This document shows, piece by piece, positions 1-64,000 of a DNA stretch of 64,000 nt. Position numbers and translations under genes: made by a program. This DNA comes from Salinivirgaceae bacterium. Its GTDB lineage: Bacteria; Bacteroidota; Bacteroidia; Bacteroidales; SZUA-534. Position 1 is the first letter of the stretch; each line of letters opens with the position of its first letter. The notes below the pieces were generated by a model that did no database searches, had not been told where the DNA came from, and saw only the letters and a program-made list of their open reading frames with translations. The stretch covers positions 1-64,000 of the forward strand of contig JAKSOL010000004.1 in NCBI GenBank assembly GCA_024405635.1, read 5' to 3'.

Positions 1-157
1 AAACATTAATAGTTTAAAATCCTTAGTTTTTTGAATAATGCACAATGGGTTTTTATAGTGTTAATAAACAACCTGTTGTAGGCAACATTATAAATTTTGT
101 TTAACGGCATCATTTTATGTAGAAGTTTTTGTTTCTCGAAGTTCCGAATGGTTTAGG

Positions 158-1225
158 TTATTTGCTCAGCACTGGGAACAAGAAATTGTAAACGCTGCTC
201 AATTCGGCTTGAAGATTAGGCGAGTTGGCGGTTACGGCTATCACGGCATCGTTGTCGGGCATTACTATAATGTATTGTCCAAAAGCGCCGTCGGCACGAT
301 ATGCGTTTTGAGGGCAACGCCACATTTGGTATCCGTAGCCCAACAGCCAAGCGCAGTTATCTTCGGTTAGTCCTTTGGCTTCAACCTCGTCGGGGCGTGT
401 GCCAGCTGGCACTGAAGGCACTTGCCAAGCCGATGCCTCGGCAACCCATGCCTCGCTTATCAGTTGTTTGCCATTCCACTTGCCTTTTTGTAGAAACAGT
501 TGACCAAATTTGGCCATATCTTCGGTGGTGATGTACAATCCCCAGCCGCCAACGTTGATGCCTTGTGGGCTCTTCTCCCATTTTGGTTTGCTGATGCCAA
601 GTGGTTCAAATAGTCGTGGAGTCAGAAAATCGACCAATTTTTCGCCCGATAGTTTTTGAACAATGGCCGAAAGCATGTAAGTAGCCATTGAGTTGTAGCA
701 GTACCAAGTGCCTGGAGTTTTGGTTACAGGCTGTGCAAGGAAAGTGCGAGTCCAGTTTGAGAGTTTTGAATGTTCAGGAGCAACTTCGTGTCCGCAGTTC
801 ATTGTCAGCAAGTCGCGAACGGTCATTGCATTTAGGTTGTCCGACACTTCGTCAGGTAAGTCGTCAGGAAAAAGGTCAACAACCTTGTCGGTTACCTTTA
901 GCTTGCCGTCGTCAACAAGCATTCCGATGGCGGTGGCAGTAAACGACTTGCTCACAGAGTGCATTACATGAGGCGTAGTGCTAGCGCCGCCGTTGAGCCA
1001 AGTTTCGTAAACTACTTTGCCATTTTTAAGAATCATCAGGCTTTGCAAAGTCACATCAGGCAGCGAGTCGGTGTGAGCAATCAAGGCTTCGGCCGATGCT
1101 TTAATTTCGGTAGGAGTTGCGGTACGTGGCAACGATTTGCCAATTTGGTTTGTTTGGTTCGATGTGCACGATTGGCACAAAGCCACTGTCGCAAAGGACA
1201 GTATAAATGCTAGTAATCGGTTCAT
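158..1225 (-). CDS. Serine hydrolase, class C beta-lactamase/family VIII esterase-like lipoprotein
   Basis: SxxK (HSVSKS), YNS motif, LLTMxxG, GYGYQMW and RADGAFGQ segments; Cys-containing lipoprotein-like signal. Confidence 0.85.
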   Translation of the reverse strand: MNRLLAFILSFATVALCQSCTSNQTNQIGKSLPRTATPTEIKASAEALIAHTDSLPDVTLQSLMILKNGKVVYETWLNGGASTTPHVMHSVSKSFTATAIGMLVDDGKLKVTDKVVDLFPDDLPDEVSDNLNAMTVRDLLTMNCGHEVAPEHSKLSNWTRTFLAQPVTKTPGTWYCYNSMATYMLSAIVQKLSGEKLVDFLTPRLFEPLGISKPKWEKSPQGINVGGWGLYITTEDMAKFGQLFLQKGKWNGKQLISEAWVAEASAWQVPSVPAGTRPDEVEAKGLTEDNCAWLLGYGYQMWRCPQNAYRADGAFGQYIIVMPDNDAVIAVTANSPNLQAELSSVYNFLFPVLSK

Positions 1226-1410
1226 AGTAAAAAAAATTTCAGGTTAATAAAACCTAAATGTAAGACAATATATCGTAGCAAGAGAAGAAAAATATGTAGC
1301 CGCTGCAAAAGCGAAAAAAATTCATGGTTATAAAATGGCAAAACTTAGCGCAAAAACAGACAAACATCGATATATCATAAGTATATGGTTGCATAAGCGC
1401 CAAAAGGTTT

Positions 1411-1418
1411 TAGTTTTG
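1411..1418 (+). promoter_or_regulatory. Bacteroidota sigma-A -7 element (TAGTTTTG) upstream of the xylanase gene
   Basis: Matches TAnnTTTG, 35 nt upstream of the ATG at 1454. Confidence 0.65.
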
Positions 1419-1453
1419 CCATTATAGAATTCATTCACTAAAAAATTAAGTAT

Positions 1454-3700
1454 ATGAAAAAACCACTAGCAAAAAATTTGCTTGCTCTTGCTTTGACAAT
1501 GAGCATAGGTTCTGCTATGGCCCAATTTGGCCGTCCAGAGCCAGAAGATCCAACAGGTTTGAAAGATGCCTACAAGGACTACTTCAAAGTTGGTGTGGCA
1601 GTTAACATGCGCAACATGGGTAATCCTGATGAGGTAAAACTAATCCTAAAGGAGTACAACAGTATCACTGCCGAAAACGACCACAAAGTAGGTCAAATTA
1701 ACCCAAAAGAGGGCGTTTACAATTGGGGCCCAGCCGACACAATTGCAAACTTCTGCCGTAAAAACAACATTCCAATGCGTTTGCACAACTTGTGCTGGCA
1801 TAGCCAATTTGCCGATTGGATGATGTATGACAAAAAAGGCAATCTTGTAAAAAAAGAAGTATTCTACTCACGTTTGCGTAACTACATTATGACCGTTGTA
1901 AAACGTTATGCTGATGTAACTTACGCTATCGACGTAGTAAACGAAGCAATGGCCGATGGCGATGGTCGTCCACGTTGGATGGGACCAGGCAAAGGCATGC
2001 AAACTCCAAGCCCATACCGTCAGTCAAAATTGTTTGAGTTGTGCGGTGACGAGTTCATTGCTAAAGCTTTCCAATTTGCTGAAGAGGCAATTATTGCAGC
2101 AGGCAAACCAGAAATTCAACTTTACTACAACGACTACAACGCTGCTGACCCAGCAAAACGCGACCGCATCTACGACATGGTTAAAAAGATGAAGGAAGAG
2201 TACAAAGTGCGTGTTGATGGTATTGGTATGCAAGCTCACTACAACGTGTTTGGTCCAAGCAACGAGGACATTGATGCAGCAATTACCAAATATGCTACAA
2301 TTGTAAAGAACGTACAATTCACCGAAATGGACATTCGTGCAAACGAGGAAATGGGTGGCCAACTTCAGTTTAGCCGCGAAGGCATGGAGATTAAACCATA
2401 CGTTAAGGACCTTCACACTGCAAAATGGAACGACCTTTTCAAAATTCTTCGCAAACACAAAGATGTTGTAAACTCGGTAACCTTCTGGAACGTATCTGAT
2501 AAAGATTCGTGGGTTGGCACTTCAAACTATCCACTTCTTTTCGACAAAGATTTGAAGAAAAAAGTAGCTTACAACGCAGTTAAAAAATTCGACGTTAATG
2601 TTGATAATGCTGTAATTAAAGAAGACTTTGTTCCAAATAGCTTGAACCAACCAGGTCAAGAGTATCCACAAGTTAACTCACAAGGTTATGGCCGTTTCCG
2701 CATCGATGCTCCACAAGCTAAATCGGTAATTGTTAGTCTTGGTCTTGGTGGCCATGGTGGTACCGTTCTTCACAAAAACAAAGACGGCATTTGGGAAGGT
2801 ACAACTGAGGCTCCAATGGACCCAGGTTTCCACTACTATCACTTGACAATTGACGGTGCTACCGTTAACGATCCAGGAACAGGCAACTACTTTGGTTCAT
2901 GCCGTTGGGAGAGTGGTATTGAAATTCCTACCAACGACGACAAAGATTTTTATGCTGTTCGCAACGACATTAAACATGGTCAATATCACGAAATTCAATT
3001 CTGGAGCGAGAGCACCAAGAGCATGAAACGTGCATTTGTTTACACTCCAGCCGATTATGGCAAAAACGTTGACAAAAAAGGCAACGTAGTAGCTAAGGGC
3101 ACACAAAAACGTTACCCAGTTCTTTACCTACAACATGGTTGGGGCGAAAACGAAACATCTTGGCCAGTTCAAGGTCATGTTAAAGACATTATGGACAACC
3201 TTATAGCCGATGGCAAATGCGATCCATTTATTGTAGTAATGACTTACGGCATGACCAACGACGTTAAGTTTGGCTCACTTGGTGGTTTCAACAACTTCCA
3301 CTCAGCATTTGAAACAGTTCTAATTGAAGAACTTATTCCATACGTTGATGCAAACTTTAACACAATTGCCGACCGCGACCATCGTGCAATGGCAGGTTTG
3401 TCAATGGGTGGTATGGAAACTCACCTTATCACACTTGACCGTCCTGAGGTATTTGGCTACTGGGGCATTCTTTCTGGTGGCATGTACACTCCAGACGAGC
3501 TTGCAAAAGCATCGGTTAAACCAAACTTTGTATTCATGTCAACTGGCGAGAAAGAGAATCCAGTAGGAATTCGCAAGGCAGCCGACGACTTGAACGCAGC
3601 TGGTTACAAGGCAATGAGCCACGTATCAGATGGTACAGCTCACGAGTTCTTGACATGGCGCCGTGCTCTTTACACAATGGCTCCATACCTTTTCAAGTAA
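1454..3700 (+). CDS. Bifunctional GH10 endo-1,4-beta-xylanase / CE1 (feruloyl/acetyl) esterase with a central CBM48-like domain
   Basis: Signal peptide; GH10 motifs TAEN, HNLCWHSQ, DVVNEA (acid/base), YNDYN, TEMD (nucleophile); esterase YPVLYLQHG, GLSMGG nucleophile, HEFLTWRR. Confidence 0.92.
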   Translation: MKKPLAKNLLALALTMSIGSAMAQFGRPEPEDPTGLKDAYKDYFKVGVAVNMRNMGNPDEVKLILKEYNSITAENDHKVGQINPKEGVYNWGPADTIANFCRKNNIPMRLHNLCWHSQFADWMMYDKKGNLVKKEVFYSRLRNYIMTVVKRYADVTYAIDVVNEAMADGDGRPRWMGPGKGMQTPSPYRQSKLFELCGDEFIAKAFQFAEEAIIAAGKPEIQLYYNDYNAADPAKRDRIYDMVKKMKEEYKVRVDGIGMQAHYNVFGPSNEDIDAAITKYATIVKNVQFTEMDIRANEEMGGQLQFSREGMEIKPYVKDLHTAKWNDLFKILRKHKDVVNSVTFWNVSDKDSWVGTSNYPLLFDKDLKKKVAYNAVKKFDVNVDNAVIKEDFVPNSLNQPGQEYPQVNSQGYGRFRIDAPQAKSVIVSLGLGGHGGTVLHKNKDGIWEGTTEAPMDPGFHYYHLTIDGATVNDPGTGNYFGSCRWESGIEIPTNDDKDFYAVRNDIKHGQYHEIQFWSESTKSMKRAFVYTPADYGKNVDKKGNVVAKGTQKRYPVLYLQHGWGENETSWPVQGHVKDIMDNLIADGKCDPFIVVMTYGMTNDVKFGSLGGFNNFHSAFETVLIEELIPYVDANFNTIADRDHRAMAGLSMGGMETHLITLDRPEVFGYWGILSGGMYTPDELAKASVKPNFVFMSTGEKENPVGIRKAADDLNAAGYKAMSHVSDGTAHEFLTWRRALYTMAPYLFK

Positions 3701-3722
3701 TCAGTTAATCTGATAAAAATAC

Positions 3723-3766
3723 AATCGCCACAATCGGCATTACAGCTGGTTGTGGCGATTTTTTTT
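3723..3766 (+). terminator. Intrinsic terminator after the xylanase/esterase gene
   Basis: AATCGCCACAA...TTGTGGCGATT stem followed by a T run. Confidence 0.8.
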
Positions 3767-3858
3767 GTTGAACTAATAGGGTTCAGACTTTTATCGGTTA
3801 GAGATTAAGTAAAACATAAAACGACCACTCGATTAATCTCTAATCGTTATCAATTGGC

Positions 3859-4902
3859 TTAATTCCAATTGCTTAGGCGTGTGCTAAATGTGATGGAGTT
3901 GCTACGCGATGCCAAATGGTAGCGGGCGTTGGCGTAGCTAAGTTGAAACTTTTTAAGGTTTAGTCCCAAGCCCCACGATAAACCAGCGGCGCCAGGACTA
4001 TCGGCAAGTTTTAGTTCTTGTCGAGTTTTGTGGTTATAGCCCACGCGAATGTTAAAACTTTTGGCTGGCACAAATTCAATGCCCAGTGCAAGGTGGCGCA
4101 AACTGTTGTCAATAAAATTTGGAATAACGTTTTCCTCTTTCACATCTACACCATTTTCGGCATACGAGGTTTGAGAGTGTTTAAGTTTAAATCGCTCAAG
4201 GTGTTGCAGTTGCAAGCAAATGCGAAAAGGCGCGTAGGCCAGTTTGTAGGCCAATGCGGCATCAATCTCAAAAGGCACTTTGTAGGTGTCAGTACCGTAG
4301 TACGAAGTTATTTGAGCACCAATGTTGCGTATCAGCAAGGTGGCGCACAAGTTGCTATTTGGCGAATAAAGGGCGCTAACATCGGCCAACAAACCGATTG
4401 AAGAGTATCCGCCAATGTACGACAACACAGGCTTGACGGTAGCTCCAATGGCAAAACACGAATCGAATTGGCGGCTATAGCTAAAGTTGAAGCAAAACTC
4501 GTTGCTATAAAAAGTGCCGTTGCTAATTCCGTATTGGTCGATGCGAGTGTTTTTGCCGCTGTTGAGGTAAGTGATGCCAGCTGCCACTGTGCCAGGGATT
4601 TTTTTTAGAGTAGTGCAGTAGGTGGCGTTGCCCAATGTTATGTCGGCAATGTATCGGTTTACGTTAAGCGATAACTTTTCGGTTGTGCTTGCATTAAGCA
4701 GCGCAGGGTTGATAGTAGCAAGAGCCAAATCACCATCGTTTATAGCTAAGGGAACATTGCCCAAGGCTGCAGCTCTGGCCGATTGTGGAATGGTAACAAA
4801 CTCGTACACATATTTGCCGTTTTGCTGTGCAGTAGCAAATTGGTTAGTCAAAAGGCTCAAAACCAAAAGCAAAAAAGCAAGTATGCGAGCTGATGCGTTC
4901 AT
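3859..4902 (-). CDS. porQ: Type IX secretion system protein PorQ
   Basis: Signal peptide; SARAAALG, INPALL, GYNHKTRQEL and GLSWGLG beta-barrel motifs of the PorQ/PorV family; directly downstream of sprA. Confidence 0.8.
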   Translation of the reverse strand: MNASARILAFLLLVLSLLTNQFATAQQNGKYVYEFVTIPQSARAAALGNVPLAINDGDLALATINPALLNASTTEKLSLNVNRYIADITLGNATYCTTLKKIPGTVAAGITYLNSGKNTRIDQYGISNGTFYSNEFCFNFSYSRQFDSCFAIGATVKPVLSYIGGYSSIGLLADVSALYSPNSNLCATLLIRNIGAQITSYYGTDTYKVPFEIDAALAYKLAYAPFRICLQLQHLERFKLKHSQTSYAENGVDVKEENVIPNFIDNSLRHLALGIEFVPAKSFNIRVGYNHKTRQELKLADSPGAAGLSWGLGLNLKKFQLSYANARYHLASRSNSITFSTRLSNWN

Positions 4903-4908
4903 TGTGGT

Positions 4909-7900
4909 TTATAGTTTAGCAAGCGAGAATTTGAGCGAGAATCCAAATTCGGTAGTTGAGTTACGGTACGAGTTTGATGTTTTTGGGCTAGTAAGGTTGT
5001 AGTCGTAATACAAGCGTAAGGTAACTTTTTCGTTTATCTCGTATTCGCCCGACAGGTCGAGAGCCATACCCAGTTGTCCTGCGGTTATTTCGTTCGACAT
5101 TAGAATCATGTCGCGAGTTACGGTAATGTTGTCGCTCAAAGTAAAGTCGGCGCGTACGTTTATGTCGCTTACAAAAGGTTCGCCTTTTCGGTTTTTGAAT
5201 GGCAACACCACTTGGTCGAACCTATAACCAGCTCCCACCACATACTCGTTGCGGTGCACTTCAAGCAATTGGCAGTTGGTAAGGTTCATGGTAATGGTTC
5301 GCGATTTTTTAAGTTCAAATTTTGTGCTCAAACTGTTTTTCCAAGTCATGTCAACACCCAAGAATGGAGCAAATGTTTCGGTGATTGAGAAACTATTAAT
5401 GTCGAATTTAGGCACAAACATATTTGTATTCACCTCGCTTGTGGCCCACGACATGTAGTTGCAAATAGGGCTGGCAGCTTGAGTGTAGTTGTAACGAGTG
5501 TTGGTAACAAACGAACTAACAGCAAAAGCGCTTGTGTAGGAGTGCGATATGGCAATTGTTTTAAATCGTTTGGCAAAAGGTTCGTAGTTTATCAAGCCAT
5601 CGTATTTTACTTTCCATCCTGGGCGGAAGAACGACCACGCAGTAAAGTCGAGTTTTTTGCCATGAACGTTGGTACCAGTGTAGGCAGCCAAGAAAGCGGG
5701 AACCGCAACTTCGGGGTTTGAAATAGCGTAGCCAGCCGGCATCAAGTCGGGGTTGAAAGTAGGGTTGTACGAACCAAAAAACGCAGGCGCTTTGCCGCGG
5801 CGTTCTTCGGCTTTTTGCCAAGCCACACTACGTAGGTTTGTGCGGAATTGAGTAAACGATTCGGACTGCAAGTTTTTTTCGGTAGGACGTTTGTTAAACG
5901 CAGTGTTCAGTGTCCACACATTAACATTGTAGCCGCCCGATTCCATTTTGGTCGATCGGCTTACGCTGTATTGATTGGTTTGGCTATCGAAATCGCCTGC
6001 CAAAAAATATTCGCTAGTGCGGTGGTTTATTGTCCGTTGTCCGTTAAAATCAACTTTTAGAGCTTTAACAGGCTGATATGTTGCCTTAAAATCCCATCGT
6101 TGGCTGTTGGTCATTAAAAAAGGTTGAATAAGGTCGGTGTTTGAAATGGATTGACCTTTTAGCGCTGCTTTGTTTGCCAAATCGGCATCTTGCCAACCAA
6201 ATACAAAAGCCCAACCGGGATTTGTGCTAAGGTTTGCAAAACTATATTCGGGAGTGTAGCCCGCAAGCGACGAAGCGTTTGATTCGGTATAGGCTGCCGA
6301 AAGGTTTTTAAAACCAGTAACAGCAAGCACTGTTCCTTCCCAAATAATCTGAGCAGCCGAGTCTTTCTTTTTGCGGCGGCCCGAAATGGTAACGGTAGCG
6401 TCTTTAATGTCGCTGTCGATGGTAACAAGCACGCGGTTGGCGTTGGCTATCGTAAATCGCGATTTAACCTCAGTGCCGTTGGCATCAACCACTTTTACGG
6501 TTATGTCTTCTTCGGTGCCAAGGTTGTGTGTTACCGATTTTTGTATGCCCTTTTTGGCTTTGAATTTTTGGCTTATGGTTACGTCTTCAAACGTTTCTTT
6601 TTTGCGTTTGTCGCGCGTTTGCTTGTATTTTTTGTCCAAGTCCGACAGGTATTTCACCTTTTTGTAAAGGTTGGTAAGGTTGGCTTGGGCATTGGCATTT
6701 TTTTGGTTAGTGTTGTCAATAGTGTTGCCAGGATTAAGCGAGGGGTCTTCGGTTTCGTTGCCGCGCAACCAGCGGTAAGATGAGTTGTAGCGTAAGGTTA
6801 GTGTAGTCCAGTCGAACAGTGGAATTTTGTTTATTGGTACGGTGTATGATGCCGAGAATTTTTGGTTGTGATCTACCGCCATTCCTCCTTCAAGAATCGA
6901 CTCCCAAACATCTTTTTTGTATTGCTGATATTCGGTGCGCAACTCTTTGTCAATCAAACCTTCGGGCTCTTCAATCTCGGTAAGAGTGTTCATTAGCCAA
7001 GTGAATTTTATGCCTTTCGATAGGTTGTATTTTATGCTTATTTCGCGTTCCCAATCAAAGGTTTTGTTGTAGGTAGGGCGATAATCTTCGCCTGCCGAAG
7101 TGATGCTTAACCTTGAGTTGCGTAGCAAAGTCTCGTTATACTCGCGCTCCATGCCAGTGCGCATGGCTATTTGGGTTGGGGCCAAATAAAAGTTTACATC
7201 GCCAATAATGCGCAGATAAGGTTTGCGCATCACTTTCATTTTTTTGAAAGGTTCAATGGCTTTAGGTTTGTTGTTAAACGTGTAGTTTAAAGCGCCTTTG
7301 TGAGTGTTGGTTTTGTCGTAAGCAATGTTGTGGTCGCTATAGTTTTCTTGAGTATAGGCATAACTCACGCTGAAGTTTTCGGGCGAGTAAAAGTGTGTTT
7401 TGCTTTGCGATTGAGAGTTGTTGCGTTTGCGAGCCGATTTGTCATCTTTATCGGTGTCGTTGTTTTTGTTTTCGTCTTTTTTGCGATTTATAGGACCAAG
7501 TCCAGCGTTTGTTATGCTGATGCTTTTACGCTCGGTAAGTTCCTGAATTTCTGATAGATATTCTTTCTTTTGTTCGCGGTTTTTCTTTTTCAGTTCGTTT
7601 TTAACCTTCACATCTTGGTTGTAAGGGTTGTATTCGGGATTGACGGCCATGCGCGAGTAACTTGCAAACACAGGCAAGCGCACATTAGCGTTTTTGGGGA
7701 AGAACTTGCCAAGGTTAATGTTGGCGCTAACGTCAAACTGGTTGGTTTGTTCCATTGCACGCTCCGATGTTGATTGCTCAATGCTACCAAATCCAGCTTG
7801 GGTCGTGCTTCCGGCCATTGATACGCTGCCCAAGTCGGCTAGTTTAAAGTTCATGCTACCAGTAGCTGCCCAACCGCCATCTTCGTTAAAGTCGGTTAGT

Positions 7901-10900
7901 CGGAGTTCGTTAACCCACACTTCAACGTCTTTTTCAAGGCCGTCGTCGTTGTTGCTAAAAACGTTGTCTTTTTTCAAGGGGTTTCTAATACCAATCATCA
8001 GCGATTTTACCACAGCGATGTTTGGGTTACCCATAACGGTTATTTTGCGTTTGGTGCCGCGGTTGTTGGTAATAACCACATAAGGTTTGGTGTTCGACAC
8101 TGTTGTGCTGCCGTTGTCAATCTCGCGGTTGCGTTCTAGTTTGGCATCAATCAGTTCGTCAAACACAATCTCCATGTTGTTTTCTTCGGGCCAAACAAGC
8201 AAGCGGTTGGTATTGTTGTCGGGGTAGGCGCGCGATGTCCACCAAGGAGTAAGTTTTAGAGGAACCTCGTATTCGTAGTAGTTTTCGGTGTAGTCTTGTC
8301 CAATGCGAATAAAGCAGGTAATGTCGTTGTCGTTAAGCGATGATTCGTCGCCGCGCGCTTCGGCGTGGATAAACATCTTCAGTTTTTTGTAGTTGCGCAT
8401 ATCGATTAACGAGTTTTTGTAAATGGCTTTTGAGTAGCCATCGGCAAGATTGTCAACGCGTATCGACATGCTTTGCTCGTTAAGTTCAACCAACTGGGTT
8501 TGCGAAGGGTCTTGTTCGCGAGTTACGCCAGGAGGCAACAGGTAGTTTACAGGCGACCGGCTACCGTTTTCTTCAATGTTTACGGTGCTAACGCTCAGTG
8601 CAGCAGCACTTTCGTCAATGTTTTCGTTGCCTAAGGTAAGTCGTTCGTCGCCCTCTTTTAGGTTATAATCGTAGGTGTACCAGTCGCCTTTCACAAGTTC
8701 GAGTGTGGCAAAACGTAGCACTATTTTTTGTTCCCAACCGTGTAGGAACATACGCATAAAGCGGATTGATGTAAAGTCCTCAATGTCGCCAATTTGTTGG
8801 CGTTGGCTCGATTTAAGAGGAATGCGGAATAGGTACCATTTTACTGTTTTGCGTTGCGAGTTTGGCATTGAGTTGGTAACAGTGCGCTCGTCAACAATGT
8901 AGTTGCTGCCCACTTGAAGACCTTCTTTGTAAAGGTCAACTTTGTACTGAAAGTACGATTCGCTTTCGCTTAAGGTGTAGTCGCCGTTAATGTCTTCAAC
9001 ATCGGGTCGCGAAGTGGCGTAGGTTGTGGTTGAGCCATTGCTTACAGGCGAGTTGCCTTCCATGTTGTTAAAGTTCATGTAGCGGTCAACAATGCTTAGT
9101 TTTTCGTCATCGTAATCGCTGCCGCGGAAGTAGTGGTAGTCGTCGCCTGAAGGGTCGTTTTTAAATTGGCTAAATGCTTCGGGGTTAGTAACAATAGCTT
9201 TCAAAAGGTCGAGAAACGATGAGAAGAAAACTTGTTCGTCGTCGCTGTTCATTCCGTCAAGTCCCACATCTTGTTGGGTACGTTGGCTCTCTTCGTTTAC
9301 AAAACTGCTGGTGCTGGTTTGCACAGCTGGCACGCGACCCCAAACGGTAATGTCGTAGTTTAGTCCGTTGGTCGAAGTTGGCAAGCCGTTTTCGTAACTT
9401 TTGCGGCCGTCTTTCAGCACATCTTCCGACACGTTACCAAAGTTAAAGTACAATTGACCGCCGGTATTGGCCGAGTCTTCTTCAACAAAAGGGTCCATCA
9501 TCCAAAACTCCAAATACTCAATGTTTGAAGTCTCAAAGTTTTTGGTTGTTGTTTCGCGCATAATGCCGGCCCATTTTGAGGCTGGGGTACGAAATCGACC
9601 ATTTGCATCGTAATCGTTAACACTGTAGTTGTAAGGACCACGTTGGGTAGGGTCGTAGGCCAAATCGAAAGTTGTAAGGTAAGTAGCCTCGCCAGTTGAT
9701 TGGTCGCGGTTTGGATATATGTTCAGTTCGGGAACGCGGTAGCATTGCAGTTTCGATTGCTCGTCGCGCGACATGGGCGAACCCGATTGAAACATTAGCG
9801 GGTCAATTTTGTACCAAGCCAATTTAGCGCGGTTGTATCCCGATGCAAGGTTGTTGTAGTAAGCAGCCTCGGGAAAAATGTTGTCTTGCGGAATGCTGGC
9901 CAAAGTCCAAGCGTCGCGGCTTGTCATGTCAAATGATGCCTCGCTGCTTTCAAAGTCGTCAATATAAACCTCGCCTGCTTTGCTCACAGCTTTGTTGTGG
10001 CCTGGTATAAGTTGGGCAAACTCGCCAGTTACTGCCATCGACGATGTTTCTTTTGTCTCAATTAACGGTAGCTTGTCAATTATTTTAGTCAGAAACGGCA
10101 AGTCGGTTTCGTAGGCGCCATCGAGTCCCCAAATGGTGTTTGAAATAGGATCTTCGCCAATGTTAACCTTGGTTGTGGTTGGTTTTTCGGTAAGCCGCAT
10201 CACTGTACCGCCCAAGTTAAATTTGTCGCTAAAACGATAATCTAAGTGGGTGCCAAGCAGTGTTTTGGTCATCATGTTAAAGGTTGAGTTGCTCTCCAAC
10301 GATATTTTGATTGGTGTGCCTGAAACTAAGTAACTCTCGTTCAGAATTTTTACGCGGCCCATGCTGTAGTCAACCCTATAGTCAACGTTTTCGGTAAGAG
10401 TGATGCCGCCTGCGGTTACCACCACCGAACCTTCGGGAATGTTAAACGAGTTGAGCATTATTTCGTCGCCACCTTGCGATTTGTACGAACCTTTAAGGTA
10501 AAACTTGCTTTTTGATGTTACTTGTTGAGCTTTGTATTGGGTTGAGTCGTACAACTCTTGAAAAACGTATTGTTTAATAGCTAAAGCATTGCCAAGAGTG
10601 TCGGCCAAGTGACCGCCAAAAGGTTCAACTACTGGAAAAATGATGCGGCCGTTTTGTTGAACAATGGTTAAACCTGGCACAAAATCGAAAAATCCGTTGC
10701 CGCCTTTCACATAGTCGTTTTTGCTGTTCAAACGGTCAAGACGCATCAAATTCAGCAACTTGGTGCTTCGTATTTCGTCGCTCAACAGAGGATTGGTTAG
10801 TTTGCGCACGCGATTTTTGTTGTCGTAATATTCAACCTCAAGCACAAAATCGTCGCTATTAATTTGATAAGCACCAAGCGAGTAAATGTTCTTCATCATC

Positions 10901-12417
10901 AAATCCCAGTTTGGAAATTTTGGGGTGAAGTTTGTGCCCTTAAGCAGTTTTACAATAAGGCAACTGGGGCTAGTTATTCCGTCGTTTGAAAATTCACCAA
11001 CCTTGTAGGTTTGGCCATTCATTGTGTACTCAAAAGCCACGGCTAAAACCTCGTCGCTATTGAGTGCTGTGTTGAGCGAAATGTAACCCAACTTTGAGTT
11101 TACGGTATATTCCGAAGGGTTTAACTTGCGAGCATATTCAACTTTTTCGTAGTTGCGCGAACCTTGAAAATCAACGTCGGAAAGTACGCGAGTAACTTGG
11201 TCAATGTCGCGCACATTGTCAAGCGATAGCAACGATTGGTAAAGGTTGTTTGCCTCGTTGTCGGGGCCGTCAAAGTGCATAAAACTGATGCGTTTGTCAA
11301 CCGTAGCAAGTTCTTTTCGGCCATATAGTTCATACTCGCGTTGTTCTTCGGCAAGGTCCATAAAAGCCACAATGTTTCGGGCATTTTCAGTCGATCGTTT
11401 GGTGTTTGTTACCCAAACCTCAAGTTTGGTAATGTCAACCGACGACATAATGATTGGCAACTGGCGCAAGGCTTTGTCGTATTGTTGGCGGAAAAAGTGC
11501 GACAGAAAGAAGTGTCGGTTTTTATCGTAGTCAACGGCATCAATGTCAAAAGTGTTGGTTTGTGCGCCACCTTGAGTGGTTATGGTTTTCGATTCGCCTT
11601 TTTGTTGCGACAAAACAGTTGACACATACAACTTGCCAAATTTTAGTTCGGTAAGCACACCAAACAAACTTTGGCTACCGTTTATAAGCGAAGTGCTAAG
11701 CGGAAGCGAAACGTTTCCTGCCTCAATTTTTTGGATAATATCGTCTTCTTTGCCCTTAAATTTTAGGTTTGCGGTGTTGTCAAAATCAAATTGCGATTCG
11801 GTGTCGTAACTGATTTTCATCTCCAAATTGTCGCCAATTTTACCAGTTACGCTCATCTGAATCTCTTCATCAAAATCGAAAACCGTTTGTCGGCGCAGCG
11901 ACTGCACAATGCTCGGGTTGGCATTGTTGGTTATTTTTAATCCAAATTTGAGCGACGCTGTACCTTGTGGTTTAATGTCGATAACATCGCTACCAAAAAT
12001 GGTTTCAAACAATTCGTTGTTTACGCTGATGCGTGTAAAGCTATTGCCTTGACGCTCAAAGTTTTCGTTTTGGTATCGTTGGCGCCAGTATTTTTGTAGC
12101 GATTGCTGAATTTGGTATTGGCCGTACTCCTCGCGCGACATGGAAAACGGTGCGCTTGTGCTAAACGAACCTACTTTTCGGCTAATAACGTAGCTGTCGG
12201 TTTCCTCATCGTACTCAACCTCGGTTTTAATGTTCGATGGGTCTTTAAGGTTCAGGTTCGATGTTGGTCGGCTTGGCTCGTATGGTGTCGATTTTTCTTT
12301 TTGAATAGGGAACCGAGTTGCAGTACTATCGGTTCGCGCTATGCTTAAATTGCTTATAATCAAGCATAACGCCGCTAGTATGCAGCGCATAGGTTTAATA
12401 TTCAAATCAAAAATCAT
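4909..12417 (-). CDS. sprA: T9SS outer-membrane translocon SprA/Sov
   Basis: 2502 aa; motifs FDFDEEIQMSVTGKIG, EDDIIQKIEAGNVSLPL, GYNRAKLAWY, SIRFMRMFL, EVWVNELRL; conserved ruvA-sprA order. Confidence 0.95.
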   Translation of the reverse strand: MIFDLNIKPMRCILAALCLIISNLSIARTDSTATRFPIQKEKSTPYEPSRPTSNLNLKDPSNIKTEVEYDEETDSYVISRKVGSFSTSAPFSMSREEYGQYQIQQSLQKYWRQRYQNENFERQGNSFTRISVNNELFETIFGSDVIDIKPQGTASLKFGLKITNNANPSIVQSLRRQTVFDFDEEIQMSVTGKIGDNLEMKISYDTESQFDFDNTANLKFKGKEDDIIQKIEAGNVSLPLSTSLINGSQSLFGVLTELKFGKLYVSTVLSQQKGESKTITTQGGAQTNTFDIDAVDYDKNRHFFLSHFFRQQYDKALRQLPIIMSSVDITKLEVWVTNTKRSTENARNIVAFMDLAEEQREYELYGRKELATVDKRISFMHFDGPDNEANNLYQSLLSLDNVRDIDQVTRVLSDVDFQGSRNYEKVEYARKLNPSEYTVNSKLGYISLNTALNSDEVLAVAFEYTMNGQTYKVGEFSNDGITSPSCLIVKLLKGTNFTPKFPNWDLMMKNIYSLGAYQINSDDFVLEVEYYDNKNRVRKLTNPLLSDEIRSTKLLNLMRLDRLNSKNDYVKGGNGFFDFVPGLTIVQQNGRIIFPVVEPFGGHLADTLGNALAIKQYVFQELYDSTQYKAQQVTSKSKFYLKGSYKSQGGDEIMLNSFNIPEGSVVVTAGGITLTENVDYRVDYSMGRVKILNESYLVSGTPIKISLESNSTFNMMTKTLLGTHLDYRFSDKFNLGGTVMRLTEKPTTTKVNIGEDPISNTIWGLDGAYETDLPFLTKIIDKLPLIETKETSSMAVTGEFAQLIPGHNKAVSKAGEVYIDDFESSEASFDMTSRDAWTLASIPQDNIFPEAAYYNNLASGYNRAKLAWYKIDPLMFQSGSPMSRDEQSKLQCYRVPELNIYPNRDQSTGEATYLTTFDLAYDPTQRGPYNYSVNDYDANGRFRTPASKWAGIMRETTTKNFETSNIEYLEFWMMDPFVEEDSANTGGQLYFNFGNVSEDVLKDGRKSYENGLPTSTNGLNYDITVWGRVPAVQTSTSSFVNEESQRTQQDVGLDGMNSDDEQVFFSSFLDLLKAIVTNPEAFSQFKNDPSGDDYHYFRGSDYDDEKLSIVDRYMNFNNMEGNSPVSNGSTTTYATSRPDVEDINGDYTLSESESYFQYKVDLYKEGLQVGSNYIVDERTVTNSMPNSQRKTVKWYLFRIPLKSSQRQQIGDIEDFTSIRFMRMFLHGWEQKIVLRFATLELVKGDWYTYDYNLKEGDERLTLGNENIDESAAALSVSTVNIEENGSRSPVNYLLPPGVTREQDPSQTQLVELNEQSMSIRVDNLADGYSKAIYKNSLIDMRNYKKLKMFIHAEARGDESSLNDNDITCFIRIGQDYTENYYEYEVPLKLTPWWTSRAYPDNNTNRLLVWPEENNMEIVFDELIDAKLERNREIDNGSTTVSNTKPYVVITNNRGTKRKITVMGNPNIAVVKSLMIGIRNPLKKDNVFSNNDDGLEKDVEVWVNELRLTDFNEDGGWAATGSMNFKLADLGSVSMAGSTTQAGFGSIEQSTSERAMEQTNQFDVSANINLGKFFPKNANVRLPVFASYSRMAVNPEYNPYNQDVKVKNELKKKNREQKKEYLSEIQELTERKSISITNAGLGPINRKKDENKNNDTDKDDKSARKRNNSQSQSKTHFYSPENFSVSYAYTQENYSDHNIAYDKTNTHKGALNYTFNNKPKAIEPFKKMKVMRKPYLRIIGDVNFYLAPTQIAMRTGMEREYNETLLRNSRLSITSAGEDYRPTYNKTFDWEREISIKYNLSKGIKFTWLMNTLTEIEEPEGLIDKELRTEYQQYKKDVWESILEGGMAVDHNQKFSASYTVPINKIPLFDWTTLTLRYNSSYRWLRGNETEDPSLNPGNTIDNTNQKNANAQANLTNLYKKVKYLSDLDKKYKQTRDKRKKETFEDVTISQKFKAKKGIQKSVTHNLGTEEDITVKVVDANGTEVKSRFTIANANRVLVTIDSDIKDATVTISGRRKKKDSAAQIIWEGTVLAVTGFKNLSAAYTESNASSLAGYTPEYSFANLSTNPGWAFVFGWQDADLANKAALKGQSISNTDLIQPFLMTNSQRWDFKATYQPVKALKVDFNGQRTINHRTSEYFLAGDFDSQTNQYSVSRSTKMESGGYNVNVWTLNTAFNKRPTEKNLQSESFTQFRTNLRSVAWQKAEERRGKAPAFFGSYNPTFNPDLMPAGYAISNPEVAVPAFLAAYTGTNVHGKKLDFTAWSFFRPGWKVKYDGLINYEPFAKRFKTIAISHSYTSAFAVSSFVTNTRYNYTQAASPICNYMSWATSEVNTNMFVPKFDINSFSITETFAPFLGVDMTWKNSLSTKFELKKSRTITMNLTNCQLLEVHRNEYVVGAGYRFDQVVLPFKNRKGEPFVSDINVRADFTLSDNITVTRDMILMSNEITAGQLGMALDLSGEYEINEKVTLRLYYDYNLTSPKTSNSYRNSTTEFGFSLKFSLAKL

Positions 12418-12424
12418 TTACTAA

Positions 12425-13006
12425 CTAAATAGTCTTTAAGGCTTTCTTCACCAAGTCTTCAACACTTAAATTGGGTTCTTGCTGAACAATTTTGTCAAGC
12501 ACTTTTTCAACTGTGGTTTGAGCAAAGCCCAGCATTACCAATGCTGATAACGCTTCGTTTCGGCTAGTATTGTTTTGAGTGGTTAAAAAATCACCACTTG
12601 TGTCGGCTTTTCCAATTTTGTCTTTCAAATCGACAATGATGCGTTGTGCTGTTTTGGCACCCACTCCTTTTGCTGAACTTATTGTGCGAGCATCGCCGTT
12701 GGCAATGGCGGTTTTTAGTTCGTCGGGCGACAGGGCAGACAAAATCATGCGTGCAGTGCTGGCGCCTACTCCGCTAACCGATAGCAAAAGGCGAAAAATT
12801 TCGCGTTCGGTTTTTGAACTAAACCCGTAAAGTTCGTTTGTTGTTTCGCTAATTGATTGATGCACAAACAATACCGCTTGGTTTTTGCCTTCGAGTGCGG
12901 CAAATGTGTTCAATGTTATTTGCATCAAATAACCAATTCCTTGATTATCAATAACTACCGCAGCCGGATTAAGGTCGGCCACTTTTCCTTGAATATATTC
13001 GTACAT
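12425..13006 (-). CDS. ruvA: Holliday junction branch migration protein RuvA
   Basis: MYEYIQGK start, HhH motifs SVSGVG and GVGAKTAQRI, EALSALVMLGF; ATG at 13006 preferred because a -7 element (TACTTTTG, 13029-13036) lies inside the longer ORF. Confidence 0.95.
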   Translation of the reverse strand: MYEYIQGKVADLNPAAVVIDNQGIGYLMQITLNTFAALEGKNQAVLFVHQSISETTNELYGFSSKTEREIFRLLLSVSGVGASTARMILSALSPDELKTAIANGDARTISSAKGVGAKTAQRIIVDLKDKIGKADTSGDFLTTQNNTSRNEALSALVMLGFAQTTVEKVLDKIVQQEPNLSVEDLVKKALKTI

Positions 13007-13160
13007 ATTGTGTTTTTCGAAAACCGCACAAAAGTAGAAAAAACACAGTATCAATCACTTAAAACGCTTGTTGCAATTGGCTTTTGTGCAATAATTTGGC
13101 AGCATTAATGTCAAATTTACTTTGCTGAGTATGCATCTGTTTTGATTGGTGCAATTTTGG

Positions 13161-14747
13161 TTACGCTTTGTGGTCCGAAACTTTGAGCAAAGCGCTGTAA
13201 ACTGCAGCATAAAAAACCACTCCAGCTTGGAATTTTAGAGTGTCTTCAACCATCATATTCACCAAAATGATTATCACAAAAAGTGGGAGTAGCGGATGAC
13301 GGTTTTTTACCATTAGCAGCGGTAAAAACATACTTACCATGCACAGCGTGAAACCAACTATGCCGAACATGGCCAAAAAACTTAAGAACTGGTTGTGTGG
13401 TGGTTTTTGAAATTCTGGTAATAGTCGGCTGCCTATTTCGTCAAAAGTGACGGTCATTTGGTCCATTAAGTCGCCGCTGCCAACGCCAAACCATAGGTTT
13501 TTGTGGGTTATGTGCAAAGCTGCATGCCAAAATTCAAACCGCATACAAACGCTTTTTCCGTTAGCGTCGCCGTAGCGCAAAAAGCGGTCGAGTTCCCAAA
13601 GCAATTCGTACACTTTAATGTAAATGTGGTTGCGATTTTTGTACACACAATTGGCATTTCCTTGTTCAATTTGCCAAATGTCTTCGAGCGATAAATGGCG
13701 AACTCCCATTCGGTCTTTTGGTAACCCGAGCGAGGTTATGTATCTAATTATGGTTGAATTTATATGCTGACCTTTTGCATCAATGCTATCAAATGCAATG
13801 CGTGAGCGTTGGTTCCAAGCTTTGCGTAGTTCGGTTTCGCAAATAAATTGGTAAACCAAATGCCCATTTTCGCAATCGGTGGCAATGGTGTCGTGCCTGT
13901 ATTCGTGTCCAAAGACGGTAAATTGTGGCAGTTGTTGGTTTTGATAACGGTTTTCAAATTGCTCGTCCCACACGTGGGTTATGAATAACAGACCTGTACA
14001 AACAACGGTAAAAAGAAAAATCATGATTGCTGAACGATGCCATTTTTTTAGCAGCGGACATTCGCCCCAAATGGCGGTGTAGAGCATAATGGCTGCCATT
14101 GCTACCCAACACGATACCGATTGAAGCAGGAACAAAAACACCATGAACCATAGTGCTACAATGCACAACAAAACTCGAACCCAAAGGCGCAATCGGTTTT
14201 GCCCAAATGCTTGATAGATGAGATAGGCTATGCCAAAAACTATCATCAGGCCAAATCGAATGTGCGAAATAAAGATTGACATTTGTCGCACATCGGTTAT
14301 TGGTTTGCCATCGGGCAGGTAGTAACCAAAACGCACTGCGGTGCATATTATGGAACCAACCAACATTGCAAGTACAAAAAATGTAGCCACTATGTTGTAT
14401 GCAGTTTTGCTTGGCGATGCTATTGATCCTATAACAAGCGGAATGATAAGTAGTGGCAGCTGGTGGTTTACAGCATTTAGCCCTTGACTTATGTTGCTTG
14501 TGTTGATAAGCCAAGCTGCATAAATAAAGGGCATAAGCATTATGGGCCACAAAAAACGGTTTTGGTTTAAGTAGTGTATTTTATTATCAAAACGAGCACT
14601 AATAATCCAAAATGCAGCAAGAGCGCCTGTGAATATTCCAGTAAAGTGCATCGACAATGGTAAACATGCCATTAGCCCAACAAAGAAAAAGGCCAACCAT
14701 TTTTGGTTCGCCTCATCTGAAAATATTCGTGAATGAAAGTTACTCAT
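13161..14747 (-). CDS. O-antigen ligase (WaaL/Wzy_C) family membrane protein
   Basis: Multi-TM protein; RFEFW...FGVGSGD and PHNQFL motifs; large periplasmic loop. Confidence 0.8.
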   Translation of the reverse strand: MSNFHSRIFSDEANQKWLAFFFVGLMACLPLSMHFTGIFTGALAAFWIISARFDNKIHYLNQNRFLWPIMLMPFIYAAWLINTSNISQGLNAVNHQLPLLIIPLVIGSIASPSKTAYNIVATFFVLAMLVGSIICTAVRFGYYLPDGKPITDVRQMSIFISHIRFGLMIVFGIAYLIYQAFGQNRLRLWVRVLLCIVALWFMVFLFLLQSVSCWVAMAAIMLYTAIWGECPLLKKWHRSAIMIFLFTVVCTGLLFITHVWDEQFENRYQNQQLPQFTVFGHEYRHDTIATDCENGHLVYQFICETELRKAWNQRSRIAFDSIDAKGQHINSTIIRYITSLGLPKDRMGVRHLSLEDIWQIEQGNANCVYKNRNHIYIKVYELLWELDRFLRYGDANGKSVCMRFEFWHAALHITHKNLWFGVGSGDLMDQMTVTFDEIGSRLLPEFQKPPHNQFLSFLAMFGIVGFTLCMVSMFLPLLMVKNRHPLLPLFVIIILVNMMVEDTLKFQAGVVFYAAVYSALLKVSDHKA

Positions 14748-14762
14748 TCGGTACAACTGGTG

Positions 14763-15581
14763 CTAATTCTTTTTGTAAAGAACTGTAATGTAGCCGTTTA
14801 ATGGATTGTAGCATGTTGTTCCTTCTTCAACTGTAATGGTGTAATAGTAAGTTCCGGGAGCTACTAAAGTGCCTTCGGGAGCATATCCGTCCCAAACAAG
14901 AAGGTTGCTGCCTGTGAGTTTGCACATGCGGTTGCCCCAGCGATTAAAAATCTCAAGTGTAAGAACATTTGGTTCGCCGCCTGCGTCAATAATAAACTGG
15001 TCGTTAATTCCGTCGCCGTTAGGGGTAAAAATGTTTGGAACAGCACAAACCACGTCAACATCAATTGCTTGGGTGGTGGCGGTGTCGCGGCATTTGTTTG
15101 CATCTTCAACAATAAGGTAAGCGTTAAAAGTGCCAGCAGCCGAGTAGTGGTGCTCGGTTGATTCGCCTTCGCCATTTGTGTTGTCGCCAAACACCCAATT
15201 GCATGTTAGTGGACCAAAGCCAGTGGTGCTTGTGCTTGTGAATTTCCACACACCGCTTTGCACTGTGGTGTCGGCAATAAACGATGCTTTTGGGTTGTCG
15301 TAAATAATAAGTTTTTCGGTTTCGGTAACAGGGTCGCCACCTTGCAACGAACCTGTGTGACTCACTGTGTATTCGCCTGCCGAGCTAAAGGTTAAGTTAA
15401 TGTCGTTGGTGTTGTAGGTTTTACCATCAACGTTCCAACTAACATTCTCAACGTTGGTTGTGCCTTTGTAAGTTATTTTAATTGAGTTGTTTACGCATGG
15501 AGCGCCGCTAAATGTTATGTTTTGTGCATTGGCGGTGGCAAGCATCGCTACAGCAATTATGGTAAGTGCAAATCGTTTCAT
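14763..15581 (-). CDS. Secreted PKD-domain protein with T9SS type-B C-terminal domain (CHU_C)
   Basis: Signal peptide from MKRFAL (15581); PKD WVFGD...HHYSAAG; CTD VPNIFTPNGDGINDQF, IFNRWG, WDG, GTYYY. Confidence 0.85.
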   Translation of the reverse strand: MKRFALTIIAVAMLATANAQNITFSGAPCVNNSIKITYKGTTNVENVSWNVDGKTYNTNDINLTFSSAGEYTVSHTGSLQGGDPVTETEKLIIYDNPKASFIADTTVQSGVWKFTSTSTTGFGPLTCNWVFGDNTNGEGESTEHHYSAAGTFNAYLIVEDANKCRDTATTQAIDVDVVCAVPNIFTPNGDGINDQFIIDAGGEPNVLTLEIFNRWGNRMCKLTGSNLLVWDGYAPEGTLVAPGTYYYTITVEEGTTCYNPLNGYITVLYKKN

Positions 15582-15652
15582 TTTGTGATATTTACATCTG
15601 ATAGGTTGCAAACTTAAATATTTTTAAGGGATTTATATAAATCGCTTTTAGT

Positions 15653-16753
15653 CTAAATGTTTTTTGTGAGTTTGCGAATCAACTTAAAGTTGCCGAAAAA
15701 TTCTTTGGCAACTACGCGCAAAACGGTGTAGGTTGGTATGGCTAAAATCATTCCCCAAATGCCGCTAAACGAACCTGCCATAAGTATAACTGCAAATATT
15801 TCAAGCGGATGGGCGTTTACACTTGTTGAGTAAATAATGGGCTGAAAAAATGCGTCGTCGAGCAGTTTTGCAACAAGTATAGTAAGCAAAATACCAACTA
15901 CAATTAGTAGTCCATTTGTGTCGGGTGAGGTTGTAACTACATCAAGGTAGTTTATTATTATGGCAATGCCGCCTCCAATCCACGACCCAATAAACGGAAT
16001 GATGTTCAAAAATCCCACAATGGCGCCGCAAAGCACTGCGTTTTCAACGCTGATGCCAATTATTAGCAGACCAATAGTAACTACTGAAAAAACGGCAAAC
16101 ACGTCAATCAGCATGCCCACAAAATAACGAGTAAGCAGTTTGCGATTTTTGTTCATAATTACTTCAACTTCACCAACATAACGGTCGGGAACTACGGCCA
16201 TTACTATGCTTTTAAATAGTAGGTGGTCTTTTAAGAAAAAGAAGGTGAAAAACGATATGGAGAAAAGCGCAATGCCAAGTTCTTTAATGGTGCCTGTAAT
16301 GCCGCTAACCATGCCCGGCAAAAGGTTGATGCTCATTAAACTCTCTAGCTTTTCGCGAAAGTAAACGGTTGTGTCTAAGTAGTTTAGGTTAATGCCGTAG
16401 TGTTGCAGCAAGTCTTTTAGTTTAAAAATTGGTTGTTGCAGTTGAACCACTACGGTGGTGTAGTCTATTTCGGCTAAGTGTTTGGTTTCGTATGCCAAAA
16501 GTGGAATTAGGTTGTAAAAAATGAGTATAAACACAAACCAAAATAGAGTCAAAGTTACAGCTGCGCCAAATGCGGTTGATAGGTTTTTGCCAAACAACTT
16601 TATTCGGTTTATTTGAGTTACTAACGGCCTGCCAATAATCGATAGCACAACCGATATGATTATGTACACCACTATTTGGCGAAAAAACCATAATCCAGCT
16701 ATCATTAGTATTGTTCCAATAGCTATAATCAACAATCGTAAATGACGGTTCAT
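15653..16753 (-). CDS. AI-2E family transporter
   Basis: Multi-TM; FFFLKD, NIIPFIG, QPIIYS..VNAHP, GMILAIP motifs. Confidence 0.88.
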   Translation of the reverse strand: MNRHLRLLIIAIGTILMIAGLWFFRQIVVYIIISVVLSIIGRPLVTQINRIKLFGKNLSTAFGAAVTLTLFWFVFILIFYNLIPLLAYETKHLAEIDYTTVVVQLQQPIFKLKDLLQHYGINLNYLDTTVYFREKLESLMSINLLPGMVSGITGTIKELGIALFSISFFTFFFLKDHLLFKSIVMAVVPDRYVGEVEVIMNKNRKLLTRYFVGMLIDVFAVFSVVTIGLLIIGISVENAVLCGAIVGFLNIIPFIGSWIGGGIAIIINYLDVVTTSPDTNGLLIVVGILLTILVAKLLDDAFFQPIIYSTSVNAHPLEIFAVILMAGSFSGIWGMILAIPTYTVLRVVAKEFFGNFKLIRKLTKNI

Positions 16754-16786
16754 ATTGTTCTAATAATCAATGTGTTGCATTGTTGG

Positions 16787-17827
16787 CTAATCAACAATCA
16801 AATAGTCGCCAACCACAGGGCGGTGGTCCGAAATGTCGGAGCGCAATGTGCGGAACTCTTTGCATTGCAATTGGTTGCTGAAAAATATGTAATCGATTCG
16901 TAATCCAAAAATAAAACTGGTGAAAGTAGTACCCCAACCTTTACCTGCAACGCGGTGCGAGTCGTGGGCAACGTTGTGTAGCGAGTGATAAAGGTACGAT
17001 GACGGAGTGTCGTTCATGTCGCCACAAATTAGGGTTGGGTATGGCGATTGTTCAATTTCGCTACGAAGGCGGGCCACCTGAGCTCCTTTTTTGTTGTAGC
17101 CTTGGCGCAGTTTGGTGGTTAGTGATTGTATTTCTTTTTTGTTTGTATTGGTGGGCGCGTTAACTGTGCCAATGTTTTTTTGAGTAAGACTCATCGACTG
17201 CAAGTGGCAGCAAAATACGCGAATGGTGTCGGTTTTTACTTTTATGTCGGCATAAAAAAAGCCGTTTGCCGAGTGCGGAAATGCAAAATCGTCGTTTGCA
17301 TTTACAATGGGGAATTTGCTGTAAATGGCGCGACCAATTTTGTTGCTTTGCGTGTGTAGTTGTGCGTATTTGTATTGCTTTTTTAGTTGTGCCGGAATGT
17401 TACCATAGTTGCTCCCGTTGTACGATTCGGTAAGGCAAAGAATATCGGGTTTTTCGGTGTTAAGTAGTTTTAAAAATTCTGATGTGCGAGGTTTGCCTTC
17501 GTGCACGCCTAAGGTGCGCACGTTGTAGCTCATTACTTTTATTAGTGTGCCGTTGTTGTCGGCATTGGTTGAATAAAAATAGTCGGAGTATCGTGGAGCA
17601 AAAATCAGCAGCGAAATGGCGGAAAGTAAAAAGTGCCATTTGCGTAAAACTATCCACCAAGCAACAAAGCAAAGGTTGATTATTGCAAAAAAGTTGAACG
17701 ATAGAGCTGCAAGTGCGGTCAGTGTGTGTTCGGGCGAAATGTGGAATGATGCGCCCGACAAAAACAAACAAAGGACAAATCCTATGTTAACTATAAAGAT
17801 TAAATGCTTTAGCAGTTTACGTAGCAT
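16787..17827 (-). CDS. Endonuclease/exonuclease/phosphatase (EEP) family protein with N-terminal TM helices
   Basis: SYNV, DILCLTE, CGDMND, RIDYIF and SDHRPV motifs. Confidence 0.88.
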   Translation of the reverse strand: MLRKLLKHLIFIVNIGFVLCLFLSGASFHISPEHTLTALAALSFNFFAIINLCFVAWWIVLRKWHFLLSAISLLIFAPRYSDYFYSTNADNNGTLIKVMSYNVRTLGVHEGKPRTSEFLKLLNTEKPDILCLTESYNGSNYGNIPAQLKKQYKYAQLHTQSNKIGRAIYSKFPIVNANDDFAFPHSANGFFYADIKVKTDTIRVFCCHLQSMSLTQKNIGTVNAPTNTNKKEIQSLTTKLRQGYNKKGAQVARLRSEIEQSPYPTLICGDMNDTPSSYLYHSLHNVAHDSHRVAGKGWGTTFTSFIFGLRIDYIFFSNQLQCKEFRTLRSDISDHRPVVGDYLIVD

Positions 17828-17867
17828 GATTTGTCCTTTGTCAGTCAAGGAAGAATCTTGTTGGCGA

Positions 17868-19160
17868 TTATTTAATCACCAACAAGAAGTAGTTCTTTTT
17901 GCCTTTTTGGGCCAATATGTATTTGCCATTTAGTAGGCTTTCGGTGCCAATGGTTTGGTCAAATGCGGCAAGTTTTTCTTTGTTAAGCATAACGCCACCG
18001 CCTTGAACCATTTTGCGCATTTCGCCTTTTGATGCAAAAACTTGAGCGTTGTCGGTAAGTAAATCAACGGCTTTAACGCCATTTTCAATAACCGATTTGT
18101 CAATTTCGAATTGAGGAACGCCGCTGAAAACGTCGAGCAATGTGGCTTCGTCGAGTTTCAAAAGCGAGTCTTTGGTTGCTTTTCCAAACAAAATGTCGCT
18201 AGCTTCAACGGCTGCGTTGTAGTCGGCCTCAGAGTGAACCATAATGGTAACTTCTTTAGCAAGGCGTTTTTGTAGTTTACGTTGTCCTGGGTCAGTTTGG
18301 TGCTCGGCAATAAGGCTATCAATTTCGTCTTTCTCCATCGAGGTAAAGATTTTAATGTAGCGTTCAGCGTCGGCATCGCTTACGTTAAGCCAGAATTGGA
18401 AGAATTTGTAGGGCGATGTGTATTCGCGACTTAACCAAACGTTTCCGCTTTCGGTTTTGCCAAATTTGCCACCATCGGCTTTGGTTATAAGAGGGCAAGT
18501 AAGTGCAAAAGCCTCGCCGCCTGTTGTTCGGCGAATTAGCTCGGTGCCAGTTGTAATGTTTCCCCATTGGTCGGAGCCACCCATTTGCAACTTGCAGTTT
18601 TTGTGTTGGTTAAGGTACAAAAAGTCGTAGCCTTGAAGTAGTTGGTAGGTGAATTCGGTAAACGACAAACCGTCGCGGGCTTCGCCGTTTAAGCGTTTTT
18701 GAACCGAATCTTTTGCCATCATATAGTTAACGGTAATGTGCTTGCCAATGTCGCGAGCAAAGTCGAGGAAAGTAAAGTCTTTCATCCAATCGTAGTTGTT
18801 CACAAGTTCGGCTTTGTTTGGTGCATCGCTTTCAAAATCAAGAAAATGGCTCAACTGAGCTTTGATGCATTCAACATTGTGGCGAAGTGTTTCTTCGTTA
18901 AGCAAATTGCGTTCTTGCGATTTGCCTGAAGGGTCGCCAATCATACCTGTTGCTCCGCCAATTAAAGCCAATGGTTTGTGACCGCAACGTTGGAAATGGC
19001 GTAGCATCATAATGCCGCACAAGTGACCAATGTGCAACGAGTCGGCTGTTGGGTCAATACCAACGTATGCCGTAACCATCTCTTTTTCTAGCAGTTCGTC
19101 TGTTCCTGGCATCATGGTGTGAACCATGCCTCGCCATTGTAATTCTTCTACAAAGTTCAT
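17868..19160 (-). CDS. tyrS: Tyrosine--tRNA ligase
   Basis: HIGH (SLHIGH), [17 protein letters not shown]-terminal S4 domain. Confidence 0.97.
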
Positions 19161-19356
19161 CGAATGATTAAAAAATATTAGCGCGCGAAGTTAACCTAAA
19201 ATTCAATAAAACGAAGTTTGTGTATGGGGCGTTAACTTGTTGGTTTAATTATTGTGAGTGCGATAGTGTGTAACGGTTTTTTACAACCCATTGTGGATTA
19301 ATAAAGTTGCGAAGTCTGTAAAAAAACATAAGTCATTAAATTTCATTCTTCTAAAT

Positions 19357-19404
19357 AAAAAAGCCTACCGAGCGTGTTAAATATTTGTTGCTCAGTAGGC
19401 TTTT
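19357..19404 (-). terminator. Intrinsic terminator after the GH9 gene
   Basis: AAAAGCCTACCGAGC...GCTCAGTAGGCTTTT stem with a T run on the minus strand. Confidence 0.7.
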
Positions 19405-19489
19405 ATGTTGGGTTGCTTAATACAACTCTAAGGCTTGCTGAGTTTATAAAATCTTAACTCAGCAAATGTGTAGCCGATTGTTTTTATAG

Positions 19490-22108
19490 TTATTTATCGT
19501 TTTGTTTAATAAGATTTTTCAGTGCGTGACCAAAGTTCAAATAGCCGCAGTTGCCAGCAATGGTGCCTTCGTTTTGTCCCCAAAGGAATGGCCAATCGTC
19601 AAAGTTTTCAAAGTGGTCGGGGTGGCGGAACAAAACGCCAGGAGCCATGTTGCCTGGAATGAATGAGAAGTCGGCGCGGTTGTTGCCGTAGAATACCGAT
19701 TTAGGACGGGTTGCGCCCACAGTTGCTACAAACGAGTAGTTGTGGTATGGGTGGCAACCATATAGCCAAGCTGCAACTTTAAATGCGTAGCTTTTGTCAA
19801 TAATGTCAGGGAAATAGGTAGAAGCAAGGCATACGTTTGATCCGTATTGCACAACCGACGAGTTGCCTGCCCAGTTGCCAAGTCCCAATGGCAATCCGTA
19901 AGGGTTGTCTTTTGCTTGTCCGTCAAGATACTCTTTGTATTTGACCATATAAGGGCGAAGTTTTTTTGCGTATTTGGCGTCCATGTGAGGAATGGCGGCA
20001 ATGGCTGTTGGAACCACACGAGTAAGCATGTGGTCAAGTGCTGGCCAAATTTGTTCCTCAAACTTGGTGCGATATTCTTTTTCGCCAGTAGCAATGTAAA
20101 GTTGCAAGTTAGCAGCCAAACCCGAAGCCATGCCAAACATGTTTTGGTTCGATTGCTGGTTTTGAGCAGGTTTTTTCTTCTTAGCATCGGTTTGAGGAGC
20201 TGGTTCGGGGCGAGGTTGTTCGCCTGGACGATGAGCGCGAGGTGCGTTGCTTTTAATCAGTTCAGTAGCTTCGGCTTGCAAGCGTTTTGATTCGGCAAGT
20301 GCGCGGTTTGCAAGGTCGTCGTTGTAGCCACGAAGCACACGGCTGGCAGCGGCAAGCACATCGGCAGCTTGAAGGTCGCGGTCGGGGTCGCGGCTGGTAA
20401 ATGCCCAAAGGTCGTCGGGAGTTCCGCTCGATTTGCCGTCGGCCGATACCTCGTAAGGTTTAAGCGATGGGTCGTAGTGCAAACCATCGGTTAGCGATGC
20501 TGCATCGCCAAGATGGTGGTAGTTGTCCAATACTGAGTTTGATAAGCATTGCGACATGTGTCCAATTTGCTCGGCTTGAGCTACAAGGTTAAGCACTCCG
20601 TGCTCAATGTATTGCAACATATCGGGTTTGCCGTCGGGACGGTGTAGGTCAACATAACGTTGGTCTTGACTAACAAATGTTTCGTCGCGCATTGGTTTGT
20701 AGCTTTCCCAAATGTTTACAAGGCTTTGCACTACGTTGATGTTTGAGTGTGTTTCAATGTCAAAGTCGCCAGCGTCAAAAAATCCGCCTATGTTCAAACC
20801 TGGAATAAGTTCAAATGGCTTGTATTTGGTGTCGGTGGTTGGACCTTGCCAGTGAAGGTCAAAGTGGTCAACATTTACAGGGGCTTGTAGGTATCCTTCT
20901 TTAAAAGGTTCGCCGTGCCAAATGCGGTAGCCTTCGTTCACAGTCATGTGGTTCATGTGTATTGGAATCCAAACGTCGCTTGTTGCATCGGTAATGCGGT
21001 CATACACATCGTCGCCAATGATAAAGTTATCGGAGCGTGAGTCGGCATATTTAATGTAATAGATGCCAGGTTCGGTAACTTGACTAAAATTGAAGTGAAC
21101 GTAGTTATATTTAAAGTAACGACCCCATTCGCTTACTGCGCCTTTAAATACTTGGCTTTCGCCCTCGGGTGTGATGCGTACAATTGATGCTTCGGGTTGT
21201 ACTTTGTCCATTTTGTCGAGTTCAATAACAGCAATTTTAGGTTGCGATGGCAGATAACCAACTTGCGAAAAACCGATGTTTGGTTTGCGAATCCAACCGT
21301 CGATGGCGTTAGGTTCAATGGTCCAAGTAAGCACTTTGCCGGTTTTTCCGGTTGGTAAAACCGAGCGGAACACAAACCAACCGTTTTGCGCTAACATGCG
21401 GCCGTCGTAAAGGTTGATGTCAGAATCGGTTGACGATATGCGTACTGTGCGCTCTGGATCTTCGGGAGCAATTATAAAGTTTCGTCCTGTTGACATTGGA
21501 AGTGGGTCAACAAATTGTCCGGTTCCGCGGTCGTCGTAGGTTTTGTAACCTTTAAATTGTTTCTTTTTCTCCTCGTTTGGACGAACAATGGTGTTGCTCA
21601 CAGCATAGCGAGGCAAGCGTTGTGCTTTGCCGTCAACTAAATACGATTTGTTCCAATATTGCGATGGGAGAAATTCGATGTTGAAACCAGCATCGCCTTC
21701 AAGTTCTGCAGGAACTGGTTTATCAAGGTAAACTGCTATTTCAACGCCTTTGCCTTTGCCAGTAACCACAATGCGTGAATCGAAGTTGTAGTCGTTGTAG
21801 CGTAATGCAACCTCAATGCTGTTTTGGTCGGTGTTAACTTGGCGGTTGGTGGTAAAAGGCACAAGGTCCCATTGCTCGGGTGTGTTGTTTAGCCTTATGG
21901 CTCCACCTTGAATGGTGCGAACACCATGGTGAATAACCTCAATGCCTGAGTTTTTTTCGTCGTTAAAACCGCCGTTGTATAAGTTGTTGTAAACTAATAC
22001 GTTAACGCCTTGTTGCTCAAAGTAGCCAAGGTCGTTAATCTTTAAATCCTGTGCGCAAACGCACGCGGGTGCTGCTAGTGCTAATAGCAGCTTAAGGGTC
22101 TTTTTCAT
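19490..22108 (-). CDS. Glycoside hydrolase family 9 protein with N-terminal and Ig-like domains
   Basis: Signal peptide; SQVGYLP...KIAVI and EPGIY Ig-like segment; GGFFDAGDFD (DAGD) motif; C-terminal NEGTI catalytic Glu region. Confidence 0.8.
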   Translation of the reverse strand: MKKTLKLLLALAAPACVCAQDLKINDLGYFEQQGVNVLVYNNLYNGGFNDEKNSGIEVIHHGVRTIQGGAIRLNNTPEQWDLVPFTTNRQVNTDQNSIEVALRYNDYNFDSRIVVTGKGKGVEIAVYLDKPVPAELEGDAGFNIEFLPSQYWNKSYLVDGKAQRLPRYAVSNTIVRPNEEKKKQFKGYKTYDDRGTGQFVDPLPMSTGRNFIIAPEDPERTVRISSTDSDINLYDGRMLAQNGWFVFRSVLPTGKTGKVLTWTIEPNAIDGWIRKPNIGFSQVGYLPSQPKIAVIELDKMDKVQPEASIVRITPEGESQVFKGAVSEWGRYFKYNYVHFNFSQVTEPGIYYIKYADSRSDNFIIGDDVYDRITDATSDVWIPIHMNHMTVNEGYRIWHGEPFKEGYLQAPVNVDHFDLHWQGPTTDTKYKPFELIPGLNIGGFFDAGDFDIETHSNINVVQSLVNIWESYKPMRDETFVSQDQRYVDLHRPDGKPDMLQYIEHGVLNLVAQAEQIGHMSQCLSNSVLDNYHHLGDAASLTDGLHYDPSLKPYEVSADGKSSGTPDDLWAFTSRDPDRDLQAADVLAAASRVLRGYNDDLANRALAESKRLQAEATELIKSNAPRAHRPGEQPRPEPAPQTDAKKKKPAQNQQSNQNMFGMASGLAANLQLYIATGEKEYRTKFEEQIWPALDHMLTRVVPTAIAAIPHMDAKYAKKLRPYMVKYKEYLDGQAKDNPYGLPLGLGNWAGNSSVVQYGSNVCLASTYFPDIIDKSYAFKVAAWLYGCHPYHNYSFVATVGATRPKSVFYGNNRADFSFIPGNMAPGVLFRHPDHFENFDDWPFLWGQNEGTIAGNCGYLNFGHALKNLIKQNDK

Positions 22109-22409
22109 AGTAAAATGGTTAAATATTATTTACAAATATATTTATGGGGATGAATTTTGCAAATTAGTTCAGTAGGTGTTTTGTGTTGCTAATCATTGCG
22201 TTATGTCAGTTTGTTTTGTGGCTAAAACTTGTATAAGCAAATAATGAATGTGCGAATGGTGGTTATTTTTGTTCACTGAACACGCCATTCGCACAGTGTG
22301 TTGTTAGTTATATTAATGGTTTTTAAATCTCGAAAAGCCTTTGGGTTGTGTTTATCGGGCAACCTACCAATAAAAAATAGTACCTTCGGCCCCACAAATA
22401 AATAAGCCA

Positions 22410-23285
22410 ATGTCGAAAAAACAGAAACAATCGTTCCACAGACGCATGTTGTCGCAGTTTAGGTTTGTTATTCTAAACGAGCGTACACTAAAAGAGGTAT
22501 GGAGCGTTATTCTTTCGCTGCGCAATGTGTTGTTCCTCGTTTCGCTTATTGTTGCATTTCTTGTAGGAATGGGCATATTGCTCATTACGTTTACACCATT
22601 GCGCGAGTATGTTCCTGGCTATCCGCAAGAGTCGGAGCGTCAATTGTTTATCCGTAATCTTTACCGCATCGATTCGCTTGAGAGTGAGCTACTTCAGCGT
22701 GATGCTTATGTTGATAACATTCGTCGTATTCTTGAAAATCGCGAAACATTGCCGCATTATACCGAGCGTGATAGTGTGCGTGTAACGGCATCAACTAAAA
22801 ATATTCCGCCAGTACCAGTTATCGATTCGTCGCTTTACCAACATGTGAGCGATGAGCAGTTTTCGGTTCGCACAATAGCCTATGAGTCGATGGTAAACAC
22901 AAGCATCAATGCTTTGCGCATGCACTTTTATTGCCCAATAAGAGGCAGTGTGTCAAATAATTTCAACATAAAAGAAACTCATTATGGTATCGATATAGTG
23001 TCTGATTCAAAAGCGCCAATTCTTTCGGTGCTCGATGGTACCGTTATTTTTTCGGCATGGACACTGGAAACAGGTTACGTTATAGCACTTCAGCATAACG
23101 GAAACATTGTGTCGATTTATAAACACAATTCGGTACTGCTTAAAAAAATGGGCGACCGTGTGAGTGCGGGTGAGCCTATTGGCATTATTGGCAATACTGG
23201 CGAATATACTACTGGAACTCACCTTCATTTTGAACTTTGGCAAGACGGACAGCCACTTAATCCGGCTGACTATATAACTTTTTAA
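22410..23285 (+). CDS. M23 family metallopeptidase (peptidoglycan endopeptidase)
   Basis: N-terminal TM; HYGIDI, YKH, GNTG and HLHFE zinc motifs. Confidence 0.92.
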   Translation: MSKKQKQSFHRRMLSQFRFVILNERTLKEVWSVILSLRNVLFLVSLIVAFLVGMGILLITFTPLREYVPGYPQESERQLFIRNLYRIDSLESELLQRDAYVDNIRRILENRETLPHYTERDSVRVTASTKNIPPVPVIDSSLYQHVSDEQFSVRTIAYESMVNTSINALRMHFYCPIRGSVSNNFNIKETHYGIDIVSDSKAPILSVLDGTVIFSAWTLETGYVIALQHNGNIVSIYKHNSVLLKKMGDRVSAGEPIGIIGNTGEYTTGTHLHFELWQDGQPLNPADYITF

Positions 23286-23289
23286 TACT

Positions 23290-24441
23290 GTGGAAAACGT
23301 TAAACACATAGCCGTACTAGGCTCAACAGGTTCAATAGGAACCCAAACTCTTGATGTTGTTCGTGCTCATACCGATAAGGTTGTGGCCGAAGTGCTAACT
23401 GCAAACCGCAATGCCGATTTGCTAATTCAGCAAGCAATTGAATTTAAGCCAAATGCAGTGGTTATTGCCGACGAAAGTCAGTACCAAAAAGTTAAAGATG
23501 CTTTGGCAAACACCGATACTAAGGTTTTTGCGGGCAGCAAAGCTATTGAGCAAGTTGTTCAGTTTGGAACTGTTGACACTGTGGTGACCGCAATGGTTGG
23601 TTATGCCGGATTGTCGTCAACCATAAAGGCTATTGAGGCTGGCAAAAACATTGCTTTGTCAAACAAAGAAACGCTTGTGGTGGCTGGCGAGTTGATTAAT
23701 CAATTGGTTGAAAAGCATAAAGTTAGCGTTACTCCAGTCGATTCAGAACACTCGGCAATTTTTCAATGCCTAATGGGTGAGGGCGAAATTGAAAAGTTGA
23801 TACTTACCGCTTCTGGAGGTCCATTCCGCACCAAAACACTCGACGAGTTGCGCAATGTTACACCTGCACAAGCTCTTAAACATCCAAATTGGAGCATGGG
23901 CGCTAAGGTTACAATCGATTCGGCATCAATGATGAACAAAGGTCTTGAAGTGATTGAAGCTCATTGGTTGTTTGGTGTGCCTTATGACAAAATTGAGGTG
24001 TCGGTTCATCCGCAATCAATAATACACAGCATGGTGCAGTTTGTCGATGGCAGTGTTAAAGCTCAAATGGGTTTGCCCGACATGCGTTTGCCTATTCAGT
24101 TTGCATTGAGCTACCCCGACCGCTGGCCATCTGACTTTAAGCGTATGGATTTTGCAACTCAGCAACCGCTTACTTTTGAGGCTCCAGACCTTAACAAATT
24201 CAAATGCCTTGCGTTGGCTTATCGTGCGTTGGGCAAAGGCGGCAACGAAACTGCCATTATGAATGCAGCAAATGAGGTGGCTGTGGCTGCTTTCTTGCAA
24301 GAAAAAATTAGTTTCCTTGGCATTGCCGACACTATTGAGAAAACTATGGACAATGTTGCGTTTATTGCAAAACCAACTTATGCCGACCTTGTGGCTACCG
24401 ACACTGAGGCTCGCGCTTTTGCCCAAAGTTTGATTAAATAA
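23290..24441 (+). CDS. dxr: 1-deoxy-D-xylulose-5-phosphate reductoisomerase
   Basis: LGSTGSIG, NKETLV, PVDSEHSAIFQ, HPNWSMG, MNKGLE. Confidence 0.97.
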   Translation: MENVKHIAVLGSTGSIGTQTLDVVRAHTDKVVAEVLTANRNADLLIQQAIEFKPNAVVIADESQYQKVKDALANTDTKVFAGSKAIEQVVQFGTVDTVVTAMVGYAGLSSTIKAIEAGKNIALSNKETLVVAGELINQLVEKHKVSVTPVDSEHSAIFQCLMGEGEIEKLILTASGGPFRTKTLDELRNVTPAQALKHPNWSMGAKVTIDSASMMNKGLEVIEAHWLFGVPYDKIEVSVHPQSIIHSMVQFVDGSVKAQMGLPDMRLPIQFALSYPDRWPSDFKRMDFATQQPLTFEAPDLNKFKCLALAYRALGKGGNETAIMNAANEVAVAAFLQEKISFLGIADTIEKTMDNVAFIAKPTYADLVATDTEARAFAQSLIK

Positions 24442-24483
24442 ATTTGGTTTTTTATCGTTATACCGAAAAAATAGTAAAACATT

Positions 24484-25950
24484 ATGGATATACTAATCAG
24501 AGTAGCACAACTATTAGTTAGCTTGTCGTTGTTAATTGTGATTCACGAGTTTGGCCATTTTATGTGGGCCCGACTTTTTGGTACTCGAGTTGAAAAATTC
24601 TACATGTTCTTCGATACCAAATTTTCAATCTTCCGTTGCAAACGTCTCAACGACGGCAAAATGCACTTCAAATTTTTTGCTCCCAATGTGCCCGATGCTT
24701 ACGAAACCATTGAGGGAGTTGACGAGAACGGTAAAAAGAAAATAACCTACAAACAAATCGATTTAGACACTTTGCCCGAAGACGATTGGCGCCGCTCTGA
24801 TGCAACAGAGTACGGCTTGGGTTGGTTGCCTTTTGGTGGCTACGTTAAAATTGCCGGAATGATTGACGAGTCGATGGACGAGGCTCAAATGTCGTTGCCT
24901 GCCAAGCCTGATGAGTTTCGCTCAAAAAAACCATGGCAACGTTTGTTGGTTATGGTGGGCGGAGTGCTCAACAACCTTATTATGGCAGTAATTATCTACA
25001 CTGGCATTTTGTACGTTTGGGGCGAAGAATATCTGCCAACCGAAAACTTAAAATATGGCGTTGTTTGCGATTCTACAGCTTTGGCTGCTGGCTTGCAAAA
25101 TGGCGACAAGATTTTAACCATCGACGGACAAAAGGTTGACAAAGCAACTGGCATTGCTGCTTACATTGTACTTAACGGTGCTCGCACCATTCAAGTTGAG
25201 CGCAACGGTGTAAACGTTGAAATATCATTAACCGACAGCGTTATAAAACCAATTCTTGACGGAGCAGCATTTGTGTCGCCTCGTTTCCCATTCATTGCAG
25301 GAGGTTTTGCCGAAGAGTCGGCTGCCAAAGTAGCTGGAGTTGAAGTGGGCGACCGCATTGTTGGAATCGATACTATTGAAACCCCATTTTTTGACCAATT
25401 CCGTGCAGTTGTGGGCAATTATAAAGACACAACCGTTAACCTATTGATTGAACGCAACGGAGCTCGCCAAGCTCTGCAAGTTGCAATTCCAAGCACAGGA
25501 ATGATTGGTGTTGCTGCTAGCACCGACAATTTGTTTGAATTGCGCCATGTTGAATATGGTTTGCTTGAGTCTATTCCAGCAGGCATTAAAAAGTCGTATG
25601 CCGTTGCTGCCGACTACCTAAAACAATTTAAACTGCTTGTGCGCCCCGAAACTAAAGCTTACGAATCGCTTGGTGGATTTATTGCCATAGGCAAAATATT
25701 CCCAACCGAGTGGCATTGGCAAACATTTTGGAGCCTTACAGGTTTCTTTAGCATTATGCTGGCAGTGCTAAACATTCTGCCCATTCCAGCTCTCGATGGC
25801 GGCCACGTTATGTTTACACTTTACGAAATTATAACTCGCCGCAAACCAAGCGACAAATTCCTTGAATATGCACAAATGATTGGCCTTGCATTGTTGTTTG
25901 CTCTGCTTATTTATGCCAACGGAAACGATATAGTTAAATTGTTCCGATAA
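24484..25950 (+). CDS. rseP: RIP metalloprotease RseP with PDZ domains
   Basis: HEFGH, GGYVKIAGM, NILPIPALDGGH; dxr-rseP synteny. Confidence 0.95.
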   Translation: MDILIRVAQLLVSLSLLIVIHEFGHFMWARLFGTRVEKFYMFFDTKFSIFRCKRLNDGKMHFKFFAPNVPDAYETIEGVDENGKKKITYKQIDLDTLPEDDWRRSDATEYGLGWLPFGGYVKIAGMIDESMDEAQMSLPAKPDEFRSKKPWQRLLVMVGGVLNNLIMAVIIYTGILYVWGEEYLPTENLKYGVVCDSTALAAGLQNGDKILTIDGQKVDKATGIAAYIVLNGARTIQVERNGVNVEISLTDSVIKPILDGAAFVSPRFPFIAGGFAEESAAKVAGVEVGDRIVGIDTIETPFFDQFRAVVGNYKDTTVNLLIERNGARQALQVAIPSTGMIGVAASTDNLFELRHVEYGLLESIPAGIKKSYAVAADYLKQFKLLVRPETKAYESLGGFIAIGKIFPTEWHWQTFWSLTGFFSIMLAVLNILPIPALDGGHVMFTLYEIITRRKPSDKFLEYAQMIGLALLFALLIYANGNDIVKLFR

Positions 25951-26618
25951 TGGCAACAGCTAAAAAATCGACCATACCGCCAACCCGATTCGACGATTCG
26001 GTTGACGACTATGTTGCTTCGCACTCAACGCCTGCCGATGCGCTGCTAACTGAACTCGAACGCTCAACATACGTCAACTACTTGCGTCCACACATGGTTG
26101 CCGGGCACATTCAAGGCAAAGTTTTAGAAATGCTTAGCTGCATGATGCAACCCAAACGCATACTCGAATTGGGCACATTTACCGGTTATTCGGCTTTGTG
26201 CCTGGCAAAAGGCCTTGCACCCGATGGCGAACTGCACACCATTGACATAAACGACGAACTTGAAGATTTTACACGCTCGTTTTTCAACCGTAGTCCGCAC
26301 GCCTCGCAAATACATTATCATTTGGGCGATGCGCGAGACATTATTCCAACCTTGGGCGGCAACTTCGATATGGCTTTTATTGATGCCGACAAACGCGAAT
26401 ACCCTGAGTATTACGAACTTGTGTTTAAATCGGTACGCGTTGGTGGCTTTATTATTGCCGACGATGTGTTGTGGTACGGCAAAGTGCTTACTGATACCGA
26501 TGCCTTTACCCGTGCTTTGCAGCAATTTAACGATATGGTAATGGCCGACTCTCGCGTCGAGAATGTGATTTTCCCTATTCGCGATGGCTTGATGGTGGCT
26601 CGCAAAGTTTGCGAATAG
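25950..26618 (+). CDS. SAM-dependent O-methyltransferase (CCoAOMT/YrrM-like)
   Basis: ILELGTFTGYS, FIDADK, DDVLW motifs. Confidence 0.88.
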   Translation: MATAKKSTIPPTRFDDSVDDYVASHSTPADALLTELERSTYVNYLRPHMVAGHIQGKVLEMLSCMMQPKRILELGTFTGYSALCLAKGLAPDGELHTIDINDELEDFTRSFFNRSPHASQIHYHLGDARDIIPTLGGNFDMAFIDADKREYPEYYELVFKSVRVGGFIIADDVLWYGKVLTDTDAFTRALQQFNDMVMADSRVENVIFPIRDGLMVARKVCE

Positions 26619-26650
26619 TAGCAAAATTTTAAGCATTAGTAGTTATTCGC

Positions 26651-27322
26651 ATGAAGACAATTGCGCGTATTTACAACGATTTTACCGAAAAATTTGGTGT
26701 GCCGCGTCAAAGCGGTATTGTAAATGCAGTGCAAAGCCAAATTGTTTTTGAGCCAGAGTGCAGAAACATTGATGCCGTGCGTGGGCTCGAAGGCTTTTCG
26801 CACTTGTGGATTCTATGGAGTTTTTCGCAAAACCGACACAACGAGTGGTCACCAACCGTTAGACCGCCCCGCCTTGGAGGCAACGAGCGCATAGGTGTGT
26901 TTGCTACACGATCGCCATACCGGCCCAACGCAATAGGCTTGTCGTGTGTGAAAATCGAAAGCATCGACCTACGTTGCCCTCATGCTCCAATAATTATTGT
27001 GAGTGGAGCCGATTTGGTTAACAACACTCCCATTTTCGACATTAAACCCTATGTGCCATACGCCGATTGTATTCCAGAAGCAACTGGTGGTTTTACCGAT
27101 AGCGTGCCTCGCAAACAACTTAAAGTGCAATTTGCCGATGGAGTTGCAGCTGCCGTTCCTGCCGAAAAAATGCAGTCGCTGATTGAAGTACTGGCAACCG
27201 ATCCGCGTCCCGCTTATCACAACGATGCAAATCGAATTTACGGCATGTCGTTTGCCAACCTAAACGTTAGCTTTCGAGTAAATAACGCAACGGTTGAAAT
27301 AATTGCAGTTGTAAATGGTTGA
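26651..27322 (+). CDS. trmO: tRNA (N6-threonylcarbamoyladenosine-37-N6)-methyltransferase TrmO (TsaA)
   Basis: KFGVPRQS, VRPPRLGGN, GVFATRSPYRPN, DIKPY, DPRPAY. Confidence 0.92.
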   Translation: MKTIARIYNDFTEKFGVPRQSGIVNAVQSQIVFEPECRNIDAVRGLEGFSHLWILWSFSQNRHNEWSPTVRPPRLGGNERIGVFATRSPYRPNAIGLSCVKIESIDLRCPHAPIIIVSGADLVNNTPIFDIKPYVPYADCIPEATGGFTDSVPRKQLKVQFADGVAAAVPAEKMQSLIEVLATDPRPAYHNDANRIYGMSFANLNVSFRVNNATVEIIAVVNG

Positions 27323-27430
27323 TAATCAATAGTAAAACAAAATATTGTTGTTTTTTTTCTTTTTGTGTGTAGTAAAACTCCTAGTAGGTGCGTCAAATGT
27401 GCGAACGTTCATAAATACTAAAACTTAATT

Positions 27431-27904
27431 ATGAAAATGGATCAAAAATTATTTGAAAATCTTGTACGCGAAAATCGAAGTACAATATACACGGTGTGCT
27501 ATATGTTTTCAAAAGATGCAAACGAGGTGGCCGATCTTTTTCAAGAAGTGCTTATAAACATTTGGAAAGGAATAGACAGATTTGAAGGGCGCAGTAATGT
27601 TAAAACGTGGATTTACCGAATTAGCCTTAACACTTGCATTAGTTTTGATCGCAAGCGAAAAAAGGCTACTAAGTTGGAAATGTCTGCAAATTTTTTTACT
27701 GAAACCGACAACGATAGCCGCCAAGTTGAATTGTTGCACAAACGTATAAGCATACTTCAGCCGTTTGATAGGGCTATTGTGCTACTATGGCTCGAGAGTA
27801 TAAGCTACGACGAAATTGGCGCAATAGTAGGCATATCGGCCAAAAATGTGGCAGTGCGTCTAACCCGCATTCGTGAACAGTTAAAAAACATGTCGAACGA
27901 TTAA
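27431..27904 (+). CDS. ECF-type RNA polymerase sigma-70 factor
   Basis: DLFQEVLINIWK, TWIYRISLN (region 2); SYDEIGAIVGIS..NVAVRLTR (region 4 HTH). Confidence 0.92.
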   Translation: MKMDQKLFENLVRENRSTIYTVCYMFSKDANEVADLFQEVLINIWKGIDRFEGRSNVKTWIYRISLNTCISFDRKRKKATKLEMSANFFTETDNDSRQVELLHKRISILQPFDRAIVLLWLESISYDEIGAIVGISAKNVAVRLTRIREQLKNMSND

Positions 27905-27917
27905 TCATTGTATCATT

Positions 27918-28508
27918 ATGGAAAATTTAAATACATACGTAGAGTTTGAGGAGATGCGAACCCAACTTAATATTTTGACAGAAAAATTAAATGCCGAGCG
28001 AATAATTAGTGATAAAATGGTGCGTGTGGCAACACAAAGCCGCATGCGTTGGTTAACTATCGATGCTAAATTGGGACGATATATAGCACCTCCAATATAT
28101 GTGATGCTTTGCATATCATTTTATTTGCTCACTCAAAACATTCCGTTTACTATTTATTCAGTGTTATTGTTTACGGCTGCTTGCATTGGCCAAAGAATTT
28201 ACTCAAATGACATAGCCGACAAGAACTTATGGGACAAGACCCTGTTAGAGATAGTGCAAAAATTAGCAAGAGCTCGTAAAATAAACGAAAACTGGTACAA
28301 ATTTGGAGTGCCGTTAGGTGGGTTGTGGATAATTTGGTGCGGATCAATTATGAGCAAAACAATACCAAACTTTTCATTTGGTTTATATATAGGTGCTCTT
28401 ATAGGATTAGTTTTTGGTTTTTTAATACGGTGGTTTGTTAACCGTAGGTTTAAGTCGGTTGAAGATAACTTGACAGAGGTGATTGAAATGGAGAAAAATA
28501 ACGAATAG
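27918..28508 (+). CDS. Membrane protein, probable anti-sigma partner of the upstream ECF
   Basis: About 4 TM helices; 13 nt downstream of the ECF gene; function inferred from position only. Confidence 0.55.
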   Translation: MENLNTYVEFEEMRTQLNILTEKLNAERIISDKMVRVATQSRMRWLTIDAKLGRYIAPPIYVMLCISFYLLTQNIPFTIYSVLLFTAACIGQRIYSNDIADKNLWDKTLLEIVQKLARARKINENWYKFGVPLGGLWIIWCGSIMSKTIPNFSFGLYIGALIGLVFGFLIRWFVNRRFKSVEDNLTEVIEMEKNNE

Positions 28509-28511
28509 AAC

Positions 28512-28552
28512 AAAACGCCACTGAATGCAACTGCAACAGTGGCGTTTTTTTT
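28512..28552 (+). terminator. Intrinsic terminator
   Basis: AAAACGCCACTG...CAGTGGCGTTTT followed by a T run. Confidence 0.8.
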
Positions 28553-28696
28553 GAATAATAATTTTTGGAGAGGTGCGCAGCAACGCGTATTAAAGGAGCA
28601 ATAAGCATAAAATTAAAATGATAATCGGTTCTCTTCGTTTAATAATTCAGTCTAAAAAGTATATCTTCGTTTCCAATCAATAAAAACGTTAAAACT

Positions 28697-29740
28697 ATGT
28701 TAGTAATAATTTTTGCGGCGCTGATGTTTGCCGCTGTTGTTTGGCACTACAAGTCGTTGCGTAAACTGGGCGCAACAAACAGTCAATCAATTAAATTGAT
28801 GATTATTGAGGCTGTTATTAGCTTGGTGGCAGGATATGCTTTTTTCAAGGGCGCAAATGTTGCAAACCCTAAACTATTGTCGGTTGTACTTTATTCTATT
28901 GTACTACCATTGGGTTTCTTTTGGGTTATTTTGTTGCGTAAAGAGATGCTTAGAGGGTGCATGTCGCAAACCTTGTTTTTTATAGTTGTGTGGTCGGTTG
29001 GTCTAACTGCAACTTATGCATGCGAAGTTAAAAGCCAAGCCTCGGCATCGGCTACCGAAACCGAATATGCAGCGCAATTTGCAAGCGATACCTACACAAC
29101 ACAAAGCGGTAAGCAAGTGTCCATCAGTTTTATTAAACACGGCACTTTAATGTTTAATATCGATGGTCAGATTGTGCACATTGACCCTGTTGCAATGTTT
29201 GGTACCGACTACACCAAAATGCCAAAGGCTGATGTGGTGCTTGTTACTCACGAACATGCCGACCATTTGGACACTGTTGCCATTGCTGCCATTAAAAAGG
29301 CCGAAACTAAATTTTATAGCAACGGGCGTGTGGCTGAAATAACAGGCAAGAGTACCGCAATGAGCATAGGCGATTCGGTTCAGTTTAACGGTTTTAGCGT
29401 TACTGCTGTGGCAGCATACAACAACACTCCCGGCCGCGAAAATTTTCACCCAAAAGGCCGCGATGTGGGGTATATTATTAATGTTGATGGTTTTAGGATT
29501 TATGTGGCAGGCGACACCGAAAACATTGACGAGATGAACAATCTTGGCAAGATTGATGTTGCATTTTTACCTGTAAATCAACCTTATACAATGACTCCTG
29601 ACCAATGCATTGCAGCTTTGGAAATGATAAATCCAACAGTGGCTTATCCTTACCATTATGGTGAGACTAATCTTGACCCTATTGTTAAGCATTTTTTCAA
29701 AACCGACTCAATAAGAATTGAGGTTCGCGAGTTGCAATAG
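28697..29740 (+). CDS. Metallo-beta-lactamase-fold hydrolase with N-terminal membrane segment
   Basis: THEHADH (HxHxDH), IDP, YVAGDT, PYHY motifs. Confidence 0.85.
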   Translation: MLVIIFAALMFAAVVWHYKSLRKLGATNSQSIKLMIIEAVISLVAGYAFFKGANVANPKLLSVVLYSIVLPLGFFWVILLRKEMLRGCMSQTLFFIVVWSVGLTATYACEVKSQASASATETEYAAQFASDTYTTQSGKQVSISFIKHGTLMFNIDGQIVHIDPVAMFGTDYTKMPKADVVLVTHEHADHLDTVAIAAIKKAETKFYSNGRVAEITGKSTAMSIGDSVQFNGFSVTAVAAYNNTPGRENFHPKGRDVGYIINVDGFRIYVAGDTENIDEMNNLGKIDVAFLPVNQPYTMTPDQCIAALEMINPTVAYPYHYGETNLDPIVKHFFKTDSIRIEVRELQ

Positions 29741-29764
29741 CTATTTTACTAAAACGATAAATGC

Positions 29765-29804
29765 AACAAAGGCGAAGTGGAGAATTTCCCGCTTCGCCTT
29801 TGTT
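29765..29804. terminator. Bidirectional terminator between convergent genes
   Basis: AACAAAGGCGAAG...CTTCGCCTTTGTT. Confidence 0.75.
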
Positions 29805-29827
29805 ATGTTATAAGCAACCAACTGCCG

Positions 29828-30376
29828 TTATTGCAACTTGCGCATTTTGTAGCCCATGCGTAGCAGTTGAACAGCCGTTCCAGCGTGAAACATTTGGTGT
29901 AAGGTTCGCACATATCCCATAAAAGCAACTTGGGTGCCGGGTTCAAAACCTTCTTTTAGCAGCGCATTGTGGGCCATTTCGGCAACTGTACCAACCAATT
30001 TTTGCAGTTTTTGAGCATCGGTTTGGGTTAGCCCAAGCACATCTTCGCTAATGTATTCGTCCATGTGGTCAAAGTCGCGTTTGTTGCGCAGATAAAGGTA
30101 AAGGTCGGGATTGGCGCTGTAGGTTACCCAATCAATGTCCCAAAAACGAGCAAGCGCCATGCCAATATACATCATCCAACCAAGCGAGGCGGCAGGGTAT
30201 TGAGCAAACTCGCGCACACCGTCGGGTATATACGATTGGCAAATTTTTGGCCAAATGTTTTCCAAATCGGGAGCATCAGGTTTAATTGAGTCAACCTCTT
30301 TGTGCTCAAGTAAAAACGTGTGTAGGGTTTTGTATAGTTCAATTTCGTAGTTGTCTAGTTGGTCGTTTGCATCCAT
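29828..30376 (-). CDS. Hypothetical protein (Bacteroidales-type)
   Basis: Open frame with protein-like composition (DGVREFAQYP, GWMMYIGMA); ATG at 30376 lies downstream of a -7 element TAACTTTG (30416-30423). Confidence 0.7.
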   Translation of the reverse strand: MDANDQLDNYEIELYKTLHTFLLEHKEVDSIKPDAPDLENIWPKICQSYIPDGVREFAQYPAASLGWMMYIGMALARFWDIDWVTYSANPDLYLYLRNKRDFDHMDEYISEDVLGLTQTDAQKLQKLVGTVAEMAHNALLKEGFEPGTQVAFMGYVRTLHQMFHAGTAVQLLRMGYKMRKLQ

Positions 30377-30501
30377 AGTGTGTGTGTTTGGTAAACCGAA
30401 ATGTATTTGCGGCGGCAAAGTTAAAATGCCATTGTGAAATAGCGTATTGCAGTGACATTTTTTAATGTGTTGCAATAACTGCAATGTGTGTTCTTTGGTA
30501 G

Positions 30502-30537
30502 AAAAAAATACGGAGCGGGAAAAGGTTTCCGCTCCGT
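30502..30537 (-). terminator. Intrinsic terminator after deoC
   Basis: ACGGAGCGG...CCGCTCCGT stem; the A run on + is a U tail on -. Confidence 0.75.
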
Positions 30538-30564
30538 GTAGGCATATTTATTAAACCTAGTCTA

Positions 30565-31449
30565 TTAAAAATACTTTACATCAACCAGTTTTCCCGATTC
30601 GATGCTCAAAATATCTTTCAGCAGATTGTTGGCCATGCGGCTTGCTCCCAAACGGAACATCTTGTTGTTGAGCCAAGCGTTGCCAAGAGTGTTTTTAACC
30701 ACAGCCATGTAAAGCATAGCATCGGCCGAAACCGACATGCCGCCAGCTGGTTTTATGCCAACGTTGCGGTTGCCTTTTGCGGCAAAAGCTTTAATGGCCT
30801 CGCACATTACGTAAACGGCCTCAGGTGTAGCGGCAGGTTCCATTTTTCCTGTCGATGTTTTAATAAAATCGGCACCAGCTGCCATTGCCACGATGCTTGC
30901 GTTCCAAATGTCTTGAGCATTGCGCAGTGCGCCAGTTTCAAGTATCACTTTTAGGTGTGCGTTGCCAATGGCGTTTTTAATGGCACGTATTTCGTTGCCC
31001 ACGGTTTCAAAATCGCCGGCAAGCCATTTGCCTACCGAAATAACAATGTCAATGTCGGTAGCACCGTCGGATACGGCTTTTTGGCATTCAAGGGTTTTAA
31101 CCTCGATAAATGTTTGTGAGGTTGGAAAACCAGCAGCTACCGATGCAACACCTACTCCAGGTCGGTTTAGTGTGCTTGCCACTGCTTTTACTAGCGACGG
31201 ATAAACGCAAATGGCTGCCACATCGGGAATGCCTGGGTATGTGGCGCTAAAGTTGTTTACGTTGGTTGCAAATTTTTCACCTTTAGCTAATGTGTCGGTT
31301 GTGTTAAGTGTAGTAAGGTCAACCAAACTCAAAGCAAGTTTAAGGTTGTCGGCAGTTTGCATTTTTTCGGCATCGGCTTTTGCTTTTGCTACTGCTGCGG
31401 CTATTTGCTCGTCGGTAAGTGTGTATTTGTATTCGTCAAGTATGTTCAT
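30565..31449 (-). CDS. deoC: Deoxyribose-phosphate aldolase
   Basis: DLTTL, AAICVYP, LKVILETG, GADFIKTSTGK, GIKPAGG, RLGAS. Confidence 0.95.
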   Translation of the reverse strand: MNILDEYKYTLTDEQIAAAVAKAKADAEKMQTADNLKLALSLVDLTTLNTTDTLAKGEKFATNVNNFSATYPGIPDVAAICVYPSLVKAVASTLNRPGVGVASVAAGFPTSQTFIEVKTLECQKAVSDGATDIDIVISVGKWLAGDFETVGNEIRAIKNAIGNAHLKVILETGALRNAQDIWNASIVAMAAGADFIKTSTGKMEPAATPEAVYVMCEAIKAFAAKGNRNVGIKPAGGMSVSADAMLYMAVVKNTLGNAWLNNKMFRLGASRMANNLLKDILSIESGKLVDVKYF

Positions 31450-31476
31450 TGTCAGAATTATATTTAAAACTTGTGA

Positions 31477-32502
31477 TTAGTTGGTTTCCAAAATCTTGAA
31501 TATCTCGTCAAGTTTTGGTGTTAAAATAATCTCGGTGCGGCGATTTTTTGCGCGAGCCTCTGGAGTTTTTGCGTTGTCGATTGGTGCGTTTGAAGCGCGA
31601 CCCGAAGCTGAAATGCGGCGAGGGTCAATTCCTCCTTCGCCTTCCATGATTTTTACAATCGATGTAGCACGTTTTACACTCAAATCCCAGTTGTCTTTAA
31701 TGTCGCCAGCGCCTTTCATTGGTACATCGTCGGTGTGGCCTTCAATCACAATGTTCACATCTTTGTTGGCAGCCAACACTTCGCTAATTTGTTTAATGGC
31801 GGTTACACCTTTTGGGTCAACGTCCCATTTGCCCGATTTGAACAATAGTTTTTCGTCCATTGTTACATACACTTTGCCGTTGCGTTGCTCTACGGTTAAT
31901 CCTTTGTCGGCAAAACCAAGTAGTGCTTGGCTTATCTTGTTTTTAAGTGCGCGAACCGACGAGTCTTTTTCGTTCAAAATGCGCTCCAACTCTTGCACAC
32001 GACGATTTTTTTCGGCCAACTCGCGGTGTTGCATGTTCAGGCTCGAGTCAAGTGCAATCAATGTTTCGTCGCGCTCGTCAAGTTCGTTTTGTTTCTTCTC
32101 AAGTGCACGTTCTTTTTCAAGCAACTCTTGCTTTGTAACTTGTAGTTCGGTCATCAGTTGGCGAGTTTCGGCATCGTTGGCTTTAGCGGTTGCCTCGCTC
32201 TCTTGGCTCATGTCTTCGTACATGGTTTTAAAAACCTTGTATTGCTTGCGGTAGTAGTTAGCCGAGTCTTTAAGCGTGGTTTTGGTGTCAGCCTCGCGTT
32301 GCAGTTTTTTGTTTAGCTCTTCAACTTCGGCCTCAAGTTCGGTTGTTTTAACGGTAAGGTCTTCGTTTTGGCTTTTAACCGAGTCGCGTTCGGCCACAAT
32401 GGCTTGGTTTTTCTCTTTCAGTTCCTGAAATTGTCGCGATGGTACGCAAGCTACCAAACTAGTGGCGGCTATTGCTATCAAAATCGATTTTCTGCTAATC
32501 AT
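31477..32502 (-). CDS. OmpA/MotB-family peptidoglycan-binding lipoprotein with a long coiled coil
   Basis: Lipobox LVAC; coiled coil; IEGHTDD, NWDLSVKRA, NRRTEI. Confidence 0.88.
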   Translation of the reverse strand: MISRKSILIAIAATSLVACVPSRQFQELKEKNQAIVAERDSVKSQNEDLTVKTTELEAEVEELNKKLQREADTKTTLKDSANYYRKQYKVFKTMYEDMSQESEATAKANDAETRQLMTELQVTKQELLEKERALEKKQNELDERDETLIALDSSLNMQHRELAEKNRRVQELERILNEKDSSVRALKNKISQALLGFADKGLTVEQRNGKVYVTMDEKLLFKSGKWDVDPKGVTAIKQISEVLAANKDVNIVIEGHTDDVPMKGAGDIKDNWDLSVKRATSIVKIMEGEGGIDPRRISASGRASNAPIDNAKTPEARAKNRRTEIILTPKLDEIFKILETN

Positions 32503-32689
32503 TTTTTTAAGCGGTTTATTTCAAATATATGTTGCGAATATGGCTTAAAATGATGCGATTAAAACGCATGTGAGGCAGCACTTTTCAACACTTGATTGTT
32601 GTTAAAAAACGGTAGAAAACTGCGTTGGTCAAAATTGGCTAAACCGCGGGCTATTGGTTAGATTTGGCAATAATAAAAATCAAAAAAAA

Positions 32690-35302
32690 GTGGCTGCAGA
32701 AAAAACACCATTAATGAGCCAGTATAACCAAATTAAGGCGGCTCATCCCGATGCTATTTTATTGTTCAGAGTAGGCGATTTTTACGAAACATTTGCCGAC
32801 GATGCCATTAAAACATCGCGCATCTTGAATATTACACTTACCAAACGATCGAATGGTGGCGCAGCCGAAGTACCGTTGGCTGGTTTTCCGTATCATGCTC
32901 TCGACACTTACTTGCCAAAACTTGTCCGCGCTGGCGAGCGTGTGGCTATTTGCGAGCAAATGGAAGATCCTAAACTGACCAAAACATTGGTTAAACGTGA
33001 GGTTACCGAACTGGTTACGCCGGGTGTCTCAACTAACGACAACATTCTTGAAAACCGCGAGAACAACTTCCTTGCATCGGTTTCGTTTAGCAAAACCGAC
33101 CTTGGGGTGGCTTTTCTTGATATTTCAACTGGCGAGTTTTATGCAGCCGAGGGTAGCGAAGATTACATTGTGAAACTGGTGCAAAGTTTCCGCCCAAAAG
33201 AGATTATTTACGAGCGAAGCCGCAAAACCAAAATGCAGGAATTGTTTGGTTTTGGTTACTACATTTATGCTATCGACGATTGGGTTTTTACTGAACAAGC
33301 TGCTACCGACCGACTACTGAAACATTTTCAAACACAGTCACTTAAAGGCTTTGGACTCGATAAACAAACCATGGCTGTGGTGGCTGCGGGAGCAGTGTTG
33401 CATTATCTTGACCAAACTCAACATACCCAAATAGGCAACATTACCAGTTTGAGCCGCATTGTCGAAAACGAGTACGTTTGGCTCGACCGTTTCACCATTC
33501 GCAACCTCGAGATTTTTAATCCACTTAACGAAGACGGCCACAGCCTTATCGACATTATCGACAACACCATTACGCCAATGGGTTCGCGTATGCTGAAACG
33601 CTGGGTGTCGTTGCCATTGCGCAACATTAAAGCTATAAACGAGCGCCTTGATGTTACTCGCTATTTTGTTGATAACGAGTTGGCTAAACAACAACTTGAA
33701 CCGCAACTTAAAAGCGTTGGCGACCTTGAGCGTTTGGTGTCAAAAGTGCCTTCGGGTCGCATCAATCCACGCGAAATGTTGGCGCTTAAACAAGCTTTAC
33801 ACGCTGTTGAGCCAATTCGCCAATTGTGCCTTCAATCGGGGCTAAATTCGCTAAAAGCCATAGGCGAACAACTAAATCCCTGCAGCTCAATTCTACAACG
33901 CATCGATAACGAAATTTGTGCCGATGCACCAATTCAAATTGCTAAAGGTCAGGTAATTAACACTGGTGTAAATGCCGAACTTGACGAGTTGCGTAACATT
34001 GCCTTTTCAAGTAAAGACTATTTGCTCGAAATTCAGCAACGCGAGAGTGTTAACACAGGAATATCTTCGCTAAAAATAAGCTACAACAACGTGTTTGGCT
34101 ACTACATTGAGGTTCGCAACACTTACAAAGATAAAGTGCCAGCCGATTGGATTCGCAAACAAACTCTTGCTAATGCCGAGCGTTACATCACCCCTGAGTT
34201 GAAAGAGTACGAGGACAAAATATTGGGTGCCGAGGAAAAGATTTTGGCTCTTGAAACAAAAATGTTTGCCGATTTGGTTTTTGCTGTTTCCGAATACATT
34301 TCGGCCATTCAGCTTGATGCCTCGCTTATTTCGCGGCTCGATTGCCTAATGTCGTTTGCTACAACTGCCAAACTGCACAACTATTGCCAACCTGTGGTTG
34401 ACGATAGCCGAACTTTTGAGATTGTTGAGGGTCGCCACCCAGTTATTGAAACTCAAATGCGCCCTGGTCAAGAGTATGTGTCAAACAACGTTATGCTTAA
34501 CGACGACGACCAACAGATTATTATTATAACTGGACCAAACATGGCTGGTAAATCGGCCTTGCTGCGACAAACGGCGCTTATAGTGTTGCTGGCGCAAGTT
34601 GGCTCGTTTGTGCCAGCGCAAGCAGTTCACATTGGCTACATTAACCGCATCTTTACGCGCGTTGGTGCATCCGATAACATATCGGTTGGCGAATCAACTT
34701 TTATGGTTGAGATGAACGAGGCGGCTAGCATTTTGAACAACATCGATGAGCGCAGCCTTATTCTGCTCGACGAACTTGGTAGAGGCACTTCAACCTACGA
34801 CGGAATAAGCATTGCGTGGGCCATTGTTGAGTTTATTCACGACCACCCTAAACATCGCGCTAAAACATTGTTTGCTACTCATTATCACGAACTTAACGAG
34901 ATGCAGGACCAGTTTGCCCGCATTAAAAACTTTAATGTTTCGGTTAAGGAGATTGATAACAAAGTGCTTTTCTTGCGCAAGTTGGTTCCCGGTGGAAGCG
35001 CTCACAGCTTTGGTATTCATGTGGCTCGAATGGCTGGCATGCCTCGCAGTGTGGTTAATAGAGCCGAAAAAATTCTACAATCGCTTGAGCAGTTGCACAA
35101 AGACGACAAGGCTACAGCTAACAGCAAAAAATCGCCATCAAATGTCAATTCGGCCGATGGAATGCAGCTGAGTTTCTTCCAACTCGATGACCCTGTTTTA
35201 AGTCAAATTCGTGACGAGATTCGCGACCTTGACATTAATAACCTCACACCTATTGAGGCTCTTAACAAACTAAACGACATAAAACGAATAACAGGTTTGT
35301 AA
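32690..35302 (+). CDS. mutS: DNA mismatch repair protein MutS
   Basis: [24 protein letters not shown] Walker A, DELGRGT, ATHYHEL; GTG at 32690 chosen because a -7 element TAGATTTG lies at 32659-32666. Confidence 0.97.
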
Positions 35303-35335
35303 GCCTTTGCAAGCTGTTGAATTGTTAAACTACAC

Positions 35336-35379
35336 AAAAAACCGCCAACAACCTCATTTTGCTCGGTTGCTGGCGGTTT
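35336..35379. terminator. Terminator hairpin between convergent mutS and the symporter gene
   Basis: AAACCGCCA...TGGCGGTTT stem. Confidence 0.6.
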
Positions 35380-35536
35380 AAGTATTGTTATTTCTTCAAT
35401 ATCTGATTTTGAATTGCTATGCTTGCAAATACAAACTCAGAATACCGTTTTCTGCTTTCTTACATCTGTTGCACAAGTTCATACTCAACTTGGTGGGTTG
35501 GTTTTTGAGAAAATAGGCAGAATAAATAGGAGAATA

Positions 35537-37222
35537 CTATTCGTGAATTTTCCTAATCATCTTGCGCTCGTAAGTGTCAATTTCGTTCTTCATTTCGCGG
35601 TGAAGTATGAGCAAGCCAATTAAGTTTGGAACCGACATTAGAACAATGCCAATTGAAGCAATGCTCCACACAATGGTTGTATCGGTAAACGAGCCTACAA
35701 AAAATCCAGCAACATAAAGTAATCTAAAAGGCGTAATGGCCTTTGTGCCAAAAATGAACGATGCAGCGCGGTCGCCGTAGTAGCACCATGCAATGCTGGT
35801 TGAAAAAGCAAACAACAACAGCGACAGTGCAACAATAAATTCGCCTGCTTTGCCAAACCAACTTGAAGCAAAGGCGCGTATGGTAAGGGCTGCGCTATGC
35901 ACTAGCGATTTGCCGCGAAGTTTAATAATCTCGCCTTCGGTGGTGCGAAGGTGGGCTTTGCCATTTTTTACGGTTATTTCTCCAGTGTATGGTTTGTTGC
36001 GCAAAAGAGCATTTACGTTTTCGGCTACCGATTGGGCATGAATAAACGTAACGTTAGGTGTGCTTATTTGTCCGTTTTCAACCACAATGTTACCATTAAA
36101 AAGGTTGGTGCCGTTGCGCAAAACCTCGGCAGTTTGTTCGGTGTCAGAAAAATTTCCGTTAAGCACCAAAAGGTCGGTTTGCTGAAAAGTGTTTTCAAAC
36201 TTTTGTTTCCACACTCCCGACGACACAATCATTGTGCCTGTGAGCATGCAAATAATAATGGTGTCGATAAAAGGCTCTAACAAAGCTACCAGACCTTCGG
36301 CTGCTGGTTCGGTGCATCGTGCAGCAGCGTGCGCAATTGGTGCCGAACCTTGACCAGCTTCGTTGCTGAAAAGTCCGCGCGCTACTCCTTTGGTTAGTGC
36401 AAACGAAACCGATGCCCCTAAAAATCCGCCGCTTACTGCCGAACCGGTAAAAGCATCGGTAAAAATTGAGCAAATACCTGGAATTAAATTGTCGATGTGA
36501 TAAATAATAACCACCAGAGCACCAATGAAATAGGCTATGCCCATAAACGGTACAAGCTTTTCGGTAACCTGCACAATGCGCCTAATGCCGCCAAGCACAA
36601 CCACTGCAAGCAGGCAGGCTAGTACTGCGCCTACAAGCATTTCGGGCAAGTTAAAAGCATTTCGCATCGACGATGCTATGCTGTTTATTTGAGGTAAGCA
36701 ACCTGTGCCAAATGCGCCAATAAGTGTAAAAACCGAAAAGGCTATGGCTAGCCATTTACCAGTGTTTATGGTTCGCTTATTCAGTTTTATGTTCAATCGT
36801 TTTTGCATGTAGTACATTGGTCCACCAGCCATTGTGCCGTCGGGCAGTTTTTCGCGATACTTGTGCGATAGCGTAACTTCAACAAACTTGGTTGACATAC
36901 CAATGGCGGCTGTAATCATCATCCAAAATAATGCGGCTGGGCCTCCAAGGTGAATAGCCAAAGCAACGCCTGCAATGTTGCCTGTGCCAACTGTGCCCGA
37001 TAGGGCTGTTGTAAGTGCCTGGAAATGTGAAGCATCGCCGTCCGATTGCTCATTATCAAACCGCCCGCGTGCCACTTTTATCGCGTGTTTGAAATAGCGT
37101 ATTTGTGGAAATTTAAGGTAGATGGTAAAGAATAAGCCTGTTCCTATTAGTAATGCAATAAACAGAGGATGGCTACTTAAATAAGCATCGGTAGCGGTTA
37201 TAAAGTTGGCAATAAAGTGCAT
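35537..37222 (-). CDS. Alanine/glycine:cation symporter (AGCS) family protein
   Basis: GTVGTGNIAGVA, GGPAALFWM, GGPMYY, RGLFSNEAGQGS, FAFSTSIAW motifs. Confidence 0.92.
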   Translation of the reverse strand: MHFIANFITATDAYLSSHPLFIALLIGTGLFFTIYLKFPQIRYFKHAIKVARGRFDNEQSDGDASHFQALTTALSGTVGTGNIAGVALAIHLGGPAALFWMMITAAIGMSTKFVEVTLSHKYREKLPDGTMAGGPMYYMQKRLNIKLNKRTINTGKWLAIAFSVFTLIGAFGTGCLPQINSIASSMRNAFNLPEMLVGAVLACLLAVVVLGGIRRIVQVTEKLVPFMGIAYFIGALVVIIYHIDNLIPGICSIFTDAFTGSAVSGGFLGASVSFALTKGVARGLFSNEAGQGSAPIAHAAARCTEPAAEGLVALLEPFIDTIIICMLTGTMIVSSGVWKQKFENTFQQTDLLVLNGNFSDTEQTAEVLRNGTNLFNGNIVVENGQISTPNVTFIHAQSVAENVNALLRNKPYTGEITVKNGKAHLRTTEGEIIKLRGKSLVHSAALTIRAFASSWFGKAGEFIVALSLLLFAFSTSIAWCYYGDRAASFIFGTKAITPFRLLYVAGFFVGSFTDTTIVWSIASIGIVLMSVPNLIGLLILHREMKNEIDTYERKMIRKIHE

Positions 37223-37253
37223 CAATTACTTTTTTTATTAGTCAGCAAAACTG

Positions 37254-38684
37254 TTACATAATCAGTTCGTCGCGGTTTGCATCAAGTTTAATCAGGATAA
37301 AGAGTAGGAAAGTGAATCCCCAAAGTGACGAGCCTCCGTAACTGAAAAATGGCAACGGAATACCAATAACAGGCGCAATGCCAATAGTCATACCAACATT
37401 TATTGCAACGTGGAAAAAGAATATTGCGGCCACGCAGTAGGCATAAATACGGCTGAATTTTGATTTTTGGCGTTCGGCAATGGCTACAATTTTTAGCAAA
37501 AGCCATAAGAAAAGAAGCAACACTATTGTTGTGCCAACAAATCCCCATTCTTCGCCAATGGTGCAAAAAATAAAGTCGGTACTTTGCTCGGGCACAAATT
37601 TGAATTTGGTTTGTGTGCCTTGCAAAAATCCTTTGCCCGAAAAACCACCTGAGCCAATGGCAATTTTCGATTGATTTACGTTATATCCAGCGCCTTGTGG
37701 GTCAAATTCAATGCCCAACACGTGATTTATACGAGTGCGTTGGTGGGGCGCAAGTATGTTGTTAAATGCGTAATCGACTGAAAAAGCTAGTGCTATAGAA
37801 GCTATTGTGAGCAGTATTATTCTGTATGTGTGGTTTAACTTGTGTTTGTAAGCGTGAATTAGGAAATAAGGAATTGGAATGCCAATGCCAATAGTAAATG
37901 GTAGCCAAAGCGGAGTTTCGTCAAAGCCCATTATTTGGATCAAAACAAGTAACGCCGCTCCACTTATTACGCATACAATGCCCACTCCAATCAATGTTTC
38001 TTTAAGCCTGTTGTAGTAAATGTGAAACAATACAAAACCAAGTAGGCTTATGATGATAATTACCGTGTGCGTTTCGAGTAAAAGCGATAATATGAAGAGT
38101 AAAACAAACCAAACGGCTAAACCAACGTAAATAATAGGCATTCCCTCGCGGAAAAAAGCAAGGTAAAGAGCAAAAAATACCAAAGCCGAACCTGTGTCGT
38201 TTTGTAATAATATGAATAAAGGAGAAAGAATAATTACAGCGGTTACAGTAAATAGCGATTTGAACGATTCGGGCTGAAAATCGTATCGCGACATTACTTT
38301 TGATAACACTAGTGCTGTAGATATTTTGGCAAACTCGGCAGGTTGAATTTTTACTGGGCCAAGTTCAATCCACGATTTTGCTCCATTCACCTCGCCGCCA
38401 ATCACAAGCGTTACCATAAGTAGCACTATTGAAATAATGTAAAACATTTCGGCAAAGGCAGAGTAGAATTTGCTATCGAGAATAAGAGCCAAAGTGGCCA
38501 AACCAATGGCAGTGCCTATCCACACAAGTTGGCGAACGTAGCGAGCATCAAAACTAAATCCTAGCGACGACTCGCTGTTGTACGATGCCGAATAAATGTT
38601 TATCCAGCCCAAAAACACGAGTACAAAATAAATTGCAACGGTTAGCCAGTCAACGTTCTTCAAAAAACTACTTCTTCTTTCCAT
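37254..38684 (-). CDS. rodA: Rod shape-determining protein RodA (SEDS)
   Basis: GAKSWI, QPAEFAK, QSKIAIGSGG, PEQSTDFIF, PFFSYGGSS; last gene of the mre operon. Confidence 0.95.
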   Translation of the reverse strand: MERRSSFLKNVDWLTVAIYFVLVFLGWINIYSASYNSESSLGFSFDARYVRQLVWIGTAIGLATLALILDSKFYSAFAEMFYIISIVLLMVTLVIGGEVNGAKSWIELGPVKIQPAEFAKISTALVLSKVMSRYDFQPESFKSLFTVTAVIILSPLFILLQNDTGSALVFFALYLAFFREGMPIIYVGLAVWFVLLFILSLLLETHTVIIIISLLGFVLFHIYYNRLKETLIGVGIVCVISGAALLVLIQIMGFDETPLWLPFTIGIGIPIPYFLIHAYKHKLNHTYRIILLTIASIALAFSVDYAFNNILAPHQRTRINHVLGIEFDPQGAGYNVNQSKIAIGSGGFSGKGFLQGTQTKFKFVPEQSTDFIFCTIGEEWGFVGTTIVLLLFLWLLLKIVAIAERQKSKFSRIYAYCVAAIFFFHVAINVGMTIGIAPVIGIPLPFFSYGGSSLWGFTFLLFILIKLDANRDELIM

Positions 38685-40503
38685 CGAGCAAATCGGCGTT
38701 TAGTATTCGTTGCTCCATCCATTGACGGGTAACGGTGTCGGTTAGGTATTTTTCTATCATCAAACTAGCAATTGGTGCGGCCCACGAGGCTCCAAAACCT
38801 GCATTTTCAACGTAAACCGAAATAGCAATTTTTGGATTTTCGCGCGGTGCAAAGGCCATAAAAATTGAGTGGTCTTTTCCGTGTGGGTTTTCGGCTGTAC
38901 CAGTTTTGCCGCACACTTCAATTCCTTTAATGGCAGCAACACCAGCAGTTCCGCCAGCTGGCGAGTTTACAGCCATATACATACCATCAATCACAGGGGC
39001 AAAGGTAACCGAGTCAACCATAGTTTGAATTTTGGTGCGATATTGCTCAAGTTTGCTGTCGCCCTCGCCGTTTATTTCTTTCACCACATGTGGGCGGTAG
39101 TAATAACCTCGGTTGGCTATTATTGATGCAAGGTTTGCCATTTGTATTGGGGTAAGCAAAATTTCGCCCTGACCAATCGATAACGAGATGATGTTTAGTG
39201 ACTTAACGTGTCCTTTACCATACACGCGTTCGTAGTAGTTGAACGATGGAATGTATCCTTTAACCTCGTAAGGCATGTCAATACCAAGTTTTTCGCCAAA
39301 TCCGAACGACGAAACGTAGTTACGCCAATGGTTATATGCCGAATCGATGCCACGGTAGCGTGGATTGTCAAGCATGTCGCGAAAAGCATAGGCAAAATAA
39401 GCGTTGCACGAGTGCTGAATTGCTTGCCTAACATCAAGTGGCGAGGCGTGTCCGTGGCAACCCATGTGAAATCGTCCAGATGTGTAACCGTAGTGACAAG
39501 GATAATATGTGCTTGCTGGGTTTATGTTTTTTTCTTGTAGTCCAATAAGAGCGTTTACAGTTTTGAATGTTGAGCCCGGAGGGTAGCGAGCTTGCAACGG
39601 ACGGCAAAACAACGGATTAAGAGGGTCGTTGCGTAATGTTTTGTAATTGGCCGATCGTTCGCGTCCAACTAGCAAGTCGGGGTTGTATGTGGGAGCCGAC
39701 ACTATGGCTAAAACCTCGCCAGTGCTTGGTTCAATGGCAACAATGCTGCCTATTTTGTTTGTCATCAACTTTTCGCCGTAGGCTTGCAACTCAGCATCAA
39801 TAGTCAATGTTATGTCGTCGCCATTTATGGCTAAAGTATCGTATCGGCCATGTTTGTATTGTCCTTTAATACGGTTGTGTACGTCAACCATAAAAATCTC
39901 AACACCTTTCTTTCCTCGCAAATCTTCCTCATAAAGCTTTTCAATGCCACTAATGCCAATGTAGTCGCCTTGGTTATAGTATTTGTCGGCTTTTGTTGTT
40001 TTTTCGTCAACCTCGCCAACATAACCAAAAGTGTGAGCAGCCATGTTTTGTGGGTAGCGGCGCAAACTACGGGTTTGGGTGTAAAAGCCTTTAAATTGAA
40101 ATAGGTATTCTTGAAAAGCGCCATACTCTTCGGCTGAAATCTGCTCCAAAAACACCGACGATTTGTAGTACGAATAACGTTTAGCCTTGCGTAGGCGTTG
40201 GTCAACCTGTTGTTTTGTAATGTTTAGTAGTGAGCAAAATAGCGCAGTGTCAAACTCGTGCAATTGGTTTGGCGTTACCATAAGGTCGTAGGCTGCTTGG
40301 TTATAAACCAAAAGTTCGCCATTTCGGTCATACATCAGTCCACGAGCAGGGTATTGCGTTACTCGGCGTAGCACATTGTTTGATGCCGATACTTTATATG
40401 ATTGGTCAATAACTTGCAGAAAAAACAACTTAACAATGTATGTAAGTACCATAAGTACAAACACACCGCTAATAATCAGTTTTCGCTGCGAGAATGGATT
40501 CAT
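38668..40503 (-). CDS. mrdA: Penicillin-binding protein 2
   Basis: PGSTFK (SxxK), SCN (SxN), KTG; position in the mre operon. Confidence 0.95.
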   Translation of the reverse strand: MNPFSQRKLIISGVFVLMVLTYIVKLFFLQVIDQSYKVSASNNVLRRVTQYPARGLMYDRNGELLVYNQAAYDLMVTPNQLHEFDTALFCSLLNITKQQVDQRLRKAKRYSYYKSSVFLEQISAEEYGAFQEYLFQFKGFYTQTRSLRRYPQNMAAHTFGYVGEVDEKTTKADKYYNQGDYIGISGIEKLYEEDLRGKKGVEIFMVDVHNRIKGQYKHGRYDTLAINGDDITLTIDAELQAYGEKLMTNKIGSIVAIEPSTGEVLAIVSAPTYNPDLLVGRERSANYKTLRNDPLNPLFCRPLQARYPPGSTFKTVNALIGLQEKNINPASTYYPCHYGYTSGRFHMGCHGHASPLDVRQAIQHSCNAYFAYAFRDMLDNPRYRGIDSAYNHWRNYVSSFGFGEKLGIDMPYEVKGYIPSFNYYERVYGKGHVKSLNIISLSIGQGEILLTPIQMANLASIIANRGYYYRPHVVKEINGEGDSKLEQYRTKIQTMVDSVTFAPVIDGMYMAVNSPAGGTAGVAAIKGIEVCGKTGTAENPHGKDHSIFMAFAPRENPKIAISVYVENAGFGASWAAPIASLMIEKYLTDTVTRQWMEQRILNADLLDGKKK

Positions 40504-41012
40504 TTTGTCTTTTTAGCGGTTAAAAATTGGCTAAGTACCACCAAAAGCATTGTAAAAATTACACTCATCAAAGTGCGCCACAGCACAATGTGTAGTGCGT
40601 TTAATTTGAACACATCAATCAAAAACAAAAAGATGTGGTGTATAAGCACCATTATGGCACTATAGTTAAAGAACCATGCAAAACCAAATACTCTGATGTT
40701 TGGGGTAACATCGGGTTCAACACCATCGCGGGGCAGCAATCCAGCAAGCAACCAAGGACGTATAAACGCAGCAAACACGGTTGCCGAAGCATGTATTCCT
40801 GGAGTGTTGCAAAACATATCGATGCTGATGCCCATAAAAAACGATAAAATAAGGGATAACCAACCTGGAGTACCAAATGGTAGCATAATTACAAACAGAA
40901 TGTACAAATATGGGTTGATGTATCCTCCAAACTGAATTTGGTTAAGCACACCAACTTGTAGCAAAAGTAGGGCTACAAACCGTAGTATGTTGAATAGCAG
41001 CACATTATTCAT
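40500..41012 (-). CDS. mreD: Rod shape-determining protein MreD
   Basis: Hydrophobic protein with YINPYLY and GIHA; between mreC and mrdA. Confidence 0.9.
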   Translation of the reverse strand: MNNVLLFNILRFVALLLLQVGVLNQIQFGGYINPYLYILFVIMLPFGTPGWLSLILSFFMGISIDMFCNTPGIHASATVFAAFIRPWLLAGLLPRDGVEPDVTPNIRVFGFAWFFNYSAIMVLIHHIFLFLIDVFKLNALHIVLWRTLMSVIFTMLLVVLSQFLTAKKTK

Positions 41013-41835
41013 TTCCAGAGTGCATTTCAAGTTCTAGTTGTTCATCGCGAAGCAAGTTTTTTATCACTTGCACGTTGCCAACACGTTTAAAATCAACGCT
41101 CAACTTTACACTAGCTACCATGAAGCCATTGGTTCCAACATTAAGCACAGTGTCAATAGTACCAATAAGCATACCTTTTGGAAAAATAGCTGAGTATCCA
41201 CTTGTAATCACAGTGTCGCCGCTGTGTACTTCAATGTGACTAGGCAAATCGTTAATGGCAGCATATTGGTAATTGTAGCCTTCCCACGATAGCGAGCCAA
41301 AATAACCGTTGGCTTTTAGCATTGCGCTAATGTTAAGGTTGGGATTAAGTACGCTTATAACCGATGCAAAATTATCTGAAGTCTCTTTAACCACTCCAAT
41401 AACACCGCTGGCCGACACAACTCCCATGCCTCGCTCAACTCCGTGCTTTTTGCCAACGTTAATAGTCAAAAAGTTGTTTGAGTTGTTTACCGAGTTGCTA
41501 ATAACTTGGCAGGGAATGTATTCGTATTGCTGAATGTAATTAGGATCTTTAACCAATTGGGCACTTACTGTATCGACTTTGTACGATATAAGTTCAACTG
41601 AACGAGCTTTGGCCAATTCGGCATTCAAAGCCTCGTTTTTATCACGTAACCCAATGTAGTTGTTTACTACCGAAAAGGCTTGATTAATGTTGCCCGCAAT
41701 TTTGGCCGACGAGTTGAGCGCACAAGTATGCTGATAGTTGTTGTAATGAACAACCAATGCCAGCGAAAAGCTCTCAATCAGCAGAAAAAGAATCACATAG
41801 TGGTTCCTGATAATGAAGTAGAGAAGGTTTTTCAT
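41005..41835 (-). CDS. mreC: Rod shape-determining protein MreC
   Basis: N-terminal TM and coiled coil, GVIGVV, GDTVITSGYS..FPKG. Confidence 0.93.
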   Translation of the reverse strand: MKNLLYFIIRNHYVILFLLIESFSLALVVHYNNYQHTCALNSSAKIAGNINQAFSVVNNYIGLRDKNEALNAELAKARSVELISYKVDTVSAQLVKDPNYIQQYEYIPCQVISNSVNNSNNFLTINVGKKHGVERGMGVVSASGVIGVVKETSDNFASVISVLNPNLNISAMLKANGYFGSLSWEGYNYQYAAINDLPSHIEVHSGDTVITSGYSAIFPKGMLIGTIDTVLNVGTNGFMVASVKLSVDFKRVGNVQVIKNLLRDEQLELEMHSGNE

Positions 41836-41906
41836 TTGTTAGCCAAAGGGGCAAGTGTGAAAAAAGAGCGCCCACATTGAAAAAATGTGGGCACCTCTTT
41901 TGTTTA

Positions 41907-42932
41907 TTATTTCATTAAGAATTTGAAACGATGTGAGTTTTTGAGCGAAATGCCAGTTCCGCGAACCACGCAGTGCAATGGGTCTTCTGCCACATGGAAT
42001 GGAATTTTGGTCTTTTCGGTCAAACGTTTGTCCAAACCTCTCAACAAAGCGCCACCGCCGGTAAGATAAATTCCTTTGCGGAAAATATCGGCATACAACT
42101 CAGGTGGAGTGTGCTCCAAGGTTTGCATAATAGCTGTTTCAATTTTGCTTATTGAGCGATCCAAGCAGTGCGCAATTTCTTGGTACGATACTGGAATCTC
42201 AATAGGTAGTGCAGTCATTTGGTGAGGGCCGCGCACAACAAAATCTACAGGTGGCTCATCAAGTTGAGTCAATGCCGAACCAACTTGAAGTTTAATTTGC
42301 TCTGCTGTACGTTCGCTAATCTTAATGTTGTGTTGGTGACGCATATACTCTTGAATATCGCGTGTAAACTCATCGCCCGCAATACGAACCGACTCGTTCC
42401 ATACAATACCACCAAGCGACACAACAGCAATTTCAGTAGTACCACCACCAATATCAACCACCATGTTGCCCTCTGGAGCTTCAACGTCAACTCCCATACC
42501 AATTGCAGCAGCCATTGGCTCGTATATCATTAGCACCTCGCGGCCACCTGCGTGCTCCGAAGAGTCGCGCACAGCACGCATCTCAACCTCAGTTGAACCT
42601 GATGGGATGCAGATAACAATCTTAAGTGCTGGTGTGAACAAAGGTGTTTTGTTTTTGTTCACCATTTTAATCATGCCGCGAATCATTTTTTCGGCAGCAT
42701 CAAAGTCGGCAATCACGCCATCGCGCAAAGGCCTAATGGTTTTTATGCCATCGTGTGTTTTGTCTTGCATCAACTTGGCCTCGTTACCAATGGCAATAAC
42801 CTTTCCGGTCATCGACTCAATGGCTACAATTGAAGGTTCGTCAACTACAATTTTATCGTTGTGTATAATAATTGTGTTGGCTGTTCCAAGGTCAATTGCA
42901 AGTTCCTGTGTTAGAAACGAAAACAATCCCAT
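41907..42932 (-). CDS. mreB: Rod shape-determining protein MreB
   Basis: IDLGTANT, DIGGGTTE, LTGGGALL actin-like motifs. Confidence 0.97.
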   Translation of the reverse strand: MGLFSFLTQELAIDLGTANTIIIHNDKIVVDEPSIVAIESMTGKVIAIGNEAKLMQDKTHDGIKTIRPLRDGVIADFDAAEKMIRGMIKMVNKNKTPLFTPALKIVICIPSGSTEVEMRAVRDSSEHAGGREVLMIYEPMAAAIGMGVDVEAPEGNMVVDIGGGTTEIAVVSLGGIVWNESVRIAGDEFTRDIQEYMRHQHNIKISERTAEQIKLQVGSALTQLDEPPVDFVVRGPHQMTALPIEIPVSYQEIAHCLDRSISKIETAIMQTLEHTPPELYADIFRKGIYLTGGGALLRGLDKRLTEKTKIPFHVAEDPLHCVVRGTGISLKNSHRFKFLMK

Positions 42933-42946
42933 TGCTATAAATTATT

Positions 42947-44530
42947 CTAGTGTTTAAAATGTCTTCTGCCAGTAAATACCATTGCTATACCATACTTGTT
43001 GCAAGCTTCAATAACCTCGTTGTCGCGAATGCTGCCACCTGGTTGTACAATGTATTTAATACCATATTCGTTGCAAACGTCAACGCTATCGCTGAATGGG
43101 AAGAATGCATCTGAAATCAAAACTGATTCAGCAATTGTGCAACCTTCTTTTAACTCAAAACGAGGAATGGTAAGGCGTTGCAAACTGTCGATGCGGTTTG
43201 GTTGTCCCATGCCTGCGCCTGTCAACCAGAACGATCCGTCTTCGGCTTGCGAAACAAGTCCCATTGCGTTGCTCTTAAGGTATTTGCATGCTTGAGTACC
43301 AAATGCTGCAAGGTCTAGTTGTGTTGCAGTAAATTTCTTTTCAGTAACTGCATTGTATTCGGTGTCAAGACCTTCGTCTTCGTCTTGAACCAACAAGCCA
43401 CCATTAATTGAGCGATAAAGTTTTTCGCCAGTGATTTGTGGTTTTACTGGGGTTACCAATACGCGCAAGTTCTTTTTGGCGCTCAAAATTTCCAATGCCT
43501 CTTTTGAGTACGATGGAGCGATGATTATTTCAATGAATTTTTTTGCAAAGAATTGTGCCACTTCGCCATCAACTTCGCTGGTAAAGCAAACAATGCCTCC
43601 GTAGGCGCTTACTGGGTCGCCTGCCCAAGCTAGTTCCAATGCTCGCATTGGTGTGTTTGCTACTGCAAGTCCGCATGGGTTAAGGTGTTTTACTACCGAT
43701 ACACCAACTTTGTTTGCTATTCCGTTTACTGAGTGGAATGCATCGCAAGCGGCTTTCCAAGCTGCATCGGCATCAAGCATGTTGTTGTACGATAGCTCTT
43801 TGCCTTGTAGAACTTGCGAGTTTGCAAGTGTTTTTTCTTGATTTGTGTTGTTGAATTGGTAGAATGTGGCTTTTTGGTGAGGGTTTTCGCCGTAACGAAG
43901 AACTTGTCCGTCAACCAAACTGATTTTTTCTGAACCAGCGTTGTCGCCGTTAAAGTAATTGAAGATGGCTGAATCGTAGTGCGACGATACGTTGAATGCA
44001 TCGCGTGCAAAGTCTTTGCGGTCTTCGATTGATGTGCAACCTTTCTTTTCGGTTAGTAGGTTGTCGAGTTTTGCATATTGTTGTTTTGAGGCAACAATAA
44101 CAACATCGGCAAAGTTTTTAGCGGCTGCACGAATAAGTGAAATGCCACCTATGTCAATTTTTTCAATAATGTCTTGTTCTGCGGCACCGCTTGCTACGGT
44201 TTGCTCAAATGGATAAAGGTCAACAATTACAAGGTCAATTTCTGGAATTTCAAATTGAGCCATTTGTTTTTGGTCGCTCTCGTTGCTGCGGCGAGCCAAA
44301 ATGCCACCAAATACTTTTGGGTGAAGGGTTTTAACACGGCCTCCTAAAATTGAAGGGTAACTAGTTAAATCTTCAACTGCATTTACCTCGCAACCAAGCG
44401 ATTCAAGAAAGGTTTGTGTGCCACCAGTTGAGTAAAGTTTTACTCCTAAATCTTTGAGTTTTAGCACAATACTATCTAATCCGTCTTTGTGAAAAACGGA
44501 AATAAGTGCACTTTTAATCTTTTTATCCAT
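42947..44530 (-). CDS. purH: Bifunctional AICAR formyltransferase/IMP cyclohydrolase
   Basis: GGRVKTLHP, IDIGG, LRYGENPHQ, SDAFFPF, TGRRHFKH. Confidence 0.97.
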   Translation of the reverse strand: MDKKIKSALISVFHKDGLDSIVLKLKDLGVKLYSTGGTQTFLESLGCEVNAVEDLTSYPSILGGRVKTLHPKVFGGILARRSNESDQKQMAQFEIPEIDLVIVDLYPFEQTVASGAAEQDIIEKIDIGGISLIRAAAKNFADVVIVASKQQYAKLDNLLTEKKGCTSIEDRKDFARDAFNVSSHYDSAIFNYFNGDNAGSEKISLVDGQVLRYGENPHQKATFYQFNNTNQEKTLANSQVLQGKELSYNNMLDADAAWKAACDAFHSVNGIANKVGVSVVKHLNPCGLAVANTPMRALELAWAGDPVSAYGGIVCFTSEVDGEVAQFFAKKFIEIIIAPSYSKEALEILSAKKNLRVLVTPVKPQITGEKLYRSINGGLLVQDEDEGLDTEYNAVTEKKFTATQLDLAAFGTQACKYLKSNAMGLVSQAEDGSFWLTGAGMGQPNRIDSLQRLTIPRFELKEGCTIAESVLISDAFFPFSDSVDVCNEYGIKYIVQPGGSIRDNEVIEACNKYGIAMVFTGRRHFKH

Positions 44531-44710
44531 CTAAAAAACTATTCTAAATACTTTAATTTCAAAGGGTTTGCGACATAAAATCAATCGCGGCGCAAATATA
44601 TAACAAAATCACTTTTTTGCTTTGCGGCATTTGTTATTTGTAAACATAAAAAGGCAGAAAAAAGTGACTAATTTTTTTCAAAAAAATTTTGCAGGTTAAA
44701 AAATACCTTC

Positions 44711-44718
44711 TACATTTG
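44711..44718 (+). promoter_or_regulatory. Bacteroidota -7 promoter element for tRNA-Asn
   Basis: TACATTTG followed by CA, with an upstream TTTG -33 element near 44688. Confidence 0.75.
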
Positions 44719-44758
44719 CACCGCATTTGAGAGGAATGCTAGAGTAATTAAAGTTTCT

Positions 44759-44832
44759 TCCTCCTTAGCTCAGTTGGTTAGAGCACCTGACTGTTAATCA
44801 GGGGGTCTTTGGTTCAAGTCCAAAAGGGGGAG
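44759..44832 (+). tRNA. tRNA-Asn (GTT)
   Basis: Cloverleaf: acceptor TCCTCCT/AGGGGGA, D arm AGCTCAGTTGGTTAGAGC, anticodon stem CCTGA-CTGTTAA-TCAGG, T arm TTTGG-TTCAAGT-CCAAA; CCA not encoded. Confidence 0.97.
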
Positions 44833-44833
44833 C

Positions 44834-44862
44834 AAAAAGGTCAACGAAAGTTGGCCTTTTTT
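44834..44862 (+). terminator. Intrinsic terminator after tRNA-Asn
   Basis: AAAAAGGTCAAC-GAAA-GTTGGCCTTTTTT. Confidence 0.85.
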
Positions 44863-45084
44863 GTTTTATACACCTAACAAATCATTGTGCTTCGTTTTTT
44901 TATTCCCTCGCTTTTAGGTTGTCGCAAATCGCTATTCTTTTTCAACGCTTTCCTTTTGGATTTTAATCTGCCTCTTTTTTATTGAAAAATGACAATGGTC
45001 TTTTATGTTTCGATAAGAGAAGTTTGTGCTTAATTTCTGAAAATCAGTCGTTTACAACATTTTCGATTTGTTTTATAAATATCT

Positions 45085-45092
45085 TACATTTG
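45085..45092 (+). promoter_or_regulatory. Bacteroidota -7 element upstream of hsdM
   Basis: TACATTTG, 33 nt upstream of the ATG at 45126. Confidence 0.65.
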
Positions 45093-45125
45093 GTTTTTAT
45101 TAAACATCAGTAACTATTGTTTTTT

Positions 45126-46682
45126 ATGGCAGACAACAAGAAAGAACAGGAACGACAGGAGCTCCACAGAACCATCTGGGCAATAGCAGATGAGATGAGA
45201 GGTTCAGTGGATGGATGGGACTTTAAGTCCTATATCCTTGGTATGCTCTTTTACAGATACATCAGTGAGAACATCACCAACTACATCAACAAGGGTGAAT
45301 GGGAAAGTGGTAATGAGGACTTCAACTATGCTGACCTTGCTGATGACATAGCAGAGGATGCAAGGGAAGAGATGGTAAGTGTGAAGGGCTTCTTCATTCT
45401 CCCAAGCCAGTTGTTCAGCAATATCTGCAAGGTATGTGATAAGGATGACAATCTCAATGAAACTCTTGAACACATATTTACTGCCATTGAAGCCTCTGCC
45501 AAGGGAACAGAGAGTGAGGATGACTTCAAGGGATTGTTTGCTGACCTTGATGTGAACTCCAACAAACTAGGGGCTACTGTTGTCAAGAGAAATGAAAAAC
45601 TGGTCAAGCTGCTCAGAGGAATAGAGCAGATGCAGTTGGGTGATTACCAAGACAACACCATTGATGCCTTTGGTGATGCATACGAGTATCTGATGGCTAT
45701 GTATGCCTCAAATGCTGGTAAGAGTGGTGGTGAGTTTTATACACCACAAGAGGTTTCTGAACTGCTCACCAAGTTGGCTACCCTTGGTAAGACAGAAGTC
45801 AATAAAGTTTATGATCCTGCTTGTGGCTCTGGCTCACTGCTGTTGAAGGCTGCAAAGATACTGGGCAAGGAGAATGTAAGACAAGGCTTCTATGGTCAGG
45901 AAATCAACCTTACCACCTACAACCTTTGCAGAATTAACATGTTCCTTCATGACATTGACTATGATAAGTTTGACATAGCATGTGAGGACACACTGCTCAG
46001 TCCTATGCACTGGGATGATGAACCATTTGAAGTGATTGTCAGCAACCCACCATACTCTATCAAGTGGAAGGGTGATGATGACATTACTCTGATAAATGAC
46101 CCAAGATATGCACCTGCTGGTGTGCTTGCTCCCAAGAGTAAGGCTGACCTTGCTTTCATCATGCACTCTCTGGCTTGGTTGGCTACCAATGGCACTGCCT
46201 CAATAGTCTGCTTCCCTGGTGTGATGTATAGAGGTGGTGCTGAAAAGAAGATAAGGCAGTATCTCATTGACAACAACTATGTTGATTGTATCATACAACT
46301 GCCAGACAACCTATTCTTTGGAACATCCATAGCCACTTGCATTATGGTATTGAAGAAGGCAAAGATGGATAATTCAACCCTATTCATTGATGCCAGCAAG
46401 GAGTGTGTAAAGATTACAAATAACAACAAACTCACCCCAGAGAACATTGAGCATATTGTGAAGATGTTTGCTGACAGAATTGATGTTCAGTATCAGTGTA
46501 AGTTGGTAAGCAATGATACCATAGCAGAGGGTGATTACAACCTTTCTGTATCATCTTATGTTGAGCAAGAAGACACAAGGGAGAAGGTGGATATTGTTGA
46601 ACTCAATGCCAGACTGGAAAAGATTGTGGCTCATGAGCAGAAACTGCGCCAGCAGATAGATGAGATTATCAAAGAACTCTAA
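45126..46682 (+). CDS. hsdM: Type I restriction-modification methyltransferase subunit M (m6A)
   Basis: GKSGGEFYTP, YDPACGSGSLL (motif I), VSNPPY (motif IV); EcoR124I/type IC-like N-terminus. Confidence 0.96.
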   Translation: MADNKKEQERQELHRTIWAIADEMRGSVDGWDFKSYILGMLFYRYISENITNYINKGEWESGNEDFNYADLADDIAEDAREEMVSVKGFFILPSQLFSNICKVCDKDDNLNETLEHIFTAIEASAKGTESEDDFKGLFADLDVNSNKLGATVVKRNEKLVKLLRGIEQMQLGDYQDNTIDAFGDAYEYLMAMYASNAGKSGGEFYTPQEVSELLTKLATLGKTEVNKVYDPACGSGSLLLKAAKILGKENVRQGFYGQEINLTTYNLCRINMFLHDIDYDKFDIACEDTLLSPMHWDDEPFEVIVSNPPYSIKWKGDDDITLINDPRYAPAGVLAPKSKADLAFIMHSLAWLATNGTASIVCFPGVMYRGGAEKKIRQYLIDNNYVDCIIQLPDNLFFGTSIATCIMVLKKAKMDNSTLFIDASKECVKITNNNKLTPENIEHIVKMFADRIDVQYQCKLVSNDTIAEGDYNLSVSSYVEQEDTREKVDIVELNARLEKIVAHEQKLRQQIDEIIKEL

Positions 46683-46688
46683 ACCCGT

Positions 46689-47807
46689 ATGGCAAAACAA
46701 CTATACATCGATTTTGACGAATATATCCGTCAGGGTGAACCTGAGGCTGCCATAAGTGCGGAGCAGTGGAAAACGGCAATAGGACTTCAGGCTGTAGATG
46801 GCATGAAGCCATCTCAATATCTCGTAGATATCGCGAAAAGAAATATTGAGGGTGACATTTCCATTGATGAAGTACAAGAGTTGCTGCGCTCATATTATGC
46901 CAGCGTAGCCAACAGGGATAAGATTAAAGAGAACTATGAAGAAGCCGATAAGGCATCGGCAAACATCAAGCGAATACTCTCCACAAACACTCTTGCATTC
47001 AACACTAACGGCTACATTGCCACACATCGTAGAATATTCGAAGGTGTGTTCAAGCATGCGGGCGAACTGCGTAAATATGATATTACGAAGAAGGAGTGGG
47101 TACTGCGAGGCAACACGGTCAACTATCTGAACTGGGAGGATTTGCGCCGCGCTCTTGACTATGACATCCAACAGGAAAAAGACTTCAGTTACAAAGGGCT
47201 CAGCGATGACGAGAAGATCAAGCACCTCTGCCGCTTTACGTCGGGATTGTGGCAGATACATCCTTTCTGCGAGGGCAACACACGTACTACCGCTGTGTTT
47301 CTCATCCAGTATCTGCGTTCTATTGGCTACAAGGTAACCAACGATATGTTTGCAGAACATTCGTGGTATTTCCGCAATGCCCTTGTTCGAGCCAACTACA
47401 AGAACTCTGAACTCGGCATAGATTACGACTACACATATCTTGAGCGTTTTTTCTTCAATCTCTTGTTAGGTGAAAAGAATGAACTAAAGAACCGTTTTCT
47501 GATTATTAATGCGCCCGATAATTGGAACGATATACAAAAAAGTACCCAAGAAAGTACAGATATTGCTAACAAAAGTACCCAAGAAACAGAACTTGGTACC
47601 CAAGAAAATAAGTTGAGTACCCAAGAAAAGATATTGGCGGAGATACGCAAAAACCCTTTTACTACTCGCGAACAACTTGCAATAGTGGTTGGAATAACAC
47701 CTGACGGCATAAAAAAACAGTTGGAAAAACTGAAAAGAACAAATACAATCAAGCATGTAGGACCTACAAAAGGCGGTCATTGGGAAATTTGTGAACAGGA
47801 GGACTGA
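46689..47807 (+). CDS. Fic-domain protein with N-terminal VbhA-like antitoxin segment and C-terminal HTH
   Basis: WKTAIGLQAVDG..PS inhibitory-helix-like N-terminus; HPFCEGNTRTT Fic motif; repeat linker then wHTH (TREQLA...GPTKGGHWEI). Confidence 0.85.
   Translation: MAKQLYIDFDEYIRQGEPEAAISAEQWKTAIGLQAVDGMKPSQYLVDIAKRNIEGDISIDEVQELLRSYYASVANRDKIKENYEEADKASANIKRILSTNTLAFNTNGYIATHRRIFEGVFKHAGELRKYDITKKEWVLRGNTVNYLNWEDLRRALDYDIQQEKDFSYKGLSDDEKIKHLCRFTSGLWQIHPFCEGNTRTTAVFLIQYLRSIGYKVTNDMFAEHSWYFRNALVRANYKNSELGIDYDYTYLERFFFNLLLGEKNELKNRFLIINAPDNWNDIQKSTQESTDIANKSTQETELGTQENKLSTQEKILAEIRKNPFTTREQLAIVVGITPDGIKKQLEKLKRTNTIKHVGPTKGGHWEICEQED
47542..47628 (+). repeat. Four GTACCCAAGAAA direct repeats in the Fic-HTH linker
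   Basis: Exact 12-mers at 47542, 47575, 47596 and 47617, encoding (S/G)TQE. Confidence 0.9.
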
Positions 47808-47822
47808 AGTATGAGCAGGATT
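47792..47822 (+). repeat. 31-bp gene-junction direct repeat, copy 1 (fic1 stop / fic2 start)
   Basis: TGAACAGGAGGACTGAAGTATGAGCAGGATT; 27/31 identical to 48671-48701. Confidence 0.9.
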
Positions 47823-48686
47823 TCATTTAGGTTTTATAAAGACCATGAGGTAAGAGCTGTGTGGGATGCCATAACTGACAGATGGTTTTTCTCTGTCCTT
47901 GATGTGCTTGGTGCTATCAATGAGCAGGATGATTATACCAAGACAAGAAACTATTGGAAATATCTCAAAACCAAGTTGAAGAAGGAGCAGAATGAAGTGG
48001 TTAGTGCCACTAACCAGTTGAAACTTCTTGCTCCAGATGGTAAGAAAAGACTTACTGACACCCTTGATATGAAGGGCATTGAAGAACTTGCCAAGAACAT
48101 CCCCAATAGCAAGGCAATGGAGTTTCTTGACTGGCTTACATATAGTGAGAATACACTTGATGGCAAGAGTAAGCAAAAGGCTTATGAACTCTGGGAAAGT
48201 GGAATATTGGAAACCATTGAAGTTGGAACTGTCAAGGGGCTTCAGCAGATACACGCCTACATCTTTGCAGGCTTGTACGACTTTGCTGGTCAGGTTAGAA
48301 CAAAGACAATTTCTAAGGGTGGTTTTACCTTCTGCTTGGCACAATACCTGCCACAGCAATTAGGCATTATTGAAAAGATGCCAGAAGCAAGCATAGATGA
48401 CATCTTCGATAAGTATGTAGAGATGAATGTGGCCCACCCCTTCATGGAGGGTAATGGCAGAAGCACCAGAATATGGCTTGACCTCATGTTGAAAGCAAGA
48501 GCAGACAAATGTGTTGACTGGAGTCAGATAAACAAGAACGACTATCTGCAAGCCATGACACAGAGTGTTGCAGATGCTACTTTCATCAAGCAGTTGCTTG
48601 CCAATGCTCTCACTGACAACATCAATGACAGAGAACTCTTCATGAAGGGCATTGATTACTCTTATTATTATGAACAGGAGGATTAA
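47811..48686 (+). CDS. Class III (NmFic-like) Fic adenylyltransferase with Bro-N-like N-terminal domain
   Basis: VRAVWD...WFFSVLDV...NYWKYLK Bro-N-like region; canonical HPFMEGNGRSTR; C-terminal autoinhibitory GIDYSYYYE. Confidence 0.88.
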   Translation: MSRISFRFYKDHEVRAVWDAITDRWFFSVLDVLGAINEQDDYTKTRNYWKYLKTKLKKEQNEVVSATNQLKLLAPDGKKRLTDTLDMKGIEELAKNIPNSKAMEFLDWLTYSENTLDGKSKQKAYELWESGILETIEVGTVKGLQQIHAYIFAGLYDFAGQVRTKTISKGGFTFCLAQYLPQQLGIIEKMPEASIDDIFDKYVEMNVAHPFMEGNGRSTRIWLDLMLKARADKCVDWSQINKNDYLQAMTQSVADATFIKQLLANALTDNINDRELFMKGIDYSYYYEQED

Positions 48687-48701
48687 GGTATGAGCAAGAT
48701 T
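48671..48701 (+). repeat. 31-bp gene-junction direct repeat, copy 2 (fic2 stop / hsdS start)
   Basis: TGAACAGGAGGATTAAGGTATGAGCAAGATT. Confidence 0.9.
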
Positions 48702-49796
48702 GGAGAACTGATACAACAATATTGTCCAGAAGGGGTGGAGTATGTTAAGTTAGGAGATGTATGTAAAACAAAAACACCTCCTGCAAAACTCAAAACTGCA
48801 GACTACAAAGACCAAGGATTATATCAAATTATTGACCAAGGACAAAGTCAATATGCTGGATATACTGATGATGAAAGATATTTATTACCAGATGCAGAAT
48901 ATGTCCTTTATGGAGACCATACATGCATTGTAAAATACCATAAAGGATGTTTTGCACAAGGTGCAGATGGACTAAAAATACTTGTCCCAATAGGGCAGAA
49001 TATCAAATATGTCTTTTATGCATTGTCAGCATACAACTTAACAAGCACAGAATACAAAAGGCATTGGACACAGGCAAAGGAGATAGAAATCCCCCTTCCT
49101 CCTCTCCCAGTTCAAAAGGAGATAGTAAGGATATTAGATACATTTACAGAGCTGCAAGCGGAGCTGCAAGCGGAGCTGCAAGCAAGACAACTACAATTTG
49201 AATACTATCAAGATTTTCTTCTAAACAAATCACAATTCTCCAATCATCTTTCTATTAGAAATCTGTGTATTGTCAAAAAGGGAAAAACACCTATACAAAA
49301 AGCAAAAGAAGGAAAATATCCTTTGGTTGTTACTGCTATGGAAAGAAGGTCTAATGATGAGTATCAGTTTGATGCAAATGCTGTATGCATTCCTTTAATT
49401 TCTTCAAGAGGACATGGAGTAGCATCACTAAATCATGTATATTATCAAGAAGGGAAGTTTGCCTTGGGTAACATATTATGTGCAGTAATTCCAATGGATG
49501 AAAGTATACTTAAAGCAAAGTTTTTATACTATTACTTGGAGTATGCAAAAGATTACACTCTTGTGCCACTAATGAAAGGAGGGGCAAATGTTTCTATGCA
49601 TTGTTCAGATATAGAAAAAGTAAAGATACCAGTTCCATCCATAGAACAACAAGAGAAAATCATCTCCATTCTTGATAAGTTTGATGGACTTGTCAATGAC
49701 ATATCCCAAGGTCTGCCAGCAGAAATTGAGGCAAGAAAACAGCAGTATGAATACTATAGAGATAAACTCTTAACCTTCAAAAGAAAAGCAGAATAA
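48690..49796 (+). CDS. hsdS: Type I restriction-modification specificity subunit S
   Basis: CPEGVEY start; two TRDs with conserved IPLPPLPVQKEIVRILDTF and IPVPSIEQQEKIISILDKF; GLPAEIEARKQQYEYYRDKLLTF end. Confidence 0.95.
   Translation: MSKIGELIQQYCPEGVEYVKLGDVCKTKTPPAKLKTADYKDQGLYQIIDQGQSQYAGYTDDERYLLPDAEYVLYGDHTCIVKYHKGCFAQGADGLKILVPIGQNIKYVFYALSAYNLTSTEYKRHWTQAKEIEIPLPPLPVQKEIVRILDTFTELQAELQAELQARQLQFEYYQDFLLNKSQFSNHLSIRNLCIVKKGKTPIQKAKEGKYPLVVTAMERRSNDEYQFDANAVCIPLISSRGHGVASLNHVYYQEGKFALGNILCAVIPMDESILKAKFLYYYLEYAKDYTLVPLMKGGANVSMHCSDIEKVKIPVPSIEQQEKIISILDKFDGLVNDISQGLPAEIEARKQQYEYYRDKLLTFKRKAE
49149..49184 (+). repeat. 3 x 12-bp tandem repeat (GAGCTGCAAGCG; ELQA) in the HsdS central spacer
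   Basis: GAGCTGCAAGCG GAGCTGCAAGCG GAGCTGCAAGCA, read directly. Confidence 0.95.
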
Positions 49797-49802
49797 CCGC
49801 AC

Positions 49803-50903
49803 ATGGGTGATAATAAACCGAAATACATTGAAGGCGTGGGTTGGCGGTATGAGACGGTGCATAGCCAGAAACGACGCATGAAATCCCATCACTATAATGA
49901 GGTGGGCACATATCTCGTCACCGTCGTAGTGGAGGGGCGTAAGCCTGTCTTCGGGCATATCGCCGGCAACATTAAGGCATCACCTACTGCACCCGATTAT
50001 CCAGTCACTGTATTATCGCCGCTAGGCGAGAATCTGCTCCACGAGCAGCTTCCGAAGATACACGCTGTTTACCCGATGGTGGACGTGTGGCGCCTGTGTG
50101 TCATGCCCGACCATCTGCATATCATCATCCGCATCAACGCCACCTTGCCACCGAAGAAACACCTGGGCACCATCATAGGCGCTTTCAAGGGCGGCATAAG
50201 TCGAGCATGGGGAGGCGGCACTCTCTTCGAAGATAACTACAACGATCGCATCCTTATGCGCGATGGGCAGTTGGAGAACTGGAAGGCATACCTCGACGCT
50301 AATCCTTATCGCTGGCTCGTCAGGCATTCACGCCCAGAGCTGATGCAGAGAGCGCTGTGCCTCGTCATCAACGGTGTCAGGTATGGAGCCTTCGGTAATT
50401 TCATGCTGCTCAGGCACCCCGAGAAGGTGCAGGTCTTCTTTCACCGGAAGATGGTGGATGACAGGCTGACGCCTGACATACAGGGACCGCAAGCCACGAC
50501 GAGCATACAGGGGCAAGCCACGATGAGCGTATGGAGGCAGAAGATACCCACCGAGCAGACGCTTTTTTGGCAGAAGGAACACGCGAGGTTGATAGAGATG
50601 GCGGAGCAAGGCGATGTGATGGTGACACCAGGCATCAGTGAATGCGAGAAGCGAATAAAGAACGAGTGCCTCCAGCAGCACCATAGGATCATACACCTAC
50701 AGGCGGAGCCTATCGGCAGTTATTGGAAGCCAGAGCGCAGCCGTTTTGAGGCTTGCACAGCCGGTAGCCTCCTCATACTTGCTCCATGGGCGGAGGATCT
50801 GGAGGGAGACACCGACTATGACCGCTTTCATAATCTTAACACCCTCGCTGCGAGCATCTGCCAGCTGAATGTGCAGGCTGCTATGCAGATAACAACAGGC
50901 TGA
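49803..50903 (+). CDS. Y1 HUH transposase (IS200/RAYT-like) fused to a C-terminal DprA/Smf(SLOG)-like domain
   Basis: YLVT, MPDHLH (HUH), YNDRI, YLDANP (catalytic Tyr); C-half GNFMLL, VTPGISECEK, IIHL, LLILAPW resembles a DprA-type Rossmann fold (less certain); GC/CpG-rich relative to its neighbours. Confidence 0.72.
   Translation: MGDNKPKYIEGVGWRYETVHSQKRRMKSHHYNEVGTYLVTVVVEGRKPVFGHIAGNIKASPTAPDYPVTVLSPLGENLLHEQLPKIHAVYPMVDVWRLCVMPDHLHIIIRINATLPPKKHLGTIIGAFKGGISRAWGGGTLFEDNYNDRILMRDGQLENWKAYLDANPYRWLVRHSRPELMQRALCLVINGVRYGAFGNFMLLRHPEKVQVFFHRKMVDDRLTPDIQGPQATTSIQGQATMSVWRQKIPTEQTLFWQKEHARLIEMAEQGDVMVTPGISECEKRIKNECLQQHHRIIHLQAEPIGSYWKPERSRFEACTAGSLLILAPWAEDLEGDTDYDRFHNLNTLAASICQLNVQAAMQITTG
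50461..50530 (+). repeat. REP-like palindromic repeat inside the HUH gene
   Basis: ACAGGCTGACGCCTG hairpin, then two CATACAGGG..GCAAGCCACGA units; first 38 nt are 34/38 identical to 50895-50932. Confidence 0.75.
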
Positions 50904-50958
50904 CGCCTGCCGCACAGGGACCGCAAACCACGGCACAGGGGCTGCAAACCGCCCCTAT
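50895..50958 (+). repeat. REP-like palindromic repeat overlapping the HUH gene stop codon
   Basis: CAGGC-TGAC-GCCTG hairpin, two CACAGGG..GCAAACC units, AGGGGC-N8-GCCCCT hairpin (50937-50956). Confidence 0.75.
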
Positions 50959-51011
50959 GTCAATGGCGTTAGCTTTTGATGATACCAACAAGAACAACAA
51001 AACAACAAACT

Positions 51012-54000
51012 ATGGCACAATACAATATCATAGCAGAGCAAGAAGAATATACTGTAGTCAGTGAGTATGAAGCAGAGTATGGCAGACCAGACAAGTATCA
51101 GTCAGAGGCTATGCTTGAAAAGGACTTCATCAAGGCACTCACAGAACAAGGCTATGAATACCTTCCTATTCATGAGGAAAAAGACCTTGTGGATAACCTC
51201 AGAGTTCAGCTGCAGAAACTGAACAACTACACATTTACTGATGGTGAATGGGAAAGATTTTTCAGAGAGAACCTTGCCAATAAGAATGATGATATTGTAG
51301 CCAAGACCACCAAGATACAAGAGGATTATATCCAAGTCCTAAAATGTGATAGTGGTGAAAGCAAGAACATCTACCTCATAGACAAGAAGAACATCCACAA
51401 CAATTACCTGCAAGTCATCAACCAATATGAAGAAGGTGGTGGTGTCCATGACACAAGATATGATGTCAGCATATTGGTGAATGGTCTGCCATTGGTTCAT
51501 GTGGAACTGAAAAGAAGGGGTGTTCAACTAAAAGAGGCTTTCAACCAGATAAACAGATATCAAAGAGATAGTTTCTGGGCTGGCTGTGGATTGTATGAGT
51601 ATGTGCAGATTTTCATTATCAGCAATGGCACAAACACCAAGTATTACAGCAATACCACCAGAGCCAACCACTTGAAGGAGCAACAGCAAGGTTCGGCAAA
51701 GCTCACCAACCGGAAGAAGACGAGCAACTCATTTGAGTTTTCATCATTCTGGACTGACAGCAACAACAAGGCTATCCTTGACCTCATAGACTTTACCAAG
51801 ACCTTCCTCTGCAAGCATACACTGCTGAATGTGCTGACCAAGTATTGTGTCTTTACAACAGAGAGGATGCTGATGGTGATGAGGCCTTATCAGATAGCAG
51901 CCACAGAAAGAATTATACAGAGGATAAACATAGCCAACAACTATAAGCAGTGGGGTAAGATTGAAGGTGGTGGCTACATTTGGCACACCACTGGCTCTGG
52001 TAAGACATTGACCTCATTCAAGACTGCTCAACTGGCATCAAGACTGGACTACATAGACAAGGTGCTGTTTGTGGTAGATAGAAAAGACCTGGACTACCAG
52101 ACTATGAAGGAGTATAACAGATTTGAGGAAGGTGCTGCTGACAGCAATTCTTCAACATCTGTATTACAGAGGCAGTTGGAGAACAAGGACAAGAATGGGG
52201 CTTACCACAACTATAAGATTATTATTACCACCATACAGAAACTCTCCATCTTTGTGCAGAAGAACAAGGGGCATGAGATTTTCCAGAAAAGGGTTGTCAT
52301 TATCTTTGATGAATGTCATAGAAGCAACTTTGGCGAAATGCATACAGCCATCACCAAGAACTTCAAGAAGTATCATCTGTTTGGTTTTACTGGCACACCT
52401 ATCTTTGCACAGAATGCTCCTTCGACAGGCTCAGGAACCGCCATGAAGACAACACAGCAAGCCTTTGGTGACAAACTGCATACTTACACCATTGTTGATG
52501 CCATAAATGATGAGAATGTCCTTCCATTCAGAATAGACTATGTGAACACATTGAAGCAGAAGGAGGACATCAAGGATAAGCAGATTTCAGCCATTGACAG
52601 AGAAAGGATTATGTCTGCTCCAGAGAGGGTTGAAGAAGTGGTGAAGTATATTCTTGAACACTTTGACCAGAAGACAAAGAGAAGTTCCTACTACTCATTC
52701 AGAACAACACAGAACATTGGTGAAGTGGCAAGTGCTGGTAAGGGCAAGGAAATTAAGGAAAAGAAACTGGCACAGAAGTTGGCTGGTTTCAATGCTATGT
52801 TTGCTGTGGCATCCATCCCAATGGCAAAGGCTTACTACAATGAGTTCAAGAAACAACAAGCCTCACTGCCAGAAGCCCAGAGATTGAAGGTAGCCACTAT
52901 CTATTCCTATGGAGCAAATGAAGAAGAAGTTGATGGTATTTTGGCAGAAGAAAATCCAGAGAGCACAACAAGCCTTGACCAGCAGTCAAGAGATTTCCTT
53001 GAAGGTGCTATCAAGGATTACAACCAGATGTTCAATACCAACTATGACACCAGCAATGACAAGTTCCAGAACTACTACAAGGATTTGTCATTGAGAATGA
53101 AGAACAGACAGGTTGATTTGCTGATTGTGGTGAATATGTTCCTTACTGGCTTTGATGCTACTACACTGAACACTCTGTTTGTAGATAAGAACCTCAAACA
53201 GCATGGATTGATACAAGGTTATAGCAGAACCAACAGAATATTGAACTCCATAAAGACCTTTGGCAATATAGTCTGTTTCCGCAACCTTCAACAAGAAACC
53301 GACGATGCTATCGCTCTCTTTGGCGACAAAGACGCAAGCAGTATAGTCCTTTTAAAAGACTTTAAATCCTACTACAACGGATACGACACCGCGAAGGGCA
53401 AGCACTGCTATGGATATGTCGAATTAGTGGAGCAGCTGAAGCAGGAGTTCCCTGACGGCAGACCCACTATGGGTGAGCAAGAAGAAAGAAGGTTCATCAG
53501 TCTGTTTGGTAGTCTGTTGAAATCTATAAATGTGCTTCAAGCCTTTGACCAGTTTGAAGGAAAGGAACTGCTCACTGATGGTCAGATGCAGGACTATCAG
53601 AGCCATTACCTTGATTTGAGGGATAAGTGGAGAAAGAGAACTCATGCAGACAAGGAGGTTGTGAATGATGACCTTATCTTTGAAACAGAACTCATAAGAC
53701 AAGTAGAAATCAACATTGACTACATCCTCATGTTGGTGAAGCAGTATCATGACAGCAACTGCAAGAACAAGGAACTGCTGGTGAACATCAGCAAGGCAAT
53801 AGGTGCAAGTATGAACCTCAGAAGTAAGAAGGAACTTATTGAAAGTTTTATTGCAACAATCAACAGTGGCGTGGATGTGAATGGAGCGTGGGAGGAATAT
53901 GTGAAGCTTAAAAAGCAAGAGGAACTAAACACCATAATACAAGAAGAGAAGTTGAAGGCGACCGAGACCAAGAAGTTTGTTGAGAACGCCTTCCGCGACG

Positions 54001-54143
54001 GACAACTGCGAACCACAGGAACCGACATAGACAAGATACTGCCTGCAATGTCTCGCTTTGGTGGAGGCGGAGACAGGAGTCAGAAGAAGACGTCTGTTAT
54101 TCAAAGATTGAAGGATTTCTTTGAGAAATACTTTGGACTGTAA
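51012..54143 (+). CDS. hsdR: Type I restriction endonuclease subunit R
   Basis: RYDV..LVNGLPLVHVELK nuclease motif, QINRY, WHTTGSGKT Walker A, DECHRS, FTGTP, MFLTGFD, QGYSRTNR. Confidence 0.96.
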   Translation: MAQYNIIAEQEEYTVVSEYEAEYGRPDKYQSEAMLEKDFIKALTEQGYEYLPIHEEKDLVDNLRVQLQKLNNYTFTDGEWERFFRENLANKNDDIVAKTTKIQEDYIQVLKCDSGESKNIYLIDKKNIHNNYLQVINQYEEGGGVHDTRYDVSILVNGLPLVHVELKRRGVQLKEAFNQINRYQRDSFWAGCGLYEYVQIFIISNGTNTKYYSNTTRANHLKEQQQGSAKLTNRKKTSNSFEFSSFWTDSNNKAILDLIDFTKTFLCKHTLLNVLTKYCVFTTERMLMVMRPYQIAATERIIQRINIANNYKQWGKIEGGGYIWHTTGSGKTLTSFKTAQLASRLDYIDKVLFVVDRKDLDYQTMKEYNRFEEGAADSNSSTSVLQRQLENKDKNGAYHNYKIIITTIQKLSIFVQKNKGHEIFQKRVVIIFDECHRSNFGEMHTAITKNFKKYHLFGFTGTPIFAQNAPSTGSGTAMKTTQQAFGDKLHTYTIVDAINDENVLPFRIDYVNTLKQKEDIKDKQISAIDRERIMSAPERVEEVVKYILEHFDQKTKRSSYYSFRTTQNIGEVASAGKGKEIKEKKLAQKLAGFNAMFAVASIPMAKAYYNEFKKQQASLPEAQRLKVATIYSYGANEEEVDGILAEENPESTTSLDQQSRDFLEGAIKDYNQMFNTNYDTSNDKFQNYYKDLSLRMKNRQVDLLIVVNMFLTGFDATTLNTLFVDKNLKQHGLIQGYSRTNRILNSIKTFGNIVCFRNLQQETDDAIALFGDKDASSIVLLKDFKSYYNGYDTAKGKHCYGYVELVEQLKQEFPDGRPTMGEQEERRFISLFGSLLKSINVLQAFDQFEGKELLTDGQMQDYQSHYLDLRDKWRKRTHADKEVVNDDLIFETELIRQVEINIDYILMLVKQYHDSNCKNKELLVNISKAIGASMNLRSKKELIESFIATINSGVDVNGAWEEYVKLKKQEELNTIIQEEKLKATETKKFVENAFRDGQLRTTGTDIDKILPAMSRFGGGGDRSQKKTSVIQRLKDFFEKYFGL

Positions 54144-54229
54144 CCGCAATTTACAAAAGCCGGTAGCAAAATAGCTATCAATGAGGTTATTGAAGCTTGC
54201 TTGTGATTGATAAGCAGCCCGATTTTAGC

Positions 54230-57200
54230 CTATTCTTCTTCGCTCTCAACGCTTGGCGAGTCTTCTTTTTTTGCTTCGGCTTTGCTTTCTTTTTTCTGTT
54301 GGCGGCGGGCAAAAATCTTGCTGCGAAGGTGCTTCAGGTCGTTAAACTCTTCGGTGTAAAGGAAACCTACGCCACGAGTGTAAGGTGCATCGTAAATCAA
54401 GTCGTCGTTCACTTTTTGGAAAGCGCGTAAGCGTAAGTTGCCGGCTTTGTTCACCTTAAGTTCGGCCGAGATGTCGGTGGTGAATTGCGAGTTGTTGTTG
54501 GTAGTGGCGGTGTTGTTTTGCTGTCCGCTCATGCCAAGGTTGCTATTTATTATAAGTCGGTCGTTCCAAAGAGTGGTTGACAAAGCAAGTTCGTATTCTT
54601 CGTTGCTTATGTCGGTTTCGGGACGGTAGGCAAAACCAAGGTCAAAGTCGTTGCTAATTTGGCTAATCCATTTGCTAAGTTGGTTCGATAGCACTTCGCT
54701 GGCGGTGGTGGCGGTTGAGTTGGTACCCGACGAGTTGTTACTGCTTTGTGCTGTGGCGTTTGGCAGAGGCGCAAATTTGTTAAGCACAAGCAGGTAAATA
54801 ATTTGTTGGTTAAGGTTTTCCTCGGGCAGGTTGTTCAGTTGTTCAACAACTTCGTTGTTTGAGGTAGTTGAAGGTACTTCAACCGAGAATTTTATTGAAG
54901 GCGATTCAAGTTTGCCCGTCATTAGTAGGTGGCAGTTTACAGGCACGCGTTTTTCGCGGTCTTCTTCGTCTTTTGTAAGGTCGAAAATGGGCACGCGTCG
55001 CAGTTTGTACACAGCATCAATGTCAACAATGGCGTCGCTAGGTTTGCCGTTCAGAGTAACCGAACTTCCGCTTTGTATGTCGAGTTTTTTGCTAATAACG
55101 TTGCTCATGGTAAAAGTAAAGCTTCCTTTGTCGATAAGGTAAGTGCCGTAAATGTCGTAGTCGTCGTTGGTTGCGCTAATGCTAAGGTCGGCGCTACCGT
55201 TGGCCCAAAGAGCATCGCCAATTTTAGGGTCAAGCACAATTTGAACTTCGGCATCGGGTGTTACTTTTAAGTTTAGGTTTATGTTAACCTTGGTTTTTGG
55301 ACCGCTCAAAATTTCGTCTTCGTTAGTGGCTTTGTGAGCCAGTTCGTCGTCAATGGCATTGTGCGCTACAAATGAGAGGAAGTCGTTTTCGGCAAGGTCA
55401 GATCGGCCCTCAAGTGAAATAACGTATTTTGATTGTGGTAGCGATGTGGCGCCAATGTCGATGGTGATGGTTTGCTGCGATGCACCGTAAATGTTTGCCA
55501 TTCCGCTTGCGTAGATTTTGCCGTAGTGAATGGGCGATTGTGTGCTTTTGGTATCGATACCTATTATTTTGTCAGTAGTAGCTTTTAAGTCGATGTTGAA
55601 TATCGATAGGTTTGAGTGCCAAATGTTACCATTGATTTTAAGAGTGTTACCTTCTTTATCAACTCCAGTGGTGTTGTGGAATTGTATGGTTCGGTCTGAA
55701 AGGTAAACGGTGTCGGTTAACCAATATGGTACGTTGGTTGATGCGAGATGCAGTTTTAGGTTGCTGCTCCATAGTTTGCCGTCCCAATGTAAATCGGGCA
55801 GTTCGCCTGAAAGATGAAGTTGGCCATCGGCTTGGCCGTCGATGTCAGAAAAAATGCCATCGAGGAACATCATCAGGAATGCCATTTCTTGCTTTTGAGC
55901 ATCAACGTCAATGTCAATTTCGGCATTTTGAGGGTTTACGCTGCCGTTGAATTGCGTAAACGACTGCTCGCTGCTTCGAATGTTGCCGTCAACCAGAATA
56001 AGTTTGCGGTCGGTGTCCCAAGCGGTTGAAGCCTCAACGTTGCCAATGTGCGTTTGGTTTATCAATAGAGTATCGACATTGAGATTGCCTTTAATAATGC
56101 GTTGGTTTTTAAGGTCGCGCAACACGGCGTTGGCTGTAAGATTGCCACCAAATTGAGTGCCCAAACTAAGCAGTTGACTGGTTTTGTCGAGATTAATGTT
56201 TCGCAGTTTTATGTCAACGCTATCGGTTGGGTTGGCAGAAATAATTCCGTTCATTTTGAAGAACGACTGTGCATCGCCAATGGCAAGATGATTTACAATT
56301 ATGCTCGAGTCGCGAATGATAATTGTGGCGGGCTCGATAGATTTGGGTTGGTTCATTATAAGGTATTCCGATCGCTCGATGCTGAATACCATTTGCGAGT
56401 CTTGTTTTACAAACGAAGTGATAACGTCGCCGCTGTTGTTAATCATTTGGCGGTTGTCCCAACTTATATTTGTATCGATGCTATCGGCATGAAAGTACGA
56501 GTCGATGCGCAAGTTGCTGGCCAAACCTATGTTGCCGAAAAACAGCGAGTCGGAAGCTAACCGAAGCATAAAGAAACGTTTGTCGTTAAATACTCGCATC
56601 TGCAAGTTTTCGGCCGATACGCCATAAGCATCAACATCAAAAAAGTTGCAAAACACATCAACCTCGCCACTAGCACCATCAAACTCGCCGCTTATGCTCG
56701 ATCCTGATGCTATTTGCAGTTTGGGCATAAACATGTCGGTTATGGGCTGAGGATAGTCGGCCAAAACAGTAAAGTTAAAGTGGCTTGAGGTGTCGGGCGC
56801 AACGCCTTTGTGAGCTATGGTTTTGGGCATAAATCGGTGCCCGTAGTTTACTATTCCGCTTGCAATGTGCGATAGTTTGTATTTTCCGTCAATGGTGGCG
56901 GTTAAGAATTCTGAATTCAGTTTGATGCAACTATTGCTGTCGGCCGACTGAGTTTCGAGTTTAATAGTATCGGTTGCAAAATAGGCGCTATCGGTGTAAT
57001 AGTAAAGGTTTGTAAGTTCAAGCAAGCCGTCGGTATGGTCAATGTCGAGGTTTTGCATATTGGCAGCAAGGTCAAACTGCAAGTTGGCGGCTTTTTTGTT
57101 AGGCGAAAGGCCCAAAGCAAGCAAGTTTGCATTGTAGAGCGATGCCTTAAAGTTAGCCGACGACGAGTCGCCTAAGTTAACTTGACCATTGAAGTCGAAA

Positions 57201-58651
57201 CGCAGGTTTTGGTCAAACGAACTAATGTTGCCCACAAATTCTTTGCCTTTGTATTGCCCGTTAATGCGCATCGAGTCAATAGAGTAGTGGTTGTATTGAA
57301 TGTGGCAAATTGTGCCGTTGACAATTACGTTAGAGCGAAAGTTGTTTGCAATTAAACCTTTGGTAGTAATGTCGATGCGAGCTTTGGCGTTGTTGCCAGC
57401 GTAGGCGTTAAGGTTAATATCGGTTGAGCGTAGGCTGCCATCTATTCTGAGTCCGTTGGTTTTTTTGTCGTTTTGCAGTTGGCTATGCATCAGCAAATTG
57501 CCAATAGCAGTGCTTAGTTTGCCATCGATGCGAATATTGTGAAGCGAACCTTTTGCTTGTCCCACAAAGTTAAACTTGCCAATGGGCGCCAAGTTGGCCG
57601 ACAAGCGAGCGGCGTCGTCTTTTGAGTATTTGTTTATAATTGAAAGAATTTTGTTGGCACTACTGCGCGCTTCGGTAACACTTATGTTAAAGTCCAGGTC
57701 TTGCAGATTGTTAATGTTGTTTAGGTGAAAGTTTGTAGCCAACGATGCCGAGGTGTCAATTGAAATGGCAATGTTGTTTCCTGTGAGTGAGGAACTTGTT
57801 CCGCTAACATCGCCACTTGCTTTTATTATGTCGGTTTGGCCTTCCAAAAAATTGGCAAATGCGGCAAAATCGTTGGGGCAGAAGTATGCTCGGCTCAAAT
57901 TGGCCGAATAGGCAAACTGCTGGTTGTTGCCAAAACTTAATGATGCCAACGGAATGTTAACCCCCGAGTTGTTAAGTTTAAGTCGAAGGTTGTTTATCTT
58001 TATTTCGTTTGACGAGTAAACAAATTCAGCCGAAGCGCGTTTGGCAAAAGGTTGTCCGTTAAGATTAAAACTCAAACTATCTAAACTGGCACTTGCCGAA
58101 AGTTCGCCCCAATGCACGTTGTTAATGCAAAGGTTAAATTGGTCAACCTCGTGGCGCGTTTGGTCCGATTTGTAGTGAACCAAGCCATCTTCAATAATAA
58201 TAGAGTTTACATTGATGTTGAAAGGAAGACGAACCGAGTCGGGCGAAAAGGCAACAGTGTCTTTTTTGTTTTCGGTTAAAAAGGAAAAATTGAATGAACT
58301 ATCGGTTCGCTCAACAAAAAACTCGGGTTCAATTAAAGTAACGCTTCGCAGAATAACAATGCGCTCGTTGAAACTTATGGCGCGCAAACCAGTTGCAAAT
58401 TGGTTTATATGCGCCAAAGTATCGCCATTTGGGCAATGCAGGGTAATGTCGTGAATGGTAAGACCGCGCCTAAGATTAAACCTAAACTTGCCCACAACAA
58501 CTTTGCTGCCCAAGGTTTGACTGGCAAAGGAGGCAATGCTGTTTCCCATTAAGGTTTGCACCGCTGGCGACCGCATTATTGCCCATCCGAGCAACAATGT
58601 CCCCACGCCCACCAGAGCAAAAATGGATAGTATTTTTAGGGCTTTTTTGAT
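54230..58651 (-). CDS. TamB/AsmA-like translocation and assembly module protein
   Basis: About 1470 aa beta-taco-like protein with an N-terminal TM anchor and TamB-like C-terminus; divergent from tsaD; start uncertain (GTG 58612 or ATC 58651). Confidence 0.8.
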   Translation of the reverse strand: MKKALKILSIFALVGVGTLLLGWAIMRSPAVQTLMGNSIASFASQTLGSKVVVGKFRFNLRRGLTIHDITLHCPNGDTLAHINQFATGLRAISFNERIVILRSVTLIEPEFFVERTDSSFNFSFLTENKKDTVAFSPDSVRLPFNINVNSIIIEDGLVHYKSDQTRHEVDQFNLCINNVHWGELSASASLDSLSFNLNGQPFAKRASAEFVYSSNEIKINNLRLKLNNSGVNIPLASLSFGNNQQFAYSANLSRAYFCPNDFAAFANFLEGQTDIIKASGDVSGTSSSLTGNNIAISIDTSASLATNFHLNNINNLQDLDFNISVTEARSSANKILSIINKYSKDDAARLSANLAPIGKFNFVGQAKGSLHNIRIDGKLSTAIGNLLMHSQLQNDKKTNGLRIDGSLRSTDINLNAYAGNNAKARIDITTKGLIANNFRSNVIVNGTICHIQYNHYSIDSMRINGQYKGKEFVGNISSFDQNLRFDFNGQVNLGDSSSANFKASLYNANLLALGLSPNKKAANLQFDLAANMQNLDIDHTDGLLELTNLYYYTDSAYFATDTIKLETQSADSNSCIKLNSEFLTATIDGKYKLSHIASGIVNYGHRFMPKTIAHKGVAPDTSSHFNFTVLADYPQPITDMFMPKLQIASGSSISGEFDGASGEVDVFCNFFDVDAYGVSAENLQMRVFNDKRFFMLRLASDSLFFGNIGLASNLRIDSYFHADSIDTNISWDNRQMINNSGDVITSFVKQDSQMVFSIERSEYLIMNQPKSIEPATIIIRDSSIIVNHLAIGDAQSFFKMNGIISANPTDSVDIKLRNINLDKTSQLLSLGTQFGGNLTANAVLRDLKNQRIIKGNLNVDTLLINQTHIGNVEASTAWDTDRKLILVDGNIRSSEQSFTQFNGSVNPQNAEIDIDVDAQKQEMAFLMMFLDGIFSDIDGQADGQLHLSGELPDLHWDGKLWSSNLKLHLASTNVPYWLTDTVYLSDRTIQFHNTTGVDKEGNTLKINGNIWHSNLSIFNIDLKATTDKIIGIDTKSTQSPIHYGKIYASGMANIYGASQQTITIDIGATSLPQSKYVISLEGRSDLAENDFLSFVAHNAIDDELAHKATNEDEILSGPKTKVNINLNLKVTPDAEVQIVLDPKIGDALWANGSADLSISATNDDYDIYGTYLIDKGSFTFTMSNVISKKLDIQSGSSVTLNGKPSDAIVDIDAVYKLRRVPIFDLTKDEEDREKRVPVNCHLLMTGKLESPSIKFSVEVPSTTSNNEVVEQLNNLPEENLNQQIIYLLVLNKFAPLPNATAQSSNNSSGTNSTATTASEVLSNQLSKWISQISNDFDLGFAYRPETDISNEEYELALSTTLWNDRLIINSNLGMSGQQNNTATTNNNSQFTTDISAELKVNKAGNLRLRAFQKVNDDLIYDAPYTRGVGFLYTEEFNDLKHLRSKIFARRQQKKESKAEAKKEDSPSVESEEE

Positions 58652-58728
58652 ATTTTTGCGCGTTTAAGAACAACTGCCAAAATTATTGTTTTTGGCAAAC
58701 ATTAAAAAGCCTTTGCGGCATAGGTTTT

Positions 58729-59748
58729 ATGAGCGTAACAATATTAGGAATTGAGTCGTCGTGCGACGATACATCGGCTGCAATTATTCGCGACGGTGTT
58801 ATTTTATCAAACGTTATTTCGAGTCAAAAAGTTCACGAGCAATATGGCGGTGTGGTGCCCGAATTAGCATCGCGTGCGCATCAGCAAAACATTATTCCAA
58901 CCGTTGATACAGCTATAAAACGCGCTGGAATAACAGCCGAAGACATAAATGCCGTAGCTTTTACTCGTGGACCAGGTTTGCTTGGCTCGTTGTTGGTTGG
59001 AACATCGTTTGCCAAAGGCTTTGCGCTAGGCCGAAACATTCCGCTTATTGAGGTTAATCACCTTCAAGGTCATGTGTTGGCATTGTTTGCTCGTTCGGTT
59101 GAGGACCAACAACCCCTGCCGCAATTTCCGTTTATATGCTTGCTAGTGTCGGGCGGTAACTCGCAACTGCTTGTGGTGCGCGACTATTTAGACATGCAAA
59201 TGATGGGCACAACTATTGACGATGCAGCGGGCGAAGCATTTGACAAGTGCGCCAAGATTATGGAACTGCCTTATCCCGGCGGCCCACTCATCGACAAGAA
59301 CGCAAAACTAGGCAACCCCGATGCTATTAAGTTTGCCAAACCTAACATCGAAGGGTATAACTACAGCTTTAGTGGACTAAAAACCAGCTTTTTATACCAC
59401 TTGCGCGACCAGCTAAAACTTAATCCAAACTACGTGCAAGACAACATGAACGACCTTTGCGCATCGTTGCAAAGCACCATCATAAGCATACTAATGGGCA
59501 AGTTGCATAAGTTGGTAAAAGACACCGGAATACGCCACGTTGGTGTAGCTGGTGGTGTGAGCGCCAATTCGGGTTTGCGCCAAGCTTTGATTGATTATGG
59601 TCAAAAACATAACATTGACATTTACATACCAAAATTTGAATACACAACCGACAATGCAGCCATGGTAGCTGTGGCAGGTTACTATAAATATTTGGGCAAT
59701 CAGTTTACCACTCACGATGTTGCACCACTTGCACGAATGGAAATGTAA
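58729..59748 (+). CDS. tsaD: tRNA N6-adenosine threonylcarbamoyltransferase
   Basis: ILGIESSCDDT, GGVVPELASRAH, HLQGH, DDAAGEAFDK, TDNAAM. Confidence 0.96.
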   Translation: MSVTILGIESSCDDTSAAIIRDGVILSNVISSQKVHEQYGGVVPELASRAHQQNIIPTVDTAIKRAGITAEDINAVAFTRGPGLLGSLLVGTSFAKGFALGRNIPLIEVNHLQGHVLALFARSVEDQQPLPQFPFICLLVSGGNSQLLVVRDYLDMQMMGTTIDDAAGEAFDKCAKIMELPYPGGPLIDKNAKLGNPDAIKFAKPNIEGYNYSFSGLKTSFLYHLRDQLKLNPNYVQDNMNDLCASLQSTIISILMGKLHKLVKDTGIRHVGVAGGVSANSGLRQALIDYGQKHNIDIYIPKFEYTTDNAAMVAVAGYYKYLGNQFTTHDVAPLARMEM

Positions 59749-59780
59749 TTAACTAATTGATAAACATTTAACTTAACAAT

Positions 59781-60638
59781 ATGTCAGAAATAACCAACCT
59801 TCAAGCCATAATAATAGCCATTGTTGAGGGCTTGACCGAGTTTTTGCCAGTGTCGTCAACCGGACACATGATAATAACCCAAGGCATTTTGGGCGTTGAT
59901 AGTACCGAATTTGTAAAAGCATTTACCGTAATTATTCAATTTGGCGCCATTCTGTCGGTTATTTGTTTGTATTGGCAACGTTTTTTTAAGCTCAACAACG
60001 AACCAGTGCCACAAGGCAGCGGTTGGTTAAAAGCGTTATTACACAAGTTCGATTTTTATTGGAAACTGCTAGTTGCGTTTATTCCAGCGGGCGTTATTGG
60101 TTTGGCTTGCAGCGACTACATCGATGCCTTGCTTGAAAGCGTGGGTGTGGTTGCAGTTATGCTTATAATTGGTGGTGTGTTTATGTTGTTTTGCGACCGC
60201 ATTTTCAATCAAGGTTCTGACAATACTGAACTTACTGAGAGTCGTGCATTCAAAATTGGTCTTTTTCAGTGCATTGCAATGATTCCGGGCGTGTCGCGAT
60301 CAATGGCTACTATTGTTGGTGGTATGCAACAAAAGTTGAGCCGTAAAAAGGCTGCCGAATTCTCGTTCTTTTTGGCAGTTCCAACCATGGCTGCAGCTAC
60401 TGGCTACAAACTGCTTAAATTGTTGCTCGCCGATGGTGGCATGCAACTATTGGCCGATAATTTATGGGTGCTTATTATAGGCAATGTGGTAGCATTTGTT
60501 GTAGCACTTGCTGCCATTAAATTCTTTATAGGATTTGTTACAAAATACGGTTTTAAGGCCTTTGGATGGTATCGCATCGTTGCAGGTGCGCTTATTCTTT
60601 TGCTTATGGCTTTGGGCGTAAATCTTACTATTGCTTAA
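59781..60638 (+). CDS. uppP: Undecaprenyl-diphosphate phosphatase
   Basis: EGLTEFLPVSSTGH, PGVSRS, AAEFSFFLAVP. Confidence 0.96.
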   Translation: MSEITNLQAIIIAIVEGLTEFLPVSSTGHMIITQGILGVDSTEFVKAFTVIIQFGAILSVICLYWQRFFKLNNEPVPQGSGWLKALLHKFDFYWKLLVAFIPAGVIGLACSDYIDALLESVGVVAVMLIIGGVFMLFCDRIFNQGSDNTELTESRAFKIGLFQCIAMIPGVSRSMATIVGGMQQKLSRKKAAEFSFFLAVPTMAAATGYKLLKLLLADGGMQLLADNLWVLIIGNVVAFVVALAAIKFFIGFVTKYGFKAFGWYRIVAGALILLLMALGVNLTIA

Positions 60639-60641
60639 CGT

Positions 60642-61439
60642 ATGGAACAATTTTTTAATCAAATAGGTCAATTCAAGAAAAACGCGCAAGGCAAAATCCC
60701 TTCGCTTGCAATTAGCAATGCTTTGTTGCAAAAAATAATCGGTTTGCTTTTCCCCATTTTAATTGAAGACCAAGAAGAAACGTCAGTTGAAAAAAAAGCT
60801 GAAGATGTTAGCGCACTTTTGGCAAAAACACTTGAGCAGCTATCGTATTCGGCAGTTGAGGTTGAGGAAAAAACCCGCGAGTTTATGAGTGCATTGCCAA
60901 GCATATACCAAAACATTTTGCTCGATGCCGAGGCAATTTACATGGGCGACCCTGCAGCCGAGTCGGTTGAAGAAGTGGTGGTTACCTATCCCGGATTTTA
61001 TACCATTATGGTGCATCGCATTGCACATCAACTTTACTTGCAACGCATACCAATTTTGCCACGTTTGTTTTCAGAGCACGCTCATGGCAAAACAGGCATC
61101 GACATTCACCCTGCAGCACAAATAGGCAAATCGTTTTGCATCGACCACGGAACAGGCATTGTGATTGGCGAAACAACCACCATTGGCAACAACGTAAAAC
61201 TATATCAAGGAGTTACACTTGGTGCATTGAGCGTTGACAAAGCCGAGGCAGGAACAAAACGCCACCCATCGATTGAAGATAATGTTACTATTTATGCCGG
61301 AGCAACCATTTTGGGCGGTAAAACTTTGGTTGGGCACAATTCGGTTATTGGCGGCAACGTGTGGCTTACCAGCAGCGTTGAACCATATTCAACAGTATTG
61401 AACCAAAGTGCAGTGTCGGTAAGAAATAAAAAGAAATAA
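60642..61439 (+). CDS. cysE: Serine O-acetyltransferase
   Basis: GDPAA, YPG, TGIDIHP, IDHGTGIVIGET, GVTLG, KRHP hexapeptide repeats. Confidence 0.92.
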   Translation: MEQFFNQIGQFKKNAQGKIPSLAISNALLQKIIGLLFPILIEDQEETSVEKKAEDVSALLAKTLEQLSYSAVEVEEKTREFMSALPSIYQNILLDAEAIYMGDPAAESVEEVVVTYPGFYTIMVHRIAHQLYLQRIPILPRLFSEHAHGKTGIDIHPAAQIGKSFCIDHGTGIVIGETTTIGNNVKLYQGVTLGALSVDKAEAGTKRHPSIEDNVTIYAGATILGGKTLVGHNSVIGGNVWLTSSVEPYSTVLNQSAVSVRNKKK

Positions 61440-61469
61440 ACTGCTGACAATAAGTTATCTTCTAGTAAT

Positions 61470-61976
61470 ATGACTCCACGTTTTCAACGGATATTTATTG
61501 CAGTGCGTTTCACTCCCGAATTTTGTGATGCACTACAAGAAACCCAGCAACGTTTGCAGCAACGCGGAGTGCGCGGCACTTATTGCTCAAGGCAAAATTT
61601 GCATCTTACCCTTGCATTTGTTGGCGAAACCACTCAGATTGATGCGATAAGAGCCGCAGTGAGCCGCATTCAGTTTACTCCATTTGACATAGCAACAAGC
61701 AAACTTGGAGTCTTTGGCAACAGCAGTAAAGTTATTTGGGCAGGCATTGAAGGCGAACAACTGGTTGAGTCCATTGCCAACCAACTTCGTGCCGAACTAG
61801 AGGCAAATGGTGTAAAATTCGACTCCAGACCATTTAAAGCTCATGTGTCATTATTACGCCAACCCTCGTTGCTCATTACCAACGTTGAGGTGCCCCGCGC
61901 AACCATGACCGTAACCCACATCAGCATTATGAAATCGGAGCGCATAAACGGCCAACTGATTTATACCGAGATTTAG
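61470..61976 (+). CDS. thpR: RNA 2',3'-cyclic phosphodiesterase (2H phosphoesterase)
   Basis: RIFIAV start; two Hx(T/S) motifs, HLTL and HVSL. Confidence 0.88.
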   Translation: MTPRFQRIFIAVRFTPEFCDALQETQQRLQQRGVRGTYCSRQNLHLTLAFVGETTQIDAIRAAVSRIQFTPFDIATSKLGVFGNSSKVIWAGIEGEQLVESIANQLRAELEANGVKFDSRPFKAHVSLLRQPSLLITNVEVPRATMTVTHISIMKSERINGQLIYTEI

Positions 61977-62116
61977 TTTTGCTTTAGCAAATAAGTGCAA
62001 AACATTAAAAACAAACAGTTTCCTTAATTATCCGACAAAGGCGTGGTGGCCAATAGTATGGCTTGTTTATGTAGTTTTTCTACATTTGTAACAATTGTGC
62101 AACGTAATTTGATACT

Positions 62117-62184
62117 TATACAAAACCAGAAATAGATTTTTAAACTAACATATTATTAATCACAGCGTTTGCTTATTATTCGGA
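62117..62184 (+). repeat. Non-coding repeat upstream of YhcG copy 1
   Basis: Core TTTAAACTAACAT-ATTATTAATCACAGCGTTTGCT (62139-62173) differs from 63337-63372 by one indel and one substitution. Confidence 0.85.
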
Positions 62185-62191
62185 TAGCCTA

Positions 62192-63316
62192 ATGAATTTC
62201 GACATATTAGTACATAAGATTTCAGTAGTTGAACAAGTTATGCTAAATGAAGTTGTTCATGCTATTAATGTGTCATTAACAGTGCGAAATTGGATATTAG
62301 GCTATTACATTGTAGAATTTGAGCAAAACGGCGAAGACAGAGCTGCTTACGGCCAAAATCTTTTGAAAAATCTTGAACAAAGATTACAGAAAAAGGGATT
62401 GACGGAAAGACGCTTTAGGGAGTTTCGGAAATTTTATTTGACCTATCCTCTATTAGAGTCAGAAATAAGATTGTACGTCGGAACAAATCTAAATCATGAG
62501 ATTCGGCAGATAGCATCCGCCGAATTGGATAGCCTTGGAAATCAAGATGATATGATCCGGCGGACGGCATCCGCCGAATTGGAACAATGGCAAACTGATC
62601 CACACAAAATCTTGTATAAAATTCCTTTTTCGCATTTGTTGATTTTGTGCAAGATTGAAGATCCTTTGAAAAGAGCTTTTTATGAAAGCGAAATCATAAA
62701 AGGATGTTGGTCGTGCTCTGAACTTGAAAGACAAGTAAACTCGCTTTATTTTGAGAGAACCGGATTATCGAAAGACAAAAACAGACTTTCTGAGATTGTC
62801 AATCAAAAGTCAGTTTCTCTACGCCCCAAAGACATAGTGAAGAATCCTCTGACGCTTGAGTTTCTAGGTTTGCAGGAGTCAAATGTTGTTATGGAAAATG
62901 ATTTAGAGAATGCTATTATAAATCATTTGCAGCATTTCCTTCTCGAACTGGGTGACGGATTCTGTTATGAAGCAACTCAAAAACGAATTCTTATCGACGA
63001 CGAATACTTTAAGATAGACTTGGTATTTTACCATCGTATTTTGCATTGCCACGTTTTGGTAGAGTTGAAGACGGATAAGTTTAGGCATGAATATGCTTCG
63101 CAGTTGAACTTGTACCTGAATTATTACAAGAACGAAATTATGCAATCTTCCGACAATCCTCCTATAGGATTGTTGTTGTGTACTGATTACGGTGAAACAA
63201 CTGTACAGTATGCAACCGCAGGATTAGATGAAAACTTGTTTGTTTCAAAATATTTGGTAAAGTTGCCGAGTGTAGATGAAATAAAGAAGTATATTATTGA
63301 AATAAATAAACGGTAA
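62192..63316 (+). CDS. YhcG/DUF1016 family PD-(D/E)xK nuclease
   Basis: RNWILGYYIVEFEQ.G.DRAAYG, WSCSELERQ, FLLELGDGF, IDLVFYHRILHCHVLVELK, QLNLY, DNPPIGLLLC. Confidence 0.92.
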   Translation: MNFDILVHKISVVEQVMLNEVVHAINVSLTVRNWILGYYIVEFEQNGEDRAAYGQNLLKNLEQRLQKKGLTERRFREFRKFYLTYPLLESEIRLYVGTNLNHEIRQIASAELDSLGNQDDMIRRTASAELEQWQTDPHKILYKIPFSHLLILCKIEDPLKRAFYESEIIKGCWSCSELERQVNSLYFERTGLSKDKNRLSEIVNQKSVSLRPKDIVKNPLTLEFLGLQESNVVMENDLENAIINHLQHFLLELGDGFCYEATQKRILIDDEYFKIDLVFYHRILHCHVLVELKTDKFRHEYASQLNLYLNYYKNEIMQSSDNPPIGLLLCTDYGETTVQYATAGLDENLFVSKYLVKLPSVDEIKKYIIEINKR

Positions 63317-63321
63317 AACGA

Positions 63322-63382
63322 TATACAAGAAATAAATTTAAACTAACATGATTATTAATCATAGCGTTTGCTGATATTCTGA
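63322..63382 (+). repeat. Non-coding repeat upstream of YhcG copy 2
   Basis: Core TTTAAACTAACATGATTATTAATCATAGCGTTTGCT with internal dyad ATGATTA-T-TAATCAT. Confidence 0.85.
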
Positions 63383-63391
63383 AATCATTAC

Positions 63392-64000
63392 ATGGATAAG
63401 AAACCACAAATACAAGATTCTCGTTACGATGCTCTAGTAAAGCAAATCTCGGAGTTAGTTGCATTATCGAAGCAAAAGGCTATGCATGCAGTTAATTCTG
63501 CCTTGGTGGAGATGAATTGGAATATTGGAAAATATATTGTGGAGTTTGAACAGAACGGTAACGCAAGGGCGGAATATGGTGCAAAACTGATACCTCAGCT
63601 TTCAAGAGACTTGACGCTTCTATTAGGAAACGGTTATTCAAAAAGTAACTTGGCAAATATGAGGCTGTTATATCTTCGATTTCCAATTTTCCAAGCAGTG
63701 CTTGGAAAATTAAGCTGGACTCAATTGCTTGAAATCATTCCAATAGATAATGAGTTAGAAAGGAATTTCTATACTATTGAAGCTATAAATAGAAATTGGA
63801 GTTACAGACAAATACACGAACAAAAAACTCGTGGCCTTTTTTATCAGTTGGCAACATCAAAAGAGGCATGTGATATTCTTTCTCTTTCCAATAATGGATT
63901 ACAGATAACACAACCAAAGGATGTAGTCAAGGATACTTATTTCTTTGATTTCCTAAGTCTCAAGACTCCCGATTATAGCGAAGGAGATTTAGAAGATGCT
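63392..64000 (+). CDS. Second YhcG/DUF1016 family protein (truncated by the window end; absent from the ORF track)
   Basis: Manual translation from ATG 63392 is open to 64000: MDKKPQ...VNSALVEMNWNIGKYIVEFEQNGNARAEYG...LSWTQ...ERNFY...WSYRQ...KDVVKDTYFFDFL. Confidence 0.9.
   Translation, partial: MDKKPQIQDSRYDALVKQISELVALSKQKAMHAVNSALVEMNWNIGKYIVEFEQNGNARAEYGAKLIPQLSRDLTLLLGNGYSKSNLANMRLLYLRFPIFQAVLGKLSWTQLLEIIPIDNELERNFYTIEAINRNWSYRQIHEQKTRGLFYQLATSKEACDILSLSNNGLQITQPKDVVKDTYFFDFLSLKTPDYSEGDLEDA

Follow-up and report, generated by a model that had tools for sequence, protein, structure and literature searches.

Why is a restriction-modification operon nearly devoid of CG dinucleotides in a chromosome that otherwise shows no shortage of them? 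The operon lies in the window, the whole stretch of 64,000 nucleotides of a Salinivirgaceae contig (order Bacteroidales) analyzed here, and the recipient genome (2.66 Mb) has an overall CpG observed/expected ratio (o/e) of 1.08. Near-total CG loss at 35-45% GC is far beyond anything we know of in bacterial genomes, and in a literature search neither CpG-free restriction-modification cassettes nor CpG-free mobile DNA of Bacteroidales turned up.

The operon and its CG content

By its domains, the forward-strand operon hsdM-fic2-hsdS-hsdR belongs with the EcoR124-like (Type IC-like) Type I restriction-modification systems. The hsdM gene (45126..46682) encodes the predicted N6-adenine methyltransferase subunit, with PF02384 (N6_Mtase, 1e-114) and PF12161 (HsdM_N, 3e-22). 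The predicted specificity subunit, HsdS (48690..49796), has two target-recognition domains, seen as two stretches of PF01420 (Methylase_S), and a central 12-bp repeat, GAGCTGCAAGCG, present in 2.9 copies (49149-49183, TRF) and encoding ELQA repeats. In hsdR, the nuclease, SF2 motor and domain 3 (PF04313, HSDR_N; PF18766/PF04851, SWI2_SNF2/ResIII; PF22679, T1R_D3-like) occupy 51012..53279, and the EcoR124_C domain (PF12008, 4.6e-66) follows in 53280..54143. EcoR124I/II (Type IC) have the same make-up of HsdM, HsdS and HsdR domains, including EcoR124_C, and the four-residue unit of the HsdS central repeat is likewise shared with these enzymes, in whose specificity such repeats have a role.

Unlike EcoR124I/II, the window operon is interrupted by Fic-domain genes and an HUH-like gene. 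The first, fic1 (46689..47807, forward), combines a Fic domain with a winged helix, and fic2 (47811..48686, forward) combines Bro-N with an NmFic-type adenylyltransferase domain (Pfam; NCBIfam NF046029, 2e-77, above its cut-off). Between hsdS and hsdR lies ORF5 (49803..50903, forward; 366 aa, GC 55%), which gave no match in Pfam and weakly matches REP-associated tyrosine (HUH) transposases (NCBIfam NF047646, 2e-9; at 37.5 bits, below the cut-off of 80); its homologues (n=1039) are mostly unnamed, a few being labelled transposase or PF01797.

Counting CG gene by gene, we found 15 in hsdM, fic2, hsdS and hsdR up to position 53279, where about 243 are expected: 3 against 71.1 in hsdM (45117-46682; o/e 0.04), 4 against 37.8 in fic2 (47811-48686; 0.11), 2 against 34.7 in hsdS (48690-49796; 0.06), both inside the 12-bp repeat, and 6 against 99.0 in hsdR (50976-53279; 0.06). 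The first-pass annotation had counted 3, 4, 2 and 6 by hand, which computation reproduces exactly, and its remark that arginine is almost always AGA or AGG corresponds to 69 of the 72 arginine codons in these genes. Its description of the flanking genes, fic1 and the HUH gene as rich in CG translates into o/e values of 0.88-1.27: fic1 (51 CG, 51.6 expected; 0.99) and ORF5 (72 against 81.8; 0.88) are normal, as are purH (1.04) and the tamB-like gene (1.27) on the flanks, and the intergenic stretch 44531-45116 has 15 CGs for 15.1 expected. The 3' end of hsdR is a mosaic in which a segment devoid of CG (53457-53869) separates patches with 12 CGs (53280-53456) and 13 CGs (53870-54143).

Across the genome, 1-kb windows (n=5271) have a mean CpG o/e of 1.07 (sd 0.20). 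Only nine fall below 0.3, every one within the locus, and the lowest value elsewhere is 0.33. The TG and CA excess expected alongside is also present (o/e 1.31-1.67 and 1.35-1.52 in the depleted genes versus about 1.2 in the genome), while the GC dinucleotide stands at 1.0-1.2 versus 1.42. Since CG is scarce in all three codon phases of the depleted genes, codon boundaries included (1 observed for 44.6 expected in hsdM and 2 for 55 in the 5' part of hsdR), codon usage alone cannot explain the loss. GC3 is 0.48-0.50 in hsdM, fic2 and the 5' part of hsdR, and C-ending codons are preferred except before G.

The borders of the operon are sharp. BLAST homology to all relatives starts exactly at the ATG at 45126 and stops at the hsdR stop codon; in hsdR, it begins at about 51010. 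By contrast with the genes, the DNA upstream of hsdM (44531-45125) returned, in a BLAST search against all loci, itself and one 56-nt match of chance size, and no homologue. This upstream DNA contains a tRNA-Asn (GTT) gene (44759..44833, forward; ARAGORN), about 290 bp before the operon in CpG-normal host DNA, directly followed by a terminator-like hairpin (44834-44861, terminator scan), and a putative promoter -7 box, TACATTTG (45085..45092, forward), that matches TAnnTTTG, which we take to be the Bacteroidota -7 consensus. No integrase ORF was found between purH and the tamB-like gene, nor any flanking direct repeat of at least 16 nt at the operon site; homologous or allelic recombination is the likelier route of entry.

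Two pools of alleles in gut Bacteroidales

The same operon is widespread in herbivore-gut Bacteroidales, where it occurs in two forms, CpG-normal and CpG-free. From our scans we kept 80 genome loci, one genome per species, and 80 metagenome loci. HsdM identity is 86% or higher in 31 of the genome loci, and the CpG o/e of their hsdM is below 0.3 in 6, between 0.5 and 0.7 in 5, and at least 0.77 in 20; at the same identity, 2 of 20 metagenome loci fall below 0.3. The hsdR gene is equally CpG-depleted in G043, G044 and G041. Relatives at 86-98% protein identity come from metagenome-assembled genomes labelled Prevotella, Sodaliphilus, Bacteroides, Physcousia and Rikenellaceae, and the CpG-free state is common to alleles up to 25% divergent in other genera. 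Flanking DNA of the CpG-free copies has an o/e of 0.92-1.07 in five of eight contexts and of 0.35-0.9 in two; the eighth, L131, a metagenomic element of 10.2 kb that has a polymerase-like gene and is bounded by terminal inverted repeats, is the sole context that is CpG-free throughout. These distributions, together with mosaic hsdM alleles in L016, L034, L033 and L024, show that alleles fall into CpG-free and CpG-normal pools that recombine. The recipient genome is not the source of the CpG loss. Near-total CG loss here (o/e 0.00-0.1 at 35-45% GC) marks a mobile defence operon and not an organism.

As for a horizontal island, the composition is unlike that of the host with sharp borders, and close relatives reside in unrelated hosts. 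The first-pass annotation had taken the backbone to be foreign and to have arrived too recently to ameliorate, and both points are supported. It had also proposed a donor with a CpG methyltransferase, of the type found in Mollicutes, or with CG-directed restriction; the nearest relatives are all Bacteroidales, not Mollicutes, and among the 80 genome and 80 metagenome loci we found neither a donor with genome-wide CpG loss nor a CpG-specific methyltransferase linked to any CpG-free copy.

The CpG-normal segments within the window operon have their own relatives. fic1 is 84% identical in DNA to the gene at the same position in the CpG-normal locus L037, and we infer from this match that it is a later recombinational insert. 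Other operon copies carry CpG-normal homologues of fic2 at 67-84% DNA identity. At the fic1/fic2 junction, a 34-nt repeat (47789..47822, forward; repeat family D2) is 85% identical to the fic2/hsdS junction (48668-48701) and looks like a cassette-insertion scar. The two CG-bearing hsdR patches (53280-53456 and 53870-54143) have their best match in the CpG-normal allele L014, with 83-90% identity in 60-codon windows, against 73-74% for L121, otherwise the closest CpG-free allele.

Age of the CpG-free state and the replacement of C

CpG-free alleles differ from one another at about half of third codon positions, and yet C before G almost never appears among them. We compared differing third-position pyrimidine sites by whether the next base is G or another base. 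Between the window allele and L131, the counts are 1/82 before G versus 67/145 before other bases in hsdM and 2/80 versus 91/220 in hsdR; between the window allele and L022, they are 1/58 versus 53/128 in hsdM. Even in the closest pair, the window allele and G043, the contrast persists: hsdM differs at 4/91 sites before G and at 22/177 before other bases (Fisher p=0.048), and hsdR at 3/88 and 28/258, respectively. Pairs of CpG-normal alleles show no contrast of this kind. CpG exclusion has therefore lasted through the whole diversification of the CpG-free alleles, to synonymous saturation, and the first-pass view of an old CpG-free state holds.

Four-fold sites in the CpG-free genes of the window reveal what has taken the place of C. 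Where the next base is not G, the shares are A.32, C.33, G.12 and T.23; where it is G, they are A.29, C.01, G.14 and T.56, so the lost share of C goes entirely to T. CpG-normal alleles show no such effect of the next base. An equilibrium test was run under a simple substitution model in which selection on synonymous codons does not vary with context, and its result depends on that model: C-to-T hypermutation fits the window (p=0.61) and L131 (p=0.17), while a model in which C is merely forbidden is rejected (p=2e-10 and p=4e-8, respectively). Loss of the 5-methyl-CpG deamination type, as first proposed, thus matches the four-fold replacement pattern better than simple avoidance does, in this model-dependent sense.

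Methylation, selection and the source of CG-free DNA

Slightly favored in our judgment is an account in which the near absence of CG reflects recent import of the operon from a CG-free mobile pool of its own kind that has existed for a long time. Recombination would have brought the coding sequence from the hsdM start codon to the 3' part of hsdR into a CpG-normal chromosome, the source pool residing on mobile DNA among herbivore-gut Bacteroidales. In that pool, C-to-T hypermutation at CG would be the main driver of CpG loss. Unrepaired deamination of 5-methyl-CpG leaves this signature, and the hosts in which the pool replicated would accordingly have methylated CpG. Selection probably added to the loss, given the strong and visible pressure on the family to shed restriction targets. 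The CpG-normal pieces, namely fic1, ORF5 and the pair of patches at the 3' end of hsdR, would be later gains by recombination or insertion. What survives of the first-pass reading is a backbone that is foreign, old in its CpG-free state and recently arrived; a Mollicutes-like donor is not supported.

Restriction evasion by selection is a strong rival. Here a promiscuous mobile defence operon would have been purged of CG and other short targets attacked on entry. The attack might come from Type II enzymes whose sites contain CG, from methyl-directed Type IV enzymes or from some CG-sensing defence; no CpG-methylating donor would be necessary, and the crAss-like phages of Bacteroides would have become CG-free under this pressure too. 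We regard pure counter-selection as possible but on the unlikely side. The whole gene family, CpG-normal alleles included, is depleted in GATC (o/e 0.05-0.18), CTAG (0.07-0.17) and CATG (0.08-0.43), and some alleles also in AGCT, GTAC and GGCC, with as few as 0 sites left where 10-25 are expected, different alleles being purged of different 4-bp palindromes. In the CpG-free genes of the window, observed and expected counts are 1/18.9 for GATC, 1/16.6 for GTAC, 1/9.3 for CTAG, 2/10.8 for GGCC and 8/27.2 for AGCT. Selection against restriction targets is therefore at work and could add to or cause the CG loss. Restriction-site avoidance in phages and mobile elements, reportedly described by Rusinov et al. 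in 2018, is a likeness in this respect. Pure counter-selection also agrees with the mostly CpG-normal chromosomes around CpG-free copies, with the lack of a CpG-free donor genome among the 160 loci and with L131, a small mobile element in whose ORFs no C5-methyltransferase was found. However, unlike such site avoidance, the cassette avoids a bare dinucleotide in every context and not in palindromes only, and we know of no nuclease that recognizes bare CG. Moreover, T alone gains from the missing C, not all alternatives in proportion, which points to mutation.

The phages themselves bear on both sides. Steigviridae crAss001 and DAC15 infect the same host order, have a GC content of 34-37% and share the near-total CG loss (o/e 0.031 over 50 kb and 0.007 over 20 kb, respectively), and the base composition of crAss001 resembles that of L131; we know of no CpG methylation in either. 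In crAss001, however, it is CT/AG and not TG/CA that makes up for the missing CG, and T does not gain before G; the two CG losses therefore need not share a cause. Kinship is not apparent either: viral contigs yielded one match to the cassette at 70% protein identity and the phage collection no close match.

Two further explanations fare much worse. That a process in the recipient genome, methylation or mutation aimed at the operon itself, created or maintains the CpG-free state is very improbable. The roughly 3-fold rarity of C creation before G in the closest pair would suit it, but fic1 and ORF5 inside the operon and the adjacent genes are CpG-normal, as is the genome, while divergent alleles in other genera are likewise CpG-free. 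In addition, HsdM is an adenine methyltransferase, and the better of the recipient's two C5-methyltransferase matches (the other is partial) is M.HhaI-like (5e-53) and not M.MpeI-like (7e-10). We give even less credence to the idea that a low-GC donor (Mollicutes, Clostridia or similar) whose codon usage happens to avoid CG supplied an ordinary compositional island. Low-GC relatives with moderate CpG loss do exist, namely, L180 (GC 22-26%, o/e 0.08-0.14) and the L147 group (GC 27-29%, o/e 0.15-0.35), but they reach just 73-76% protein identity and belong to another clade, all of the closest relatives being Bacteroidales. This reading is contradicted by what was seen at codon boundaries and before G, as it is by the GC3 values and the preference for C-ending codons except before G, and a Bacteroidota-type promoter box stands upstream of hsdM in both L131 and the window.

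Two features expected of DNA shaped by CpG-specific methylation are present in the cassette, a CG deficit with TG/CA excess and a model-dependent C-to-T-specific loss. CG loss with TG and CA excess is likewise seen with M.MpeI of Mycoplasma penetrans and M.SssI of Spiroplasma. According to published accounts (PMC11282364, PMC5944983), CpG is under-represented genome-wide in M. penetrans, which has the CG-specific methyltransferase M.MpeI (structure 4DKJ, PMC5944983). There, the whole genome is affected and the enzyme is known, whereas here a mobile operon alone is affected while the genomes around it are normal, hardly any CG is left (o/e 0.00-0.11 at 35-43% GC) and no CG-specific enzyme could be tied to the operon. 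A candidate CpG methylase is encoded in G042, from the same habitat, whose sampled contigs show a moderate genome-wide deficit (o/e 0.41-0.54). Of its two C5-methyltransferases, one was compared with solved structures; its best match is M.MpeI (E 1.3e-31), over the catalytic core only (133 residues). No relatives of this enzyme were found among 401 sampled genomes of the order.

The two allele pools provide a built-in clock and tracer for gene flow: wherever a CpG-free allele contains a patch with CGs, a recombination tract can be seen directly. A methylation-driven loss predicts that herbivore guts house Bacteroidales that methylate CpG, and a selection-driven loss predicts a defence sensing CG or methyl-CG. 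Either cause bears on the unexplained CG-free genomes of crAss001-type phages. More speculatively, and we lean against it as a whole, herbivore-gut Bacteroidales may hold a long-lived, essentially CG-free mobile pool of Type I cassettes, Fic accessory genes and a 10-kb self-replicating L131-like element, kept CG-free by CpG methylation and by methyl- or CG-directed attack in different hosts. If so, CG content would be a natural tracer of mobile DNA, and an unrecognized CG-centered bacterial defence axis would also have shaped the CG-free crAss-like phages.

L131 resembles pipolins, self-replicating integrative elements that carry defence genes, in that its Type I system is accompanied by a polymerase-like gene and enclosed by terminal inverted repeats. 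Distant homologues of the polymerase-like gene occur in L080 ahead of the same operon, where they neighbour an integrase and a resolvase. Unlike in pipolins, the fold of the polymerase-like product matches family A and not family B polymerases, the match being modest (TM 0.27-0.40), and no such gene is present in the genome of the window.

CpG deficit of the operon backbone

In the restriction-modification operon of the window, hsdM (45126..46682), fic2, hsdS and hsdR (51012..54143, + strand) up to 53279 together contain 15 CG dinucleotides against about 243 expected: 3 in hsdM (71 expected), 4 in fic2 (38), 2 in hsdS (35) and 6 in hsdR (99), which are exactly the counts made by hand in the first-pass annotation. 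CpG observed/expected (o/e) is ordinary in fic1 (0.99), ORF5 (0.88), purH (1.04) and a tamB-like gene (1.27), and it is 1.08 for the genome as a whole (2.66 Mb in 36 contigs, GC 40.3%). A sliding-window check, proposed together with those counts, singles out the same locus: among 5271 1-kb windows genome-wide (mean 1.07, sd 0.20), o/e falls below 0.3 in nine, all at the operon, and the lowest value elsewhere is 0.33. The anticipated TpG/CpA excess is also present, with TG and CA o/e of 1.3-1.67 in the depleted genes versus about 1.2 in the host, while GC dinucleotide o/e is 1.0-1.2 versus 1.42.

All three codon phases of the depleted genes are without CG, including codon boundaries, which hold 1 CG in hsdM (44.6 expected) and 2 in the 5' part of hsdR (55 expected). 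C-ending and G-starting codons are both frequent there (GC3 0.48-0.50), so the absence of CG is an effect on the dinucleotide and not one of codon usage. Arginine is encoded by AGA or AGG at 69 of 72 codons, much as had been read from the sequence.

Two allele pools and the age of the CpG-free state

Searching one genome per species and metagenomes, with 80 loci returned from each, we found a Bacteroidales clade, to judge by record titles mostly MAGs from horse and ruminant guts, with HsdM 86-98% identical to that of the window. CpG o/e of hsdM among its 31 genome loci is below 0.3 in 6 (L019, L039, L013, L018, L020 and L022, the last with zero CG), 0.5-0.7 in 5 and at least 0.77 in 20, and it is below 0.3 in two of its 20 metagenome loci (L129 and L131). 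For hsdR, o/e is 0.08-0.09 in G043 and G044 and 0.14 in G041 (all genomes with a related operon); in L131 it is 0.01, and CpG-normal alleles whose protein is 85-91% identical are at about 1.0. The hsdM GC content is 45-56% in CpG-normal versus 39-48% in CpG-free alleles. In an HsdM tree of 153 rows, six CpG-free alleles, the window's included, group with intermediate and normal alleles in a single clade of 13 rows (support 96), and L022 sits in a second clade. Some hsdM alleles are mosaic: the first 900 nt of L016 are normal and the remainder CpG-free, and L034, L033 and L024 have CpG-free 3' ends.

The DNA around CpG-free copies is CpG-normal (0.92-1.07) in five of eight contexts. Two others, G041 (0.40-0.89 on sampled contigs) and L129 (0.64 and 0.35), are moderately low in CpG, and L131 alone is CpG-free. 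No genome-wide CpG-free host of the operon was found in the searched genomes (one per species) and metagenomes, 80 loci each, and sampled contigs of genomes G041-G045 have o/e of 0.40-1.01, those bearing the restriction-modification genes included. Instead of the exotic donor genome envisaged at first, these nearest-relative scans point to a mobile pool of Bacteroidales alleles, purged of restriction sites, as the source.

CpG-free alleles differ from one another at 7-26% of nucleotides, with third-position identity down to about 50%. For third-position pyrimidines, we tallied the sites that differ within a pair separately before G and before any other base. Between the window and L131, 67 of 145 sites differ before non-G and 1 of 82 before G in hsdM, and 91 of 220 and 2 of 80 in hsdR. 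The corresponding hsdM counts against L022 are 53 of 128 and 1 of 58. For the closest pair, window and G043, they are 22 of 177 and 4 of 91 in hsdM (Fisher p=0.048) and 28 of 258 and 3 of 88 in hsdR. At these positions CpG-free alleles prefer C before non-G and retain T before G, and the contrast is absent from pairs of CpG-normal alleles. That T is kept before G across diverged CpG-free pairs shows that CG was excluded throughout the diversification of the pool. The window's copy has been outside the CG-excluding regime only briefly. The claim of a foreign, recently arrived backbone is upheld; its CpG-free state is ancient and did not originate in the window's genome.

Homology of the window to every relative extends from the hsdM ATG (45126) to the hsdR stop; among the compared loci, no relative of the DNA upstream of the ATG was found. 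Two CG-bearing patches at the hsdR 3' end match the CpG-normal allele L014 at 86-90% and 83% identity but L121, otherwise the closest allele, at only 73-74%; they are probably conversion tracts. The fic1 DNA is 84% identical to the gene in the matching position of CpG-normal L037. A 34-nt repeat, 85% identical, brackets fic2 at 47789-47822 (fic1/fic2) and 48668-48701 (fic2/hsdS), each copy taking in one gene's stop and the start of the gene that follows. Taken together, the homology limits, the hsdR patches, the fic1 match and this junction repeat show that the operon family is built by recombination between the CpG-free and CpG-normal pools. Genes like fic1 and fic2 recur between hsdM and hsdS in L037, L014, L011 and L034, and Fic cassettes seem to have been slotted there through recombination at the 34-nt junction.

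Deamination or selection against restriction targets

In the CpG-free genes of the window, base frequencies at four-fold sites are A.32, C.33, G.12 and T.23 when the next base is not G, and A.29, C.01, G.14 and T.56 when it is, so that the loss of C is matched exactly by the gain of T. If C before G is modelled as mutating to T at once, the predicted equilibrium is A.32, G.12 and T.56 (p=0.61), whereas a reversible model that only bars C before G predicts A.48, G.18 and T.34 (p=2e-10). The same models give p=0.17 and 4e-8, respectively, for L131, and CpG-normal alleles have no next-base effect at four-fold sites. In NCN codons, the share of G is taken over by A. On these models, the four-fold pattern is what unrepaired 5-methyl-CpG deamination would be expected to leave. 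The substitution spectrum at CG sites (TG about 50%, AG 18%, CA 5-15%, CT 5-13%) does not discriminate by itself, as the majority of CGs straddle codon boundaries, at which no silent change other than C-to-T is available.

A serious rival is selection against restriction targets, which may reinforce the CG loss or may itself cause it. The whole operon family, CpG-normal alleles included, is poor in palindromes (o/e of GATC 0.05-0.18, CTAG 0.07-0.17, CATG 0.08-0.43), and AGCT, GTAC or GGCC stands at 0 of 10-25 expected in some alleles. Such family-wide purging speaks against a purely mutational reading and implies that selection of this kind is evidently efficient in the pool. However, T alone gaining before G, together with the poor fit of the forbidden-C model, favours 5mCpG deamination. 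We suggest that unrepaired deamination mainly kept or made the pool CG-free, with restriction-target selection possibly adding to it. The window's case would then combine two known kinds of process, methylation-type CpG decay and site avoidance in mobile DNA. Bacterial CpG bias is treated generally in PMC11282364, where M. penetrans is cited as the methylation case.

In hsdM and hsdR of L026, L029, L148, L161, L080, L077 and L079, the 4-bp palindromes that are wholly missing vary from allele to allele: CATG is at 0 of about 23 expected in one group, and another has no AGCT or CATG and 0-1 each of GATC, GTAC and GGCC (7-21 expected each). This allele-specific loss records differing restriction landscapes.

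The first-pass annotation had also inferred a donor with CpG methylation, and its interpretation is upheld in part. The loss pattern agrees with the methylation; however, in the genomes and contexts examined, neither a CpG-free donor genome was found nor a CpG methylase tied to the CpG-free pool. There are two matches to C5-methyltransferases in the genome of the window, one complete and one partial; the complete one, which the comparison covers, is M.HhaI-like (5e-53) and distant from M.MpeI (7e-10), and that of G041 is likewise M.HhaI-like. The complete gene (G000:C7:7681-8982) falls in a stretch with moderately low CpG (o/e 0.47 at C7:7501), and such stretches are few in this genome. Two related C5-methyltransferases (G042:C15:7201-8763 and G042:C116:3026-5215; L232 and L236) occur in G042, a horse-gut Bacteroidales MAG with sampled contigs at o/e 0.41-0.54. 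The best solved relative of the one compared is CG-specific M.MpeI (4DKJ; PMC5944983; E 1.3e-31 over 133 residues), making it a candidate CpG methylase in the same habitat. A search at E<=1e-35 recovered it from 0 of 401 genomes sampled within the order, and three weak relatives among 61 genomes searched around G042 all lie in CpG-normal DNA.

The gut Steigviridae phages crAss001 (o/e 0.031 over 50 kb, 44 CG against 1397 expected) and DAC15 (0.007 over 20 kb, 30000-50000) are also nearly CG-free. Three crAss-like Suoliviridae (0.68-0.87, 20 kb each) and Bacteroides phage B40-8 (1.19, whole genome) are not, and Cellulophaga phi14:2 is at 0.47 over 20 kb. The nearly CG-free phages have a CT/AG excess with T not gaining before G, whereas in the cassette T gains before G and TG/CA is in excess, so different causes may underlie the loss of CG in phages and cassette. 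In crAss001 (1-50000), GATC is at 0 of 133 expected and CTAG at 2 of 170. Our literature searches turned up no description of restriction-modification cassettes, or of mobile DNA in Bacteroidales, that are CpG-free.

The L131 element and operon architecture

L131 is a metagenome contig of 10,227 bp (GC 35%) with a complete Type I system, 1 CG against about 301 expected, and terminal inverted repeats of 151 nt (98% complementary). Its non-coding DNA has at least six copies of a T-rich 15-nt motif, TTTTTGTTATTTTTA, and a TAnnTTTG box lies upstream of its hsdM. Five ORFs are without assigned function. One of these, a compact gene of 473 aa (predicted fold, pLDDT 90), resembles DNA polymerases of family A (T7, apicoplast, Klenow) at E about 1e-4 and TM 0.27-0.40; Pfam, NCBIfam and PHROGs gave no useful match, and a protein atlas only unnamed clusters. 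Distantly related genes (33% identity) are found upstream of this operon elsewhere, in L080 next to an integrase and a resolvase. L131-like DNA is present in part in 20 sequencing runs belonging to 11 studies, the majority with a sheep or goat gut label; contigs from three of four runs do not extend past the L131 ends, though contigs cannot prove true molecule ends. With these termini and this predicted fold, L131 may be a self-replicating mini-element. The polymerase-like gene was found in none of the 401 sampled genomes of the order. Because it is also missing from G041-G045 and the window's genome, L131 and the window's copy are linked by a common CpG-free allele pool rather than by a common vehicle. 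In viral contigs, hsdM has a single match (70% identity) and fic2 and the polymerase-like gene none; plasmid and phage collections gave matches at 60-70% DNA identity only.

By domain content, the window's operon is a Type IC-like restriction-modification system: HsdM has N6_Mtase (1e-114) and HsdM_N, HsdS has Methylase_S in two stretches, and HsdR has HSDR_N, an SF2 motor, domain 3 and EcoR124_C (4.6e-66). The fic1 product combines a winged helix with a Fic domain, and that of fic2 Bro-N with an NmFic-type adenylyltransferase domain (NF046029, 2e-77). A tRNA-Asn lies 290 bp upstream of the operon, and neither an integrase nor a flanking direct repeat was found at the window locus.

The hsdS-hsdR junction (49797-50975) is a hot spot for insertions. 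In the window it holds ORF5 (49803..50903), whose homologue in G043 (L121:1359-2456) is just 30% identical in protein, with the first ~20 residues in common and the junction 77% identical in DNA; L131-like copies in sequencing runs X3 and X9 have a 955-nt insert there (L131 6161-6187). ORF5 matches REP-associated tyrosine transposases only weakly and below threshold (2e-9, 37.5 bits; cut-off 80), and its family has more than 1000 members, mostly without name. A 38-nt direct repeat, 89% identical, occurs inside ORF5 (50461-50498) and at its 3' end (50895-50932).

Copy number of a repeat in HsdS sets the recognition-site spacer in EcoR124I/II. A 12-bp unit that encodes ELQA occurs in 2.9 copies in the hsdS of the window (49149-49183), and the number of repeats may, by analogy, set the spacer here. 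At the corresponding place, L131 hsdS has about 3.5 copies of another 12-bp unit.
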